Virus record (IMG/VR): IMGVR_UViG_3300035145_003993
Span: 1 to 64,000 of that record
Strand: one strand, 5' to 3'
DNA: 64,000 bases
Positions within the stretch are counted from its first letter, which is position 1; every line of letters begins with the position of its first letter. Positions 1-64,000 of this stretch are shown piece after piece. The notes under the pieces were generated by a model. It had not been told where the DNA came from. It saw only the letters and a program-made list of their open reading frames with translations, and made no database searches. Position numbers and translations under genes: made by a program.

Positions 1-304
1 AGAATCACATGCAGGTCAAGTAGTTGAGTGCATCCCATCAGATGATGTAGTTTGTGAAGAAACCGTCGAAGAAACTGTTGAAGAAACTGTTGAAGAAACT
101 GTTGAAGGAGTAGAAGATGCAGGTCTTCCTGAAGAAGTAGAAGCTGGTGTAGAGGAATCTACTGAAGAACCTATTGAAGAAGTAGAAGCTGGTGTAGAGG
201 AATCTACTGAAGAACCTATTGAAGAAGTAGAAGCTGGTGATAATCAATCAGATTCTGGAGATCCAGAAATTGATCCTGCTCCTCAAGCTGGCGAGCCTGG
301 TTAA
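1..304 (+). CDS. 3' end of an acidic, repeat-rich protein (partial; missing from the ORF track)
   Basis: Frame 2 is open from nt 2 to TAA at 302-304: ESHAGQVVECIPSDDVVCEETVEETVEETVEETVEGVEDAGLPEEVEAGVEESTEEPIEEVEAGVEESTEEPIEEVEAGDNQSDSGDPEIDPAPQAGEPG*. Repeat units are multiples of 3. Confidence 0.85.
   Translation, partial: ESHAGQVVECIPSDDVVCEETVEETVEETVEETVEGVEDAGLPEEVEAGVEESTEEPIEEVEAGVEESTEEPIEEVEAGDNQSDSGDPEIDPAPQAGEPG
56..106 (+). repeat. 12-bp tandem repeat (GAAGAAACTGTT, about 4 copies, encodes EETV)
   Basis: Directly visible; the first copy is degenerate (gaagaaaccgtc). Confidence 0.9.
131..239 (+). repeat. 45-bp perfect tandem repeat, about 2.4 copies (EEVEAGVEESTEEPI)
   Basis: 131-175 is identical to 176-220, with a partial copy at 221-239. 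Confidence 0.95.
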
Positions 305-542
305 TATATTTTATTTTATTTTTGCGGTTTAACTGCTTAAATTTATATTCAATTTTTAAAGCGTTGGAGTGATCCAACGCTTTTTTTATATACACAAATC
401 GACATGGTCTTTTACTTCTCGTATATTTAGCTCCACCTTTAATAACACCATTATGCTGTTTTAATCTTCTTTCAAGATTTGTAGTTATACCGCAATAAAA
501 AGAATTGTCATTACAGATTAACACGTACATATACCATTTCAA
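216..542 (-). CDS. GIY-YIG nuclease, SLX1/UPF0213-like
   Basis: YMYVL..DNSFYCGITTNLERRLKQHN..GAKYTRSKRP..ALKIE motifs; TTG start with AGGAGG RBS at 550-555. Confidence 0.9.
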   Translation of the reverse strand: MKWYMYVLICNDNSFYCGITTNLERRLKQHNGVIKGGAKYTRSKRPCRFVYIKKALDHSNALKIEYKFKQLNRKNKIKYINQARQLEEQDQFLDLQNLIDYHQLLLLQ

Positions 543-560
543 AAGTTGTCCTCCTACATT

Positions 561-643
561 TTCTTCTCACTGAAGAAAGGGTGAAAATTCAGCAAGTCAA
601 ATGGCATTACTACACTTTTATATGTTGACACCCTTGTTCTTCA
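561..643 (-). promoter_or_regulatory. Putative structured RNA leader (nested inverted repeats) upstream of the GIY-YIG gene
   Basis: 571-583 TGAAGAAAGGGTG pairs with 629-643 CACCCTTGTTCTTCA (2-nt bulge). Inner pair GTCAA 596-600 / TTGAC 625-629. Alternative pair TTCTTC 561-566 / GAAGAA 572-577. Confidence 0.4.
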
Positions 644-682
644 CATATTATATAAAAGACATAGATAGGACCGACTAATTAA

Positions 683-1156
683 TTATACTATACTTAATAT
701 AACGTCTATAATACTTAAGTCGTAATTTTCATTTTCAACGTTAATATTACTGTCTTTTAGTGAGTGAAATACACTAAAGGCAAATTCTCTTCTATTTTTA
801 AATTGATCTATTCTTTTTGAATTTAAAATTTTATTAATTAATCTTTTTTCTTCAATAGAATTTGCTTTACAAAAGTCGTAAAGAGTTTCAATAACATTTT
901 TTTTATTGAAAACTGTATTGTTTGAAAATAAGTTTGCAGGTAAATGACGAAGAATTAAAAAAGGGTCTTCATCGTTATTTATTTGACATAAACACTTTTC
1001 TTTTTTGTGAAGAGAAATTGAATTGTTATCTGCAACTAAAGAAAATAATCCATCATCACTATTAGGCGACGCTATTTTCCATGTATTTTTATTTAAAGGA
1101 TCTTTCGTTATTTTATATCCTAAATGGTTTATTTGATTTATTAATTTTTCTATCAT
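683..1156 (-). CDS. hypothetical protein
   Basis: 157-aa ORF packed in the operon; no recognised motif. Confidence 0.75.
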   Translation of the reverse strand: MIEKLINQINHLGYKITKDPLNKNTWKIASPNSDDGLFSLVADNNSISLHKKEKCLCQINNDEDPFLILRHLPANLFSNNTVFNKKNVIETLYDFCKANSIEEKRLINKILNSKRIDQFKNRREFAFSVFHSLKDSNINVENENYDLSIIDVILSIV

Positions 1157-1164
1157 TATTAACT

Positions 1165-1695
1165 CTATTTAATTTTATAATATTTTTCTTTTGATATTGT
1201 AGGACTAAAAAATGTTAATCGATTTCCTTCGATATCTATGACTTCAAAAGAAGTGTCTCCCCAAGAATTGTCTTCAAGAGGACCTATTTGAATATTTTTT
1301 TTAGAAAACTTGTCATGTAATTTATGAACAGAACTAACTCTTAAAGACAAAGAAACATTGCCATAAAAGTTTTTGTTATACTTGTGAAAAGTTCCATTTT
1401 GGTTGTAAAGTTCAATAATGTTTCCTCCAATATCAAACATCGTTCCTTCACTTCCTTGACTTCTCCAATAGTGAACAACAGGAAACTCTAAAAACTTATT
1501 ATAAAACTTAACCATTTCTTCCATACTTTTGACATAAATATGAACTCTTACTTCTTTAGAATATGCATTCCAACTTTTTCCTAAATCTATATTTAATTCT
1601 TTTGCAGCATCAATAGCAGATTTAGAAGGTGCAGTTTTATTTTTGCTTGTCTTTTTAGAATTTTTATCATTTTGCTGATTGAAAAAACTTGTCAT
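1165..1695 (-). CDS. VOC (glyoxalase/bleomycin-resistance) family protein with basic N-terminal extension
   Basis: VHIYVKSMEEMVKFYNKFLEF..IIELY..LSLRVSSV..GPLEDNSWGDTSFEVIDIEGNRLTF is the typical paired beta-alpha-beta-beta-beta VOC pattern. Confidence 0.85.
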   Translation of the reverse strand: MTSFFNQQNDKNSKKTSKNKTAPSKSAIDAAKELNIDLGKSWNAYSKEVRVHIYVKSMEEMVKFYNKFLEFPVVHYWRSQGSEGTMFDIGGNIIELYNQNGTFHKYNKNFYGNVSLSLRVSSVHKLHDKFSKKNIQIGPLEDNSWGDTSFEVIDIEGNRLTFFSPTISKEKYYKIK

Positions 1696-1698
1696 TTA

Positions 1699-2091
1699 TT
1701 ATCTTCTTTCTCTTTTTTCCCCGCCTAAAGGATATTGTAACCACGCATAAGGTTTTCTATTATCAATATAATCTTCTAAATTATCACAGTTCCATGCTTC
1801 TTGTTCAAACCTAATAGATAAGTAAGACTCTCTAGAAAAGCCTTTTCTGCATATAATAGATGACCAAATATAATCAAATAAATATATAATTAAAAAACCA
1901 ATAAAAAATAATTCCTTGTATTGTAAATAATGAATTGTTTCGTGTCTTTTAGTTTTTTCTTCTAAAGTTCCTCGACAAAATATCCAAGGCCCTAAAGTTA
2001 TTGCCCAAATATCAATTGGAGCAAATTTACTTAAAATAACTGGAATTTTACTGTTTTCATAAAATTTTGGGTATTTCACTTTATTTTTCAC
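1699..2091 (-). CDS. small HExxH zincin-like protein (DUF4157-like) with a hydrophobic segment
   Basis: AITLGP..RHETIHYLQ..FEQEAW; GTG start. Confidence 0.7.
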   Translation of the reverse strand: MKNKVKYPKFYENSKIPVILSKFAPIDIWAITLGPWIFCRGTLEEKTKRHETIHYLQYKELFFIGFLIIYLFDYIWSSIICRKGFSRESYLSIRFEQEAWNCDNLEDYIDNRKPYAWLQYPLGGEKRERR

Positions 2092-2287
2092 TTAAATCAT
2101 CAATATCTTCAGTTGGTTGTGGATTTTCACCTTCAAGGTCTTCATCTTTAGGAGGATTACCTTCAGGGGGCATTTCTTCTGGGTCAGTCATTGTTTTTCT
2201 AGATTCATCATTAAGTGAACTTTCTTCGTTACCTTCATTGATAAATCTTCTCCAAGCTTCCATAATTAGTTTTGTATCATTGTTCAT
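2081..2287 (-). CDS. small acidic protein, candidate internal head protein
   Basis: ATG at 2287 is preferred over TTG at 2299. MNNDTKLIMEAWRRFINE is followed by a disordered E/D/P tail; TATAATTA lies upstream. Confidence 0.65.
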   Translation of the reverse strand: MNNDTKLIMEAWRRFINEGNEESSLNDESRKTMTDPEEMPPEGNPPKDEDLEGENPQPTEDIDDLSEK

Positions 2288-2313
2288 AGTAAATCTCAAC
2301 TTAAATTATATTA

Positions 2314-2321
2314 TAATTATA
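2314..2321 (-). promoter_or_regulatory. putative late promoter TATAATTA
   Basis: Recurrent intergenic octamer, one mismatch from the T4 late promoter TATAAATA. Confidence 0.4.
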
Positions 2322-2359
2322 CTCAATTCAATTAAAGTTATTTTTTATTAATCGAATAC

Positions 2360-2383
2360 AAAAAAACCAGCAAAAGCTGGCTT
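2360..2383 (-). terminator. intrinsic terminator downstream of the major capsid gene
   Basis: Minus strand reads AAGCCAGC-TTTT-GCTGG-TTTTTTT. Confidence 0.85.
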
Positions 2384-2387
2384 GATG

Positions 2388-2411
2388 TCATCTTATAATA
2401 TTTTAAGATGA
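2388..2411. repeat. 24-bp near-perfect palindrome in the gp23 3' UTR
   Basis: TCATCTTA-T-AATATT-T-TAAGATGA, with a single T/T mismatch. Confidence 0.75.
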
Positions 2412-2433
2412 TAATCTATCAAAAGAACTTATC

Positions 2434-4242
2434 TTAGATAATGTTCATATCAAGACATGTTACTGTACCGTAGAAATCAGCACGTACCATCTTCTTACCG
2501 TAACGAGTCATAACACCCTTACGTGGTGTGAAATCCTCTGGCTGGAAGATTGTAGGTGTAACGATCAATGGAACGTATGGAGCATAAACGAAACCAGTCT
2601 CTAGGTAAGAACCACCCTTATAACCAACAAGGATCTTGTTGCGTGGGAAGTATGGGTCTTTGTAAACTGTGAAACGATTACTTAGTGTACCAACTTTGTC
2701 TGCACCCATTGTGAAAGGAGCACCAACTTGACCATCACCATCAATGCTATAGCTTGGACGATAAAGAACAGAAGCTTCAAGGATTGTTGCAACATCAGGA
2801 GAAACTACGATGAAGTTAGCAGAACCACGAAGTGTCTTTCTGTGAATCTCATTAGCAACGTCAATAACAGTCTCAGTTAGAGTCTCATACCACTCACGAA
2901 CAGTACCAGTAAATGCTGGTCCAGGATTAAGTGTAGATGTACGCGCGATCTCAGCACCAGTACGCTTGTTAACAAACTTACCAGGTGAACGACTCCAGAA
3001 GAAGTTAGCACCTTGTGCACCATTTAGAAGATCTCCAAGAATCTCACGATCGATTTCAAGAGCGATTTGCTCAGAAAGAATCTGAGTAAGCTCAACCTCT
3101 GCATCCATTGAGTGGTATGCATTAAGGTCTTGTGCAAGCTCTGGACTCCAACGTGCTCTCAACTTGCGTGTTTGTGCTGTTACAGGGATTGACTCAATCT
3201 TAATATCAATCTCTGGAATTGCAGAAGGAGCATCAGTTGTTAGTAATGTCTGACCTTCCATTGCTGGATCAACATCTACACCACCAACACTATTTGCAAT
3301 ACCTTCAGCACCATCAGCTTCAACAAATTCAACAATGATACCATCAACATTACCACCATCAATTGTGAGTGCAGCAGTTGCAGGTACTGTAGCGTGAATC
3401 TGAACTAGGAAAAGAGCTCGATCTTGTACACCATTTGCATTAAGAGCACCAGCTTTGAAAGTTGCTAAAGTATCGCCAGTACCAACTTTAGTAACTTTTC
3501 TTACGTTGTGAGATAAACCACCTTGCAATTTTTGTGCCGCTGAAATTTGAACAGATTGAGCTGTTCCACCGTCATCCATAACTGCAGTTGCAGACTTAAT
3601 AAGAGAAAGATCAGCACCTGAAAGTTGAGTTGCATCTAACAATACAAATTGAAATGCTGATGTTGCTGCTGCGTCAATAACTTCTGAATCGTAATCGACT
3701 AGTGCAAGGTGAGTAGCATCAGTTGGATCAAATTTAGCAGTTGCTTGTACATTGCCATGTGCAACTGTTTCTGTTTTGTGCTCGCGAGAAAAACCGCTAC
3801 CTGCAAGATCATATTGACCACCAAGAGCATCAGCCCCACCTTGAATAGCCTTACCAGTAGGACCACCATAGATTGACTCAGTTGTTTGGTGAGGACCCTC
3901 TTGTGAACCGTATGTATAATCTAGATAAAATAGAAGACCACTTGGAAGACTCATTGGTTGAATTGAAACTAGTTCATTTGCAATAAGACCACCGAATACG
4001 CGACGAACGATTGGGAATGCAATGTTTGAGAAACCACCAACATCACCAGCATTCATTGTGCTGCTTTCGCGAAGAACTTGAGCAGCTTGATTCTCAAGAA
4101 GAGTAGCCATATTTTCGCGGTTTACATCATCCATACCACGAAGAAGACCAGTGCGAGACCATTTCTCAACGAGGCGCTTGTTTTGTTGGCCCACGTGGCG
4201 GTCTCTAATACCTTCAGTTAACTTTTGTAGTGTAAAACTCAT
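2434..4242 (-). CDS. gp23: major capsid protein, T4 gp23-like
   Basis: LVEKW..LLENQ, FPIVRRVF..ELVSIQPM..PSGLLFY, TRKLRARWSPELAQDLNAYH..DAEVELT..LSEQIALEIDREI, GFVYAPYVPL, FTPRKGVMTRY; AAGGA RBS. Confidence 0.98.
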   Translation of the reverse strand: MSFTLQKLTEGIRDRHVGQQNKRLVEKWSRTGLLRGMDDVNRENMATLLENQAAQVLRESSTMNAGDVGGFSNIAFPIVRRVFGGLIANELVSIQPMSLPSGLLFYLDYTYGSQEGPHQTTESIYGGPTGKAIQGGADALGGQYDLAGSGFSREHKTETVAHGNVQATAKFDPTDATHLALVDYDSEVIDAAATSAFQFVLLDATQLSGADLSLIKSATAVMDDGGTAQSVQISAAQKLQGGLSHNVRKVTKVGTGDTLATFKAGALNANGVQDRALFLVQIHATVPATAALTIDGGNVDGIIVEFVEADGAEGIANSVGGVDVDPAMEGQTLLTTDAPSAIPEIDIKIESIPVTAQTRKLRARWSPELAQDLNAYHSMDAEVELTQILSEQIALEIDREILGDLLNGAQGANFFWSRSPGKFVNKRTGAEIARTSTLNPGPAFTGTVREWYETLTETVIDVANEIHRKTLRGSANFIVVSPDVATILEASVLYRPSYSIDGDGQVGAPFTMGADKVGTLSNRFTVYKDPYFPRNKILVGYKGGSYLETGFVYAPYVPLIVTPTIFQPEDFTPRKGVMTRYGKKMVRADFYGTVTCLDMNII

Positions 4243-4282
4243 ATGTTTTATCCTTTATAATTCTTAAATAATTAAATTGTTT

Positions 4283-5800
4283 TTATTTTCTAATACCAGC
4301 AAGAGTTGCCCAACGATCAAGTGCTACAGATTCGTTAATTGGCTTTGCTTGACCACTACGAACTGAGTTTGAAGAAGAACTAGAAGATCTTCTTAGTGCA
4401 CCTTCAGATAGGTTACTATTACGGGATGCCTTACTACTTACAAGCGACTTTGAAAGACTTTCAAATAGAATCTTAGCCTCACCAATAGTCTTTGCTTCAT
4501 CAAGAGATTCAACAATGTTGCGTTGTTGCTTCATTGACAAATCACGATTTTGCATGAGTTTGTTAGCATAAAGTAACTTCGCGTTGAATAGGTTCATTTC
4601 TGAAAGATGAGTCTTCATTCCTTGAAGAGCCTCTTTGTATTGAGAAAGCTTGCTTTCTAGCATACGATTCGTGCGTACAACTTTTGCAGCTTTAGTTTTC
4701 ATCTCTTGAAGCTTGTCTACACCATCAACAAAAGCTTCACCTTCTTCAGAACCACCACCAAATTGTGAAGCTATATCTTTAGCTTCACCTTCACGAAGAG
4801 ATTTCATTCTACCAATCTCTCTTCTAAGCATATTTTCATCAATTTCTAAAACACGGTCAAAAGACTCAGCTATTTCTTCTGGGCCATCTTTAACTTCATC
4901 TTCATCTTCATCTAAGTGAGTTCCTTCATAAGCTTCTTTTTGCTCATGATCATCCTCAAACAAACCTTCAAGATTAAGTTCTTGTTGGCCAACATCTTCG
5001 TCTTCTTCTACAAGACCTGCCATGATAGCTAATTCTCTAACTGTCGTAAGATCTGTAACTTCGTCACCAGATTCTTCAGCTTCTTCAACTTCTTCAGCTT
5101 CTACTTCAGATTCTTCCTCATTTTCAGGTTTAGGATCTTCATCAGCAGCTAAAAGATCTGCGTCATCGTCTTCTTTTACTTCGTCAGCTTCGAAAAGATC
5201 AATCTCTAGGAGATCGTCAAAGCTTTCGTTAAGATACTTTTTGTTTGAGTGTCTACTAGACATATTCTCTAACTCCTTATTTAATTTATAAAATTCTTCT
5301 AAAAGTTCTTTGTTATTTCTAATTATACCGTTTTTGTTCAATTTTGCTATTTCATTAACTAAATTCTTATATAATACTATAATTCTAGGTTTATTTACGC
5401 TATATTTATCTGAACTTTCTGAAAGAATTATAGCTTTTTGTAAAGAGTTAATACTTTCTTTCAAATCAGATATTTTTTGTTTTGCAGCTTGAATTCTAGA
5501 ATTTTGACTAATTAATTTATTAAGAATTCTTCTAGATTCTTGATTAAGCTCAACAGGTTTTGAATCTTCTTGTTCAGTTTGTTCTTCTTTGACTTCATCT
5601 TGAGATTCTTCTTTAATAGATTCATATGAGCAATCATCTTGACTTGTTAATTCTTCATCTGATTCAAAAAGTTTTTTCTCTACCATAATTTTAATTTGTG
5701 GTGAAATAGACTCAATTATTTGTTGTTTTACTTTTTCTTCAGCAGATAACTTTATTTGTTCTGCTGCTTCAATTGCTTCGTTATATAATGTACTACTCAT
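4283..5800 (-). CDS. gp22: prohead core/scaffolding protein, gp22-like
   Basis: Immediately upstream of the major capsid gene; highly acidic coiled coil with many L/I-x-E sites; LSEMNLFNAKLLYANKL; C-terminus DRWATLAGIRK. Confidence 0.8.
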   Translation of the reverse strand: MSSTLYNEAIEAAEQIKLSAEEKVKQQIIESISPQIKIMVEKKLFESDEELTSQDDCSYESIKEESQDEVKEEQTEQEDSKPVELNQESRRILNKLISQNSRIQAAKQKISDLKESINSLQKAIILSESSDKYSVNKPRIIVLYKNLVNEIAKLNKNGIIRNNKELLEEFYKLNKELENMSSRHSNKKYLNESFDDLLEIDLFEADEVKEDDDADLLAADEDPKPENEEESEVEAEEVEEAEESGDEVTDLTTVRELAIMAGLVEEDEDVGQQELNLEGLFEDDHEQKEAYEGTHLDEDEDEVKDGPEEIAESFDRVLEIDENMLRREIGRMKSLREGEAKDIASQFGGGSEEGEAFVDGVDKLQEMKTKAAKVVRTNRMLESKLSQYKEALQGMKTHLSEMNLFNAKLLYANKLMQNRDLSMKQQRNIVESLDEAKTIGEAKILFESLSKSLVSSKASRNSNLSEGALRRSSSSSSNSVRSGQAKPINESVALDRWATLAGIRK

Positions 5801-5812
5801 ATTTAAAACCTG

Positions 5813-5820
5813 TATTTATA
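5813..5820 (-). promoter_or_regulatory. T4-type late promoter TATAAATA upstream of scaffold/capsid genes
   Basis: Exact T4 late consensus in the 33-bp gap. It lies only 12 nt from the ATG, so the leader would be very short. Confidence 0.4.
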
Positions 5821-5833
5821 TAATTTATATATT

Positions 5834-6709
5834 CTATAATTTTTTATTTTTGTTTAAAACATTATATTTATCATTAAAATTTTGATTTGTTGTTTGTAAC
5901 AATATATCAAAAGATGATAAATCTTCGTCATAAAAATCATCAATAAGTATTTCTGAGGATGAAGATTTAACAGTTTCTGCACCGTCAGTTGTACCTTTCA
6001 TTGGAACTTTAACATGTCCATGAGGAGTTTTAATATAAACATTGATTTCTTCTTGATCATGTCCTTTATAATTAAAACCATGTCTACCTTTAGGGAGATG
6101 GCCAACAGGAGCAGCATCTGCTGTATTTGTTGATACATTCATGTTTTTATAAATACTATCTTTTCCAGTAGATCTAACAACAATATTACCACTAATTTGG
6201 TTACCTCTTTCAGACAATATTAATTCTTCAATATATTCCTTAAGACTGTTTTCTAACAATTTGTTTCCTTTAACTTCGTAACCGGCTGATAATCCTATTA
6301 CACCTGCAATACTATTTCCTAAACCACCTAAACTTGAAATGTCTGTTCCTCTATGTGCTAAGGAATCTGTTGCTCTTCTTTGAAAAGATGTATGAGCTTT
6401 TGACTCAATATCTGCATCTAATTCATCATATGGATTGTCTGCTTCAGTTTCTATTAGACCTGCTAAAATTGCTAATTCTCTAACTGTTGTATTAGAAGTT
6501 ATTTGTATTATTTCTTGTTTGTCTTCTGGAATTTCATAATCATATTCTCCTTTTGGAGAACTTAATGCATCACCCATATTCCAGTTTCTACCAATACCAC
6601 TATTAGGATCACCACCTAAAGACCCTATACTTAAACCTGTCCTACTGTCATAATTAAATGATCCACCGAATGAGTTAGGATTTGAATTAGAAAAAGTAGG
6701 ACTAGTCAT
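5834..6709 (-). CDS. hypothetical head-module protein sharing the TTVRELAIxAGLxE motif with the scaffold
   Basis: 291-aa ORF with AAGGA RBS; motif is 12/14 aa identical to the scaffold copy. Confidence 0.8.
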   Translation of the reverse strand: MTSPTFSNSNPNSFGGSFNYDSRTGLSIGSLGGDPNSGIGRNWNMGDALSSPKGEYDYEIPEDKQEIIQITSNTTVRELAILAGLIETEADNPYDELDADIESKAHTSFQRRATDSLAHRGTDISSLGGLGNSIAGVIGLSAGYEVKGNKLLENSLKEYIEELILSERGNQISGNIVVRSTGKDSIYKNMNVSTNTADAAPVGHLPKGRHGFNYKGHDQEEINVYIKTPHGHVKVPMKGTTDGAETVKSSSSEILIDDFYDEDLSSFDILLQTTNQNFNDKYNVLNKNKKL

Positions 6710-6718
6710 TTAAATTCC

Positions 6719-7288
6719 TTAAGGTTGCTTATAGTCAATATTCGGATCTTCAGATGGACTCTTTGCTTCGCCTAAAATTGGTAAAGAAACAGATGTATCA
6801 TTACCAGAAGAATTATAGTGTCGACTAAAATATGTTCCTATTGTTGAGGCTGGACTTAAAGGTTCATTACGATCATCTCTCCAACCAAAACCTTTATTTT
6901 GTCTATCTTCAGGAATTGTAGCTTGATTTTCAGTAGGTGCTGATAGGTTGTTAATGTCAGGTGAAATTAGATTAGGGCCTTTTTTATTAGGTTGGTCTTT
7001 AGCGTTTTGTAAATCATCAAACATACTTTCAGAACCACTATGAGTAAAATCTAGATGAGGAACAAAATCAGGATTTCCTAATTCAGATCTTAAATCTAAT
7101 TCTTTCATTGTATCTGTTGAAGCTTCTAAAACTTCTTGACTTCTATCAGGAAAAACAGACTGACTAGTGTAAACGCCCATTTCGCTAATACTACCACCTT
7201 TATAGGCTTCTCTTTGTCTTTTTATTTGTTCATTAAATGACGTAGCATTAACGAAATCATTAGCTCCTGATTTTCTATATCCAGCCAT
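6719..7288 (-). CDS. hypothetical head-module protein (polar, Pro-rich)
   Basis: 189-aa ORF with AAGGA RBS. Confidence 0.8.
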   Translation of the reverse strand: MAGYRKSGANDFVNATSFNEQIKRQREAYKGGSISEMGVYTSQSVFPDRSQEVLEASTDTMKELDLRSELGNPDFVPHLDFTHSGSESMFDDLQNAKDQPNKKGPNLISPDINNLSAPTENQATIPEDRQNKGFGWRDDRNEPLSPASTIGTYFSRHYNSSGNDTSVSLPILGEAKSPSEDPNIDYKQP

Positions 7289-7319
7289 AATAAAATCCTT
7301 TCAGAAATAAAATATGATA

Positions 7320-7607
7320 TTATATACCTTTAATTATTCTTCTTCTAAGTTCTTTTTTAACTTCTTGAAGTCTTTTTAGTTCTTCAATCATTTTTGATTC
7401 TTTAATTTTACAAGCTTGATAATAATTCATGCATTTCGAAAGAGAATCAGCAAGATCAGATGCTTCAACCTCTTTGACTTTTTTAATAACTTGTGATGGA
7501 TGTGAAGCTTTTAACTCTAAAGTTTCATTCATACGTTGTCTTTCTTCACTCACCATTTCTTTAATAAGTTCAGGTGTAACCTTAATAACTTTATCTGTAT
7601 TAGACAT
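7320..7607 (-). CDS. hypothetical coiled-coil head-module protein
   Basis: 95 aa with GGAG RBS; N-terminal KVTPELIKEMVSEERQRMNE helix. Confidence 0.8.
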   Translation of the reverse strand: MSNTDKVIKVTPELIKEMVSEERQRMNETLELKASHPSQVIKKVKEVEASDLADSLSKCMNYYQACKIKESKMIEELKRLQEVKKELRRRIIKGI

Positions 7608-7643
7608 AATTTATCTCCATATAATACTAAATTTTATATTACA

Positions 7644-7651
7644 TAATTATA
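7644..7651 (-). promoter_or_regulatory. putative late promoter TATAATTA
   Basis: Recurrent intergenic octamer. Confidence 0.4.
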
Positions 7652-7691
7652 TCTATATGAGTAAAATTTAAATTGTTTTTAATTTAATATT

Positions 7692-8117
7692 TTATTTCTC
7701 AGAAAAAGCTAAGTTTGCCCATTTGTCTGCTGAACCTGAAAACATCTCCATAGGATCAGACTCGTTTACAACTTGACTATATGTATCAGATGGTTTTGCT
7801 GTAAATTGATTTGGTCTATCAGCACCATTTTGCTCTTGTAAAGTTGTTTTTGCAGTATCTTGAAGAATTGATGCCATTATTGGATCACTTGTTGTTTGAG
7901 ATATTATTTTATTTGTATTGTCTTCAAATTTTTCGTTTACTATTTTTTTAGATATTTGTGAAGACATTGTATCTTGTTTAAAATTATTTGCAGAATTTGT
8001 TGAAATAAGACTTTCATTTAATGAAGATGTATCTCCACCACTAAGACCTTCAGCTAACAGTTCTACTAAACACTCTTTTACAATGCTCTTAAGCATACTT
8101 CTACTTACTTTTGCCAT
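7692..8117 (-). CDS. hypothetical head-module protein with a scaffold-like C-terminus
   Basis: N-terminus MAKVSRSMLKSIVKECLVELLAE; C-terminus DKWANLAFSEK resembles scaffold DRWATLAGIRK. Confidence 0.8.
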   Translation of the reverse strand: MAKVSRSMLKSIVKECLVELLAEGLSGGDTSSLNESLISTNSANNFKQDTMSSQISKKIVNEKFEDNTNKIISQTTSDPIMASILQDTAKTTLQEQNGADRPNQFTAKPSDTYSQVVNESDPMEMFSGSADKWANLAFSEK

Positions 8118-8122
8118 ATTAA

Positions 8123-8671
8123 TTAATCACCTAAAAATGTTTCTACAACTTCTGTAAATTCTGATCTGTCGATTGATGTTAATCCTACAATTATTTTTCC
8201 ATTTTGTTTTGTATCAAAATATAGATTTGTACATCTTATTTCAAGTTGACTAGAACTAGAAGTAAATGTTAAAAAATTATCTAAAAGAATATCAGTTCTT
8301 GAAAAGGCTACATCTATACCATCACCTGTTGGTAAAAATTGAATCCATCTAGATATTTTTGGTAGTTTTAAAGTTTTTACTTCAACCAAGGTAAAACCTG
8401 CTTTTAAATTGTTTGCCTTTTTTTCGCTATCTTGAATTACTCCATCACCGCTAGTATCAGTAAATATATCTGTATCTGGAACAACACCATGTGTATGAAC
8501 AAAACCATTATTTGTCTCTGAGTGTCCTACAACAGCAGAATTATCATTTTTTTTGACAAAAAATGTACTAACTAGATCTGATGAAAGATCTACGACATAC
8601 GGTATAGAACTAATTTGGTATTCTGGAGTAAAATTATGACCTACTGATCTTGGGATATGAGATATCGACAT
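8123..8671 (-). CDS. beta-rich hypothetical protein, tandem paralogue B (possible capsid decoration protein)
   Basis: MSISHIPRSVGHNFTPEYQISSIPY...GLTSIDRSEFTEVVETFL; paralogous to the next gene. Confidence 0.8.
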   Translation of the reverse strand: MSISHIPRSVGHNFTPEYQISSIPYVVDLSSDLVSTFFVKKNDNSAVVGHSETNNGFVHTHGVVPDTDIFTDTSGDGVIQDSEKKANNLKAGFTLVEVKTLKLPKISRWIQFLPTGDGIDVAFSRTDILLDNFLTFTSSSSQLEIRCTNLYFDTKQNGKIIVGLTSIDRSEFTEVVETFLGD

Positions 8672-9084
8672 TAAGGTTGTCCTTCCAAGAATGTTTCTAC
8701 TACAGAAGTAAATTCTGATCTGTCTATAGCTGTTAGACCTGCTAATATTTCTAACGTTTTCCCATCATCAACATCGTTAAAATATAAATTAACACATCTA
8801 ATATGTAAAGGATATGTCCTATTCGTATCTAAAGTCATCCCATTACTACCAGCTGCAGCGTCTTTAGCACTAAAATAAACGGAAAGAATAGCATCAGCTT
8901 TAAATTGAAGCCACTGTGTTATTTTAGGAAATTCAACAACATAAACTGTACTACCGTTTACAGTTAAAGGAGAATTATTGTCATAGGTATTAATCACACC
9001 ATCTCTTGTATAAGGAATAGCACTAATTTGATATTCAGGTAAAAAATTATGACCTACTGATCTTGGAATATGTGATATTGCCAT
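8671..9084 (-). CDS. beta-rich hypothetical protein, tandem paralogue A
   Basis: Start at ATG 9084 (TAATG overlap with the gp21 stop) aligns with the paralogue: MAISHIPRSVGHNFLPEYQISAIPY...GLTAIDRSEFTSVVETFL. Confidence 0.8.
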   Translation of the reverse strand: MAISHIPRSVGHNFLPEYQISAIPYTRDGVINTYDNNSPLTVNGSTVYVVEFPKITQWLQFKADAILSVYFSAKDAAAGSNGMTLDTNRTYPLHIRCVNLYFNDVDDGKTLEILAGLTAIDRSEFTSVVETFLEGQP

Positions 9085-9686
9085 TATTTCCACTCCATTA
9101 TGTCATTAAATATTCTATCTATTCTGTCTGTTTTGTTAAATACGTTATTTATAAACTGGGGAGAAACTTCTTTTCCTTCTTTCATCATAAACGCACCAGG
9201 AGTTGAAGGCTCACTTACAAAATCCCAACAAATAAGTTGAAAATCATCTTGTACAATTTGCATATCACCTTGAATTTTTGTACTTCCAACGCCTCTAGAA
9301 GAAATTCCTAATGTTACTCCACTTTCAACTAATGATTGTAATATTTTTCCACTAGGAGTATTAAGAATTTCAACTACACCATAGACAATATTACCTTCCA
9401 TATACGCTTGTTTAATATTATGTGAAGCATTTTTTAATTCAACAACAGAAGAATCTGGATGGTCTAGTTCACCTAAAGCTCTATTTTCTTTAATAAACTT
9501 TTGATAATTTCTTATTTCTCTTTCTAGAATATTCCTTGGATAAACTCTTCCATTCTGATTTAAAGTTTCAGCTTTTTGTAAAATACCTTTCATGATTAAA
9601 GGCTTACCTAGATCTTTTTGTTCTTTAATTAATTTAGGATCGTATTCAAAATTAACCCATTCTGTAATAAGTCTTTGAGCACCCAT
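9084..9686 (-). CDS. gp21: prohead protease, T4 gp21-like
   Basis: GILQKAETLNQNGRVYP, ALGELDHP, ASHNI, TPSGKIL, LGISSRGVGS, DFVSEPSTPGA. Confidence 0.97.
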   Translation of the reverse strand: MGAQRLITEWVNFEYDPKLIKEQKDLGKPLIMKGILQKAETLNQNGRVYPRNILEREIRNYQKFIKENRALGELDHPDSSVVELKNASHNIKQAYMEGNIVYGVVEILNTPSGKILQSLVESGVTLGISSRGVGSTKIQGDMQIVQDDFQLICWDFVSEPSTPGAFMMKEGKEVSPQFINNVFNKTDRIDRIFNDIMEWK

Positions 9687-9687
9687 T

Positions 9688-10518
9688 TTATTCTCCTGAT
9701 ATTTCTTCTTTTAATTTTCCGATTGTTAAAAATCTTTGAAGATTTTCTTTTGACATATCATTACAATCTAAATCTTTAATGTTATTAACAACAAAGCTAT
9801 ATTTTTCATTTAAAATTTGATTGTTACAATCACTAATATAATTTTCAAGAATATTAATACAAGATATTTTTATTGCATTATATTTATTTGAAAGAGAATC
9901 TTCATTGTCTTTTATAAAAAAAGATATCATTTCTCTTTGCGATTCATTTAATTTAGAGTTATATTTTTTCTCAAACATTTCATTCATAATCTTATATGTA
10001 AGAGAATCAACTTTTTTTGGAATAATATTTTCTTTTATTAATTCTTTTTTACTAGTTAAGCTTTCATGTAATTTAATTTCATATTCAGTTACTTTGTCAA
10101 AACTTGGATTTTTATTTCTCCATTCATTCAACAAAGTCTGAATTGTTGCATATGTTCTATAATTTTTAATTTTTCCTTCGAAAATATTGCCTTTTCCAAA
10201 AGTATAGTTTAAGTCTTTAATTAAAAAGGATTTTTCTTCTTCTAATTTTTTATTATCAAACATATGATTACAAGCTTTTTTAGCTTCATTAATAATTGAA
10301 GTAGCTAAAGTTTCTGAAACATTGGAAGTTTCAGAAAGAGCTTTAAAAAGTTTATATTCTTTAAATAATTGTGTATCTTGCTTAAAATTTTTCTTTATTA
10401 TATTAATTGCAAGTTCGGCGCTTTTTTTATCATCTTCCATTAGTCTTTCACAAACAAAGTTTATAATTTGTTCATATATTATACCAATGTTTCTTTTTTT
10501 ATTATGATTCTTCGCCAT
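9688..10518 (-). CDS. helical head-assembly protein between portal and protease (prohead-core position)
   Basis: Probable start ATG 10518 (MAKNHNKKRNIG). It occupies the slot of T4 gp67/gp68 and carries several L/I-x-E sites. Confidence 0.75.
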   Translation of the reverse strand: MAKNHNKKRNIGIIYEQIINFVCERLMEDDKKSAELAINIIKKNFKQDTQLFKEYKLFKALSETSNVSETLATSIINEAKKACNHMFDNKKLEEEKSFLIKDLNYTFGKGNIFEGKIKNYRTYATIQTLLNEWRNKNPSFDKVTEYEIKLHESLTSKKELIKENIIPKKVDSLTYKIMNEMFEKKYNSKLNESQREMISFFIKDNEDSLSNKYNAIKISCINILENYISDCNNQILNEKYSFVVNNIKDLDCNDMSKENLQRFLTIGKLKEEISGE

Positions 10519-12499
10519 TGTTATCTTCCTTGTTTTCAAACATATCATCGTCTATAATTATATCAAAATCTTTGTCATTATTTTCTTTTAATAACTTATT
10601 TTTACTTAAATTTAAAGAATTAGACATTTTTTCTAAATCTTTTGACATTCTATAAGAAAGTTGTCTATCTACAAAATCATTAATTAAAGGACTTTGTGGA
10701 AGAATATTATCTGATAGTGAAGATCTAAAAACATCTTCAGAATTTGCTATTTTTATAGGCTTATTTATTCCACTACCTGATGATAAACCTGGTAAAGTTG
10801 TTTGTGACTTTCCTTTTTTTGATCCTTTTCTTTTAAATTTCCCTCTAGTTTTAGAAACTTTAGAATCAGCTTGGACAGGGTTTTCTTTATCTGGATCAAA
10901 AATATCTTTAGAGTCAAATTCTATTAAGTCATCAAACTCAGATAGATCTTTTTCTGTCATTATATTATTACCTTTTATTTCTCCTGAAAATAGATCTGAA
11001 ACAGGAGATTCATCTTCAACATCTGGGGCAGATGCTCCAGATCCAATGTCACCAGAAGACTGATCTGAGTCATCACCAAATATATCATCTTCAGTTTCTG
11101 GTAATTGTAAACCTTCAAGCTCCATTTCTCGGATTTTATCTTTTTCTCTTCCCATTTCAATTCTTGTAATTTCATCATCATTTAAATCAAGAATATGTTT
11201 TCTAATCCATTCTCTATCAACAAAACCTTCAGGAGCTCCTCCTGCTATTTCAAATTTGGTTCTTATTAACTCCAGTTTTTGTTGTTGAGCAATACTTGAT
11301 GGATTACATAATTTTAATTCAAAGTCTAATATAGATTCATCTGTATATCCGTGTGAATATAAATGAATCATTGCAATTTTATTTAATTCTGAAACTATTG
11401 TTTTTTGTATTCTTTGAATTGTTCTACTAAATCTAACATCTTCTTGAGCTAATGTAGCTTTTGATCCAATATCTTCATCATATCCAAGATATGCTTTTGG
11501 AATTTTAAGAGCTGCAAAAAGTTTCTTTTGAATATATTCAACATCTTCAATAGCTGTTGTATTTGATCCACCAGCCAAAGTATCAATTCTAGTTCCACTT
11601 TCTCCACCTCTTACTGGAAGGAAATAATCTTCATCAACTGATAGTGGATTATATCTTAAATCAACTTGTCCAGTATTTTTATCTACAACAGCATTTCTTT
11701 TTAAAGAAGATTGAGCTTGTTCAAGATAATCGGAAATATTTTCTGGAGGAATATTACCAACATCAATATAAAAAACTCTTCTTTCTGGAGATCTAATTAC
11801 TCTATATACAAGCATTGCATCTTCAATAAGAATTAGCTGACGCCAGACTCTTCGAGCACCTTCTAAAACAGAAGATCCATATGGTAAAAAAGCATCACTT
11901 CCTAAAAGTCTAAAATGAGACACTTGCCAATTTTCTAAAACCCTATTTCCTTGAGTTACCCATCTAAATCTTACAGCCCCTGGATCATTTGGATCAAAAC
12001 CTTCTTCTCTTTCTATTTCTGATATTGGTATTGGAAAAACGTTAACGACACCAAATTCAGGATGAATATCATTAAAAAGAAAAAAGTCTCCATATTTACA
12101 TAAATTTCTAACCCACATAGAAAGATTAAAATCTATATTAAGCGTATCATAAAATAATTCATCTAATATTTTTTTAATCATTCTATTTTCAGAGTAAATA
12201 TTTAAAATATTACCTTCTACATCAGGTGAAGCACATTCTTCAGAGTATATATCTAAAGCAGAAGAAATCTCTGGAGTTCCTTCCATCTCTGAAAAATCAG
12301 AATATCTTGACATTCTATCATATGATCCATAGGCTCTTAAAGTACTATTGTAAACATCACTATGTGCTTTTTTAAATACTTCTAAAGAAGATTTAGAGTA
12401 AGACTCTTTATCTTGTATCTTTTTAATTCTTCTTTTAACTACAGGACCTGATCTAAAAAGGTCTGTTAATTTTTTAAATAAATTATTATTTTCTGCCAT
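10502..12499 (-). CDS. gp20: portal protein, T4 gp20-like, with long charged C-terminal extension
   Basis: PEISSALDIYSEE, QLILIEDAMLVYRVIRSPERRVFYIDVGNIP, EDYFLPVRGGESGTRIDTLAGG, IEDVEYIQKKLFAALKIP. Confidence 0.97.
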   Translation of the reverse strand: MAENNNLFKKLTDLFRSGPVVKRRIKKIQDKESYSKSSLEVFKKAHSDVYNSTLRAYGSYDRMSRYSDFSEMEGTPEISSALDIYSEECASPDVEGNILNIYSENRMIKKILDELFYDTLNIDFNLSMWVRNLCKYGDFFLFNDIHPEFGVVNVFPIPISEIEREEGFDPNDPGAVRFRWVTQGNRVLENWQVSHFRLLGSDAFLPYGSSVLEGARRVWRQLILIEDAMLVYRVIRSPERRVFYIDVGNIPPENISDYLEQAQSSLKRNAVVDKNTGQVDLRYNPLSVDEDYFLPVRGGESGTRIDTLAGGSNTTAIEDVEYIQKKLFAALKIPKAYLGYDEDIGSKATLAQEDVRFSRTIQRIQKTIVSELNKIAMIHLYSHGYTDESILDFELKLCNPSSIAQQQKLELIRTKFEIAGGAPEGFVDREWIRKHILDLNDDEITRIEMGREKDKIREMELEGLQLPETEDDIFGDDSDQSSGDIGSGASAPDVEDESPVSDLFSGEIKGNNIMTEKDLSEFDDLIEFDSKDIFDPDKENPVQADSKVSKTRGKFKRKGSKKGKSQTTLPGLSSGSGINKPIKIANSEDVFRSSLSDNILPQSPLINDFVDRQLSYRMSKDLEKMSNSLNLSKNKLLKENNDKDFDIIIDDDMFENKEDNNGEES

Positions 12500-12502
12500 G
12501 TT

Positions 12503-14137
12503 TTATTTTCCTACTAACCAACTAAGATCTCCAAAAGGATTATTTTTTGTTGGTTTATTATTTTTTTTACCACTAAAATTATTTTGTGGCATAAAAACAG
12601 GTACAAAAGGATTCACACTGTTTTGTTTATTATTATAAAAAGGAGAAACAGCAGTGTTACTAATATTTGTATTATTTACTTCCATTCCTTTTAAAATAGC
12701 ATCTGCTTGCTGCATTTGAGTAACATTATAAGTATTCGAATTACTATCTGCTAACCAGCATCCTATAGCTAAAGACATAATTAAGTCGTCATTATAACCT
12801 TTCATTGCAGTTATTTTTTTACCATTCCAGATAAAAGTTTTTAATTCTGAATATAGTCTTTGTGAATATGACTTAATTCTTCCGTTTCTTAAACTTTCTT
12901 CAAGGTTAGCTAATATTTTATCTCTACTCTCTTTAGAAGTAGTAAATCCAGCTTTAGCTATATTATTTGCATCTCCGTACAAATATTGATACTTTTCTTT
13001 TTCTTTTGAAAAGTATATATTTTTATAACCTAATTCTGCTAATTTAACTAGCATTGTATATCCATACGCATTATTTTCAGGACAAACCATAGCATTATAA
13101 AATCTTTTAGATATGTCATATACTAAAGATGCAAATTGATCAGGTGGTATTTTTCCTTTAAATTCGCAAGCAATTGACATATCTTTGTTATTAATAACAT
13201 GGAATGCTGAATAGTCTCCACTATCACCACGTGCAATATCGCATGACATAGTATAAGTAACAGATTCAATTGGATATTCCCAATACCAAACATTGTTTCC
13301 GGGCCCGCTTTTTTCAATCGGACTCTTTGTTAGAACTCTTAAATTTTCTAAAACGTCATTAGATAAAAAAGTATCACCTGAAGATGCGAAGTCACATAAA
13401 AGCTCTTGAGAAACCTGCTTTTTAGACATATTTTTAGTTTCTTTATCAAACCAATCATCGTCTCTTTCCGGGTGAACATCCCACATTAACTTAATAGGAT
13501 TAAATTTATTTTCTTTTCTTTCAGCCTTTGTATATATTTCATGATATTGTCCACCAACACCATTAGGTGTTGATAACAAAATAGCACGTCCACCTGTTGA
13601 TAGTGTAGGATAAAGACCCATCCATAATTCGTCAAAATTTCTTACAAAAGCAGCCTCGTCTACAATTAACAAAGAAAGAGCTTCAGAACGACCTGCATCT
13701 TCAGATGTAGGTACAGCTTTAATTTGTGATCCATTTGAGAATTCAACTTGTTGCTTGTTATTAGCAGTGATTACTGGAACTAATAACCATTTAGGCATTG
13801 ATTTTATATACGTTTTTACTTTTCTAATAAAGTTTTGTGCAACTGCTAATTTAGTAGCAATAATAAGAATGTTTTTTTCTTTATAAAAAACTGCTTGCCA
13901 AACAGCATAAGCAGCAACTAATGTTGACAATCCTAACTGACGAGATTTTAAAATAATGTTAAATCTATGATCATTAAAATCTTTTACACAATCATCTTGA
14001 AAAGGAAAAGTATTAAATCTAATTAATCCTTTTAAAGGGTGTTGGATTTTAAGGTATCTATTCATAAAATAAACTGGGTCTTTACCACATTTAATTATTT
14101 CTGAAATTTGACCATTTTTTGATTTAACATTAGCCAT
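12503..14137 (-). CDS. gp17: terminase large subunit, T4 gp17-like
   Basis: CGKDPVYF, Walker A KSRQLGLST, Walker B LLIVDEAAF, STPNG, nuclease DIARGDSGDYS and NDDLIMS. Confidence 0.97.
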   Translation of the reverse strand: MANVKSKNGQISEIIKCGKDPVYFMNRYLKIQHPLKGLIRFNTFPFQDDCVKDFNDHRFNIILKSRQLGLSTLVAAYAVWQAVFYKEKNILIIATKLAVAQNFIRKVKTYIKSMPKWLLVPVITANNKQQVEFSNGSQIKAVPTSEDAGRSEALSLLIVDEAAFVRNFDELWMGLYPTLSTGGRAILLSTPNGVGGQYHEIYTKAERKENKFNPIKLMWDVHPERDDDWFDKETKNMSKKQVSQELLCDFASSGDTFLSNDVLENLRVLTKSPIEKSGPGNNVWYWEYPIESVTYTMSCDIARGDSGDYSAFHVINNKDMSIACEFKGKIPPDQFASLVYDISKRFYNAMVCPENNAYGYTMLVKLAELGYKNIYFSKEKEKYQYLYGDANNIAKAGFTTSKESRDKILANLEESLRNGRIKSYSQRLYSELKTFIWNGKKITAMKGYNDDLIMSLAIGCWLADSNSNTYNVTQMQQADAILKGMEVNNTNISNTAVSPFYNNKQNSVNPFVPVFMPQNNFSGKKNNKPTKNNPFGDLSWLVGK

Positions 14138-14140
14138 TTT

Positions 14141-14509
14141 TTATTTTACCTCATACACATAAGTACAAGTAAATAAAAGTTTTCTAAATGGACTATAAGG
14201 ACTAACTGTCATGGTTTCAAATTTATCATTGTCAGATATTTTTTTCTCAACAAGATCTCTACCAGCGCATTCTTTAAATTCTTTTTTTATTGTCTTCAGT
14301 CTTGATTTGATCATTTCATCTGATTCTTTTCTTAATCTAGAAATTTGATTGTGGAGATCACTTTCTTTAGAAGAATTAAAAATCGTAATATAACTAACAT
14401 TAAGACATCCATTAACAATTTTTGCAATAGTTTTTCTAGATCCACTTTCTGATGTGTAGTTATATACATTGTCTATTGCAGACCCTAAATGTAGTAAATC
14501 TTGTTCCAT
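14141..14509 (-). CDS. hypothetical protein upstream of terminase
   Basis: 122-aa ORF with AAGGA RBS and AATAATTA upstream. Confidence 0.75.
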   Translation of the reverse strand: MEQDLLHLGSAIDNVYNYTSESGSRKTIAKIVNGCLNVSYITIFNSSKESDLHNQISRLRKESDEMIKSRLKTIKKEFKECAGRDLVEKKISDNDKFETMTVSPYSPFRKLLFTCTYVYEVK

Positions 14510-14539
14510 TTTAAATTCCTTTTTATCTATTTATTTAAT

Positions 14540-14547
14540 TAATTATT
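14540..14547 (-). promoter_or_regulatory. putative late promoter AATAATTA heading the terminase-portal-protease unit
   Basis: Recurrent intergenic motif located at the switch from replication to packaging genes. Confidence 0.35.
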
Positions 14548-14559
14548 ACTTACAATAAC

Positions 14560-14814
14560 TTATTTATTAGGACGCCACCCATTATTCCATTTTTCTTTAT
14601 TATGGTAATAATATAAATCATAACATATTTCACACAAATTACTTTTCTTAAGACATTCGACATCTTCTACAGTCGATATTAATTTTTTACAAAAACTGCA
14701 ATCTAGAGGTAAAGGTTGATCTCCTATAGGTCTAATAAATTTAACACCATTTAAAATAGTTTCTTCTTCGTTATTGTCTATTTTTTCCCATTTTTGATTA
14801 AGAACAGAAGACAT
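14560..14814 (-). CDS. small zinc-finger-like protein (CxxC...CxxC, C-terminal WxxGWRP)
   Basis: CSFC and CEIC pairs; start likely ATG 14814, overlapping the end of the Mre11-Rad50 gene. Confidence 0.7.
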   Translation of the reverse strand: MSSVLNQKWEKIDNNEEETILNGVKFIRPIGDQPLPLDCSFCKKLISTVEDVECLKKSNLCEICYDLYYYHNKEKWNNGWRPNK

Positions 14815-17800
14815 AAGAGTCATTTCCTTTCCTTGAAATTTCAATATTTTTATCTACTATATCTTTAATAGAATCAACATGTGATATAACTAAAATTGTT
14901 TTAAAGTATTTTTTAAGACTGGTTAACAATCTAGAACAAGCTTCAATATTTGAATCATCCAATGCACCAAAACCTTCGTCAATTATAAAGATATTTGATT
15001 TTGGTAATGATGATATATTAATTAAAGCGACTCTTATTGCAATAGAAGTAATCATTTTTTCCATTCCACTTGCACACTCTATTATTCTTTTTGAATCACC
15101 GTAGTCTATATAAACATTTAAGTTTGTCCCGTCATCTTCTAAATTGATTTTGAATGTAGCAACGCCTGAAAGGATTTTGTTAATTTCGTTATTAATAAGT
15201 GGTAAACTATTATTAATAAGCATAGTAGGGATTCCTTTTTTGGATATTGCGTAAGAAAACAAATCGAAAGTTTTCCATGAATTTATAAGACTATAATAAT
15301 CATTTTTTTCTTTATTTAAAATTTCAATTTGACTTTCTAAAACGAATATATCTTTATTGTTTTTAATAATAGAGTTATCATAATCATATATGTCAGAAGA
15401 TATGTCGTTTAACGTTCGTTTTAACTTTATTATCTCGTTATTTAAATCATCATTTGTGATATCTTTAATTTCATCTCTTATAATCTCTAACTTTTTTATT
15501 TTTTCTTTGTTTGATTCTAATTTTTCTTTTGTATAAGATATTTTTTCATTGTTTCTTTCAATATCAATATTAGTTTTATATTCTTTATTTAAAAGATCAT
15601 TAAATTTCTTTATTTTTTCTTCTAAATTTTCTTTTTCGATTGATTTAATTGCTGATGATATTTCAATCATGTCAATTTCAATTTTTCTTATTTCTTTATT
15701 TAAACTTTTAATATTATCTTTAGAACTATAAGCGTCTTTAATAAACTTACAACTAGAAAATGATTCATCACATGGAACTTCTTCTAGTATTTTTAAACTA
15801 TTATTGTTTCTTTTTAATTCTTCATTAATAAATAATTTATTTCTTTTAACATTATTAAGTTTAATTCTTAATTCATCTAATCTCGATTTATCTTCTTCTA
15901 AATTTTTAATAGAATAATTTTTCTTAAAATCAGAAATTTTTTCTAAAAAGTTTTTATTACTTTCTAACTTGTTTTCAAAATCTAAAATATTACTTTGATC
16001 TGAATCAAGTCTATTATTTAGATAATTTATTTCATTAGTAATTTTTTCTAGTGTATATCCTGATGGGTGTTGTTTATTTTGTTTTTCTAAATTAGAAATT
16101 TTTACTTTAATATTTACTTCTTTTTCTCTTAATTCAGAAAGATTAAACTTTATTTTTTCTGTAAGATTTTCTAATTCTAATATTTTATTTTTAGATTGTG
16201 TAATTAAATCTTTCCAATTTTTTTCTTCTAGATTTTTATGTTTATTTTTTAAAATAACATAATCTTCTCGAGATTTTTTATAAAGCTCTTCATATAGATC
16301 TAGTTTTAAAAATTTGGTTAAAACAGATTTTCTTGCACTAGATTTTTCTTTTATAAAAGTATTCATTTCACCTTGTGAAGCAAAAGAAGTATAAAGAAAG
16401 TCTTCTGACGTTCCGAATAAACTTCTAATAGTCTTTTCAGTTTCTCTTCTCTGTTCTTCAGTTTCATTTAATTCTTCACTATCTTGATAATTTTTTAAAA
16501 CTAAATTTGTTGTTGAAGATATTTTTCCATTTTTACTAGAATTTTTTACTGTTGATCTTTCAATTTCATATTTTGATTGTCCTAATGATATTATTGCTTT
16601 AGCTTTACAACTTCCTTTTCGTGTATTAATAATATTTTGATTTTTAATAGAACCTCTATCTGTAGAGTTGAATAGACAATACATTAATGTTCCAGGAATA
16701 GAAGATTTTCCTGCTCTGTTGTTTCCAAACAATCCAACAACACCTTCTAAATTATCAAAGTTTATTAAATTATTTTTTCCATAAGAAAAAGTATTATCAA
16801 AATTTAATTGATGTATTGACCAATTTGTATTATTACTCGAAGATATTTCATCGGGTATTTGATCTAAATAATTTTCAAATAAGTTATTAACCTTTATTGT
16901 TTCATCTTCATCAATTACTTCACCAAAAAATTCTTTGAGTAAAGATTTTCGATTTTTTTTATTTCTTATATTAAAAGACTTAGATTTTTCTTGACTTATA
17001 GAAGAAAGATCTATATTGTTTTTACCAGTATTTTGATAAACAATTTCTTTAGCCTTTTTTTCTTCTTTAAGATAATGATGTAATAAGCGAATTTCTACTT
17101 GTGTAATATTACTGTTAGATCTAATTCTAAATCTAGATTCTTTTTTGATTTTTTCTAAAAAAGGAAGCGTGTTTTCAACAGAACCTTTCCAGTCTACTGT
17201 AATAAAAGGATGTGGATTATCAATAGGTATAAATTTACTTTTATAATCGTTTGAATTATTTATTTCCCATAAAAGATAACCTTTTTTAATGTCTTCACCA
17301 TAGTTTTGTTGTATGGTTGATCCTGGATAAGCAACTTTTTTTTCTGGATCTAGATATTGAAATTTGTGTATATCGCCTAGAAATGTGAATTCATAATCTT
17401 CAAAAAAGTTTAAACTTACTTCTCCTTCTAATTCCCAATCAATATCAGTTTTTGATCCCCATACTGCACCGTGAAAACAAGCAATATTAATTTCGCCAGG
17501 AATTGGTTTTACGCTATTCCAGTTTTCTTCATCAAAGCAAGAAAAAACGCACCAATTAAATCCTTTAATTCCCGTTGGATAAGTTCCACTATCTTTGTAA
17601 AGGTAAATATTTCTATTATTTAGTGCATTTATTAATGGTGTAATTGCATCTTGCCTATCTTTATTTAGAATAAGTCCATCATGATTTCCGAGAATTATAT
17701 GTGTAGGAGCAATCTCTGATAAGCTATTAAACCACCAAATTAAATGATCAATTATTTCAGGAGATATTCCTTGTGTCTTAGAATGAACAATGTCACCACC

Positions 17801-17929
17801 AATAAAGATAATATCAGGTTTTTCTTCTTTTAAACTTTTAAAAAGTTTTTTAAAAACAGTTTTATATTCATCATGCCTTTTAAGGCCCCTCCAATGAATG
17901 TCTGATATGTGTGCGCATTTAAAAGTCAT
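14798..17929 (-). CDS. fused Mre11/SbcD nuclease - Rad50/SbcC ATPase (T4 gp47-gp46 fusion)
   Basis: N-terminal HISDIH, GGDIVH, GNHD, FHG, GDIH, YPGS. Then Walker A GNNRAGKSS, Q-loop ASQGE, coiled coil, signature ASGMEK, Walker B IIDEGFGALD and VISH. Confidence 0.95.
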   Translation of the reverse strand: MTFKCAHISDIHWRGLKRHDEYKTVFKKLFKSLKEEKPDIIFIGGDIVHSKTQGISPEIIDHLIWWFNSLSEIAPTHIILGNHDGLILNKDRQDAITPLINALNNRNIYLYKDSGTYPTGIKGFNWCVFSCFDEENWNSVKPIPGEINIACFHGAVWGSKTDIDWELEGEVSLNFFEDYEFTFLGDIHKFQYLDPEKKVAYPGSTIQQNYGEDIKKGYLLWEINNSNDYKSKFIPIDNPHPFITVDWKGSVENTLPFLEKIKKESRFRIRSNSNITQVEIRLLHHYLKEEKKAKEIVYQNTGKNNIDLSSISQEKSKSFNIRNKKNRKSLLKEFFGEVIDEDETIKVNNLFENYLDQIPDEISSSNNTNWSIHQLNFDNTFSYGKNNLINFDNLEGVVGLFGNNRAGKSSIPGTLMYCLFNSTDRGSIKNQNIINTRKGSCKAKAIISLGQSKYEIERSTVKNSSKNGKISSTTNLVLKNYQDSEELNETEEQRRETEKTIRSLFGTSEDFLYTSFASQGEMNTFIKEKSSARKSVLTKFLKLDLYEELYKKSREDYVILKNKHKNLEEKNWKDLITQSKNKILELENLTEKIKFNLSELREKEVNIKVKISNLEKQNKQHPSGYTLEKITNEINYLNNRLDSDQSNILDFENKLESNKNFLEKISDFKKNYSIKNLEEDKSRLDELRIKLNNVKRNKLFINEELKRNNNSLKILEEVPCDESFSSCKFIKDAYSSKDNIKSLNKEIRKIEIDMIEISSAIKSIEKENLEEKIKKFNDLLNKEYKTNIDIERNNEKISYTKEKLESNKEKIKKLEIIRDEIKDITNDDLNNEIIKLKRTLNDISSDIYDYDNSIIKNNKDIFVLESQIEILNKEKNDYYSLINSWKTFDLFSYAISKKGIPTMLINNSLPLINNEINKILSGVATFKINLEDDGTNLNVYIDYGDSKRIIECASGMEKMITSIAIRVALINISSLPKSNIFIIDEGFGALDDSNIEACSRLLTSLKKYFKTILVISHVDSIKDIVDKNIEISRKGNDSYVFCS

Positions 17930-17937
17930 ATTATTCC

Positions 17938-18921
17938 TTAAAGCATTGCTATTTTTGTTAATAGTAAATCGTTTTCTTTGTATTCTTTAGCACTTTCATA
18001 ACTTTCTTGAAACTGTAAGAAAGTCATATCACCAACATCTTCAGCAATCCTAGTATCTAGGATTTTTACTTCAATATCAAATTCTTTTAATAATTTAGCA
18101 ATTTTTAAAGTTTTAAAATAAACATCTTTGTCTAAAGCAAGATAAACTTTAGTTTTATTTTCTACTATTTTCTTAAAAAGTTTCATGTCGTATGTTAATG
18201 ATGACCCTAATAAACAAGTTGCATTATCATTGGTTTTTAATAAATCCAAAGGTCCTTCAACCAAAGTAAGAGGTTTTTTCCAATCTATATTTAATTCATT
18301 AAAAATAATATTTTTCTTAGATACCGATGCATTTTTATATTTAATCGGACTTGATGAATCAACATCTATTTTACGTGATGTATAAAAATTTATATTACCA
18401 TTTTCATCGAAAGAAGGAATTATTAAACTTCTTGAGTATTCTTGATTTAAAGAACAACCTAGTTTTAAAAACCACATTTTATGTTTATTAATTCCTCTTT
18501 TTATAACATATTTAAAAACGTCGCGAATATCTGGGTGTCTAGAATTAAATTTATTTGCTAATAACATAAAACCTTCAGGTAAAGTTACAATTTCTTCTTC
18601 TTCTTCACAAATAGGTTCACCAAATAAATTTATATTAAAATCATTATTCGATGATTTCTTTTTAAATAATTTTTTAGCTTCTTGAACTTTATTTTTATTT
18701 AATTTACTTACAATATAAGAAACGTCAGATCCTTTTTTATCACATAACCAACAGTGATAAAAATTCTTTTCAAGATGGATTGCTAATTTTAGTTTGCTTT
18801 TATTATCATGTCGACAAAATGGACACCAAATACTAATATTGAGTCCGTCTTTTGATAACTTAGAATAACTTGTTATATTTTCTATAAAGTATATTTTATT
18901 ATTTATGTTTGATTCTTTCAT
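17938..18921 (-). CDS. DnaG-type DNA primase (T4 gp61-like)
   Basis: Zinc finger CPFC...HCWLC; LIIP; KYKN; TOPRIM LVEGPLD and ALDKD; DVGD. Confidence 0.92.
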   Translation of the reverse strand: MKESNINNKIYFIENITSYSKLSKDGLNISIWCPFCRHDNKSKLKLAIHLEKNFYHCWLCDKKGSDVSYIVSKLNKNKVQEAKKLFKKKSSNNDFNINLFGEPICEEEEEIVTLPEGFMLLANKFNSRHPDIRDVFKYVIKRGINKHKMWFLKLGCSLNQEYSRSLIIPSFDENGNINFYTSRKIDVDSSSPIKYKNASVSKKNIIFNELNIDWKKPLTLVEGPLDLLKTNDNATCLLGSSLTYDMKLFKKIVENKTKVYLALDKDVYFKTLKIAKLLKEFDIEVKILDTRIAEDVGDMTFLQFQESYESAKEYKENDLLLTKIAML

Positions 18922-19486
18922 TATAAAGTGCTGCCTTACAAATTACATAAGCGTCAGACATATCATAACAACAATCATCAAATTTTACACTTCCTTTATT
19001 AGGTCCTCGTGACAAAATCCTTTCAGGCCATTCAAAAATAAAATTATTTTTCTTAAAGTCTTCTTTTACCCAATCAAAAACTTGTTCTTTAGTATTCTTA
19101 TCTAGTTTTTTATTTAATTTAATTCCTAGGTTTTTTCTAGCACTATTAACATTTATATAGTCTGGAACAACTGAATATACTTCAGATGCAATGTAAGAAA
19201 CAATACCATTAAACCTATTTAGTTGTGACAAAGTCTTTGCTGAAGAAAATCCTTTACTGAATGATTGAAAACTTTCTTCTATACTTAGATTAATATCTTC
19301 TTCAAAGAAATATTTTTCTTTATAACTTGTAAAACTATCTTTAACTATTTTAGACTTATTAAAAATACATGATAGCTTCTTTAAATTAATATTCTCTAAA
19401 TTTATTAAATCTCCATTTAAATCTAATAAAGATACTCCAATTATTGAAGTAGATATATCTAAACCAATATATTTTACTCTGTTCAT
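18899..19486 (-). CDS. ruvC: RuvC-like Holliday junction resolvase
   Basis: IGLDISTSIIG, SIEE, RFNGIV, ARK, KEQV, DMSDAYVI. Confidence 0.85.
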   Translation of the reverse strand: MNRVKYIGLDISTSIIGVSLLDLNGDLINLENINLKKLSCIFNKSKIVKDSFTSYKEKYFFEEDINLSIEESFQSFSKGFSSAKTLSQLNRFNGIVSYIASEVYSVVPDYINVNSARKNLGIKLNKKLDKNTKEQVFDWVKEDFKKNNFIFEWPERILSRGPNKGSVKFDDCCYDMSDAYVICKAALYNERIKHK

Positions 19487-22400
19487 TAATAATCCATCTT
19501 TAATCTGAATAGCACATTATCAGTATCTTTCTTAGGATAAGGCTTAACAACTTTTGCCTTAGCTACAACATTAAGATTCTCATCATGTAAATTTATATCT
19601 GTAATATATACAAAATCTTCATCAGAGTTAAATGCAGATTCATTAAGCCTAAGGTCTTTAATATAAGATTCATTATAAGATTTGTTAGTTCTTCCTGCGT
19701 AAGCAGGTAAATTCAATTCTAAAACATTTAATCTTGAAGAACATTTAAAATCTAATTTATAACTACATTCACCAAAGTTTTCTAATGAAGGGTGAAGAAC
19801 AGTTATAATTCCTTCATTATACAAACAATGACCAACATAATTCCAGTCTGCATGTTTTGTATATGAATCTGCTCTATACATTGTTCCTTTACCATTATCT
19901 TTTAGATTTATTTTTTTTGAACCAAATGTTCCTCTTAAATCTGGATCATAAAAATTTACAGATTCTTTTTCTATTTTTTTACCAAATATTTGTGTTGAAA
20001 TGCAAAATATTTTACTAAATGTTTCAGATTTATCATTATTTAAATTGTAAAAAGGAAGTTCTTGCTTATAATAAGGAATAAAATTAGATGAAGAATCAGT
20101 TAAAGATAATTTCTTAGTTGATATATTAGGTAAATGACTTGCTACGCTATTAGAATAATCATCATTTATTTTCCTAGTTACAGGGTTAGATAAATCTTTT
20201 AAATAATTACTTCTGCTTACTTCTATAAATTGATTATCTTTAGTAATATTTGGATTTTTATACTTGATTAAAAACTTTTCACTATCCTGCGACCTAATAT
20301 CAAAATCTTCTCTGAAAAAATTATTCAGTGACAAATTCATAAAATTATCATAATTTTCTTTAAACTTTTTTGTAGATGATATATTAAAGTCATCTCTTTC
20401 GTCTAAAATTCTTAGTCTACCTATTTGGTTATAATACTGATTGAGATCAGGATTAGTTACATTTTGAAGAAGATTATTACTACTAAATATTTGTTCGTCA
20501 TCAAATAAACTGTTTAAAGAAATATAATTAAGATCAAGTTCATTATATTCATTATTATGAATCGTGTCTTCACTACCTACTTGATAATAATTTTTCAAAT
20601 TGTTTTTATTCTGGTTTTGTAAACCATTATCACAAGGTAAAATAAAATTATTTCTATATTCTAAATAATTGTCAAAATAAAAAGTATTTATTTCATTATT
20701 GATTATGAAATTAAAATCACCATTAGAAATAAAAGGTTTTAAGTAGTTAAAATAAATTTCATTTATACTTAATCCTTTTTGACAACCTAAATTAATAATG
20801 TCTAATTCATCATCGTAAAATAAAGAGTTAAAAAGTTTAAAAGTATTCTGGTCAGAATTTATATCATCATTAAATATAATATTAGGTGAAACTTTGTTAG
20901 AAAATTCAACTACAAAATTTTCAACATTAACTTCATGTCCTAAACATTTATTTGAAAAATAATGATTTACAGGACCTTTTAATAATAAATTACTTGTATT
21001 AACTTCTGAAATGTTAACAGGGTCTGAACTAGTTCCATTTAAATTGACAATACCAGATTTTTTTATATTATTATTATAATATAAAACAGGTAAACAAAAC
21101 TCAACATTTTCTTTTGAAAAATCTTTTAAGTTATTTTTACAGATAATATAATCAATATCTCTTATATGTCTATTGTAAATTCTAATATCATGTAATTCTG
21201 CAGACAAAGCATAACTAGTATTTTCATCCATATAATCATTACTTTGATCATTAACAGGAAATAAATTATTTTTAAATGAATAATTTAGATTTGAAAAACC
21301 TGTTTCAAGATGATTGTCTTCTAAATTATTACCAAATGATATATGTTTTTTTGTATAAGATCCGATTTGATCATCATCAACTTGAGAATTTATAGAAAAT
21401 AATTTTTGATATAAATTTTCCTGTGACAAAGAAATATCATTTTCGTTTGTCATAAAATTATCAAATTTATTTCCAACACAAATAAAACTGTTATTTGTTT
21501 CTTGATGATCAATAATTAAATTATTCGTATTATTAATAATTCTATTCCCAGATAAACTTACCTTTTTAGAATCAACAAAAAGCTCTAAAACAATTTCTTC
21601 AGAGGTATTAGATAGATTTCTTTTAATTAAAAAAGTAACGTTATGCCAATTATTATAATTTAAAATGTTGTCTTTGCTTAAATAAATTGCAGATTTTTCT
21701 CCTAAATAATTAGTAACAGAGTCTCTTTTTAACTCAAACTCAGGAAGAGAAGACAAATTGACTAGAAAATTTTGAATTATTTGTTTGTTATTAACATTAT
21801 CACCAAAAACAACTAATAATCTAAATGAATCTGTTAATCCAAATGAATCTGTTTGTGTTCCTTTTACAACATATATACCAATTACACCAGGAATGAAAAG
21901 AACACAACCAGGATTAAACTGATGATTTTCAATATTTTTATTATTTTGATTTATATAAAAAGAAATTGTAAGATCTTCATTACCATTTTTAAAAAAATTA
22001 TAAATATGTCCATCAGAACTATTAATATATGGATTAGGATAAGCTAAACAATTTCTATGAGTTTTATTCGTATTTTTCTGATTTGTTATATTAAAAAAAT
22101 TTAAACAATTATAATTTGAAAAACCCCAATGAGTATTAAGAGTTCTATATTTCATGTTTTCTCTATAAAAACGATATAGATTCTTAACTGATTTCTTTTT
22201 ATAATAATTTTTATCGTCGACTAAATATTTTTGTTTTACTTTCTCGACTCCAAATTTAAATTCATTTGTATCATCTTCAATTAAACCTCTACTACTTAAA
22301 GATACGTCTTTATTAAAAAACAGGCTATTTATATCTGATTTATTTTTAATAAAATTTAATTTCTCTAGTCTTCTACTAGATTTAAAATTTATAGATTTAT

Positions 22401-22677
22401 TATCTATTTCTACAAAGTTATTAAAACTAGAATCATACAATGAATCTAACAAAAAACTTCTTTTATATTTATCGACTGTTCCTGTATCACCTTTTTCAAT
22501 TGTATAATCATTTAAACTAGAAATTTTTGAATTTAATTGACCATAAACACCATGACTTTCTATTTCTAATGAATTCAAATCACTACAAAGAACTGACGCA
22601 GAAACGTATGTTTTTTGTGGCTGTAATTCGATTGTATTTCTTACAATCATTTTATCATCAATAAGATTTAAAGTCAT
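19486..22677 (-). CDS. baseplate/tail structural protein with a LamG-like domain and C-terminal tail-collar-like half domain
   Basis: LTISFY..NNWHNVTF..LFVD..LHDIRIYNR; ends VYITDINLHDENLNVVAKAKVVKPYPK..FRLKMDY. Confidence 0.65.
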   Translation of the reverse strand: MTLNLIDDKMIVRNTIELQPQKTYVSASVLCSDLNSLEIESHGVYGQLNSKISSLNDYTIEKGDTGTVDKYKRSFLLDSLYDSSFNNFVEIDNKSINFKSSRRLEKLNFIKNKSDINSLFFNKDVSLSSRGLIEDDTNEFKFGVEKVKQKYLVDDKNYYKKKSVKNLYRFYRENMKYRTLNTHWGFSNYNCLNFFNITNQKNTNKTHRNCLAYPNPYINSSDGHIYNFFKNGNEDLTISFYINQNNKNIENHQFNPGCVLFIPGVIGIYVVKGTQTDSFGLTDSFRLLVVFGDNVNNKQIIQNFLVNLSSLPEFELKRDSVTNYLGEKSAIYLSKDNILNYNNWHNVTFLIKRNLSNTSEEIVLELFVDSKKVSLSGNRIINNTNNLIIDHQETNNSFICVGNKFDNFMTNENDISLSQENLYQKLFSINSQVDDDQIGSYTKKHISFGNNLEDNHLETGFSNLNYSFKNNLFPVNDQSNDYMDENTSYALSAELHDIRIYNRHIRDIDYIICKNNLKDFSKENVEFCLPVLYYNNNIKKSGIVNLNGTSSDPVNISEVNTSNLLLKGPVNHYFSNKCLGHEVNVENFVVEFSNKVSPNIIFNDDINSDQNTFKLFNSLFYDDELDIINLGCQKGLSINEIYFNYLKPFISNGDFNFIINNEINTFYFDNYLEYRNNFILPCDNGLQNQNKNNLKNYYQVGSEDTIHNNEYNELDLNYISLNSLFDDEQIFSSNNLLQNVTNPDLNQYYNQIGRLRILDERDDFNISSTKKFKENYDNFMNLSLNNFFREDFDIRSQDSEKFLIKYKNPNITKDNQFIEVSRSNYLKDLSNPVTRKINDDYSNSVASHLPNISTKKLSLTDSSSNFIPYYKQELPFYNLNNDKSETFSKIFCISTQIFGKKIEKESVNFYDPDLRGTFGSKKINLKDNGKGTMYRADSYTKHADWNYVGHCLYNEGIITVLHPSLENFGECSYKLDFKCSSRLNVLELNLPAYAGRTNKSYNESYIKDLRLNESAFNSDEDFVYITDINLHDENLNVVAKAKVVKPYPKKDTDNVLFRLKMDY

Positions 22678-22693
22678 AATATCTCTCTTTTAA

Positions 22694-23911
22694 TTAGTAA
22701 TCAAGTCTTACGCTAATAGATAAATCAACTTCTGGATTTTTTTCAATTGGTCTTGAAGTTTTTGCAACTGCTAGTAATTCATTTGAAGCATCGTATAATC
22801 CTACGGTAGTAACATAAGAAAAAGGATCGTCACCTCTATCTTGAATACTCATAATATTCCCATCAGAATCAATATATGTAGGATTTGTTGAAAAATTAGC
22901 ATCATTAGGACCTACACGACAAAAGTATATCATTGAATTAATACTTGTTTGATTAATATAACCTATTGCAGATCTATTATCTCTACCAAATCTAGTATCA
23001 GAAATATGATCAATTATATCATCAATTGATCCAGAAGTCCATAACCCTGGAATTAGTGAACTAGAAATAGGTGTAGTACTATTTGAAGTATTTACAGATG
23101 AAATATTACCATAAACAGTTTCATCATATGCAAATATCTTTTTAGCGTCTAAAACTACAATTCCTTTATTATAAAATATTAATCCTACCTTATTATTACT
23201 ATCATCAACAATAGATCCTATTTGACCAGACACAGTTGATACATTTAAGTTAGAACTAGCTCCTGCATCTGAATATAAATTAAATGTATCTGTTCTAGAT
23301 ATATTCTTATCAATATTAGGGTTACTAGCATCAGACCCAGCATCTAAATTTTTATGAATCTTAATAGAAAATTGTTCTTTTTCTAATCCATCTCTAACAA
23401 ATAATCTTTTAAAATTGATAAAAACAGCATCTTCAATCTTTTTAGTAGCATCATCTGTAGCTTCAAAAGGTGTATAAAAATAAGAGGTTGCATTTCCTAA
23501 TAAAGATTGTGCATATTGTTGATATATATAAATCTTTTCTCTCATCATTAATGTATCATTACTAAATACTAACTTTCCACTAGCATCAGTCGTCGGAGAA
23601 AGATCTGTAACAGTTGTACTTTCTAAATGAGATCCAATTGTAATATCTAACATTTCATTTGAAGTTTGAAAACTGTGATCTTGATCAAAAACTGTTTGAT
23701 AAAGTGAAGAAGTTACTGATCCTGAAGTTTCTAAACCACCAGAAACAAAAACTTCATATTTTTTTCTAGTATTTGTAGGTGTTGTAGTAGTTACACCCTC
23801 TGTCGTAGTATCATATTTACTTGCAATATCTACTTGAAGAATATCTACTAATTGTCTTATGTTAGATTTTTTACTAACTTTATCTGAATTTGATATTTCA
23901 AAATATGTCAT
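22694..23911 (-). CDS. baseplate/tail structural protein with C-terminal tail-collar-like half domain
   Basis: VGLIFYNKGIVVL; ends SYVTTVGLYDASNELLAVAKTSRPIEK..SVRLDY, a paralogous end to the downstream gene. Confidence 0.7.
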   Translation of the reverse strand: MTYFEISNSDKVSKKSNIRQLVDILQVDIASKYDTTTEGVTTTTPTNTRKKYEVFVSGGLETSGSVTSSLYQTVFDQDHSFQTSNEMLDITIGSHLESTTVTDLSPTTDASGKLVFSNDTLMMREKIYIYQQYAQSLLGNATSYFYTPFEATDDATKKIEDAVFINFKRLFVRDGLEKEQFSIKIHKNLDAGSDASNPNIDKNISRTDTFNLYSDAGASSNLNVSTVSGQIGSIVDDSNNKVGLIFYNKGIVVLDAKKIFAYDETVYGNISSVNTSNSTTPISSSLIPGLWTSGSIDDIIDHISDTRFGRDNRSAIGYINQTSINSMIYFCRVGPNDANFSTNPTYIDSDGNIMSIQDRGDDPFSYVTTVGLYDASNELLAVAKTSRPIEKNPEVDLSISVRLDY

Positions 23912-23931
23912 TATTTATTTTCCTTTTTAAT

Positions 23932-24693
23932 TTATTGAACATCAGAACTTGTAATAGTTACAGGAACAATCAAAGATGATTTAGTAAAGTTTCCAATTAT
24001 TTCAACTTGAGTTTTAATTTCGTTTCTATCACTTCCACTATCAGAAGTTGCATAGTATTTATAAGAATCAGTAGTAACTTTACCAATTGCTGTAATGTAA
24101 ATTTTACCGAACTTTTGATTACTAAATTCTGCTTCACCAAGTTCTCCTTCTAAAGATGCATTAATTTCATAATATGCAATATCATCTTCAACTTTGTATG
24201 GAGTCACATCATTCAATTTTAATAACTTATCAAAGACTTTTACTGTAAACTTGTTATCAATTAAAGCACTTTCTGTAAGTGTAAAATCTGAATCTTGGTT
24301 AACAAAAGTTTTAAAACTAATTGGTGCGTTTTTATTTGAAGAAGCATTAGAATTAGAAGTAATTCGAATAGGTGTTTGTTGATAATCTCTCAATTTTAAA
24401 TAAGGAAAAGCATAAATACTATTAGTATTATTTGCTATAAATGTTCTAAGTGGATATTTCAAAGCCAGCATCTCATCAGTTACTGCTTCAAAAATGGGAG
24501 TATTTTTTTCTATTTTTTCTTTACCGATAATTAAACCGTATTTTTTTAGAATAGAATAATCTACTTCGTCATCTCCTAGTCTAAATTTACTTATATTAAA
24601 AGAATTATCATTTCTGGAAAGTAATTCTCTTCCACGTTCAGTTAAAACTGCATCTATAATTACATTGTTTGTTGCGTGATTTAAAAATCCCAT
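23932..24693 (-). CDS. baseplate/tail structural protein with N-terminal tail-collar-like half domain
   Basis: MGFL..IIDAVLTERGRELLS..NISKFRLGDDEVDY..PIFEA; AGGAG RBS. Confidence 0.7.
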   Translation of the reverse strand: MGFLNHATNNVIIDAVLTERGRELLSRNDNSFNISKFRLGDDEVDYSILKKYGLIIGKEKIEKNTPIFEAVTDEMLALKYPLRTFIANNTNSIYAFPYLKLRDYQQTPIRITSNSNASSNKNAPISFKTFVNQDSDFTLTESALIDNKFTVKVFDKLLKLNDVTPYKVEDDIAYYEINASLEGELGEAEFSNQKFGKIYITAIGKVTTDSYKYYATSDSGSDRNEIKTQVEIIGNFTKSSLIVPVTITSSDVQ

Positions 24694-24721
24694 TTAATTT
24701 TCTCCTAAGTTATTCATATTT

Positions 24722-24729
24722 TATTTATA
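24722..24729 (-). promoter_or_regulatory. T4-type late promoter TATAAATA
   Basis: Exact consensus in a 43-bp gap, 28 nt upstream of ATG 24693. Confidence 0.45.
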
Positions 24730-24736
24730 ATCATCG

Positions 24737-26374
24737 TTAGTTATTAATAAAATTCTTTATAACAAATTGTTTTTCATATTTTTCAAGATCATTTAATCTA
24801 AATATAGTAAATTTAAATTTGTCGTCATTTGTGATAACATCAATTTTACTGTTGTCTCCTAAAGAAATTTCACCAAAGTCAGGTGTAACATAAAGTTTTA
24901 TGTTTTTAATATTTTTAGAAATAGGAAGATTATCAATCATTTTATCTTCATTATCAAAAAACTTGCTCTTATTTAACATAAACTCATTAGGCATATTTCT
25001 CCTAGCACCAATACTACATACTAAATCATAAATAATTTTATCTTCAAAAGGATCATATCCAACTGCAACTTGTTGTGAATAATTTGAAAAATATCCATGT
25101 GCGTCAATTGTTCTGATTGCATAAATACAAATTTTTCCTTGTTCATATAAATAATCTGTATATTCATAAGAAACTTTGTTAGGTGTTCTTATAATTAAGC
25201 TTTCTTCTGTTTCCTCTTCAGGTTCATATAGATCATCATCACTATGACCTTCAAGTTGAGCAATTACTCTAAAAGGTTCTTCTAAGTTGTTTCTTTTGAG
25301 AATTTGATAGCCTTTTGCATCATATTGATAGTCTGTTGGTTCATCCCATTCAATAAATATTTTTTTATTTTTCGTCATCCTAAACCTCAAATTATCAGGA
25401 GGTGGCGGAGCTTCTTCCTCTTTACATAGAATATCTTTTGTAATATAAGGATGATCACATATTAAATATTTATTTAAAATACATTTGTCAATATTATCCA
25501 ATTCAGAATAAAGATAAACATTATAAACAACATATCTGTAAGTCTGTCCATATCGAACAGCTTCATCTTCATAAGAAGATTTTAAATGAAGTTCGTCGTT
25601 ATTTTTGTTACTAGTTATAAATTTAGCACACAAAAAATTGTATTTGTTTCCATTCAATATGTATTTTTCAATTAATAATCCACATCTAATTCCGTTTATC
25701 TTTGATAAAAGCCTTGATCCAGATATTTCATTTACAGATTTTTCAAAAGGTTTACATTTATTAAAAATATTTCCTTGAGTACTATTTTTAATTTCTTCTA
25801 AATCTTCTTCTTTTTGATTTAAACTAAATATTAAATTATCATAATTTTGATCATAATCAACCAAGTCAGGTTCTGGAAAATCAGAAATACTATTTAATTG
25901 ATTTATATTAACGTCAAAATCTTCAGGTCTTAAATAAGACATTCTGTATGAATATGTAACTCTATCAGGTATAATAGATAATTTATCTTTATTATAAAAT
26001 GAAGATATTTTTAGTTTTTCTTCGTCGTTATCTAATCTATTAATAACATACTTTCTTTTAGGAGACAAAGTATCTAGTTTATTAAAAAATTCTAAATATT
26101 CACCTTTTAAAGAGTTAGTTTTAGATAAATTTTCTATATTTTCTATAAAGTTATCGCGATTATAATCTTTTTTATCATTTTCATTATGGTTTTCTAGACT
26201 TAATCTTATAAATCTTTTTTTATAATAAGAAAAGTCTGATATTGCTATCACATCATCGTTGATAGTAGTTTCATTTTTTTCGTAGTAATTGTAAATAAAA
26301 TCTGTATTTACTTTTAAATCATTACTCGAATTTTTGCTATTTAATGAAAATATATTATCTATAACTTTTAACAT
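24737..26374 (-). CDS. structural protein with a fibronectin type III-like domain
   Basis: PPPPDNLRF..IEWDEP..GYQILKR..YTD..YAIRTIDAHGYFSNYS. Confidence 0.65.
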   Translation of the reverse strand: MLKVIDNIFSLNSKNSSNDLKVNTDFIYNYYEKNETTINDDVIAISDFSYYKKRFIRLSLENHNENDKKDYNRDNFIENIENLSKTNSLKGEYLEFFNKLDTLSPKRKYVINRLDNDEEKLKISSFYNKDKLSIIPDRVTYSYRMSYLRPEDFDVNINQLNSISDFPEPDLVDYDQNYDNLIFSLNQKEEDLEEIKNSTQGNIFNKCKPFEKSVNEISGSRLLSKINGIRCGLLIEKYILNGNKYNFLCAKFITSNKNNDELHLKSSYEDEAVRYGQTYRYVVYNVYLYSELDNIDKCILNKYLICDHPYITKDILCKEEEAPPPPDNLRFRMTKNKKIFIEWDEPTDYQYDAKGYQILKRNNLEEPFRVIAQLEGHSDDDLYEPEEETEESLIIRTPNKVSYEYTDYLYEQGKICIYAIRTIDAHGYFSNYSQQVAVGYDPFEDKIIYDLVCSIGARRNMPNEFMLNKSKFFDNEDKMIDNLPISKNIKNIKLYVTPDFGEISLGDNSKIDVITNDDKFKFTIFRLNDLEKYEKQFVIKNFINN

Positions 26375-26376
26375 GA

Positions 26377-29300
26377 TTACACTATTTCTGCTTCAATTAT
26401 ATAAGAAAAACTATCGTAAAAATCGCTGTCATATAAGCCATCAACATCAATAATTCTTTCTAAACCAATATCACTATTATTTGAATAATAAGACTTTAAA
26501 CTTTTCTTAATATCATCTCTTCCAATATAAATAGAAAAAATATCATAATATTTATTAAATACAAAATTTTCAATAACTTTTTCTTGATTAATAAATTGAC
26601 TAATCTGTTTGAAAAAATCGACAAAATAAGATTCATTATTGACAATATCTATTTTTCTAAAATTTTGATTTAAAATATCTATTATATTTTGTGCCTTTTC
26701 ATAAGACTCAGAAAAAGTTTCAACAAAATCTTTTTGTGACATACTTTCAAAATACGCTGTAACAAAATTATTTGACGAATCAGAATTATCTAAAAAAGAC
26801 TTGATATTATTTTCGTCGATATATTTTTGACTTCTATAATTTGTATATTTAATAGCATTTGAAAAAATTGCGTCTTTTACAATCTTTATTGAATTTTTAT
26901 CAACACCTTCAGATTCAATATTAATTAAATCTTCTTCACCTCTAAATAATCTTTCACTATTAACATTTATTAAAACATTATCTCTTATAAATGCAATAGC
27001 TTCTTCAAAACTTAAAATATTATATCTATTCCTAATATCATTTTGATCAACATCATAAACACCAACAAAATCATCTATAAATATTCCATCATAATCATTA
27101 GGGATTCTTTGTAATAATTCTAAATGAGAAGGGGTTATATCTGTTAACATAGGTGTATAAAATTTATACATTGGAGGAATAAAAATATTAGGATATTTGT
27201 GATTTGAAATATGTATTTTAAACTTTAATAATTTATTATTAGATAAAACATTTGCAAAATCAAAGTCTATCCCGAATCTCATAATATCATATCTTAAGTT
27301 TAAAATATTTAAAAGTCTTGATCCTTGTAATGCTAAAGAACTTTTGTTTTCTTCTTTCCTTATCATTGTACTGAAAAATGCACCTGGGATATTATTTGTT
27401 TTATTTATTAAACTATCAAAATGATCTTCAAAGTTTTGATTTAAGTCTGAATTTATTTGTTGAAATACTTTCTGGAATTCTGTATCTTGATAGAAAAAGT
27501 AATCATTCATTTTTTTTGAAATTGTATTTAATCTTATATCGTTTTCAATAGTTTGGTTCAAATTTAAAATACCTAAATCTTCTAAATTTGATAAACTATT
27601 TTTTATATCTACAAAAGGCTCAGTTTCAGAACTAAATTTTTCAAACTGAGTAAAGTAACTCATAATCGAATCAATTGACATAATTTCCATAATGTCAGAG
27701 TTATTTAATATCTTTTGAATATTTAAAATTTGAGAATAAAAATTAGTAAAGAAAACGTCATCGTTTTCAAATTCAGTAGGAATCTCTTTTTCAAATTCAT
27801 ATTTTTTACTATTAGAAACATTATTTAATTTATCAAATGAAAGTAAATTATAAACTTCCTTGTCCCAAAAACAACTCCAATTAAAATCATCATCTTTTAT
27901 TAATATTTTTGAAATATTTTTCCTAATTGAAGATTCAACAACTAAGTCAAATACTGAGCTATAGATATGACAAGAAGTTTTTAATAAATTAATAATAATT
28001 TTTATATCTTGAGAATTCTCATTAACAAATTTTAATGCGTCTTCAATATCTTCTATATTATCTAGCTTATTTTCAAAATCGTTGTCTAAAAACTTTAACA
28101 TGTCAATAATATTATTATTAATAAATTCTTTAAAGTAAGGTTGTTCTTCAAGATTACCTAAAGCATAATCTTTAAATGATACACCATAACGATGATAATT
28201 TAAAGTATTTTCTATATCGTTAATTGTTTTTTCTTGATTGTTATTAATATCGTCAAATGTATTTGTAACATTGTCAATTAAATATCTAAAATCTGTGTCT
28301 TGATTAAAATAACCATTTTTTGTAGATTTTGTATTTCTAAGAATATTAAAGATAGAAACTTCATTTTTATCAAAATTATATAGAGTTTTATTATCGAAAT
28401 CTTGTCCTAACGAAACTTCAGAATTCTCTAAATAAGCATCATAGTTATAAAAATTTGAATAGATATATTCATATAAACCTTCAACAGATTGTTCAGATCC
28501 TGTAGAAGAAAAATTATTTTTGTCTACAATGTAGAATCCTTTTTCATCTTCTAGATCATATGCAGAACAATAACCACCACCATATGTAACATTATAATCA
28601 TATTTACTTGTTACAAATGGAAAACAAAAAGTGCAAGAACTTCCAGGAAGAATTCCAAAGTCAAAGCAATGATTATTAATGAAAGCTTTAAATCTTTTTG
28701 GTAAGCCGTTTGAAAATGTTTCTTTTTCTTCATTACCAGGAAAAGCGATATTTGTTGGATTTATTTCAGTATTAGCTGATCTACCTTGGGTATCACTTGA
28801 ATTATTATCATATAAATGACTTGTTAACTTAATATCAGGAAAATCAACAACTCTTAACGTATAGCTTTTTTGTTTTTTCACATTTTTAGTAGAATAAACA
28901 TCTTGAATATAACTTAAAAAAGCTCCATCAGTCTTATCATTAATTCTATTAAAGTTATCTTCAACAGTAATATTTTTATGTTTTAATAACGCTGATATTG
29001 CTAAACACTTACCGATATCTGGATTATCTGAGTCTATTATTGCATCACTTAAAAGTTTATCGTATCCATTATAATAACCTGACCAGTTGTTTGAAATAGA
29101 TTTATTAAAAACATTATAATGTAAATTCCATAAAATAAAATTAAAATAAGAAGTTGATGTTTGAAATTGACTGTTTGTAAAATATTTAGAAGCAAAATCT
29201 TTTATATTTTGACTATTTATTTGAAAACTTTGTGGGTTATTTACTTCAATATTAGTTTCAATAGAATTTTTAACGTTATTATAATCTTTTGAGAAATTAA

Positions 29301-31881
29301 ACTTTGTGTATTTATCTTCACCTTGAGAAACAATGAAGTCACTATTTTCTAATGTATCTAAAGAATTTTTGAATAAATTAGAGTAAACTAAAGATACATA
29401 AGGCTCATTGTTTAAAACTTTATTAACATTTTTAGCTTTAAATTTGTATGATTTTAAATAATCCAAGAATGCATTTTCGTTTAAATAACTTAGTTTTTTA
29501 TTTTTTAAATTAAAAATATTTCTTCTTAAATTAAAAGCCAATTTTTCCCATTTATTATTTTTAACACCTTCTAATTTTAAATCATCTGTAATGTAAGAAA
29601 TATTATCTTTGTTGTTTTTTTGAGAATAAGTAATAATTCTATCATTTAAAAATTCATTTTCCTTTGTAAGACTATCATCTAAACTTATAAATTTATCTTT
29701 GATTTTGTTAATATCTAATTCATTCATAGTATTTTTAAATAAAACAAAACCTTTTGTTAATTCTAAATCGTTTTTATGATTTCTAAATTCATTTTCTATC
29801 AAAGATTCATAGTCTGTGTCATTTTGAAAAGTTTTAGTAGATTCTCCTTTAATATAATTTAGCACAAAATCTTTTAAATTTTCATTATATTCTAATTGAG
29901 TATTACCATCATTAAACATAGTCAAATGATTTTTTTTATTAAATAAACTTCTTGAGTCTTCTTCATAGTAATTTCTAAAAATATTAGTAAATAAATTAAT
30001 ATTTGTATCACTAATAAATTTTCTATTTTTTGTAGTATTGTTTAATCGATCAAATTGATACGAATTCGCAGAGTGATAATTTAAGAAAGACATCTTTTTA
30101 GAATTATATTTACTTATAGAAACACTATTTGTTTCAACATCATCTTGGTTTATTAATACCTTTTCGTTGTAATTATAGTTTTTATCTCTATAAACTGTAA
30201 AAGAAAATTTCGGACTAGAAAGAATTCTTTGCGCATTATTTGTTATATTAATATTTTCAAATAAATCTTTATTATCGTAAAAATCATGTTTTAAAAAATC
30301 AATATCAGACTCATATAAAACAAATTTTTTAAGATCACTAAGATCAAGTTTTGAATAATAAGCTAAATCAATATTAGTAAATAAAAATGAGTTAAAATAT
30401 TGATTTTTAAAAAATTTGTCACTAACTTCTACTTCCTCAGGATTAGCTTTTTTTGTTTTTTCATAATTATTTATAATATTAGTACTATAACTTTTTTTGT
30501 AATTATTATTAGTAGTTTCTGTAGATAGCAAAAATTTTCCGCAATTAAATAAATCATTTTCCAGAAACAAGCTAGTATTAAAAACATCAAAAGTGTTATC
30601 ATTTATAAACGATATTTTATTTTTTAAATCTTTTTTTAAATATGAAGTTGTTTGAAATGTGTTATCAAATCGAGACAGATTAAATACAACATCATCTTTT
30701 TGATAAATCTCATCGTTATTTAAATTATTAAAAATATTATTAGAATTGTTTTCAATTGATAAAATACTATTTATTTTTATTAATGGTATTTTATCAAAAT
30801 CTTTACTATCAATTATATCATATAAAATTTTATTGTTATTATTATTTGATAGTATTTTTTTAGACCAATATTCATAAGATATAGAGTCTTTGTAAAAACC
30901 GTTTAAAGAAACACTCGTATTTAAAATAATCTGAGATATAACTCTATCTGAATTTAGCAAAAATTTGTTGGTATCAATATTTTTTAAAAAGCTATCTTTA
31001 GAATTAGGTCTTGAGATCATCAGATCAAAAATTTTATCTAACTTTTCTCCAAAATATCCAAAAACTTCATTTCTTTCTCCTAAAATTAAATTTTCAATAC
31101 TATTGTTTGATATTTTATTATTTTGATGAGTATATTTGTGATTATATGCTATATTAAAATTAAAAATCGTATTAGCTAATTTTCCAAATGTATTTGATTG
31201 ATTATCATTTAAAAAAAACTTAGAAATTTTATTTCCAAAATTATATTTAATTTTTAATTGATCTTTTTGATTCAAAATAAAATCAATATCAGAATACATT
31301 CTTTTAAGAAGTTGATTATTTTCTTTTAAATCTTCTATGTAAACTTCTCTTAGTATTTCTCTATTTTCGCTATGTAGATAAAAGCTATTTGCATTGGAAT
31401 TTTGAATATTTTCTATATAGTCTTTTTTTAATCTATAAATAGTAGAAGGATGAAGACTAGACTCGTTTGTTTCGAAATCAATTAAATTTTTTACTTTTAT
31501 TAATTCGTGACTTAATACATTAGGAAATTTTATATTTCGAAATGAATCAGATGAGTTAGTCATTATTAATGATAAATTATTTTTTAAAAAGTCTGACGTT
31601 ATTCCTTGTTCTATAAAATCAAGATCTTCTGAAATGTTATTTTGAATAACTTCAGAAATACTTTCCTCCAATTCAGTTTTAAAATCCTCATTAGTGTTTG
31701 ATATAGTAGAAGAAATATTTTTCAATTCATTAGATAATATTGATAAGTTTGTTAATTTTTTATTGTTAATTATAACAGGATAACTTCCGATATCTATATT
31801 ATTATTTGTTGTAGTTGTACCACTATTTTGATTTGTTAGTGTGGAGAAAAAAGTTCCTATCGTCCCTATAGAAAAAGTCAT
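26377..31881 (-). CDS. very large Asn/Lys/Ile/Phe-rich hypothetical protein (baseplate block)
   Basis: Uninterrupted 1834-aa ORF; no recognisable domain. Confidence 0.8.
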   Translation of the reverse strand: MTFSIGTIGTFFSTLTNQNSGTTTTNNNIDIGSYPVIINNKKLTNLSILSNELKNISSTISNTNEDFKTELEESISEVIQNNISEDLDFIEQGITSDFLKNNLSLIMTNSSDSFRNIKFPNVLSHELIKVKNLIDFETNESSLHPSTIYRLKKDYIENIQNSNANSFYLHSENREILREVYIEDLKENNQLLKRMYSDIDFILNQKDQLKIKYNFGNKISKFFLNDNQSNTFGKLANTIFNFNIAYNHKYTHQNNKISNNSIENLILGERNEVFGYFGEKLDKIFDLMISRPNSKDSFLKNIDTNKFLLNSDRVISQIILNTSVSLNGFYKDSISYEYWSKKILSNNNNNKILYDIIDSKDFDKIPLIKINSILSIENNSNNIFNNLNNDEIYQKDDVVFNLSRFDNTFQTTSYLKKDLKNKISFINDNTFDVFNTSLFLENDLFNCGKFLLSTETTNNNYKKSYSTNIINNYEKTKKANPEEVEVSDKFFKNQYFNSFLFTNIDLAYYSKLDLSDLKKFVLYESDIDFLKHDFYDNKDLFENINITNNAQRILSSPKFSFTVYRDKNYNYNEKVLINQDDVETNSVSISKYNSKKMSFLNYHSANSYQFDRLNNTTKNRKFISDTNINLFTNIFRNYYEEDSRSLFNKKNHLTMFNDGNTQLEYNENLKDFVLNYIKGESTKTFQNDTDYESLIENEFRNHKNDLELTKGFVLFKNTMNELDINKIKDKFISLDDSLTKENEFLNDRIITYSQKNNKDNISYITDDLKLEGVKNNKWEKLAFNLRRNIFNLKNKKLSYLNENAFLDYLKSYKFKAKNVNKVLNNEPYVSLVYSNLFKNSLDTLENSDFIVSQGEDKYTKFNFSKDYNNVKNSIETNIEVNNPQSFQINSQNIKDFASKYFTNSQFQTSTSYFNFILWNLHYNVFNKSISNNWSGYYNGYDKLLSDAIIDSDNPDIGKCLAISALLKHKNITVEDNFNRINDKTDGAFLSYIQDVYSTKNVKKQKSYTLRVVDFPDIKLTSHLYDNNSSDTQGRSANTEINPTNIAFPGNEEKETFSNGLPKRFKAFINNHCFDFGILPGSSCTFCFPFVTSKYDYNVTYGGGYCSAYDLEDEKGFYIVDKNNFSSTGSEQSVEGLYEYIYSNFYNYDAYLENSEVSLGQDFDNKTLYNFDKNEVSIFNILRNTKSTKNGYFNQDTDFRYLIDNVTNTFDDINNNQEKTINDIENTLNYHRYGVSFKDYALGNLEEQPYFKEFINNNIIDMLKFLDNDFENKLDNIEDIEDALKFVNENSQDIKIIINLLKTSCHIYSSVFDLVVESSIRKNISKILIKDDDFNWSCFWDKEVYNLLSFDKLNNVSNSKKYEFEKEIPTEFENDDVFFTNFYSQILNIQKILNNSDIMEIMSIDSIMSYFTQFEKFSSETEPFVDIKNSLSNLEDLGILNLNQTIENDIRLNTISKKMNDYFFYQDTEFQKVFQQINSDLNQNFEDHFDSLINKTNNIPGAFFSTMIRKEENKSSLALQGSRLLNILNLRYDIMRFGIDFDFANVLSNNKLLKFKIHISNHKYPNIFIPPMYKFYTPMLTDITPSHLELLQRIPNDYDGIFIDDFVGVYDVDQNDIRNRYNILSFEEAIAFIRDNVLINVNSERLFRGEEDLINIESEGVDKNSIKIVKDAIFSNAIKYTNYRSQKYIDENNIKSFLDNSDSSNNFVTAYFESMSQKDFVETFSESYEKAQNIIDILNQNFRKIDIVNNESYFVDFFKQISQFINQEKVIENFVFNKYYDIFSIYIGRDDIKKSLKSYYSNNSDIGLERIIDVDGLYDSDFYDSFSYIIEAEIV

Positions 31882-31895
31882 GCCTGTAACCTTTA

Positions 31896-34556
31896 TTATT
31901 TAAGTGAAAATACAATATCAGATATTCTAGTATTATTATCTAGTAAATATGTTTTATTTGAAAAGTTGTTTTCTAAACTATAATCTTTTTTTACATAATT
32001 GTTTATATTAATTGTAGAAACAACTTTTTTGTTATTATTGATAATAATACATAATCTTTCAAAAACATTCATAAAGTATAAACTGTTATTCTCTCCCCAT
32101 AAATTTATTGCTTTATCAAAATCATCATCTGATATTCTTGAGAATTTTTCTTCAAAAGGACAAATAATTGTTAAAATGTTATCTTTATAATTATAGTAAA
32201 GATTATCTAAAACAATACTAAATCCTTCATCCAATAAAATTTTGTTCTTGTATGATTTGTTATTATTAATTTTGTCTAATTTTATTTTAGAAGAATCAAA
32301 TTCTAAAGTTAATAACATTGAAATATTGAATGATAAATTAGTATAATTCTTTTCTTTAAAAAAATCTTCTAAATTTAAACTAGCTATTACAAAGTCTTTT
32401 TTCTTTTTAAATATTTTAATGAAATTACTCTGTTTTTTATATCTTAAATAAGAAATATAATTTAAATTATTTTTGTCATTTTCTAATGATAAATTAAAAA
32501 GTTGTTTTCTATAATTAAAAATATTTGACTCGCTTAAAATTTTTCTAGATAGTAACTCTTCATCAAGTTTAACATTAGGAATTTGTCTATTAATGTTATT
32601 TCTATTTAAAGAAAAAGAACTTAAGTTTTTACTTTCAGATATATCAATTATTTTTTTATATATTTGTCTATCACTTGAATCATTATTATATAAATCTTTT
32701 GAAACTAATTTATTAATTTTACTAAATTTTCCAGGAAAAGACTTATTTAAAAAAGAAGAAACTTTTTCTTTTTCATCTTCATCGTCTATTTTATTTAATT
32801 TACCTAATTTACTTAATGAATTATTTGGTAAAGTCATTGATCTACAACTTATTGATGCATTTGCTTCTTCAGGAGAATAATTAGAATTTAAATTAATAAA
32901 GATATTTCCATTTTCATCTTCAGAAATTAAATTAGATACTGCTTCATAAGTAATCTCTTCAATTTTTTCATTTTTTAAATTAGTATAATTCTTTTTAATT
33001 TCTATAACCGAATTTTTAGAAATTTCTTCAAATAAATAATCATTACTATCGACGTTATACCCGAAATTTGATAAATTTGTCTTTGTGTTATATACTAATT
33101 TCTGATTAAGTTTAAATTTTAATTGGTTTGCTGAACTTATAAAATTATTAAAATCAATTAATTTATCGAACATTCTAGAAAAATCTAACTCTTCAGAAAA
33201 ACTGTCATCTTGTCTGACTATTTCTTCTGAAGTTAGTATTTCAACAGGATATATTTGTAATTTGTCTAATTTAATGATAAATTCTGTTTCTGTATTTACG
33301 AGTCCTCCTCGAGCATATAAAGTAGAATCTAAATCTTGATTGAATAATGTATCAAAATTAAATTCATTGTTTTTTGATGTAGTTATAATATTATCTTCGT
33401 TAAAATTAGATGTAGTGTATAATTTATTTATATTTTTAATTGTTCCTTGATTTATTATTTCTATAGTAATTCCTTTTTTAGTAAAACTTGTGGGAATAAA
33501 TGATAAATCTGGATTAGAAAAACTAATTGATAAAGATCTAAAATTTTCAATTAAAAAATCAGAAGTTTTAGTTTTAGGATTAATTAATTCACCGTCCAAA
33601 GTTAAAACTTTAATTTTGTCATGAAAGGCTTCACTAATAAATCTATCCTTAAATTTATCGAAATAAGTTTCATATAATCCAATAACTCTACTTTTTGAAA
33701 TAGTCTTAGTTTTTAAAAATTCATTTTCATTGTAAGAAAAATTTAAATCTAAATTAACTTCATCACCTTCAGAACTTAAAAAATAATTATATAAATCAAA
33801 CAATAAATCAAATTTATAATTTTCAATTAATTTTTTAGGTAAAGACGAAGAACTAAAATCGTATATATTGTTATTGAAATTAATGCTAACATTGATTTTT
33901 GATTTATCAAATGAATCTATATCATTTAAAAGATCACTATAAATTATTTTTGGACCTTTTTGATAAACAGACTTTAAGTCTGTTGTAATATCATAATTTC
34001 TAAAATCAATATCTAATGTGTTTCTTAAAAGATTAAATATTTCGTCTTGAAAATCTACAACTTTATAATCTTCTAATTTTACATTGCTATTTTGTGTATA
34101 TGAATAGTTCTCTATTATGTTTTTATTTTTATCTAAAAAATATATTTTTATCGTGTGAGGAATTTCTGAATTTGTAGACTCTCCGGTTGACGGGTCTCTT
34201 TTAATAACTCCTATTACAGATTTTATTGTATTTAAACTTACACCAAAAGTTAATTCTTCATAGACACTTTCATCATTGTTTGTCGAAATTGGATTGTCTT
34301 CATATTCATATTGTTTTATTTTTAAATAATCATTATTAAATATTTTATTTAAATAAGACGAAGAATATCCTTCTTGTGTTGAATTTAAATTCAAAAGATC
34401 TGAATTTTTAACGACACAAATTTTTATAAATCTAGAATTTTTATTTAATAAATTGTTTTTATTTACAGTAATGTTAAAATACAAATTATCACTATCAGAG
34501 ACAATATCTCCTGATGATGGACTTATATCAAACGATTTAATAATATTATTACTCAT
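31896..34556 (-). CDS. large hypothetical protein (baseplate block)
   Basis: 886-aa ORF. Confidence 0.8.
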   Translation of the reverse strand: MSNNIIKSFDISPSSGDIVSDSDNLYFNITVNKNNLLNKNSRFIKICVVKNSDLLNLNSTQEGYSSSYLNKIFNNDYLKIKQYEYEDNPISTNNDESVYEELTFGVSLNTIKSVIGVIKRDPSTGESTNSEIPHTIKIYFLDKNKNIIENYSYTQNSNVKLEDYKVVDFQDEIFNLLRNTLDIDFRNYDITTDLKSVYQKGPKIIYSDLLNDIDSFDKSKINVSINFNNNIYDFSSSSLPKKLIENYKFDLLFDLYNYFLSSEGDEVNLDLNFSYNENEFLKTKTISKSRVIGLYETYFDKFKDRFISEAFHDKIKVLTLDGELINPKTKTSDFLIENFRSLSISFSNPDLSFIPTSFTKKGITIEIINQGTIKNINKLYTTSNFNEDNIITTSKNNEFNFDTLFNQDLDSTLYARGGLVNTETEFIIKLDKLQIYPVEILTSEEIVRQDDSFSEELDFSRMFDKLIDFNNFISSANQLKFKLNQKLVYNTKTNLSNFGYNVDSNDYLFEEISKNSVIEIKKNYTNLKNEKIEEITYEAVSNLISEDENGNIFINLNSNYSPEEANASISCRSMTLPNNSLSKLGKLNKIDDEDEKEKVSSFLNKSFPGKFSKINKLVSKDLYNNDSSDRQIYKKIIDISESKNLSSFSLNRNNINRQIPNVKLDEELLSRKILSESNIFNYRKQLFNLSLENDKNNLNYISYLRYKKQSNFIKIFKKKKDFVIASLNLEDFFKEKNYTNLSFNISMLLTLEFDSSKIKLDKINNNKSYKNKILLDEGFSIVLDNLYYNYKDNILTIICPFEEKFSRISDDDFDKAINLWGENNSLYFMNVFERLCIIINNNKKVVSTININNYVKKDYSLENNFSNKTYLLDNNTRISDIVFSLK

Positions 34557-34557
34557 T

Positions 34558-35574
34558 TTACTCTATAACCAATGTAAACATATTAACGAAGCTATAATCA
34601 TTATTAATACTATAATATAGTCTTCTATTTTCTTCAGAGATTCTATCTTTAATATTTCTAGTCAAAAATAATTTTCCTATAAGATATACTTGTTTAAAAT
34701 TAAATTCTTTTTTATCATAAAATTCTCCTAATTTAACAAAAGAAAGTTTTTCTAATGTTTCTAAATTAGTTTGATCATTTTTAATTTTATGTAATTCAAA
34801 TAAAAACACATCTTCATCAATCATCTTTTCTTCATTTAGAACATAATCTAATTTAAACATTTTATTATTTTTTTCAAGAGTTTTAATTAATTCTACAACA
34901 AAATCTTCTTTATTACTTATTGAAGGGATTAATTCATTAATACTTAATCTCTTAAAAAGAATTTCAATATTACTTTTATTTAATTTATTTAATTCTTCTT
35001 GTGTAAAATCTTTAGAAGAGTTTTCTACTGGTAAAAATTTGTTTCTTGTTTTATCTTCAAATCTTTTATCTTGATGAACATATTCTAAATTAGTTATGTT
35101 TGTTGATAAATGTTTAACAGTAGGATATGAAGAAGTTCTTGTATTTTCACCGAAATCAAATTCATCTTTTTCATCTTTAAAATCAAAAAAAATTTCTCTA
35201 TTATCATTTTCATTTACAAGATTTTTATTATCAATTAACTTTAAATCAACCAAATGATCAGATAATGTGCTGTTTGACTCTTTATTAACAAATAATATGT
35301 TATTATCCAATTGATCAAAAGATATAACAGAAGACAAATTATATTCAGGATTTATAATGTTTGAAACATTAACATCAACTTCAAAAGGAAGGTAGTTTGA
35401 TAAATCAGAAACTTTAAAACTTTTGTTAGAATTAGTATTTTCATTATATACAATATTACTATCTGAGAATGTGTAATATTTAAAACTTAATGATCCTGAT
35501 GATAGTTTATCTCTTCCAAATTCTGTAAGTTTATAGTCAATAAGACGTTTATCTTTTTCTAAAAATCCTGCCAT
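34558..35574 (-). CDS. structural protein with N-terminal tail-collar-like half domain (paralogue of 23932..24693)
   Basis: MAGFLEKDKRLIDYKLTEFGRDKLSSGSLSFKYYTFSDSNIVY..LPFEV; GAGGA RBS. Confidence 0.65.
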   Translation of the reverse strand: MAGFLEKDKRLIDYKLTEFGRDKLSSGSLSFKYYTFSDSNIVYNENTNSNKSFKVSDLSNYLPFEVDVNVSNIINPEYNLSSVISFDQLDNNILFVNKESNSTLSDHLVDLKLIDNKNLVNENDNREIFFDFKDEKDEFDFGENTRTSSYPTVKHLSTNITNLEYVHQDKRFEDKTRNKFLPVENSSKDFTQEELNKLNKSNIEILFKRLSINELIPSISNKEDFVVELIKTLEKNNKMFKLDYVLNEEKMIDEDVFLFELHKIKNDQTNLETLEKLSFVKLGEFYDKKEFNFKQVYLIGKLFLTRNIKDRISEENRRLYYSINNDYSFVNMFTLVIE

Positions 35575-35587
35575 TATTTCCTCTTAT

Positions 35588-38500
35588 CTAAACATCTTTA
35601 AATAATAACTCACTATTATTATAATAAGCATTTTTATGTATATTATAACTATTTATAAGATGACCTTCTTCGATAGAGAAATTTTCTATTAAGACACCTG
35701 AATTAATATCATCTTTATAGATTGTTTCATTATTACTTAATCCTTTCGAATTAAGACTAATTTTTACTTCAACAATATCTGAAGAAAGAGTTTCATTCAA
35801 AACTTCAGCAACTATATCAATTTTAAAATCTTTGTCTATACCACTATTAGATAGAGAACTATAATATATTTGAGGTGTAGAATCATTTATTTCATTTATT
35901 CCTCTCACAAATAAGTTTACAAATTCTCTCTTTTGTATTTGTAAATCACTTGGGTAAACAATTTCATAATCAAAATTTGAACTAGCTGATTTTTCAAAAC
36001 CCGAAACAATACTATTAGGAATATGGACAATTAAAGTTTCTTTTCCATTGTTATCAAAATAATAATCGGAAACTGACTCAAATCTAACATCATTATTATA
36101 TAAATCTTCTTTAGCAAGAAACATTATATTAACTTCGTTATATTTATTATCTTTAATAGAAACATTTAATATTGAAGTTCCTGAGCTTTTTCCATTACTT
36201 GAAGTCATAATATATTCTTTTAAGTAATTATTACCTTTAAAAGTATCAAGTTTAGAAAAGTCAAACTTAATTTTACCTGAAATTGTCGCAGGAGTTTTTT
36301 GTTTAAAAAATCCTAACATAAATCTTTTATTAACATTGAAATAATCACTGTCATCAAACTGATGAATTCTATTATGATTCATTCTATCAAAGAAAAATCC
36401 AAAATGATATTTATTATAAAAGTGTTTATACAATCTAAAATCTTCAGATTCTTTTTCTTTATAAATTTCCGAATTTATTTTTGACATTATTGTATCATGA
36501 AAAGTGAAAAGTGGAGAACTGTTACCACTTTCATAATATTTAATACCTGTATCTTTTATATATTTACCAACAGAAAGATTAGGGATTTCTGAAAAGTTTC
36601 CTAACCTTGTCTTATTATAGTTTGAATAAACATATTCGTCTTGTCTATAAGAATTATTTAAAGTAAAACCGTCTAAAGATGTATTTCTAGTTGCATCTTT
36701 AAACCAATAATCATAAAAATTATTTTCTAAATATCCTAAATTACTTCCATGATTATCATGTATTTCATTAAATGAATATCCAACTCTTTTCGAATTTCTA
36801 TAAGATTTTACTGTTTTGTTTTTTAAAATTTTTTCTTTATCGTCTTCTAAGTAATATCCAATTAAATGAAGCTTAAAAGGATATTCTTCACTCGAAGAAA
36901 TTTTAACTAAATCTTCACCAAATCTTAATTGATTACTTGGTATATTGTAATCTTCTTGAGTTGAAAATCCATTTGACAAAGAAACTCCAAGAATTAATTC
37001 ATCACTTGGTAATAAAATATAATTTCCTTCTTTATAATCATTTTCATTTATTAAAACATCTAGATTGTTTACTTGAATAGTTTCCTTAGATTCTAAATTG
37101 TTTAATAATTCTCCAGGTATAGATCTACATGAATTAGTGTCTAAATTAGTTTTATCACTTGATGTTTTTTCTGGTAAGATTTTAAAAGAAGACATTTTTG
37201 GCAAATTTTTATTTTGATAAAAATTCTTTATAGGTGCTTCGACTTTTATTTTTTCGTTTGTATAGATAATCTCTGAAACATTGTCTTCGTCTTGTTTTTG
37301 ACGCTGAGTCCAATCCATAACAATATCAGAAATATTTAAAAGTTTATTATAATTTAATTTATAACTATCAGGGTTTCCCCAATTTGAATAATTTGTAACT
37401 GTTATTGTAGTTATAATATCTCTTTGTTGAGTTTGATTCTCTATTTCATCAATCCCTTGAATTAAATTATTTTTTATAAAACTGCTTTCGTGAACTGAGT
37501 CTCCTAAGACGCTTCCATGTAAAGACATATCCTGAATATCACCTTCAGAATAAGTGTTATTATTTTGTTTATTATTCGTTGTGTAAACAGTATCGTTAGA
37601 ATAATCAACAGGTATATTATAATTTAATAAATTATTACTATTTCCTAAGTAATTTGTTTTAATTGAACTTTTTAGTGTTTCTTTGTTTAAAGAGTCCTTT
37701 TGATTTAATAGAAAGAAATTAACAAAATTAACACAAGGTAATTGAGCAATTTGATTAGTAGTATTCATTACTGACCAGTTACTCATCGTAAATTCTAAAC
37801 ATACTTTTTCAAGAACAAAAGGTTTATTTATATAATCTGAAGCCTTTATTTTATGTCTTTCTTGAGCTTTAAATTTGCTGTTAAATGGAAAACCAAAATT
37901 ATGTATAGGAATACTTCCAAATTTAGACTTAGTATCATCTAATAATGATTCGTAAACAGATATACCATTAAAACATATTGGAGATTTAGTTAAAAAGTTT
38001 TCTAAGCTACTTTTGTAATCTTCCGAAACGTTTCCTAAATAATCATAAGGTCCAAAATTATTTTTTATATACTTAGGATTGTAAAAATAAGCAGTATTAC
38101 CATTAAAAGAATAATATGAAGTATTATCTGGAAAAGTTATTTCTCTCGTATCACCTTTTTTACTAAAAGAAAGATACAAATCGCTATTATTACTTTTGTG
38201 TAAATCATAATCAATTGTTATTGTATGATATTTATCTCCACCTTTTATAGAAGATGTTTTTAAAAGGTCAACGTTTTCATCATATGAAGACTTTTTAGTT
38301 TCTAAATAATTTTCATTAAGCATTCTATCATGTATTGCTGGATTTAAAACAGATGTTACATGTTCAATTGTTTGTCCAAGACCAGGAATTGTATTTGGCG
38401 TCGACAATAATTTGTTTTGATTATTAAATAATGTTCCTGATTTAAAGTATTTTTCTTCAACTTGAAACGATGGAAGAACTTCTGAAGATTGTAAAAAGTT

Positions 38501-38725
38501 TATAGTTCTATTATCGTTATAAGGATTAAAATCAGTATTATCAAATTTACTTTTATGATTCCATTCATCGTAAAAAAAACTATGTGACAATTGATCATCA
38601 ATGTCTAATTTTTTGTTACTGTAAGTCATTACGCCAGATTTTTGACACAATGAAATAGGACCTTCCTGAAGAAAGACTTTTCCTTCAAATCCTTTAATAT
38701 TAGATTTAGATCTTACTTTTGGCAT
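35588..38725 (-). CDS. large hypothetical protein (baseplate block)
   Basis: 1045-aa ORF, TAATG-coupled. Confidence 0.8.
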   Translation of the reverse strand: MPKVRSKSNIKGFEGKVFLQEGPISLCQKSGVMTYSNKKLDIDDQLSHSFFYDEWNHKSKFDNTDFNPYNDNRTINFLQSSEVLPSFQVEEKYFKSGTLFNNQNKLLSTPNTIPGLGQTIEHVTSVLNPAIHDRMLNENYLETKKSSYDENVDLLKTSSIKGGDKYHTITIDYDLHKSNNSDLYLSFSKKGDTREITFPDNTSYYSFNGNTAYFYNPKYIKNNFGPYDYLGNVSEDYKSSLENFLTKSPICFNGISVYESLLDDTKSKFGSIPIHNFGFPFNSKFKAQERHKIKASDYINKPFVLEKVCLEFTMSNWSVMNTTNQIAQLPCVNFVNFFLLNQKDSLNKETLKSSIKTNYLGNSNNLLNYNIPVDYSNDTVYTTNNKQNNNTYSEGDIQDMSLHGSVLGDSVHESSFIKNNLIQGIDEIENQTQQRDIITTITVTNYSNWGNPDSYKLNYNKLLNISDIVMDWTQRQKQDEDNVSEIIYTNEKIKVEAPIKNFYQNKNLPKMSSFKILPEKTSSDKTNLDTNSCRSIPGELLNNLESKETIQVNNLDVLINENDYKEGNYILLPSDELILGVSLSNGFSTQEDYNIPSNQLRFGEDLVKISSSEEYPFKLHLIGYYLEDDKEKILKNKTVKSYRNSKRVGYSFNEIHDNHGSNLGYLENNFYDYWFKDATRNTSLDGFTLNNSYRQDEYVYSNYNKTRLGNFSEIPNLSVGKYIKDTGIKYYESGNSSPLFTFHDTIMSKINSEIYKEKESEDFRLYKHFYNKYHFGFFFDRMNHNRIHQFDDSDYFNVNKRFMLGFFKQKTPATISGKIKFDFSKLDTFKGNNYLKEYIMTSSNGKSSGTSILNVSIKDNKYNEVNIMFLAKEDLYNNDVRFESVSDYYFDNNGKETLIVHIPNSIVSGFEKSASSNFDYEIVYPSDLQIQKREFVNLFVRGINEINDSTPQIYYSSLSNSGIDKDFKIDIVAEVLNETLSSDIVEVKISLNSKGLSNNETIYKDDINSGVLIENFSIEEGHLINSYNIHKNAYYNNSELLFKDV

Positions 38726-39651
38726 TAATCTATACTTTCGTTAAACAAAAATGAATTTATTCCGCTACAATGTGAATAATCGTAATCTTTACCTCTAGAA
38801 GAGTACAAATTTGATTCTTTGATTGCTTTGTTTATATTTCTATTTTCTAGTATTTTATTATTTATATCATCACTTGTAAAAACATATAAGTTAGACTTAT
38901 TATTTAAAGTCTCGTCATTTTTTTTATGTGATCTGTCTCTAAAAGGAGAAGATTTTTCTTTGTCTCTAACAAAATATCTAACTTCTGATGTTATTATATT
39001 CTTTTTTTTGTATGTTACTGAATGTGTAATTAGATTCCCAATAGGATTAATATTTTGTAATATCCTATCAACAATGATTTTGTCTTTATTATGATATAAA
39101 AAACTAGAGATTATGTCATCTTCGTAGTGACTAGGAACACTATCAGATTTTGTAAATCTATCAGTAATTTTAAGATTCATACCAATAGCACAATTAGAAT
39201 TTCCTAACGAATTACTTTTAAAACCTTTTAAACTGTCAATATAAGATTCGTTCCTTTGAATTTTACTTACATTTGAAAAAACGTCCAACCTATTTGTCAT
39301 AGTAAAGAAATTATCATAATTAAAAGAAAAAGGATAATTTATAATATCTTCAATATTTTCAAAACCTGCCATTTTTCTTGTAGTTAAAAGAACTTTATCA
39401 ATAAACGAAGTTGAAAATCCGTATGGATCATTTATTCCTAATTTTATAGAAAAAGTTTTTGGTTGAACTTTAACAAATTTTCTATCTGTAGAATCAAAAA
39501 AAGGTTTTGTTTTTCTTTGTTCTAAATAAAGTTCTTCATATTTCTCTTCAGTTACATAAATATAATTTGTTTCAACAGCATCGTTTTTATTGAAAACAGA
39601 TCTAATATTAATACTATTATTTCTTCTTTCAAATCTAGAAAAATTAACCAT
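38725..39651 (-). CDS. hypothetical protein (baseplate block)
   Basis: 308-aa ORF with AGGAG RBS. Confidence 0.8.
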   Translation of the reverse strand: MVNFSRFERRNNSINIRSVFNKNDAVETNYIYVTEEKYEELYLEQRKTKPFFDSTDRKFVKVQPKTFSIKLGINDPYGFSTSFIDKVLLTTRKMAGFENIEDIINYPFSFNYDNFFTMTNRLDVFSNVSKIQRNESYIDSLKGFKSNSLGNSNCAIGMNLKITDRFTKSDSVPSHYEDDIISSFLYHNKDKIIVDRILQNINPIGNLITHSVTYKKKNIITSEVRYFVRDKEKSSPFRDRSHKKNDETLNNKSNLYVFTSDDINNKILENRNINKAIKESNLYSSRGKDYDYSHCSGINSFLFNESID

Positions 39652-39663
39652 TTTTTCTCCTAT

Positions 39664-42600
39664 TTATTTTTTCGGAAAAATTGAAGGAATAGAGTCGTTT
39701 GTTAAATCATCTATTCTATATTTTTTTAAATCTTTGTCGTAATGTTGGTACTGAAATTCTCTACCTGCAGAATATGGAAGTCTAGAATCAAAGTTTTTAT
39801 ATTGGTACTTGTTTCTTTCTAATATATGAGATTCATAAACAAAATTAAATCCTAAATAATTTACTCTTGAAGGTACAGCTTCATATAATAAATCTTCTAA
39901 AATATTATCAAAATATTTATAAACTTGATACAACATATTAAAATTTATTTCTTCTCTTTTTTTTATTCTTTTAAAATATTCATCTCTCAATTTAGAAAAT
40001 TCAGTATAATCATCTTCGTATAAATAACTAGAAATAGATAATTTTTCTGTAAAGTAATCATTAACAGAAATTAATTTAGAAATGTCTTGATTTAAAAAAT
40101 GAACAGAAGAAAAATCAATGTACAAACGCTGATCGTCTTGGTACATATACTCAGGATGTAATTGTGAAGATTCACCTAAATTTTGATTTTTATATTGATC
40201 TTTGAATACTTCATCTTCAAAAGAATTAATATAAACTTTATTTGAGTTACTAGGTGAGTCAATCTCATAATTTTGTTTAAATAAAACAAGATCATCAATC
40301 ATAAAAAAATCATTGTTGTTTATATTATTTTCTGTTAATTCTTGTCCTATTCTTAGAAAAAAGTCTAAATAGTCATTCTCATCATTTGAGTTATTTACAT
40401 AATTAAATAATGAAAATTTTGAATCATTTAAAGAAAGTTCAGAAATATTTTCACTTAAATCTATATTATAGTAAAGATTTTTAACTAAAAGATCATTTTC
40501 CTTTTCTCCAATAAAAAAGATATCTTTTGATTTATTTCTTAAGATATTGTTTTCTAAAAATTTATCATAAAATCTTATTTGACTAATTTTTCCTTGAAAA
40601 GAAGTTTCAATTTGATCAAGCGAATTATAGTCATATTCACCACAATTAAATTGGTAATAGTTTGTTATTTGATCATCATCAATATAATTACTAACAGTTT
40701 CTATAGTTATTTTTTTGTTAAATGTATAAGATAATTGACCAACAGGTAAAAGGTTTAACTGATATTGATATACATTTTTGTTTTCAATAAATCTTTTTCT
40801 AAGACAAAGGTAATAAGTTTGTCCATTAAATAAATTAATGTTGTTTAAAGTTTGAATCAATTCAGAATTATCATGATTAATAGATAAAGTTAAATTCCCA
40901 AAGTCTACTTCATTATTTTCTCTTTCGAATTTAATGTTTATATGTGGTTTATCAAATATAGAGTTATCACTAACAGTTTTTCTATCAATTCTAAAAAGTG
41001 ATTGTTCATTATCAAACATACTAGACTTAAGTTTATCGTAATTAAAATAAAACTCAAATGTCCAATTTTTCTCGAAAGAGTTTTCTCCTGTTTCTGAATT
41101 GTAAAAATTCGACTTTGTCAATATCTGTGATGATAAGTTTATTTTATTCGTCGGAAATTTATTATCATTATCAAACACAGTCGGCTTAAAAATTAATTCG
41201 TGTTTGTTAAAATCAATAAACTTAACATTTTGTCTACTTGAATAAAATTGATTATCTATATTTAATCTATTTTGACCTGATATTTCTTTTATTCTTACAT
41301 ATTTATTTGATTCAAGACCAAAAGAATTAAATACTGATTGTATGCTTCTTATTGTTCCTTTTGACATTAAATAATCTTTTGAATTCAACATAAATCTTTT
41401 CCAAAGAATATTTTGTATCTGTCTAATACTAAAAGTAGACATAACTTCATCGTAAGTTAAATTTTTATTTTCTAATTTTTCTTTAATAGGAAAAGAATAT
41501 AGTTCTCTAAATTTAAATCCTAATTGATTTAATGCAAGAGGTAGTATCATTCCATCAATTTTTTTATTTTTATTAATAGTGTCATAATTAAAATTTAAAA
41601 GTTCGGTAAAACTATCAATATACATTTTAATTTGATCAAAAAATCTTGCCCAAATAGATATTAATTTAATGATTTCTTGATTAACAGATCTATCAGTACC
41701 TAAAACTTTATCACTACTTAAAGTTTTACTATTTATATAAGTTTGATCGATATTATCGTAATCTGATCCTTCTAAAAATATATTTTTTGGCATTAATTTC
41801 CAAAATGAGTTAGGATTTACAAGATCATATTCTGTTGCATTATTAAGTAATTGTTGCTTATTATCATGTGAGTGTGAAGAAAATAAAATAGGGTTTATCT
41901 TAATATCTTCATATTTTAAAGGTGTAGAAATATTTTCTAATACATTATTTCTCTCAAAGTTTTGTATATTAGAAAAAGAATCATTACTAAATCTTTTTAT
42001 TTCTCCGTGTAATTTATTTCCTGAATAATCTAAAACAATATGATTATTTGAATATTCTCCAGAAGGTTCATTAAACCTATAATACAAAATTAAGTTTTCT
42101 TTTGAATTTTCATTTTCGTCTTTAAATTTTAAGATATCGCTATAACTTCTTTTTTTACCAATAAAAAATTTAAACTCGTCAATTATTCCTTCGAAATTGC
42201 TAAAATTTAAATTTCCTAAATCAGAGTTTATAGAAGTTAAATTTATGGAAGAAGAATTAGATCCACCAATAACAATGTCAGAAGTTATAAAACTTGGTGT
42301 TATAAAATTATAATCAAATTTAGGATTTCCTGATGTAACAATATTATTTTTAATTTCTTTACTGTTTATATAAAAATTTATTTTTTTATCTAATTCACCA
42401 TCACTATCTGTAATATTCTCTATTTCAAAAAAAATATGGCTAAATTTATTTAATTCGATAGGATACTCTAAACAATAAAAATTATTTTCATTTAAAAAAT
42501 AAAATTTAATTTTAGACGATGTTATTCCATTATTTACTATATGATCTAATGTTATTAGAAATCCCTGATTGCTACTATATTTTTGAAAAAGACACATCTT

Positions 42601-43167
42601 TTTACTCGAATTATTAGAATTCTTAGGATATAACCAAAAATCAAAAGAAAAAGTCAAATTCTTAGGATTGAAATTATTAGTAATATCACTTCCTAAATAA
42701 TCTTTTAGTAAATTACCTTTTTTATCCTTTAATACAACAGCATTTCCATTATCTAAACTTAAATAGTTTATTGATTTACTTACTTTGTTATCTAAGACAT
42801 ATTTCGTAAATCCGTCTAGTTTTTTTAAGTATTGACTTAATTGATTTTTTGTTCCATCATAAGGAAAATCATTGATTGCTTTGCTAAAAGAATAATTTAT
42901 TTTTTCAACAGCTGAATCGAAAAATACATGTTCTGCAAAATTTTCATAGTCAATACTTTCAATTTGTTGTGTACTTATAAATCCATCATAACCATCGATT
43001 CTTTCAAAGAAATCTGTTTCATTTGTTAGATACAAGTCTAAAAACTTTTTAAAGTCTGAATTTTCTAATAAATTTTTTGAAGTAACAAATTTACTATGAG
43101 ATCTTTTTTTATTTGTATTTTGTAAAGTATTGGTAAAATCAGATTTTAATGATATTAAATTAGACAT
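39664..43167 (-). CDS. baseplate wedge-like protein (gp7-type position) with two LamG-like domains
   Basis: FSFDFWLYP..FEGIIDEFKF..LILYYRFNE..DYSGNKLHG; wedge-type LMSKGTIRSI motif; second WTFEFYF..FQGKISQIRFY; ESHILERNKY. Confidence 0.65.
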   Translation of the reverse strand: MSNLISLKSDFTNTLQNTNKKRSHSKFVTSKNLLENSDFKKFLDLYLTNETDFFERIDGYDGFISTQQIESIDYENFAEHVFFDSAVEKINYSFSKAINDFPYDGTKNQLSQYLKKLDGFTKYVLDNKVSKSINYLSLDNGNAVVLKDKKGNLLKDYLGSDITNNFNPKNLTFSFDFWLYPKNSNNSSKKMCLFQKYSSNQGFLITLDHIVNNGITSSKIKFYFLNENNFYCLEYPIELNKFSHIFFEIENITDSDGELDKKINFYINSKEIKNNIVTSGNPKFDYNFITPSFITSDIVIGGSNSSSINLTSINSDLGNLNFSNFEGIIDEFKFFIGKKRSYSDILKFKDENENSKENLILYYRFNEPSGEYSNNHIVLDYSGNKLHGEIKRFSNDSFSNIQNFERNNVLENISTPLKYEDIKINPILFSSHSHDNKQQLLNNATEYDLVNPNSFWKLMPKNIFLEGSDYDNIDQTYINSKTLSSDKVLGTDRSVNQEIIKLISIWARFFDQIKMYIDSFTELLNFNYDTINKNKKIDGMILPLALNQLGFKFRELYSFPIKEKLENKNLTYDEVMSTFSIRQIQNILWKRFMLNSKDYLMSKGTIRSIQSVFNSFGLESNKYVRIKEISGQNRLNIDNQFYSSRQNVKFIDFNKHELIFKPTVFDNDNKFPTNKINLSSQILTKSNFYNSETGENSFEKNWTFEFYFNYDKLKSSMFDNEQSLFRIDRKTVSDNSIFDKPHINIKFERENNEVDFGNLTLSINHDNSELIQTLNNINLFNGQTYYLCLRKRFIENKNVYQYQLNLLPVGQLSYTFNKKITIETVSNYIDDDQITNYYQFNCGEYDYNSLDQIETSFQGKISQIRFYDKFLENNILRNKSKDIFFIGEKENDLLVKNLYYNIDLSENISELSLNDSKFSLFNYVNNSNDENDYLDFFLRIGQELTENNINNNDFFMIDDLVLFKQNYEIDSPSNSNKVYINSFEDEVFKDQYKNQNLGESSQLHPEYMYQDDQRLYIDFSSVHFLNQDISKLISVNDYFTEKLSISSYLYEDDYTEFSKLRDEYFKRIKKREEINFNMLYQVYKYFDNILEDLLYEAVPSRVNYLGFNFVYESHILERNKYQYKNFDSRLPYSAGREFQYQHYDKDLKKYRIDDLTNDSIPSIFPKK

Positions 43168-45098
43168 TATACAAACCTTAGAATTGTATTATCATTTGAT
43201 ATTTTTTTCTTTAATCCTGTAAAAGGATCAGTATAACTAAAAGTAAAATTGACTCTTTTGTTTTTAAAATTTTCTGATGAGAATAAATTCATTATATAAT
43301 GTTTTCCATTAAATTTTAATTGTGTATATTGTAATTCATCCTTTATTAAAGAGACGCCAGAGTCTACGTCATGCATTTCATATGTAATTACACCTAAATC
43401 CTCGGAATATAATTGTATAGGTGTATTGACTGATTTATATTGTTTATTGATATCGATAAAACTAATCTTTAAATTAATTGTTGAATTATTAGCTTTAATT
43501 TCTTTTTGTAATAAGTCTATTGAGACTCTAATATTTCTATTGTTAAAAGAAATTTGATCTTGATCTGTTTCAGGTAAATAAAACTTTACTTTGTCTTTTT
43601 TTATAGAAGAAGTTACTGTACTATCTGCTATTGATTCATAATAATATTCTAATTCAACAGTAACGTACCCTAATCTATCCAATTCAGCAGAAAAAATAGA
43701 ATCTGAATTTATTTGTTCAATAACAGTATCAGGTACTACAAACTTTTTAATTCCTTCTAATTTTGATCCTTTATAATTAAATATATCAGTTCCACTTAGA
43801 TGACTAACTTCAGAATTTCCAACAGTAAAAGTATTATAAATATTGCTGCTTCCATCACCTATATAACTAAATTTTAATTTAACATGGTTTCCAGATGTAA
43901 ACGGTTTAGTTTTATTTCCTTTTACATTTAATAAATAAAATTCTTCTTCATTGTCAAAATATCTTTTTTTATCTAAAACAATATTTTCTATTTCATTATC
44001 ATCAATTTTTAAAATTAATTGTGGGATAAATTGTTTATTTTTTAAATTTCTACTACCAAATCTTTTAACAAAATAAGTTTTATCATCAAATAAAAATTCT
44101 AAAGGAAAGTGAATAACAAAATTTTCTTTATTAAAATTTGCTGTTCCTTTAAAAAATTCGTGAAAATAATTTGTTATATCAAATTCTAAATCTTCTTTTC
44201 CAGTTTCAAATTGAAAATCGTTAAAAGAAAATTCTGAACTGGTGAATAAATCATTTTTAGAAACAATACCTTCTATTGACCAATTTTTATTATTTTTACT
44301 ATCTAAAACACTAAAATTAGAATCACCAACATCAGAAAAATGAATAACGTCTTTTCCTAAGCCTTCATTAAAATCATTAGATAAAACATCTAAAGATAAA
44401 GAAAAATCTTTAGCTCTTGTAGAAGATTGTCCTACATCAATTAATTTTATACTTGCAGAAAATTTTGGGCTATCAATATCTTTAAAGACAGAATTAGCTA
44501 TTAAACTTGAATCAGGTAAGTGTTCTTTTTTTAAAGATGTCAAATCAAACTTTATTAATCCTGCGGAATGTTCAAATCTTGTAAAATTAGTTATAGAAAT
44601 ACTATTCTGACCTTCAGGAATAATAGGAGATGTATCACCAGAAACTCCAGGTTTGTTCTGTTTTAACAAGATTTTATCGTCATATAATTTATACGCTGTT
44701 ATGTCAAATGTTAATCCATTGTTAAAACTGTTAACATTATTTAATGCACTAAAAAATCTGTCCCTTTTCTGCTCAAGAGTATTTGCTCCACTTAAACCTA
44801 TTTTAACTTTTTTATTTTCACCATCAATTTCAACAGAGCCATCAACAGTTAATTCTAATGTTCTTATTACAAATGTAACACTGTTTCCTAAAGAATCTTT
44901 TAAAGTAAAAGTATTTCCATTAACAATGTTATTGTTTATAGTAAGTAAAGATCTAGAAAAAGTTTTACTATTCTCAGACGCAATTTTAAAAAAATCAATT
45001 GTTGAACTTTGACCAACATTCGAAAACATCCCATTATTACTTAACGTTTGTATATCTGTAACGTATGTGTCTTTTATTGGATTTTGTATAATAATCAT
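43167..45098 (-). CDS. baseplate-associated structural protein
   Basis: Follows the gp6-like gene; KDTY..LIKFDL..FNEGLG..FDITNY..FIPQL resembles DNRLRE-type beta-sandwich domains. Confidence 0.55.
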   Translation of the reverse strand: MIIIQNPIKDTYVTDIQTLSNNGMFSNVGQSSTIDFFKIASENSKTFSRSLLTINNNIVNGNTFTLKDSLGNSVTFVIRTLELTVDGSVEIDGENKKVKIGLSGANTLEQKRDRFFSALNNVNSFNNGLTFDITAYKLYDDKILLKQNKPGVSGDTSPIIPEGQNSISITNFTRFEHSAGLIKFDLTSLKKEHLPDSSLIANSVFKDIDSPKFSASIKLIDVGQSSTRAKDFSLSLDVLSNDFNEGLGKDVIHFSDVGDSNFSVLDSKNNKNWSIEGIVSKNDLFTSSEFSFNDFQFETGKEDLEFDITNYFHEFFKGTANFNKENFVIHFPLEFLFDDKTYFVKRFGSRNLKNKQFIPQLILKIDDNEIENIVLDKKRYFDNEEEFYLLNVKGNKTKPFTSGNHVKLKFSYIGDGSSNIYNTFTVGNSEVSHLSGTDIFNYKGSKLEGIKKFVVPDTVIEQINSDSIFSAELDRLGYVTVELEYYYESIADSTVTSSIKKDKVKFYLPETDQDQISFNNRNIRVSIDLLQKEIKANNSTINLKISFIDINKQYKSVNTPIQLYSEDLGVITYEMHDVDSGVSLIKDELQYTQLKFNGKHYIMNLFSSENFKNKRVNFTFSYTDPFTGLKKKISNDNTILRFV

Positions 45099-45100
45099 TT

Positions 45101-46945
45101 TTAACCACTTACAACTTCTATATCACTTGGATATTTTAATTGAAATATTCCACCTTTAGGAGGAATCATAATACCATTATCATATCTATCAAAAACTGAA
45201 AATGAATTGTCATTATAAAATTTATTAGAATCTAATAAATTAATTCTATCAATAGTATCATTATTAATAGGTCTAATAATAGTTTTAAAATTTGATGAAA
45301 TTGTTAATACTCCAGGGGTGTCCAAAGCTATTTTAACAATTTTATTTACATTAATAGGTTCTCCAATTTGTAGTTTTTCGAATCTCATTAAAGTAAAAAT
45401 TTTACTTTGAACTTCTGTTATTACATCTTGTTGATCGTAATTGTTCGAAACTTTGATTTTTAAATAAATTGCAAAATTATATATTTCTGCATTAATAATA
45501 TTAAATGAATCTCCAATTAATCTATACTCGTTTAAATATTTTGAAATGTTGTATTTTAAAGCATCATTTGCATTTTCATAATGATTTTGGTTATTTTTAC
45601 AAATAATATATAGATCTTTAGCAGCTTTTGAATAAGGGTTGTCTAAAATCGAAGCTTTACTAATTCTACCAAAATCTGAAGGCATGCTATATAATCTTGC
45701 TAATAAATCTTCATGATTAACTATTCTAGATTGCATTTTCATTGAAGGTTTAATTTGATCTTTTAATTCTTCTAAAGACAAAGCGTTAGATCCGCCTACT
45801 GCATTTTCTTCATTTAATACAGATATACTATTTATAACTGTTATAGAATCAGCATCTTCTGAAGCTAGTCTTGGAAATGAATAAATAACGTTATCTATTG
45901 TATTAATACTTCTAGATTGAACATTATGATCATTTCCGCCACCAAATTTATATTTGACATTTAATATTTTACCAGCAGGAGAAACACCTAGACTTTTACT
46001 TCCAATAAGTTTTTTAGGATCTAAAGAAAAATTTGATATATAATCTCTTGATAATAAAGGCATCGATAACTCTTCAGGATTTGTTAGTATTCCATCTTCA
46101 TTAATGCTATTTTTATTATTTCCAAACCTAATCGTAGTTAAACCGTTTTCAAAGTCTCTTTCTAACGCATATCTAAAAGCTGCTGGTGATATTGATATAT
46201 AAGAAGTATTATCTAACATAACTTTTTCATATACAGTATCTTGTGATAAAAATTCAACTTCTTTATATTCATTTAAATCAGATGACCCATCTGATACTTT
46301 TATTATTTTTGTTATATTTTCATTACTAAAAGTATAAGACAAAAAATCTTCAGTTACATTGTCATCAAATGCAAAAGATTCATTTACAATTTCTCCTGAT
46401 GTACAGACTCCAGACTTTTTTATTAAATAAAAACTATCTTCTCCTGAAACGATTTCTCTTATTATTTCGTACTCAAATGAAAAATCAATATTTTCTTCTA
46501 ATATAAAAGTAATACCATCATCTGATTTTAATTGAGTTTCTCTCTTAATAATAGGAAGATAATCTCTGTTAGGTTTTGTATTATCATTTGTATCTTTTAA
46601 AACTAATAAATAAAAATCAACTAAAACGCTTGAAGGTGATGCAAATCCAACATTTACGTTAGCTTTTCTTAAGTGATTAGAAATACTAAATTCTGTAGAA
46701 GCATTTTCATAATCTAATTCATTTATTTGCTGATCTATGTAAAAAGTTAATGATTCTCCTACGATCGCAGCAAAATCTAACAACATTCCACCGAGAGAAG
46801 CTTCAGAAAAATCAGAAATCTTGTCAGGAAAATTACTTCTAGCATAATCCAAGAGTTCACTTTTAAACTCTTCCTTATTTTTATTAATAAGTCTTTTTCT
46901 GTTGAAGTAATTTTTTTCTTTATTTAAAATACTTACGTTTGACAA
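45101..46945 (-). CDS. gp6: baseplate wedge subunit, T4 gp6-like
   Basis: FKSELLDYA..FPD..SDFSEASLGGMLLD..AIVGESLTFYID; IRFG; AVGGS; QSRIVNHED; adjacent to the gp25-like gene. Confidence 0.88.
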   Translation of the reverse strand: MSNVSILNKEKNYFNRKRLINKNKEEFKSELLDYARSNFPDKISDFSEASLGGMLLDFAAIVGESLTFYIDQQINELDYENASTEFSISNHLRKANVNVGFASPSSVLVDFYLLVLKDTNDNTKPNRDYLPIIKRETQLKSDDGITFILEENIDFSFEYEIIREIVSGEDSFYLIKKSGVCTSGEIVNESFAFDDNVTEDFLSYTFSNENITKIIKVSDGSSDLNEYKEVEFLSQDTVYEKVMLDNTSYISISPAAFRYALERDFENGLTTIRFGNNKNSINEDGILTNPEELSMPLLSRDYISNFSLDPKKLIGSKSLGVSPAGKILNVKYKFGGGNDHNVQSRSINTIDNVIYSFPRLASEDADSITVINSISVLNEENAVGGSNALSLEELKDQIKPSMKMQSRIVNHEDLLARLYSMPSDFGRISKASILDNPYSKAAKDLYIICKNNQNHYENANDALKYNISKYLNEYRLIGDSFNIINAEIYNFAIYLKIKVSNNYDQQDVITEVQSKIFTLMRFEKLQIGEPINVNKIVKIALDTPGVLTISSNFKTIIRPINNDTIDRINLLDSNKFYNDNSFSVFDRYDNGIMIPPKGGIFQLKYPSDIEVVSG

Positions 46946-46949
46946 TTTT

Positions 46950-47438
46950 TTACCTCGATGTTAATAATTTAATAATTAACGTATTATTTTCTAAGTCTTG
47001 TGTAACAGTATAATCTATACTTATTTCAAAATAAGATGGATTTTCAAATGTCTCAGGTATTTTTTTTGATGTGAAATTTGATAACGAAACAAAAGGCATA
47101 AACCTAGAAACAGAAGTTTGTATCTCATTCATAGCAATACCTTCAATGTCTTCAAGAGTTGTGTTATTATAAATATCAATAATATTAGTTCCAAATTCAG
47201 GCAAACAAAGATATTCACCTTTTCTAGTCAAAATTAGATTTTTTAAATTATTCTTTATTTGATCTTGGACTGTATACGTCATCTCAAATAAAGTTTCGTT
47301 ACTATTTTTTTTAGGAGACAAAGGTAATTTAAACCCAATAGGACTTTTATTGGATTTTACGATTTTATTTTTATAATTTTCTTTTTTAATAAAATCTTTT
47401 TTTAATTTTCCTGTATTTTTAAACTTTATTTTTGACAT
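46950..47438 (-). CDS. gp25: baseplate wedge/sheath initiator, T4 gp25 (GPW/gp25)-like
   Basis: QIKNNLKNLILTRKGE..PEFGT..SVSRFMPFV. Confidence 0.9.
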   Translation of the reverse strand: MSKIKFKNTGKLKKDFIKKENYKNKIVKSNKSPIGFKLPLSPKKNSNETLFEMTYTVQDQIKNNLKNLILTRKGEYLCLPEFGTNIIDIYNNTTLEDIEGIAMNEIQTSVSRFMPFVSLSNFTSKKIPETFENPSYFEISIDYTVTQDLENNTLIIKLLTSR

Positions 47439-47460
47439 TTAAAAAACCTACTAAAACTAT

Positions 47461-47474
47461 TAATTATAATTATA
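47461..47474 (-). promoter_or_regulatory. putative late promoter, two overlapping TATAATTA
   Basis: Copies at 47461-47468 and 47467-47474, upstream of the gp25-gp6 unit. Confidence 0.4.
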
Positions 47475-47489
47475 TAGATTTATTATATG

Positions 47490-49343
47490 TCATGAAGTTT
47501 TAACAAACTTACTTAATAATTTATCTAAGTTTTTCTCAATAGTATCTAATCTTTTATATAAATTTTCTTCTTTGTTTGCTTTAAAATTCTTTATTTTATC
47601 TTCATACTTTTTAACATTAATTGAATTAACATTACTATTAAAATTACTTATATCAAGTTTTAAAATGTCACTAGAAGATTTTAAAAATGTAAGTGGAGCT
47701 ACAGATAAAGATGTAGAAAATGAAGTTGAAAAATTATTAATAGCATTCCCTATTTGTTTTAATGAGTCTATTATTAAATTATCTAAGTCTTTTGATTGCC
47801 TAAAAAGATCTTTTGTTAAATCTAAAGTTTCTTTCTGTACCATTAGTAATTCTTTTATAAACTCATTTAATTGTTCTCCGAGAACTAAGCTTTGCATATC
47901 TGAAGAATATCCTAAATATAGTTTAGAATTTTCTCTATTTGCATCACCAATTACAATTTGATTAGAATTTATATGAATGTTACCTGAATTTGTTAATGTT
48001 ATATAACTTGATGTTGTAGGAGAAATTAAAGATATTTTACCTTTACGATTACTATTATCATGTAAACTAAACGTTACATCATCTGATATTGATGTAATTG
48101 AAGATAATTTGTTTGAAAATATATATTTTTCAATATTTTCTTCTTGCGGGAGAAAAGTTGAAAATTTTCTTTTTTGATCATATAAATTACTATTTGTAGT
48201 TTTTGGATTTAATTTGTTTTGTGATTTTATAAAAGGAATACTAAAATTTATTTTTTTATTTAACAAATATCCTTCTAAATTCTGCTCAGATATAACAAAT
48301 GATGATTTATGACTTAATAATGAATTATCTTCAAAAAGATTTATATTTTTTATAATGTTCGAAGATAATATTTCTCTATTGAGAAATTGACTTTGATTTT
48401 TAATTCTTTCGTAAAAAACTCCATTAAAAACTTCAGGAGAGAGATTATTGTACAAATTTATATGGTGGCTTTCTCTATCGACATATTTCTCTAAAGTAAT
48501 TGAATCTAATATTTCTGTCTCTGAATTATTTTCGTTTTTTAATCTTTCATTATATCCTGATGTTAGTTCAATTTTACCTGAACTTTGATCTTCGGAGTCT
48601 AAGTTATTATTTTCTGATGTTAGATTTAATAATGTATTATGAGATCCTTGTAAAGTTATATCTTCAGGTTTAGTACGTATATTATTTGAAGTTTTCAATT
48701 TGTATTTGCTTAAAGTATCAAAATAATAATCTTTATTTAATATTCTTTGCGCAATATTAACATTAGACTGTATATTAGGATTATAAATAATATTTGCTGA
48801 ATCTGTAAAATATTCTGAAGATAGTGATAAAATATCTAATATACCTGGATCACTATTGTTAACAATGTTAGATATATTATCTAAATTACTAAAATTATTT
48901 TTATTATATTCTAAAAATTCTCTTTCACTGAAGCAATAAGAAACATCTTCTGTGTTTTTTAAACTATGAGCTCTTCCTAAGTAATAGCCATCTATATTAT
49001 AAGGAGATTTTGATAGTAAGTTATTGTCTTCTAAATTATGTTTATAAAACCAAACAACTTCGCCAAGCTTTACTGGAAAACTTATATGTGATGATATAAA
49101 CGGAATTGCAATTTGCGATTTATTATTATTTGAGTTTGAATTTTTATTAAAATTTAAGTCAAAACAGAATACAGTATTTTGTGGTAATGACATAATAAAA
49201 TTAATAAAAGAACTATCATTTATAAAATCTTCGCTTTCAAAAAAATATTCATAAATTTCTTTTTGTATTAAATCATTTATAATATTTGATGGTTTTCCTG
49301 CATTTTTATTAATAATATAAACTACTTTAGATTGAGAAAACAT
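47490..49343 (-). CDS. baseplate hub/central spike protein, gp5-like (no lysozyme domain seen)
   Basis: OB-fold-like AIPF..FPVKLGEVVW..YYLG; EDITLQGSHNT; beta-repeat region ending QSLVLGEQL; upstream of gp25. Confidence 0.6.
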   Translation of the reverse strand: MFSQSKVVYIINKNAGKPSNIINDLIQKEIYEYFFESEDFINDSSFINFIMSLPQNTVFCFDLNFNKNSNSNNNKSQIAIPFISSHISFPVKLGEVVWFYKHNLEDNNLLSKSPYNIDGYYLGRAHSLKNTEDVSYCFSEREFLEYNKNNFSNLDNISNIVNNSDPGILDILSLSSEYFTDSANIIYNPNIQSNVNIAQRILNKDYYFDTLSKYKLKTSNNIRTKPEDITLQGSHNTLLNLTSENNNLDSEDQSSGKIELTSGYNERLKNENNSETEILDSITLEKYVDRESHHINLYNNLSPEVFNGVFYERIKNQSQFLNREILSSNIIKNINLFEDNSLLSHKSSFVISEQNLEGYLLNKKINFSIPFIKSQNKLNPKTTNSNLYDQKRKFSTFLPQEENIEKYIFSNKLSSITSISDDVTFSLHDNSNRKGKISLISPTTSSYITLTNSGNIHINSNQIVIGDANRENSKLYLGYSSDMQSLVLGEQLNEFIKELLMVQKETLDLTKDLFRQSKDLDNLIIDSLKQIGNAINNFSTSFSTSLSVAPLTFLKSSSDILKLDISNFNSNVNSINVKKYEDKIKNFKANKEENLYKRLDTIEKNLDKLLSKFVKTS

Positions 49344-49355
49344 TTAATTTCCTTT

Positions 49356-49733
49356 TTAATTGTTTATTTTATCAAATATATCTTCAACGGAAACTTCTGC
49401 AGATTTTTCTTCTTCTTTAGAAATAAGTTCAGCTAACTTTAAAATTTGATCGTTTGATTTGCTCATTCTCTCAATATATTTTGCCATGATAGAGCCAATA
49501 TTCATATGTTCTGTAGTTCCACCTGTCATAGAAATATATGCATCATTAAACAACATTTTTGATTTTTCTCTATCTTCGATAGAGTTTTCATATATTTCTT
49601 TCCAAAGCATCTTCTTTTTGTCTTCTAAAGAGTCAATATTTTCAAGAATATCTGAAAAGTTTTTAATTTTTGATTCTTTTTTTTCTACATCATCTAACTT
49701 TTTAGATATAGATTCGATTTTTTCTGTTTTCAT
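49356..49733 (-). CDS. helical protein, candidate terminase small subunit
   Basis: 125 aa; two long helices (IYENSIEDREK..IGSIMAKYIERMSKSNDQILKLAELI) loosely resembling the gp16 oligomerisation core. Confidence 0.4.
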   Translation of the reverse strand: MKTEKIESISKKLDDVEKKESKIKNFSDILENIDSLEDKKKMLWKEIYENSIEDREKSKMLFNDAYISMTGGTTEHMNIGSIMAKYIERMSKSNDQILKLAELISKEEEKSAEVSVEDIFDKINN

Positions 49734-49744
49734 ATTTAATACCT

Positions 49745-50467
49745 TTAAAATAATTCAAAATCTTTACCAGGTCCAGCTATTTTTCGATAATGTTTTCTAA
49801 TAGTCGATAAAGAAGAACTTAATTCTGGACTATTAAGGCCAGATATTTCTCTTAAATAAACAAAAACAGCTCTTTTGTTTAAATAGTCTAAATCGTCGAC
49901 ATTATTAAATATTTGCCTTATAGCTTTTATACATCTAATATCTTTTTCACACTTTAACTTTTCTTCGATATAATTTAACATATCGTTAACAACATTAGGA
50001 AAATTTTCTTTTCTTTCTTTATCTTCTGGAGACATTTCTACCCAGTGCTCTGAAAGTCTTCTTTTGTCTGCAGATGACATCGAATCAGCATCACTTAAAG
50101 AAACGCTTCTATTTGCATGTTTAGCAAGTCTCCTCGTATTGATAGTTAACCAATTTTTTGCTACAACATTAAAATACGAAAATGCTTTTGTACCCTTGTC
50201 AGGATTCCATTTGTGAATTGTTTCATATAAAAAAGTAGAACAATCACTTTTCAAGTGATTAATATCTTCAATAGGAGACTTAAATTTATATACTGAAACT
50301 AGACTGTGCACAAGTTCATTAAAAGCTGGCATAATATGTTGCTCATAAATTTTATTTTTTTGTCTTTTATTTGATGTATTTTGATATAAAATGATTTTTT
50401 CTTGTGTTTCTAATGTAAAATACTGTCTCTTTTTTCTTTTCTTTTTCTTTTTTTCTTCCACGATCAA
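49745..50467 (-). CDS. gp55: late-transcription sigma factor, T4 gp55-like
   Basis: KRQYF..; sigma region-2 motif IHKWNPDKGTKAFSYFNVVAKNWL, compared with gp55-type FDPxK..F(A/S)YF. Confidence 0.75.
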   Translation of the reverse strand: MIVEEKKKKKRKKRQYFTLETQEKIILYQNTSNKRQKNKIYEQHIMPAFNELVHSLVSVYKFKSPIEDINHLKSDCSTFLYETIHKWNPDKGTKAFSYFNVVAKNWLTINTRRLAKHANRSVSLSDADSMSSADKRRLSEHWVEMSPEDKERKENFPNVVNDMLNYIEEKLKCEKDIRCIKAIRQIFNNVDDLDYLNKRAVFVYLREISGLNSPELSSSLSTIRKHYRKIAGPGKDFELF

Positions 50468-50778
50468 TCCTTTAGCGAATTTTCTTCTTCTGAATCAATT
50501 TCTTTTATTTTATCTTTATTGAATGATGTTAAATTTGAAGAAATTTCTAATATAATATTTTTTATATCCTTTATTTCAAGTAAAAGTCTTCTTATTTCTG
50601 GGCTGTCAAAAAAAAGAGGTATTTCTAGTATATCACTTATTCTTTGATATTTGTTGTCTATTTTGTCTAAAGATTCTTCTAAAACTTCCTGCATTTTTAT
50701 TATTATTAAGGCAAACTTAATACAATAATAAATAAAAAATATATTTAAAATTATAGATATTAAAATTATATATAACAT
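50464..50778 (-). CDS. N-terminally membrane-anchored coiled-coil protein
   Basis: Hydrophobic residues 1-28, then heptad helix with PLFFDSPEI; coupled to the sigma gene. Confidence 0.75.
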   Translation of the reverse strand: MLYIILISIILNIFFIYYCIKFALIIIKMQEVLEESLDKIDNKYQRISDILEIPLFFDSPEIRRLLLEIKDIKNIILEISSNLTSFNKDKIKEIDSEEENSLKD

Positions 50779-51974
50779 TATGATAAACTCTCAAAGAAGA
50801 TTTTATAATCATTTATTATAGTCTTAGCGTTATATCTTTGTTTAATTATATTTTTTCTTCTTTTAGATATTTCTAAGTAATAGTCTTCATTCTCAAAAAA
50901 AACTTTTAAATTATTTATCATACTTTCCTTACTAAACTCAGCCCATTTAGAATTAGAATTAAAATCTGTAAAGTTTTTGTCACTATTAAATGTCACTAAT
51001 TCGTAATCAATTTTTAAAAAATCGTTTTCTAAAAATTCTAAATAAGCTGAGTAATTAGTTGCTATAATAGGCAATCCACAAACAGCACTTTCAACTAGCG
51101 GAAGTCCCCATCCTTCTGCTCTTGTTCCAGAAACCATGCATGAAACAAATTCAGATTCATATAGCGATTTTAATTCTTCTATTTTAAAATTTCCAAATAA
51201 TAAAGTAATTTTATCAAAATATTTTTCTTTTAAAGATTCTTTAAGTTTATCTATTATTTTATTTTTATATATAACTGAAGATTTGCCTAGATTAACTTTT
51301 AAAATTATTCCAATTTTTTTATCTTTAATAAATTCAAGACATGTGTTTATTGTTTTAATGATGTTTTTTCTATCACATTCACTACTAACATTAGATATTT
51401 GTCCCATTATTAATATATTTTTTTTATATTTTAAATTTGTTAAAAATTTTTGATTAGTATTCTTTTTGTCGAAATCTTCGTAATACCATTCGTTTATTAC
51501 TTTTATTGGCGTTTGTATATTTTTATTATATTTTTTAATAGTATTTACGAATGATAATTTAGAAAACTCTGAAGGTACGATAACATAGTCCATAACATTA
51601 CAATAATCTATCCAAGATTCTTTGACTAAATCACATTCAAAGCCAGCTGTTACTCCAACATTAACTTTAGCTAATTTTTTCCATTCGCTTGGTATTAAAA
51701 CTTGATATGATTCGTCAAAAACTATGTTGTTTTTATTTTTTTTTGAACATAGAAATATTTCTTTGATTAATCCATTATCAAAATTTTGATTTAAAATCCA
51801 AGACGTTACTCCCCATAAAGTTGGATTAACAAACAAATTTATATTTTTTCTTTTTGAAAGTGCTTTAAAAACTTGTCTTGAATGAACTCCATATCCTGAG
51901 TTTGTAAACAAAGGTCCAGTAATAATAACATTTTTCATTTTAGGTTTACTATTTGAATATTTGTTGTTTGACAT
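50778..51974 (-). CDS. GT-B glycosyltransferase (GT4-like)
   Basis: GP..SGYGVHSR, IVPSEF, RKNI, TRAEGWGLPLVE..GLPIIATNYS. Confidence 0.92.
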   Translation of the reverse strand: MSNNKYSNSKPKMKNVIITGPLFTNSGYGVHSRQVFKALSKRKNINLFVNPTLWGVTSWILNQNFDNGLIKEIFLCSKKNKNNIVFDESYQVLIPSEWKKLAKVNVGVTAGFECDLVKESWIDYCNVMDYVIVPSEFSKLSFVNTIKKYNKNIQTPIKVINEWYYEDFDKKNTNQKFLTNLKYKKNILIMGQISNVSSECDRKNIIKTINTCLEFIKDKKIGIILKVNLGKSSVIYKNKIIDKLKESLKEKYFDKITLLFGNFKIEELKSLYESEFVSCMVSGTRAEGWGLPLVESAVCGLPIIATNYSAYLEFLENDFLKIDYELVTFNSDKNFTDFNSNSKWAEFSKESMINNLKVFFENEDYYLEISKRRKNIIKQRYNAKTIINDYKIFFESLS

Positions 51975-53191
51975 TTAAATTCCTTAATCGAATTTTCTAA
52001 AGACATATCCCACAAATTAATCATTTTTTCATAATTAAATGCTTGATCAGAGTATTCTTTAACTTTTAACTTTAATTTATTTTTTTTATCATTTGAAAAT
52101 TTGTAAAACTTTTGTAAAGCATTTGCAACATTATCGCAACTAACATAATCTTCATATATATAATGTGATTCTTGATTTCCATTTATAGTTTGAAGATCAA
52201 TATCTAATCCTATACCATTTTCAGAATTATCTCTATAATCTATTACTTGTCTATAAAGTCCTCCTGTTTTTGAAGCTATTATTGGAGTTGATGTCATCAT
52301 TGATTGTAAAGTTGAAAGCCCAAACCCTTCATTATAACTTATATTTAAACATACATCTGAAATGTTGTGTAAAATATTAATTAAATCATTTGACAGTTTC
52401 TGTGTTGAAAAAGAAACAGTGTCTAGTATTTCGTAATGTTTAGCTATTTCTATAAGATTTAAGCCAGACTTATCATAAGGATCTGTATGCATTAATAATG
52501 TCACCTTATTTCTATTTTTTTTATCAAGCTTTTCAACAAAAATTTTCCAAGATTTTAATACATCACCAGGTCTTTTTCTTTTACAATTTCTGTTATTCCA
52601 AAAACAAACAAAATTATCTTTTCTATCATTTCCTAGAATATTAATTTTTTCTTTTAAAATATCATTTTTACTCAATGTATAAAATACACTTTTTGGAAAA
52701 GTATGGGGAATAAAATTAGTTTTATTTGGAAAAAGTTTTTTACACATTTTATAAGTCAAATACGAATGACAATTAATTGTATCAACAGACTCATAGATCC
52801 AACGATTATAATCAGGAATAGGCAAATTATCCCAAACATGCCACCATAATATAGGACATACTTGTCTAATTTCATCCTCAATTTCAAATAACCATTTAAA
52901 AAATCTTGCATCTGTAAATATTAATAATGCATCTGGTTTTTCATTTAAAATAATTGATCTTAATAAGTTTGCATCTCCATATCCGTCAATAGGTTTAATA
53001 TAAAAATCTTCGTTAATTTTAATAGTTTTATAATTTTGATGACTAAGAGCAGCTCCTAATTGAATAAAAGAATATTTCCCTGTTTTAGTTAAACCTTCAA
53101 TTAAAAATCTACTTTGGATTCCTACTCCACTTGGTGACATTGCGTGATCTGATATCATTAAAATTTTATTTTTGTTCATTGTTTCCTTCAT
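51935..53191 (-). CDS. GT-B glycosyltransferase (GT4-like)
   Basis: KILMISD..SGVG, FIPH, NNRNCKRKRPG, SYNEGFGLS..TPIIASKTGG. Confidence 0.92.
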   Translation of the reverse strand: MKETMNKNKILMISDHAMSPSGVGIQSRFLIEGLTKTGKYSFIQLGAALSHQNYKTIKINEDFYIKPIDGYGDANLLRSIILNEKPDALLIFTDARFFKWLFEIEDEIRQVCPILWWHVWDNLPIPDYNRWIYESVDTINCHSYLTYKMCKKLFPNKTNFIPHTFPKSVFYTLSKNDILKEKINILGNDRKDNFVCFWNNRNCKRKRPGDVLKSWKIFVEKLDKKNRNKVTLLMHTDPYDKSGLNLIEIAKHYEILDTVSFSTQKLSNDLINILHNISDVCLNISYNEGFGLSTLQSMMTSTPIIASKTGGLYRQVIDYRDNSENGIGLDIDLQTINGNQESHYIYEDYVSCDNVANALQKFYKFSNDKKNKLKLKVKEYSDQAFNYEKMINLWDMSLENSIKEFKCQTTNIQIVNLK

Positions 53192-54024
53192 TATTTACAA
53201 TGATCTGTATTTTTAAATTCACAAAACATACAAGAATTTCTATTTTTTAAGAAAAATTGTTTCTCTACTGTTTTAATCATACTTCTAACTAATTTTTTAG
53301 ATTTTTCTAAATTTTTTGGTCCACTTGAAACTTTAATTAATTGACAAGATTTACCTACTTTTTTAACTTTTTTAAGTAAAATAAAACCACACTGAATATT
53401 TTTCATATCAATATTATTTTTCTTGCCCCAAAAATATTTATATAATATAACTTGAGCTTGAGTATTAAAATCTCTTTGTTTTTCTAAAGACCAACCTCTT
53501 CCATTCGAAGTTTTCCAATCAAGAATCCAATATTTAAATTTATCTTTATTCGGTACTTTAATTATACAATCAACGTAACCTTTAAATTTAGTTGAAATAT
53601 TTTCTATATCTTCGTATAAAGCTTCTTCAGCTGACACTATTTCCCAACCAGGAAAATTTTTATCTAAAAAATTAGGAATTGACATTAAACTAGTCTCTGC
53701 CCACTGTAGCCAGTCATTCAACTTGTTATGTTTATATTTCCAACCTTGTAATTCTGATCTTTGAGTCTGTAACTGAATAAAATCTTCTGAATCGAATCCA
53801 TGTTGTTCCCAAGCAGAAATAATTTTATTTTTTGTTTCTTCTATATTTAATATTCTAGTTTTTAAAAATTGTTCACATGCGTCGTGAATAATAGTTCCAT
53901 AATGTAAATGAGGACTTTCTTCAAAAACAGATAACTTATCAACATAGATAAGCTTATGCCTCCAACTACACTCTTTCCATTGTTTAATTTCTGAAAATGA
54001 AACATGTTCTTTTATGAGATTCAT
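53191..54024 (-). CDS. PD-(D/E)XK RecB/Cas4-like nuclease with a 4-Cys Fe-S signature
   Basis: SFSEIKQWKECSW, YGTIIH, GYVD, ILDWKT, QVILY, C-terminal CMFCEF....C. Confidence 0.88.
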   Translation of the reverse strand: MNLIKEHVSFSEIKQWKECSWRHKLIYVDKLSVFEESPHLHYGTIIHDACEQFLKTRILNIEETKNKIISAWEQHGFDSEDFIQLQTQRSELQGWKYKHNKLNDWLQWAETSLMSIPNFLDKNFPGWEIVSAEEALYEDIENISTKFKGYVDCIIKVPNKDKFKYWILDWKTSNGRGWSLEKQRDFNTQAQVILYKYFWGKKNNIDMKNIQCGFILLKKVKKVGKSCQLIKVSSGPKNLEKSKKLVRSMIKTVEKQFFLKNRNSCMFCEFKNTDHCK

Positions 54025-54103
54025 TATAAATTACTTTCTTTTATTTTTATTATAAAATTTATTTTTGTAATTTATAAAAAAGTGTCAAATTAAAGTGACT
54101 AAG

Positions 54104-54111
54104 AATAATTA
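54104..54111 (+). promoter_or_regulatory. putative late promoter AATAATTA in the divergent intergenic region
   Basis: 41 nt upstream of ATG 54153. Confidence 0.35.
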
Positions 54112-54152
54112 TATTTATTTATAATTTAAATTAGATTTGAAAGGATTTAAAT

Positions 54153-56066
54153 ATGGCTACACATACTGATAATGTGATGTTATTTAACACTTCAAAAGGA
54201 ACGTTAGATAAGATTGGTGATACAGAAACTTTAGAAATTCATGGACTTGAACTAACTAGTTCTCTTTCTGTTCCAGAAAGTGGATTATCAATTGGGTCAA
54301 CAGCAGTTACAGCAACAGCTTCAGAATTAAATAAGTTAGATGGTGTAACAGCATCTACAACACAAATTAACTATGTAAATGTTACAACACTTGGTACAGC
54401 AGAAGCATCAAAAGCAATTACTGTAGATGGTTCTTCTCAGGTTGACGCTTCGTCAATTACATTTACAAACTTAGGAACTGTGACAACTGCAGATATCAAT
54501 GGTGGTACTATTGATGGTGTAGTAATTGGTGGATCTAGTGCTGCTTCTGGTACGTTTACTTCTTTAGATTGTACAGATGGAGCTTTTTCAATAAGTAATC
54601 TCGATATAGATGGTGGAACAGATATCGGTGCTGATCTTGTTGATAGTGACTTAATTATAATTGATGATGGTGCTGCAGGTGTTAATCGAAAATCAGCTTT
54701 ATCTCGACTTAAAACTTACATCCAAACATCATCTCTAAGCTTTACAGGATCAAACACTTTCGAAAATTCTTCTGGTCAAACTATTCAAGGTAGTGAGGCA
54801 GGAGCAGGAACTCTTTACTTGAAAGCTGACCAAGGTGATGATGCAGGTGACTCTTGGGAGATTTCAGTTGCAGACGGCGGTGTTCTTACATTTGGTAATG
54901 ATATCGCTGTTAAGGACACTTTTGTAACTCACGTTACTTTAACACCAAATGCAACAGCTTCGAGCTCAGCAGCTTTATTTGCAGGTAACGTTACAGTAAA
55001 CGGTAATTTAACTGTTAATGGTGACACTACAACGCTTAGTACTTCTACACTTACTGTTGAAGATATTAATATTGTTGTTGCGAATGGTGCTGCTGATAGT
55101 GCTGCTGCCGATGGAGCTGGTATAACAATCGATGGTGCAAATGCTACTTTAACTTGGGTTAATGCTAGCACACATCTTGCTTTCAACAAAGATGTAAACT
55201 TCTTAACTGACGGTATTAAAATTAATGGTACTGCTGTAACAGCAACTGCTGCTGAGTTAAATAAATTAGATGGTGTAACATCATCTACAGCAGAAATAAA
55301 TATACTTACAGGTCTGACAGCATCAACTTCAGAACTTAATTTATTAGATGCAACTGCAGGATCGACTTTAACACTCGCAGGAGGTGATGGTTTAATTATT
55401 AATGATGCTTCTGATGGGAATGCAACGAAAAAGGTTTTAGTCTCTGACCTTACTAGCTTTTTCGCTTCAAGTGGTACAACAACTGCTGATAATATTACAG
55501 CAGGCTCAGGTGCTGTAGAAATTACTACAACTTCAGGTGATATTGTTGTAGACGCACCTACTGGTCAAAGTGTTGATTTACAAGTTAATGGTGGTAATGT
55601 TGTAGAAGTAGCTGCTGATAGAGTGGACGTTTCTCAGCCTTTAATTGTAACAGCTGCAGGTTTGAGTTTAGCTCCTGCTGCTACACACCCGGCATTTGTT
55701 GCAGGTAACATCTTGGCTTTTGAAAGTGGCGCTTCTGGCGGTCTTGAATTAGCAGATTGTGATGATAGTGTTAATACATATCTTAATGCTCCATTTGGAG
55801 TTGCATTAGAAGCTTCTGCGCAAGATGATACAACAGAAATTATGGTTCATACTATTCATGGTGGTTTAGTTAATGTCAAAATTGCATCAAGCACAACTGC
55901 AAAGGGACAATGGATTTATTTAGACGGAACTGCAGGTCAAGCAACAACAACAGTTCCGACTGCAGGTATGGTTTGGAGACTAGGACTTTGTGCAGAACAT
56001 AATGGAACAGCAGTGACTGATGCAGATATTATTTGGATGCCTCAGTTTATTGCAGATTTAGGCTAA
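54153..56066 (+). CDS. fibre-like virion protein (Gly/Ala/Thr/Ser-rich) with a C-terminal DUF2190/cement-like domain
   Basis: Repeated TATxxELNKLDG; GNLTVNGDTTT..LTVED..DGAGI fibre motif; C-terminal PFGVALE..GQWIYL..GQATTTVP..RLG. Confidence 0.7.
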   Translation: MATHTDNVMLFNTSKGTLDKIGDTETLEIHGLELTSSLSVPESGLSIGSTAVTATASELNKLDGVTASTTQINYVNVTTLGTAEASKAITVDGSSQVDASSITFTNLGTVTTADINGGTIDGVVIGGSSAASGTFTSLDCTDGAFSISNLDIDGGTDIGADLVDSDLIIIDDGAAGVNRKSALSRLKTYIQTSSLSFTGSNTFENSSGQTIQGSEAGAGTLYLKADQGDDAGDSWEISVADGGVLTFGNDIAVKDTFVTHVTLTPNATASSSAALFAGNVTVNGNLTVNGDTTTLSTSTLTVEDINIVVANGAADSAAADGAGITIDGANATLTWVNASTHLAFNKDVNFLTDGIKINGTAVTATAAELNKLDGVTSSTAEINILTGLTASTSELNLLDATAGSTLTLAGGDGLIINDASDGNATKKVLVSDLTSFFASSGTTTADNITAGSGAVEITTTSGDIVVDAPTGQSVDLQVNGGNVVEVAADRVDVSQPLIVTAAGLSLAPAATHPAFVAGNILAFESGASGGLELADCDDSVNTYLNAPFGVALEASAQDDTTEIMVHTIHGGLVNVKIASSTTAKGQWIYLDGTAGQATTTVPTAGMVWRLGLCAEHNGTAVTDADIIWMPQFIADLG

Positions 56067-56099
56067 ATCACAAATAGGTAGTTTATTATCCAATTAGAT

Positions 56100-56107
56100 T
56101 ATAATTA
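56100..56107 (+). promoter_or_regulatory. putative late promoter TATAATTA
   Basis: Recurrent intergenic octamer, 44 nt upstream of ATG 56152. Confidence 0.35.
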
Positions 56108-56151
56108 TTAACATATAAAAAATAATAATATAATCTTATTGGAGTTACAAT

Positions 56152-56541
56152 ATGTCTAAGAATGAAAAGATATTAAGAATTGGTTTAGGTGAAGCAATTT
56201 CTAGGTTAATGAATTTAGAGTTGATGCGATCAAACAGACTTCATCCGATGCCTGACCAGGCAATTGCTGAAAGAGAAATGCTTTATTTAGCATTAAATGA
56301 GATCAAAATTGATTTAGGGTTTGATTGTGATGGTGATGGTTTACCAGATACTGTAGAGATTTTTGAAGAAAGTGCTAAATCCTCTTGTTGTAGGCTAGTG
56401 CAATCAGACGATAGTCTATTACCTACACGAAAAAAGATCAATCGTTCAAAAATCCAAAAGGGAAAAGTAACTCGTTCTTCAAAACCAAAAGAAGAAATTA
56501 AAAAAGAAAGAAAAAGCCGGTCTTCTAGTCGAAAAAAGTAA
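56152..56541 (+). CDS. hypothetical protein with a DxDxDG Ca-binding-like loop and highly basic C-terminal tail
   Basis: DCDGDGLPD; K/R/S-rich last ~40 aa; GGAG RBS. Confidence 0.75.
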   Translation: MSKNEKILRIGLGEAISRLMNLELMRSNRLHPMPDQAIAEREMLYLALNEIKIDLGFDCDGDGLPDTVEIFEESAKSSCCRLVQSDDSLLPTRKKINRSKIQKGKVTRSSKPKEEIKKERKSRSSSRKK

Positions 56542-56561
56542 TATGAAAAGGAGTTATAGAT

Positions 56562-56831
56562 TTGTCTCTGTTTGAACTTTTATTTTGTTATGGTTTAACC
56601 TTTGGAATGATGAATAAAACTGCACCAATACAAAACAGATTAAATATTGATTTTGTTAAAGAAATGTTGTCTTGCTCATATTGCACAGGGTTTCATGCTG
56701 GGTGGATAAGTCTTTTGATTCTTCACCCCACCTTGTTTAATGATGTTCAAACAATTCTTTATTGGAGTTTTGTTTCGTCGTCTTTTAGTTATATAACTGA
56801 TACATTTGTTGCCTATCTAGAAGAACACTAG
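56562..56831 (+). CDS. small membrane protein, DUF1360-like (CxxC)
   Basis: MLSCSYCTGFHAGW plus hydrophobic helices; TTG start with AAGGAG RBS. Confidence 0.7.
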   Translation: MSLFELLFCYGLTFGMMNKTAPIQNRLNIDFVKEMLSCSYCTGFHAGWISLLILHPTLFNDVQTILYWSFVSSSFSYITDTFVAYLEEH

Positions 56832-56838
56832 ACCTAAA

Positions 56839-56861
56839 TAGCAACATGTTTATGTTTGCTA
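56839..56861. terminator. possible hairpin between convergent genes
   Basis: TAGCAACAT-GTTT-ATGTTTGCTA (1-nt bulge); no clear U tract. Confidence 0.3.
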
Positions 56862-59800
56862 GATCACAAACCAATTCGAACCGTCTGTAACGAGTGTAAC
56901 TGAAGAGTATTGACTTGAAATAACAAATGTTAATGACCCGTCAATAGTTTCAGATCCATTTGCATCAATTGTTACGTTAGCAGTGCCAAGTTGTTTAATA
57001 TTGTATTTGTAACCACTTCCTGCAGTTGCTGCTGCTGGTAATGTTATTGTTACTGCATTAGAACCATTACTAATCAAGTGAATTTCTTCGATACCTGAAG
57101 TTGTGGATATTGTTGTATTTGTTCCAGAAGAATCAGTTATAACAGTTGGAGCAGAAGCACCTCCACCACCAGCAGCTGCAGCCCAGTGTAAACCATTAGC
57201 TGAAGTGTATGTCAAGACATCATTATCAGAAGGGCTTTCTGCAGAAATATCTAAAGCGTTTAGTTCTGTAGCAGTTGAAGTTACTAGTGTTCCACCAAGC
57301 TTAAGACCTGAATCAGTACCATCATGGTCTTCTATATCTACTAGAGTTCCTCCAGCAGAACCTTCTATTGATAATGCAGTTACAGGAGAAGTACTTCCTG
57401 ATCTTACCATTAGCTCTAACGATCCGTAATTATTTGTGTGATTTAAAACTTTACCTGTTTGATGACACCAAAAAGCAGTGCCGCCATTACTTTCTGTTTC
57501 ACGCCATTCAATAGTTCCTAATGTATCTCCATCACCTACTAAATTTGAGTTTGCTTCTTTAACGCTAAAGGAAAGCTTACCCCCTGTTGAAGAAGTTGTG
57601 TCATTCTCGATTAAGAAGATTGGCTCTCCATTACTTGAGTTTTCTGCCATTGTCAATCGTAAGTACTGTGAAGTTAAACTTCCGCTGTAGTTTAGTAACA
57701 TGTCACCAAGCTCAATAGCAGTAGCTTCAAATGTACCTGATCCAATGTAAGTCTTAACATCAGAAAGAGCAACTTGCTTCATTAATCCTGCATCATTAAC
57801 AATAATTCTGTCAGTGTTTTGAAGTGTTGTTGCTTGTGCTACTGTACCACCATCAAGAAGATTAAGCTCTGCAGTTGTTGCAGTTAAACCATCTAGTTTG
57901 TTTATTTCAAGTCCAGAAGCAGTTACAAGAGTATTACCAAGAACTAAGCCTGTTGTAGAACCATTGTGATCAGGAATTCTAACTTTAAGACCATCTGTAT
58001 TATTTTTACCGGTAATTTCTAAACCTGTCGATGGATTCTGTCCAGATGCACTCACTAAAAATGTCATGTCAGAGCCTGTGTCTGTGGCTCCTCCTTTTCC
58101 GCTTGCGGATATAGTGCTTGAATGGTGACCAACTGATATAAATCTTACAGAACCAATAATATCTGACGAAGCGTCTAAAGATGTATTGTGTAACTGAAGT
58201 GATGGGCCCTGAAAATTCGTAGAAGAATTATTATGAACAATTGAAAATGCAGGTTCTTGAGCATTTTCACTAGTCATGTGAAGCTGTATTCCGTCATCTG
58301 GATCATGTTCTAAATAAACGTCTTGATCATTACCTAGGTAAATTCTAGAAGCGTCACCTAGATATAGATCTGACCATTCAAAATCTGCTGAACCTAGAGA
58401 TCTTGTATTTGAACTATCTGGTAAAACATTAGATGCAATACTGGTAAGATCTACACTGCTTCCAGAAGATGCAGCCCAATGTAAGCCATTAGCTGTAGTG
58501 TATGTCAAGACATCATTATCAGAAGGATTTTCAGCAGAAACATCTAACGCATTTAATTCAGTAGCAGTTGAAGTTACTAATGTTCCGCCAAGCTCAAGAC
58601 CTCGAGATGTTCCATTGTGTGTTGCTATATTTACTCTTCCTTCTTTTGAGCTATCTGAGTAAATCTTCATTACATTAAGCATAGACTCATTAGTTGCTAC
58701 ATCAAAAATAATGCTGCCATCTGATCCTACACTTCCATTTCGACTAGTCACTTCTGCCTTAAACGCAATCCGAGAATATAAAAAGTCATCAATATAACCA
58801 CTCATTTCTCCAAGCTCAGTTGCGCTGTTATTTGCATGAGTAAATCTGAGTCTAGAATTTCTTCCTGCAGAAGCTGCATTTGAATATAGTTCTAAAGTAG
58901 GAGAATTATCATCAGTAGATTCAAATGCATTAACTATTTTTAAAGTATTTGGATCGACGATAGAATCTCTTTGCAATCTTATCCCTTCAGCATTACCGTA
59001 GTCTCCAAAAGAAATCATTGTCAAAGTAGAATTGCTTGGGTTTAAAATTAAATTTGACATGTCTGTAGCTGTTAAAGAACCTCCAGAAAAAGAAACATCA
59101 GAAAGTTCATTAAGAGAAGAAGCACCCCCAGAAGATGCAGCCCAATGTAAGCCATTAGCTGCCGTGTAAGTTAATACATCACTATCTGAAGGATTTTCAG
59201 CTGAAACATCGAGTACGTTTAATTCAGTTGCCAAAGAAGTTAACAATGTTGAACCTAGAACAAGACCTTGACCTGATCCATCATGTGTAGGAATTTCTAC
59301 ATTTACGCCACCACTTGAACTACCTTCTACGATGAGTCCAATGCTCGACGTGTTATCAAATGATATTCCTGCTTGCGTAACACCAAATGTTAAGCGACCA
59401 GCTTCTGAACCATTGACAGGAGAAACAATTTCAGAACCAATTCTAGCATAATTATGACCTAAGCCCGCGTTATCTCTACCTACAGCAATTATAGATAGTA
59501 TTTTGTCGTTCACTGCAGGCGTTGTGCTAAAGTTGTCAAATCTTAAAGTCCCTGTTGAATTAGAATCTGAATTGCTGCTTCTTAGCGTCAAATGAGGTCT
59601 AGTACTTCCTCCAGCTGAATCCTGTAAAATGAGTCCGTCTAAAAGATCATGTCTTAATATAACATCTTGGTTATTACCAAAGTATATGTAAGCACTGTCG
59701 CCTAGATATAGATCTGACCATTCTGCTGCAGATGATCCTAGTGAATAAGTATTCGCAGAATCTGGGACTAAGTTGCTTGAAAAAGATGAAGCTGCTAAAC

Positions 59801-61841
59801 CACTGACAAAGTTTGCTCTTGTCATTTTCTTAAGATTACTAGAATCTTCAGAATCAGCAATTAATATAATATCGTTATCATTAATTGCTGTTTTTGCAGT
59901 TTGCCCTGTAATTGCCGTGCTTGTTAAGCTTAAAGATCCTGCACTTGAAATAGAAGCATCACCCGAGACTTTACCAAAAGTATATTCTGGAATTCTGCTC
60001 GCCAATAAACTGCTATTAACTCCAGTACCGCCATTATCAACAATAAGAAGATCACTGTCAGTAATTGCCTGGCTAAGCTCAGATGCACCGTCAATATCCA
60101 TTGAGCTAAGAGCAACCTTGTTTGCTGTTGTTAATTGATTTAGTTTAGAGTTTGCAATTGATCCAGCAAGCATTGCGCTAGTAACACCTGCTGCTTTAAT
60201 CTTAAGATTGTCATTTACATCAATCTCAATTGAAGAATTGTCAACATTTACATCAAGAACGTTACCATTTTGAGTTAAACCAGCACCTGCACCAGCTGAA
60301 CCAGTACTAGAGAATTGATAAACTGAAATTGCGTCAGTGCCTACAACAAAAGTTGAAGGATCTGCTACGACTTGAACCCATCCTGTTCCTTCATTTACAG
60401 TACCACTTGCGACAAAGATATAAGCGCCAGGAATTTCATCTGCTTCGTCACAGTATCCACATCTTGTAAGAATCCAATCGGTTGAAGCGTCACCAACTTG
60501 TGATACGTAATATCTACCATTTTCTTCAGCATTAGTTTGATCTTTTACAAGAATACCATCATATTGTGACCATGTAGTTACACCATCAATATCCAGCGTA
60601 GCACTTGCGCCTAGATTTAATGTGCCTCCAACGCCTAAAGTACCATTGTCATATGTTCCTGCTAGGTTTTGTGTTGTTGCTGCTAAAACTGAAGGTTTTG
60701 AAATGATGCCTTGTGCAACTTCATCAACATAAGCTTTGTTAGCTGCATCTGTTCCTGATGTTGGGTTTGCAAGATTTGTAATCTTATTAGAATTAAGATT
60801 TAAATCAACACTTTGTCCAGTTAAATCAACAGATGCAATTTCTGTATTGGAAGAGATCACCAGATTTCCTGCGTTAACACTTATTTCAACATCCGATGTA
60901 TTGTTTGCATCTAAGGTATTCTTATCAACGCGATCAATCAGAAGTCTTTTCGGTGCAGTCACTGCGTATGGATTAACCCTTGTATTAATTGTCAATCCAT
61001 TTTTGCTTGCCATCAAGATTTCACCATCAGTTTGTGTACCATCACCAGCTACTAAGTGCAAACCATGTGCTGATTGTGTTACAACATCCATTCCAAGATT
61101 ACCACCAGTTATAAAACGAGTATTCTTTGTTCCTGCATGCGATGCTTGATTGTATACGTCGTTTGTAAATATACCTGCATAACTTTGAATATCACCATTA
61201 GGGTCAGCATTGCCTGCATCATTAGCATGCGCAGCACCTTTAACTCTTAACGCTGTTGCATTATCTTTGTGTCCTATTATTACACCACTTGCAGTCAAAT
61301 CTTGACCTACCAAAACAGTTGATGAAGCATTACCAATCAATATCTCAGCACTACTTGCAACTTCTGCAGCAATTCTTAATTGTCCTGTTTGATTGTCAAT
61401 TAGTGAATTTGTTCCGTCATGATGAATTTGCAAATCTTCGCTAGAACCAACACTTAACTTAAAAGTATCAGGCAAAATAGTCAAACCATTCTCATCTGAT
61501 GTTAAAACTTTGCTCGCCTCAGCTGTTCCTAATAAAGTCAAATCATTATAATTTAACTCGCTTGCAAGAGCTGTTACGCCAAGAGACAATATTGTGTCTT
61601 CTGGCGTTTTATTAATCCAAGCGGAAGAAGTATTGTCATATACTAAGAAATTATTGTTACTGATATTGTTTATTGTGACATCAGAAATGTACTTTAATTG
61701 CCCTAAATTAAAAATTCTGTCTATATTGAATTCATTACCATAAATGTTCCCACCTATTCTAGTAAGATCAGGCAAGTCACCGTTACTATAATCAAAATTT
61801 TCTGGATATTCATCTAAAGCGTAAATATTTATATTACTCAT
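56859..61841 (-). CDS. long modular tail/head fibre protein
   Basis: KITNLANPTSGTDAANKAYVD neck motif; ILVKDQTNAEENGRY..WILTR domain; ELNxLD shaft repeats; C-terminal VTITLPAA..VTID..ETIDG..SVTLVTDGSNW domain. Confidence 0.85.
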   Translation of the reverse strand: MSNINIYALDEYPENFDYSNGDLPDLTRIGGNIYGNEFNIDRIFNLGQLKYISDVTINNISNNNFLVYDNTSSAWINKTPEDTILSLGVTALASELNYNDLTLLGTAEASKVLTSDENGLTILPDTFKLSVGSSEDLQIHHDGTNSLIDNQTGQLRIAAEVASSAEILIGNASSTVLVGQDLTASGVIIGHKDNATALRVKGAAHANDAGNADPNGDIQSYAGIFTNDVYNQASHAGTKNTRFITGGNLGMDVVTQSAHGLHLVAGDGTQTDGEILMASKNGLTINTRVNPYAVTAPKRLLIDRVDKNTLDANNTSDVEISVNAGNLVISSNTEIASVDLTGQSVDLNLNSNKITNLANPTSGTDAANKAYVDEVAQGIISKPSVLAATTQNLAGTYDNGTLGVGGTLNLGASATLDIDGVTTWSQYDGILVKDQTNAEENGRYYVSQVGDASTDWILTRCGYCDEADEIPGAYIFVASGTVNEGTGWVQVVADPSTFVVGTDAISVYQFSSTGSAGAGAGLTQNGNVLDVNVDNSSIEIDVNDNLKIKAAGVTSAMLAGSIANSKLNQLTTANKVALSSMDIDGASELSQAITDSDLLIVDNGGTGVNSSLLASRIPEYTFGKVSGDASISSAGSLSLTSTAITGQTAKTAINDNDIILIADSEDSSNLKKMTRANFVSGLAASSFSSNLVPDSANTYSLGSSAAEWSDLYLGDSAYIYFGNNQDVILRHDLLDGLILQDSAGGSTRPHLTLRSSNSDSNSTGTLRFDNFSTTPAVNDKILSIIAVGRDNAGLGHNYARIGSEIVSPVNGSEAGRLTFGVTQAGISFDNTSSIGLIVEGSSSGGVNVEIPTHDGSGQGLVLGSTLLTSLATELNVLDVSAENPSDSDVLTYTAANGLHWAASSGGASSLNELSDVSFSGGSLTATDMSNLILNPSNSTLTMISFGDYGNAEGIRLQRDSIVDPNTLKIVNAFESTDDNSPTLELYSNAASAGRNSRLRFTHANNSATELGEMSGYIDDFLYSRIAFKAEVTSRNGSVGSDGSIIFDVATNESMLNVMKIYSDSSKEGRVNIATHNGTSRGLELGGTLVTSTATELNALDVSAENPSDNDVLTYTTANGLHWAASSGSSVDLTSIASNVLPDSSNTRSLGSADFEWSDLYLGDASRIYLGNDQDVYLEHDPDDGIQLHMTSENAQEPAFSIVHNNSSTNFQGPSLQLHNTSLDASSDIIGSVRFISVGHHSSTISASGKGGATDTGSDMTFLVSASGQNPSTGLEITGKNNTDGLKVRIPDHNGSTTGLVLGNTLVTASGLEINKLDGLTATTAELNLLDGGTVAQATTLQNTDRIIVNDAGLMKQVALSDVKTYIGSGTFEATAIELGDMLLNYSGSLTSQYLRLTMAENSSNGEPIFLIENDTTSSTGGKLSFSVKEANSNLVGDGDTLGTIEWRETESNGGTAFWCHQTGKVLNHTNNYGSLELMVRSGSTSPVTALSIEGSAGGTLVDIEDHDGTDSGLKLGGTLVTSTATELNALDISAESPSDNDVLTYTSANGLHWAAAAGGGGASAPTVITDSSGTNTTISTTSGIEEIHLISNGSNAVTITLPAAATAGSGYKYNIKQLGTANVTIDANGSETIDGSLTFVISSQYSSVTLVTDGSNWFVI
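57175..59777 (-). repeat. dispersed in-frame direct repeats within the fibre gene
   Basis: Exact matches: 34 nt at 58462-58495 and 59128-59161; 30 nt at 57204-57233 and 58497-58526; 23 nt at 58357-58379 and 59701-59723. Confidence 0.9.
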
Positions 61842-61877
61842 TTTTACTTTTCATTACTCTTTCATTGTTAATTAATT

Positions 61878-61885
61878 TAATTATA
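61878..61885 (-). promoter_or_regulatory. putative late promoter TATAATTA
   Basis: 36 nt upstream of fibre ATG 61841. Confidence 0.4.
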
Positions 61886-61889
61886 TAGG

Positions 61890-64000
61890 TTATAGCGCAA
61901 CCCAAACATAAGCCTCTGGAACAGGTATTGTGTGGTCATAAAAAAACGCATGATTATAAAGTTTATGCAAAGACGATGATGAGCCGCTGTAAGGTACTTT
62001 AAAGAATTGCCTAATGTTGTATACTTTCTTAAGATAAAATTTCAGTGTAATGCTACTTGGGGGATTATTTATGTTCGAACTGACTTCATCGTTATAAAAA
62101 TAAGCGTTTAAATCTTGCGCGTTATATATACCACCATCACCACTCGTATTATTGTTATAATAGATACCAGTTGAAGAAGAATACAAAATTCCACCTTCAT
62201 TGAATGGTAAAAGACCATAATCTCGGCCATCAACGTGTCTCTCTGAATTTAAAGAATGAGGATTTACGTATGTAGGTATTCTTCCTGCTGGAAGTGTATT
62301 TAATTGAACACTATTTTGAGTAGCTGTATACGGGTTAAGTCTACACATACTATTAATATCATTAGGATTAGGCTTAAAAGAAACAGTAAACACTTTATAG
62401 TTGGTCCTGAAAACTCCTTGTGCATCTAAAGTATTAAAATTAACTTTTAATGTTAACGGTGTATTTGGACCGTATAAGCTATACCATAATTCTGATTCAG
62501 GCAAACAAACATGAGAATTTCCATATCTATTAGGAAGAAAACCAGATAAATTATTTCCTGTTAAAGGGTCCCGGTCTCTGCCTATTTTGTTTGGATCATC
62601 CCAATGATCATTTATTTTTTTTCCATTTCTCCACTCTATTTCTCCAAGATAATTTTCATCTCGGATTAAGTCTATTCCTCCATCATATTTTAATCCATAC
62701 AACATTGTGTTTTGATCATAATTTGATTTTGAATAATTCTTTGCATAACCAGAGTAGTTGCACTGCAGGGTAACAAAATTTACATTAACGACATTATTTA
62801 TATTACTCGGGAATATAGAAACTGATTGTGGCTTATTACCATTATCAAATGTATCGTCAACATTATTCATATAAACATCGTAACTTGTAGGCTCGCTACT
62901 TAAAGTCTGTGAAGAATTTTCTAAAACAAATGCTCTAACAGCTTGCGCTGTAACTAGATTATTATGTTTGTTGTCAGCAGCAATTTCTTCATCTAAACTT
63001 TGCAACACGTTAACTTCTGTTACAGAATTATTCGGGTCGTCATTATCAGCATTTGCATCGTTTGTAACACTACCTAAGACTTTGTAGTTATTCATTGTCT
63101 TAAGTTTGTCATTTGTAATTGTATCATTGGCGATATTACCGCCAACAATTGATGTTGCTGCGATTGAACCGGTTGCTGTGCCTTGAGCATCAACACCACC
63201 AGTAACTGCTCCATTTTCTATGTTTAAAGTCTGTACTTTACCAGCTTCAGCTGTGTTTGCTTCTGTATATCTTAAAACATCACCTGTTGCTCCAGTCGGA
63301 AGAGAAAATGCTGCTTCTTGCCCTTCAACATTGTAAGGTGAAGAAATAATCCAACCAGAGAATTCTGATCCTCGGCCGCTTACAGGATTACTCCAGATCT
63401 TTTTCCAAGTAATATCAATGTAAGGAATATCAGAAGTATTAAATTGAATGACTTTTTGATTAACTAGGAATTCTGATGTATTTGAACTGTTTGTGGTGCC
63501 AATTAATTTTTTGTAGATACTACCTTGTGAATTAATTGTTACTTTTTTAATTGTGCCACTAGCTAGAAAATAAATTCTAGTAGAATCGTTGTGTGACAAG
63601 TTATCCCAAGCATTAATTTGATTATTTATCGGCAAATTCAGAGTAACTTGTTGTTCTGAATTTGTAAATACGTAATAATCTTTGAATTTGAAAAATCTTT
63701 CCTCTAATGCAATTACTTGGCCCCAATTATAAGTATTATTTGTATTAACTGGTCTAACAAGTTGAGTGTAGCTATGAAGTCTTTTTTTCTTTTCGTCTTT
63801 TGCTCTCCACGAGCCATTATGGTAAACAAATATTAACTTACTAGTTTCTTGCAAGTCAGTCCAAGAATATGTGCATGTTTTAGAGGTAGAAAGTACTATA
63901 TTAACTTTTGCAGAACCTAAATTACTATCATTAACATTATTAACATGTGTAACTGGAATAATTTCTATTGTTTTAAGTTCATCAGCCGTATTTGGTAGAG
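61890..64000 (-). CDS. fibre-like structural protein (5'-partial)
   Basis: The frame stays open upstream of the track's TTG at 63854 to the window edge (LPNTADELKTIEIIPV...). Fibre motifs: GATGDVL, IANDTITNDKL, LVTAQAVRAFV. Confidence 0.75.
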   Translation of the reverse strand, partial: LPNTADELKTIEIIPVTHVNNVNDSNLGSAKVNIVLSTSKTCTYSWTDLQETSKLIFVYHNGSWRAKDEKKKRLHSYTQLVRPVNTNNTYNWGQVIALEERFFKFKDYYVFTNSEQQVTLNLPINNQINAWDNLSHNDSTRIYFLASGTIKKVTINSQGSIYKKLIGTTNSSNTSEFLVNQKVIQFNTSDIPYIDITWKKIWSNPVSGRGSEFSGWIISSPYNVEGQEAAFSLPTGATGDVLRYTEANTAEAGKVQTLNIENGAVTGGVDAQGTATGSIAATSIVGGNIANDTITNDKLKTMNNYKVLGSVTNDANADNDDPNNSVTEVNVLQSLDEEIAADNKHNNLVTAQAVRAFVLENSSQTLSSEPTSYDVYMNNVDDTFDNGNKPQSVSIFPSNINNVVNVNFVTLQCNYSGYAKNYSKSNYDQNTMLYGLKYDGGIDLIRDENYLGEIEWRNGKKINDHWDDPNKIGRDRDPLTGNNLSGFLPNRYGNSHVCLPESELWYSLYGPNTPLTLKVNFNTLDAQGVFRTNYKVFTVSFKPNPNDINSMCRLNPYTATQNSVQLNTLPAGRIPTYVNPHSLNSERHVDGRDYGLLPFNEGGILYSSSTGIYYNNNTSGDGGIYNAQDLNAYFYNDEVSSNINNPPSSITLKFYLKKVYNIRQFFKVPYSGSSSSLHKLYNHAFFYDHTIPVPEAYVWVAL

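What the first reader, a model, noticed from the sequence alone, without database searches (positions are those of the whole stretch)
57175..59777. Fibre gene built as a cassette array: four variable modules between conserved linkers
Seen: the linker H[DN]G..GL.LG.TL[VL]T..ELN.LD.SAE.PSD.DVLTYT.ANGLHWAA occurs three times in full and once partially (~57890-57975), and PDS.NT.SLGS..EWSDLYLGD..GN.QDV occurs twice. Together they form two ~440-aa super-repeats, each with two strongly diverged beta modules. Linkers retain perfect 23-34 nt DNA identity at spacings of 666, 1293 and 1344 nt, all multiples of 3. Inference: recombination or gene conversion at the linkers adds, deletes or swaps binding modules in frame, tuning host range without an invertase or DGR.
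Basis: partly seen in the sequence, partly recalled or inferred. Interest (0 to 1): 0.6.

Follow-up and report, generated by a model that had tools for sequence, protein, structure and literature searches.

The report
Modular phage tail fibre, recombining linkers
The distal half of a 1660-residue tail-fibre gene of an uncultivated aquatic phage is a chain of four trimer-forming modules joined by a repeated connector, and a close relative lacks exactly one module plus connector, which fits the long-known way phage fibres evolve by recombination at conserved motifs.

Summary
Window 56859-61841 (- strand) is one 1660-aa tail-fibre gene. Residues 689-1557 hold four modules (M1-M4). Each ends in the same connector: three full copies and one half copy. 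M1 and M3 also open with a shared "P" motif. Exact DNA runs of 34, 30 and 23 nt lie at spacings of 666, 1293 and 1344 nt.

The recombination reading is supported by natural variants:
- The closest relative, 88-92% identical in protein, lacks exactly M2 plus one connector (224 codons, in frame). Its junction lies in the connector's last bases, where the 34-nt repeat sits.
- Other relatives lose similarity at the P motif, at the end of connector A, or at the last connector.
- M4 is about 88-90% identical to that of fibres that are otherwise only 40-60% identical.
- Connector synonymous sites are unsaturated (dS 0.4-0.6), while module synonymous sites are at chance.
- No reverse transcriptase, invertase or integrase was found.

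The M1/M3-type module is predicted to trimerise and has a fibre-like fold. The C-terminal knob has a fold seen in T4 gp10 and the CBA120 TSP4 N-terminal part.

That the modules bind receptors, and that exchange tunes host range, is untested. Conceptually this is the mosaicism described for T-even fibres, here in a module family that Pfam and NCBIfam did not match.

The parts
56859..61841 (-). Whole tail-fibre gene, 1660 aa (P0001).
   Evidence: ORF list and translation. PHROG tail-fibre family phrog_8745 matches aa 359-558. tblastn hits to annotated tail fibres of Methylophilales, Pelagibacter and Synechococcus phages cover aa 254-623. A baseplate wedge gene lies at 45101-46945.
59772..61841 (-). 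Proximal part, aa 1-690. It is kept in all orthologues. It contains the widespread tail-fibre domain at about aa 340-620.
   Evidence: Identity to relatives: 92% to L026, 75% to L010, 57-62% to P0122-P0125, 67% to L009. Similarity to L010 and to P0122/P0123/P0125 stops at aa 690-697.
59286..59771 (-). Module M1, aa 691-852. It is P-type and opens with the P motif at aa 693-733 (window 59643-59765).
   Evidence: HMM hits. Member of the ~190-aa P-to-connector unit family, alignment A1. Monomer model pLDDT 85. Trimer model ipSAE 0.94 against a best control of 0.04.
59130..59285 (-). Connector A, aa 853-904. Its last bases (59128-59161) are the 34-nt exact repeat shared with connector B.
   Evidence: The L026 junction and the end of the 94% match to the X6 contig both fall here.
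58620..59129 (-). Module M2, aa 905-1074. Together with one connector it is absent from relative L026.
   Evidence: In the source run it has the same contig depth as its neighbours, 25.1 against 25.9-26.6. Only weak relatives exist elsewhere: 36% in L009 and 34% in P0008.
58464..58619 (-). Connector B, aa 1075-1126. It is D-type over most of its length and identical to A at its 3' end.
   Evidence: Nucleotide identity is 0.85 to D and 0.79 to A. It shares a 30-nt exact run with D and a 34-nt run with A.
57969..58463 (-). Module M3, aa 1127-1291. It is P-type, with the P motif at aa 1141-1182 (window 58296-58421).
   Evidence: It is 39-43% identical to M1. A 23-nt exact run with M1 lies at 58357/59701, and a 25-nt run with the paralogous fibre gene at 58295/68276.
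57891..57968 (-). Half connector C, aa 1292-1317. It has the first half only and is followed by a second ELN.LDG copy.
   Evidence: The half form is the commoner one in the family, 32 of 45 units.
57327..57890 (-). Module M4, aa 1318-1505. It is a cassette shared at about 88-90% identity with otherwise divergent fibres.
   Evidence: In P0002-P0004, M4 is 79-90% identical, while the M3 core is about 40% and CT is 48-62%.
57171..57326 (-). Connector D, aa 1506-1557.
   Evidence: In L009 identity rises to 94% just after it.
56862..57170 (-). C-terminal knob CT, aa 1558-1660. It consists of a glycine stretch followed by a beta-sandwich.
   Evidence: Model pLDDT 93. VIA Z 12.1, rmsd 1.9 A over 90 residues, to CBA120 TSP4 residues 79-175; Z 11.7 to the C-terminal domain of Acinetobacter phage Solidus gp83; Z 11.2 to 6o38. 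Foldseek also lists T4 gp10 and gp9. It is always C-terminal in 32 homologues.
61890..64000 (-). 3' part of the next fibre-like gene. The whole gene is genome 61890-66911, 1673 aa, and runs out of the window. It carries the aa 340-540 domain twice.
   Evidence: A third fibre gene lies outside the window at genome 67002-70265 (1087 aa, P0015). It has two P motifs and one full connector.

Best explanation
This is the distal half of a homotrimeric tail fibre of a large uncultivated aquatic myovirus. The virus has a T4-type capsid, more than 211 kb of genome and 27% G+C.

The fibre is a string of four related beta-rich modules of about 170-215 aa. Each module ends in the same connector, which has two parts:
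- a strand-turn-helix element, H.G..GL.LG.TL.T..A.ELN.LD;
- in the full form, a beta-hairpin element, PSD.DVLTYT..NGLHW.

The string ends in a conserved beta-sandwich knob.

The connectors and the P motif are structurally constrained, so they stay alike in protein and in part in DNA. They therefore give ordinary homologous recombination short stretches of identity that are always in the same reading frame. This recombination could be carried out by phage or host enzymes, between copies in one gene, between the paralogous fibre genes of the genome, or between co-infecting relatives. Crossovers there delete, insert or replace whole modules without breaking the fibre. Short conversion tracts also keep the copies partly homogenised.

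What is shown:
- the architecture;
- the excess DNA identity in the connectors;
- natural variants whose breakpoints lie at these motifs;
- the absence of a dedicated diversifying enzyme.

What is inferred:
- that crossovers occur in the motifs themselves;
- that the L026 lineage lost M2 by an A x B crossover;
- that changes in module content alter fibre length or receptor use, and thereby host range.
For: (1) Architecture and repeats.

(2) Relative L026 (ENA contig, 9.6 kb) is 92% identical over aa 1-904 and about 88% over aa 1128-1660.
- It lacks 224 codons (672 nt), which is M2 plus one connector, in frame.
- The sequence switches from A-type to the sequence downstream of B in the connector's last bases. 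There the window's A and B share 34 identical bases.

(3) Further breakpoints lie at the motifs.
- The X6 marine contig is 94% identical from 61673 down to 59128, the end of connector A, and unlike afterwards.
- P0124 is similar up to aa 912. P0122, P0123, P0125 and L010 are similar up to aa 690-697, with the P motif at 693.
- L009 is 67% identical up to aa 906, differs in the middle, and is 94% identical in CT.
- In P0002-P0004, M4 is about 88-90% identical between an M3 core at about 40% and a CT at about 50-62%.
- The paralogous fibre gene is 95% identical to its L010 orthologue up to about aa 600 and at most 50% from about aa 601. Its P motif is at aa 622.

(4) Synonymous sites.
- At conserved residues, 70% (B-D connectors) and 72% (P motifs) use the same codon. 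Codon usage predicts 48% and 53% (z 2.9 and 2.2).
- The rest of the super-repeat alignment sits at expectation, 45% against 46%, which serves as an internal control.
- dS is 0.57 for A-B and 0.42 for B-D. This is no larger than the orthologous dS between the window and L026, which is 0.69 for A and 1.01 for D.
- B resembles D over most of its length but is identical to A at its 3' end. Such a mosaic is expected from short conversion tracts.

(5) The P-to-connector unit occurs 1, 2 or 3 times in 24, 9 and 1 homologous metagenomic proteins. L010 has a 740-aa fibre with a single unit, a full connector and CT.

(6) Trimer model of the unit.
- ipSAE is 0.94 against a best control of 0.04.
- In the tool's calibration this mark was reached by 20 of 30 proteins solved as pairs of one chain and 1 of 23 solved as single chains.
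- The runs agree in at least 97% of contacts and the partner's pLDDT is at least 90.
- The job used my own alignment and three copies, unlike the calibration.

(7) Fold hits are all phage or predator fibres and tailspikes.

(8) No RVT_1, Resolvase or Phage_integrase match in the genome. No strong inverted repeats around the gene.
Against: - The L026 variant rests on a single metagenomic contig. That contig also carries an in-frame TAA 20 codons after the junction, so an assembly collapse or a defective genome cannot be excluded.
- Breakpoints seen in distant relatives are biased towards conserved motifs, because detectable similarity naturally ends at the last conserved stretch.
- The synonymous-site tests rest on only about 40 codons per pair. 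The A-D pair and the pairs with the paralogue's connector show no excess.
- Within the source sample no contig shows a module-number variant. The joints reported at 85% likeness are ambiguous.
- Neither binding by any module nor any effect on host range was tested. The host is unknown.
Confidence: 0.78

Rival explanations
1. This is purely structural repetition. The four modules are old tandem domain duplications of a fibre shaft, and the connectors are conserved only because the trimer needs them. The DNA identity is a by-product of protein constraint and AT-rich codon bias. Differences among relatives reflect wholesale replacement of distal fibre parts, not crossovers at the connectors.
For: - The connector residues are invariant or nearly so across 43 units from many phages.
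- The whole unit is interface in the trimer model.
- Codon bias alone predicts about 48% identical codons.
- The A-D pair and the connector pairs with the paralogue show no excess.
Against: - The excess of identical codons and the exact runs of 30 and 34 nt in the A-B and B-D pairs exceed codon-randomised expectation, p 0.0005 and 0.0035.
- The modules sit exactly at expectation.
- Paralogous connector dS is no larger than orthologous dS.
- The one high-identity variant, L026, has an exact one-unit, in-frame difference whose junction lies in the repeat.
Confidence: 0.15
2. This is an assembly artefact. The window's four-module gene, or the three-module L026 gene, is a chimera made by an assembler jumping between repeated connectors of different genes or strains.
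For: - Logan unitigs of the source run break at the repeats, and adjacent pieces overlap only inside them, for example at 59132-59157.
- An independent assembly of the same phage from another sample ends inside M3.
- A second, 85%-similar variant co-occurs at lower depth, 8.3 against 26.
Against: - All pieces of the gene, M2 included, have the same depth in the source run, 25.1-26.6, with no differing bases.
- The exact repeats are only 23-34 nt, far shorter than reads.
- The adjacencies M1-connector A and M3-to-CT are confirmed by L026.
- The last 402 aa are confirmed at 100% identity by another sample.
- The L026 differences from the window are spread evenly on both sides of the junction.
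Confidence: 0.04
3. This is a programmed diversification system, such as a diversity-generating retroelement, an invertase or shufflon switch, or another dedicated enzyme that uses the connectors as sites.
For: The in-frame spacing of the repeats is regular. The genome record is only 84% complete, so an enzyme could be missing.
Against: - No reverse transcriptase, serine recombinase or tyrosine recombinase was found in 211 kb.
- The repeats are direct, not inverted.
- Copies differ at all base types and at synonymous sites, not in the adenine-specific pattern of a retroelement.
Confidence: 0.03

Closest known systems
Distal tail-fibre locus of T-even phages, gp37/gp38. Sources: Tetart et al. 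1996 and 1998, as cited in Trojet et al. 2011, PMC3157838.
   Same: Conserved short motifs alternate with variable segments. [quoted passage not shown] Duplication of a small fibre domain changes host range. No dedicated enzyme is needed.
   Different: - There is no sequence relationship. Pfam, NCBIfam and PHROGs give no gp37 or gp38 match.
- The units here are whole trimeric domains of about 170-215 aa along the shaft. In gp38 they are 10-30-aa loops in a monomeric adhesin.
- The exchange is documented here only by comparison of metagenomic genomes, not by crosses.
Chimeric fibre proteins of Bdellovibrio bacteriovorus: Bd2439, Bd1334 and Bd3182, PDB entries 8ol4, 8oml and 8ojn.
   Same: These are the best structural matches of the P-to-connector module: Z 8.4 (rmsd 3.9 A over 101 residues) and Z 8.2 (rmsd 4.5 A over 133 residues). 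From my own knowledge, they too are trimeric fibres assembled from interchangeable domains.
   Different: The Z scores are at the level that the tool calls common for models without a clear match. Sequence identity is 10-15%. They belong to a bacterial predator, not a phage.
T4 gp10-like domains: CBA120 TSP4 N-terminal part (7rej, 7rfv; PMC8825819), T4 gp10 and gp9, Mu fibre in 6o38.
   Same: The C-terminal knob (aa about 1564-1660) has this beta-sandwich fold: Z 12.1, rmsd 1.9 A over 90 residues.
   Different: In CBA120 and T4 these domains sit near the N-terminus or in the baseplate, where they dock other proteins. Here the domain is the very C-terminus of a fibre, as in Solidus gp83, the Pa223 capsid spike and the Mu fibre. 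Sequence identity is only 19-22%.
Cyanophage and pelagiphage tail fibres, for example P-SCSP1u fibre gp28 (8i4m) and the fibres of Synechococcus phages S-H34 and S-CBP2.
   Same: They share the P motif, L.P....NTY.LGS....W..LY; the profile hit to 8i4m residues 1005-1032 has E 0.04. They also share the module fold; BFVD hits reach E down to 3e-8 overall, and the two named cyanophage fibres S-H34 and S-CBP2 match at E about 2e-5 and 7e-4. The aa 340-620 domain is shared as well.
   Different: Cultured phages in the 50,697-record collection have no sequence-level counterpart of M1-M4 at E up to 1e-3. Only the last ~70 residues of CT and one 50-aa motif match.
Invertible tail-fibre segments (Mu G, P1 C, p15B Min) and diversity-generating retroelements (BPP-1 Mtd).
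   Same: All have the same end: alternative fibre distal parts.
   Different: Those systems need an invertase with inverted sites, or a reverse transcriptase with a template repeat. Neither is present here.

Membership tests
Phage tail fibre (trimeric host-recognition fibre) | Sequence similarity to proteins annotated as tail fibres. | tested here: met
   phrog_8745 'tail fiber protein', E 4.6e-24, matches aa 359-558. tblastn to annotated tail fibres of Melnitz, Mosig and Synechococcus phages gives E down to 6e-34. This applies only to aa about 254-623.
Phage tail fibre (trimeric host-recognition fibre) | Location among tail and baseplate genes of a tailed phage. | tested here: met
   On the same strand lie the major head protein, portal, large terminase and a baseplate wedge subunit (45101-46945). 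Two more giant fibre-like genes are adjacent.
Phage tail fibre (trimeric host-recognition fibre) | Homotrimeric, intertwined beta-rich structure. | tested here: met
   This is a prediction only. The trimer of the P-to-connector unit scores ipSAE 0.94 against a best control of 0.04. The tool's calibration counts are 20 of 30 solved pairs and 1 of 23 single chains. The runs agree in at least 97% of contacts and the pLDDT is at least 90. Fold hits are to fibres and tailspikes.
Phage tail fibre (trimeric host-recognition fibre) | Presence in the virion and binding to a host receptor. | not testable with these tools
   The phage is uncultivated and its host is unknown.
Mosaic fibre or adhesin evolving by recombination at conserved motifs (T-even gp37/gp38 type) | Conserved motifs flanking variable segments. 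| tested here: met
Mosaic fibre or adhesin evolving by recombination at conserved motifs (T-even gp37/gp38 type) | Exchange breakpoints in natural relatives lie in or next to the motifs. | tested here: met
   L026, the X6 contig, P0124, L009, L010, P0122-P0125, P0002-P0004 and the paralogous gene. One caveat: detection bias affects the distant pairs.
Mosaic fibre or adhesin evolving by recombination at conserved motifs (T-even gp37/gp38 type) | Homology to gp37 or gp38. | tested here: not met
   No Pfam or NCBIfam family matches, and none of the six PHROG hits is a gp37 or gp38 family. The likeness is of mechanism, not of descent.
Mosaic fibre or adhesin evolving by recombination at conserved motifs (T-even gp37/gp38 type) | Recombinants have altered host range. 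| not testable with these tools
   This needs a cultured phage-host pair.
Diversity-generating retroelement | Reverse transcriptase, plus a template and variable repeat pair with adenine-specific differences. | tested here: not met
   No RVT_1 match in the 211-kb record, which is 84% complete. Differences among the repeats involve all bases.
Invertase or shufflon fibre switch | Site-specific recombinase, plus inverted crossover sites flanking alternative 3' ends. | tested here: not met
   No Resolvase or Phage_integrase match. The repeats are direct, and the inverted pairs are weak, at most 30 nt and at most 87% complementary.

The most novel reading that the evidence does not exclude
The connectors may be more than passively conserved. 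They would be kept alike in DNA by frequent gene conversion among the 5-6 copies in the three neighbouring fibre genes. They would then serve as standard in-frame 'sockets', so that within a single phage population modules are swapped, lost and gained often enough to act as a host-range diversification system without any dedicated enzyme. The un-named P-to-connector module family would be a shared parts library of aquatic phages.
Probability: 0.15. Interest if true: 0.6.

Novelty: new member of a known kind. Interest (0 to 1): 0.36.

Why it matters
- It gives a clean, base-level natural example of how a fibre gains or loses a whole trimeric domain in frame. The example comes from an uncultivated lineage of large aquatic phages.
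- It defines a recurrent module of about 190 aa, from P motif to connector, with a confident predicted trimer. Pfam and NCBIfam scans matched nothing in it, and the PHROG hits cover only aa about 300-560 and the C-terminal knob.
- Such defined junctions are useful for annotating metagenomic fibres and for understanding why assemblies break in these genes.
- They are also natural splice points for studying fibre modularity.
- It does not change the accepted picture of fibre evolution.

Tried and rejected
- Pfam (E up to 1) and NCBIfam (E up to 0.1) gave no family for any part.
- Megablast of the gene against 50,697 phage records gave no match.
- A plain self-BLASTP returned only the identity hit, so I used overlapping 120-aa windows instead.
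- A profile of the module against PDB sequences matched only the 28-residue P motif in 6eu4 and 8i4m.
- Foldseek of the module against PDB gave nothing at E up to 0.001. The VIA Z scores of about 8 are at the tool's background level and are used only as a thematic hint.
- All four runs are contigs, so no read-level variant frequencies were available. Several joints are in frame, for example 57176 to 57748 (net -564 nt) and 58379 to 60108 (-1728 nt) in the source run. They were obtained at 85% likeness with sides of 62-68 nt. They may come from other fibre genes or phages, so I do not count them as variants.
- The DNA of the 115-kb contig that carries P0134 could not be fetched because the file is too large.
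- A regular-expression search for connectors in L009 and L010 failed and was replaced by HMM coordinates.
- I did not run the large representative protein search, because the word search already gave 298 relatives.
No alternative genetic code was used. The in-frame stop in L026 and the frameshift in L009 were left as they are.
Full report
**Context**

The window is the first 64 kb of a 211,364-bp IMG/VR virus record, estimated 84% complete, with 27% G+C. It encodes a gp23-like major head protein, a portal, a large terminase, a primase and a baseplate wedge subunit. The head protein is closest to those of uncultured giant phages, Flavobacterium phages and Rhodothermus phage RM378, at 33-44% identity. 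This is therefore a distant T4-like myovirus.

Its DNA is found almost completely in one wetland metagenome, which is probably the source. Parts of it occur in estuary and marine metagenomes.

The finding lies inside one ORF, 56859-61841 on the - strand, 1660 aa, here P0001. It is the last of three consecutive giant fibre-like genes. The other two are genome 67002-70265 (1087 aa) and genome 61890-66911 (1673 aa).

**The observation**

- Full connectors lie at aa 853-904 (A), 1075-1126 (B) and 1506-1557 (D).
- A half connector (C) lies at aa 1292-1317.
- The P motif lies at aa 693-733 and 1141-1182.
- Windowed self-comparison shows two super-repeats of about 440 aa. It also shows that all four modules share their C-terminal ~80 residues.
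- Maximal exact DNA runs are 34 nt (spacing 666), 30 nt (1293) and 23 nt (1344), exactly as reported.
- Two further runs, of 25 and 20 nt, link this gene to the paralogous fibre gene about 10 kb away.

**Is the DNA identity more than protein constraint plus codon bias?**

I used the genome's own codon usage as the null model. Results at conserved, degenerate residues:

| Comparison | Same codon, observed | Same codon, expected | z |
|---|---|---|---|
| Connectors B and D | 70% | 48% | 2.9 |
| The two P motifs | 72% | 53% | 2.2 |
| Remaining 303 aligned positions of the super-repeats | 45% | 46% | -0.2 |

The third row is an internal control and shows that module synonymous sites are saturated.

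With amino acids fixed and codons redrawn, runs as long as the observed ones have p 0.0005 for A-B and p 0.0035 for B-D. The A-D pair and the pairs with the paralogue's connector show no excess.

Nei-Gojobori dS between connectors is 0.57 (A-B), 0.42 (B-D) and 0.97 (A-D). The orthologous dS between the window and its closest relative L026 is 0.69 for connector A and 1.01 for connector D, and 0.27-1.40 over the other segments.

Connector B is D-like over most of its length: 0.85 identity to the window's D and 0.83 to L026's D. Its last 34 nt are identical to A.

This within-connector mosaic, together with paralogous dS no larger than orthologous dS, is what short gene-conversion tracts or recent crossovers would leave. 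The samples are small, about 40 codons per pair, so the evidence is suggestive rather than conclusive.

**Related genomes**

This is the strongest evidence.

- **L026.** This is an ENA contig of 9,563 nt with the same neighbouring genes.
  - Its fibre is 92% identical to P0001 over aa 1-904 and about 88% over aa 1128-1660. It is 224 codons (672 nt) shorter.
  - M2 and one connector are missing, and the frame is preserved.
  - The sequence is A-type up to the last bases of the connector and then continues with what follows B in the window.
  - This is the product expected of an unequal crossover in the 34-nt stretch that A and B share, or of the reciprocal insertion.
  - The more distant L009 has an M2-like module (36% identity) after its connector A. 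This favours loss in the L026 lineage.
  - L026 also has an in-frame TAA at codon 925, where the window has a leucine codon. Gene callers therefore split it into products of 924 and 472 aa.
- **X6 marine contig.** This 17-kb contig is 94% identical from 61673 down to 59128, the last base of connector A, and unlike afterwards.
- **P0124.** It is similar up to aa 912 and then carries different modules.
- **L009.** This is a syntenic contig at about 74% nucleotide identity. It is 67% identical in protein up to aa 906, has a shorter and different middle, and is 94% identical in CT from aa 1565.
- **L010, P0122, P0123 and P0125.** L010 comes from a 239-kb relative. All four share only aa about 16-697 and then differ. 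The P motif starts at aa 693.
  - L010 also has a separate 740-aa fibre consisting of the common fibre domain, one P module, one full connector and CT.
- **P0002-P0004.** These have M4 at about 88-90% identity. It lies between an M3 core at about 40% and a CT at 48-62%, with steps at connectors C and D.
- **The paralogous fibre gene.** It is 95% identical to its L010 orthologue for aa 41-600 and at most 50% from aa 601, just before its first P motif at aa 622.

Across 34 metagenomic homologues the P-to-connector unit, which is 151-162 aa from motif to motif, occurs once in 24, twice in 9 and three times in 1.

Neither is met.

One caveat applies. For distant pairs, similarity must end at a conserved motif whatever the true crossover point. 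Only L026 and the X6 contig are close enough to be free of that bias.

**What the parts are**

- **P-to-connector unit.** An alignment of 43 units (A1) gives a monomer model with pLDDT 85.
  - A trimer model scores ipSAE 0.94 against a best control of 0.04. In the tool's calibration this mark was reached by 20 of 30 proteins solved as pairs of one chain and by 1 of 23 solved as single chains.
  - The three runs agree in at least 97% of contacts, and the partner's pLDDT is at least 90. My own alignment and three copies differ from the calibration set-up.
  - Nearly the whole chain is interface, as in intertwined fibre domains.
  - The best structural neighbours are the Bdellovibrio fibres Bd2439 and Bd1334 (Z 8.4 and 8.2), the phage T5 L-shaped fibre (Z 7.8), tailspikes and T4 gp34. 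The theme is consistent, but the Z values are at background level.
  - Predicted-structure libraries hold the same fold in uncultured marine virus proteins, in Synechococcus phage tail fibres, and in fibres that end in Peptidase_S74 or Peptidase_G2 domains.
- **P motif.** It matches by sequence the fibre gp28 of cyanophage P-SCSP1u (8i4m) and a tail spike protein (6eu4).
- **Second half of the connector.** The sequence ...DVLTYT..NGLHW is a variant of a ...GQVL.T.G.G...W motif. That motif recurs in the paralogous fibre, in L009 and in P0124. It models as a beta-hairpin.
- **C-terminal knob.** The model has pLDDT 93 and a clear fold match: Z 12.1, rmsd 1.9 A over 90 residues, to CBA120 TSP4 residues 79-175. 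It also matches the C-terminal domains of Solidus gp83 and the Pa223 capsid spike, entry 6o38, and, by Foldseek, T4 gp10 and gp9.
  - CT is the best conserved segment between the window and L026: 98% identity, dN/dS 0.02.
  - CT is C-terminal in all 32 homologues aligned.

**Mechanism**

No reverse transcriptase, serine recombinase or tyrosine recombinase is encoded in the record. The repeats are direct.

The simplest explanation is general homologous recombination at short conserved stretches that are always in phase. It could act within the gene, between the three neighbouring fibre genes, or between co-infecting relatives.

This is the principle established for the T-even distal fibre locus. 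[quoted passage not shown] 1996 and 1998, as summarised in PMC3157838).

The present case differs in three ways:
- The units exchanged are whole trimeric shaft domains.
- The module family is one that Pfam and NCBIfam do not match and that has no sequence match in 50,697 phage records.
- The lineage is an uncultivated aquatic one.

Whether the internal modules bind anything, or mainly set fibre length and flexibility, is unknown. The conserved tip argues against a simple row of variable binders.

**Assembly quality**

- In the source run, exact contigs tile the gene at equal depth, 25.1-26.6, M2 included. They overlap only inside the repeats.
- A second sample gives a 100% identical C-terminal 402 aa, on a contig that ends inside M3.
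- The exact repeats are far shorter than reads, so a chimera is unlikely. Only reads can prove this.

**Verdict**

It is a new member of a known kind of system and of moderate interest.

Noticed in passing
L026:5851-5853 (ENA contig ERZ24794580 k141_6657): The closest relative's fibre gene has an in-frame TAA 20 codons after the module-deletion junction, where the window has a leucine codon. It was therefore called as two genes, of 924 and 472 aa. It could be a sequencing error, a defective genome or a real split.
   Followed up: partly
L009:2805-2824 (IMGVR_UViG_3300028388_006029): The orthologous fibre gene of this relative changes reading frame within a 20-nt overlap of two long ORFs of 941 and 431 aa. 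This is a frameshift of unknown reality. The contig also ends inside the gene's 5' part.
   Followed up: no
window 61542-61841 (aa 1-100 of the fibre): Between the window and L026 the first 100 codons are much more diverged than the next 240: dS 1.40 and 75% aa identity against dS 0.35 and 97%. This is a further recombination boundary near aa 100, and it is not at any of the repeated motifs.
   Followed up: partly
window 61890-64000, and genome 64001-70265 outside the window: There are three consecutive giant fibre-like genes of 1660, 1673 and 1087 aa. The middle one carries the common tail-fibre domain twice. The 1087-aa one has two P motifs and a full connector, and shares exact 20-25-nt runs with the studied gene.
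   Followed up: partly
window 54153-56066 (+): This is a 637-aa ORF on the opposite strand, conserved in size in relatives (637-660 aa) and without any PHROG family. It has internal short repeats, weak matches to fibre segments, and a 30-nt, 87% complementary match to the fibre gene (55560-55589 against 60792-60821). It may be a fourth fibre-like protein.
   Followed up: no
window 50778-54024 (-): Two paralogous glycosyltransferases (398 and 418 aa) and a PD-(D/E)XK-type exonuclease lie directly beside the fibre locus and are syntenic in relatives.
   Followed up: no
window 68-239: A cluster of exact direct repeats of at least 23 nt lies at the very start of the record. It was not examined.
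   Followed up: no
window 57249-57773: The source run holds a second contig, 85% identical to module M4 and connector D, at a depth of 8.3 against about 26. A related fibre variant, or a second phage, therefore co-occurs in the same sample.
   Followed up: no
window 2434-4242 (-): The major head protein is gp23-like. Its best matches are an uncultured 484-kb phage (41% identity), Flavobacterium phages (44%) and Rhodothermus phage RM378 (33%). The host of this 27% G+C phage remains unknown.
   Followed up: partly
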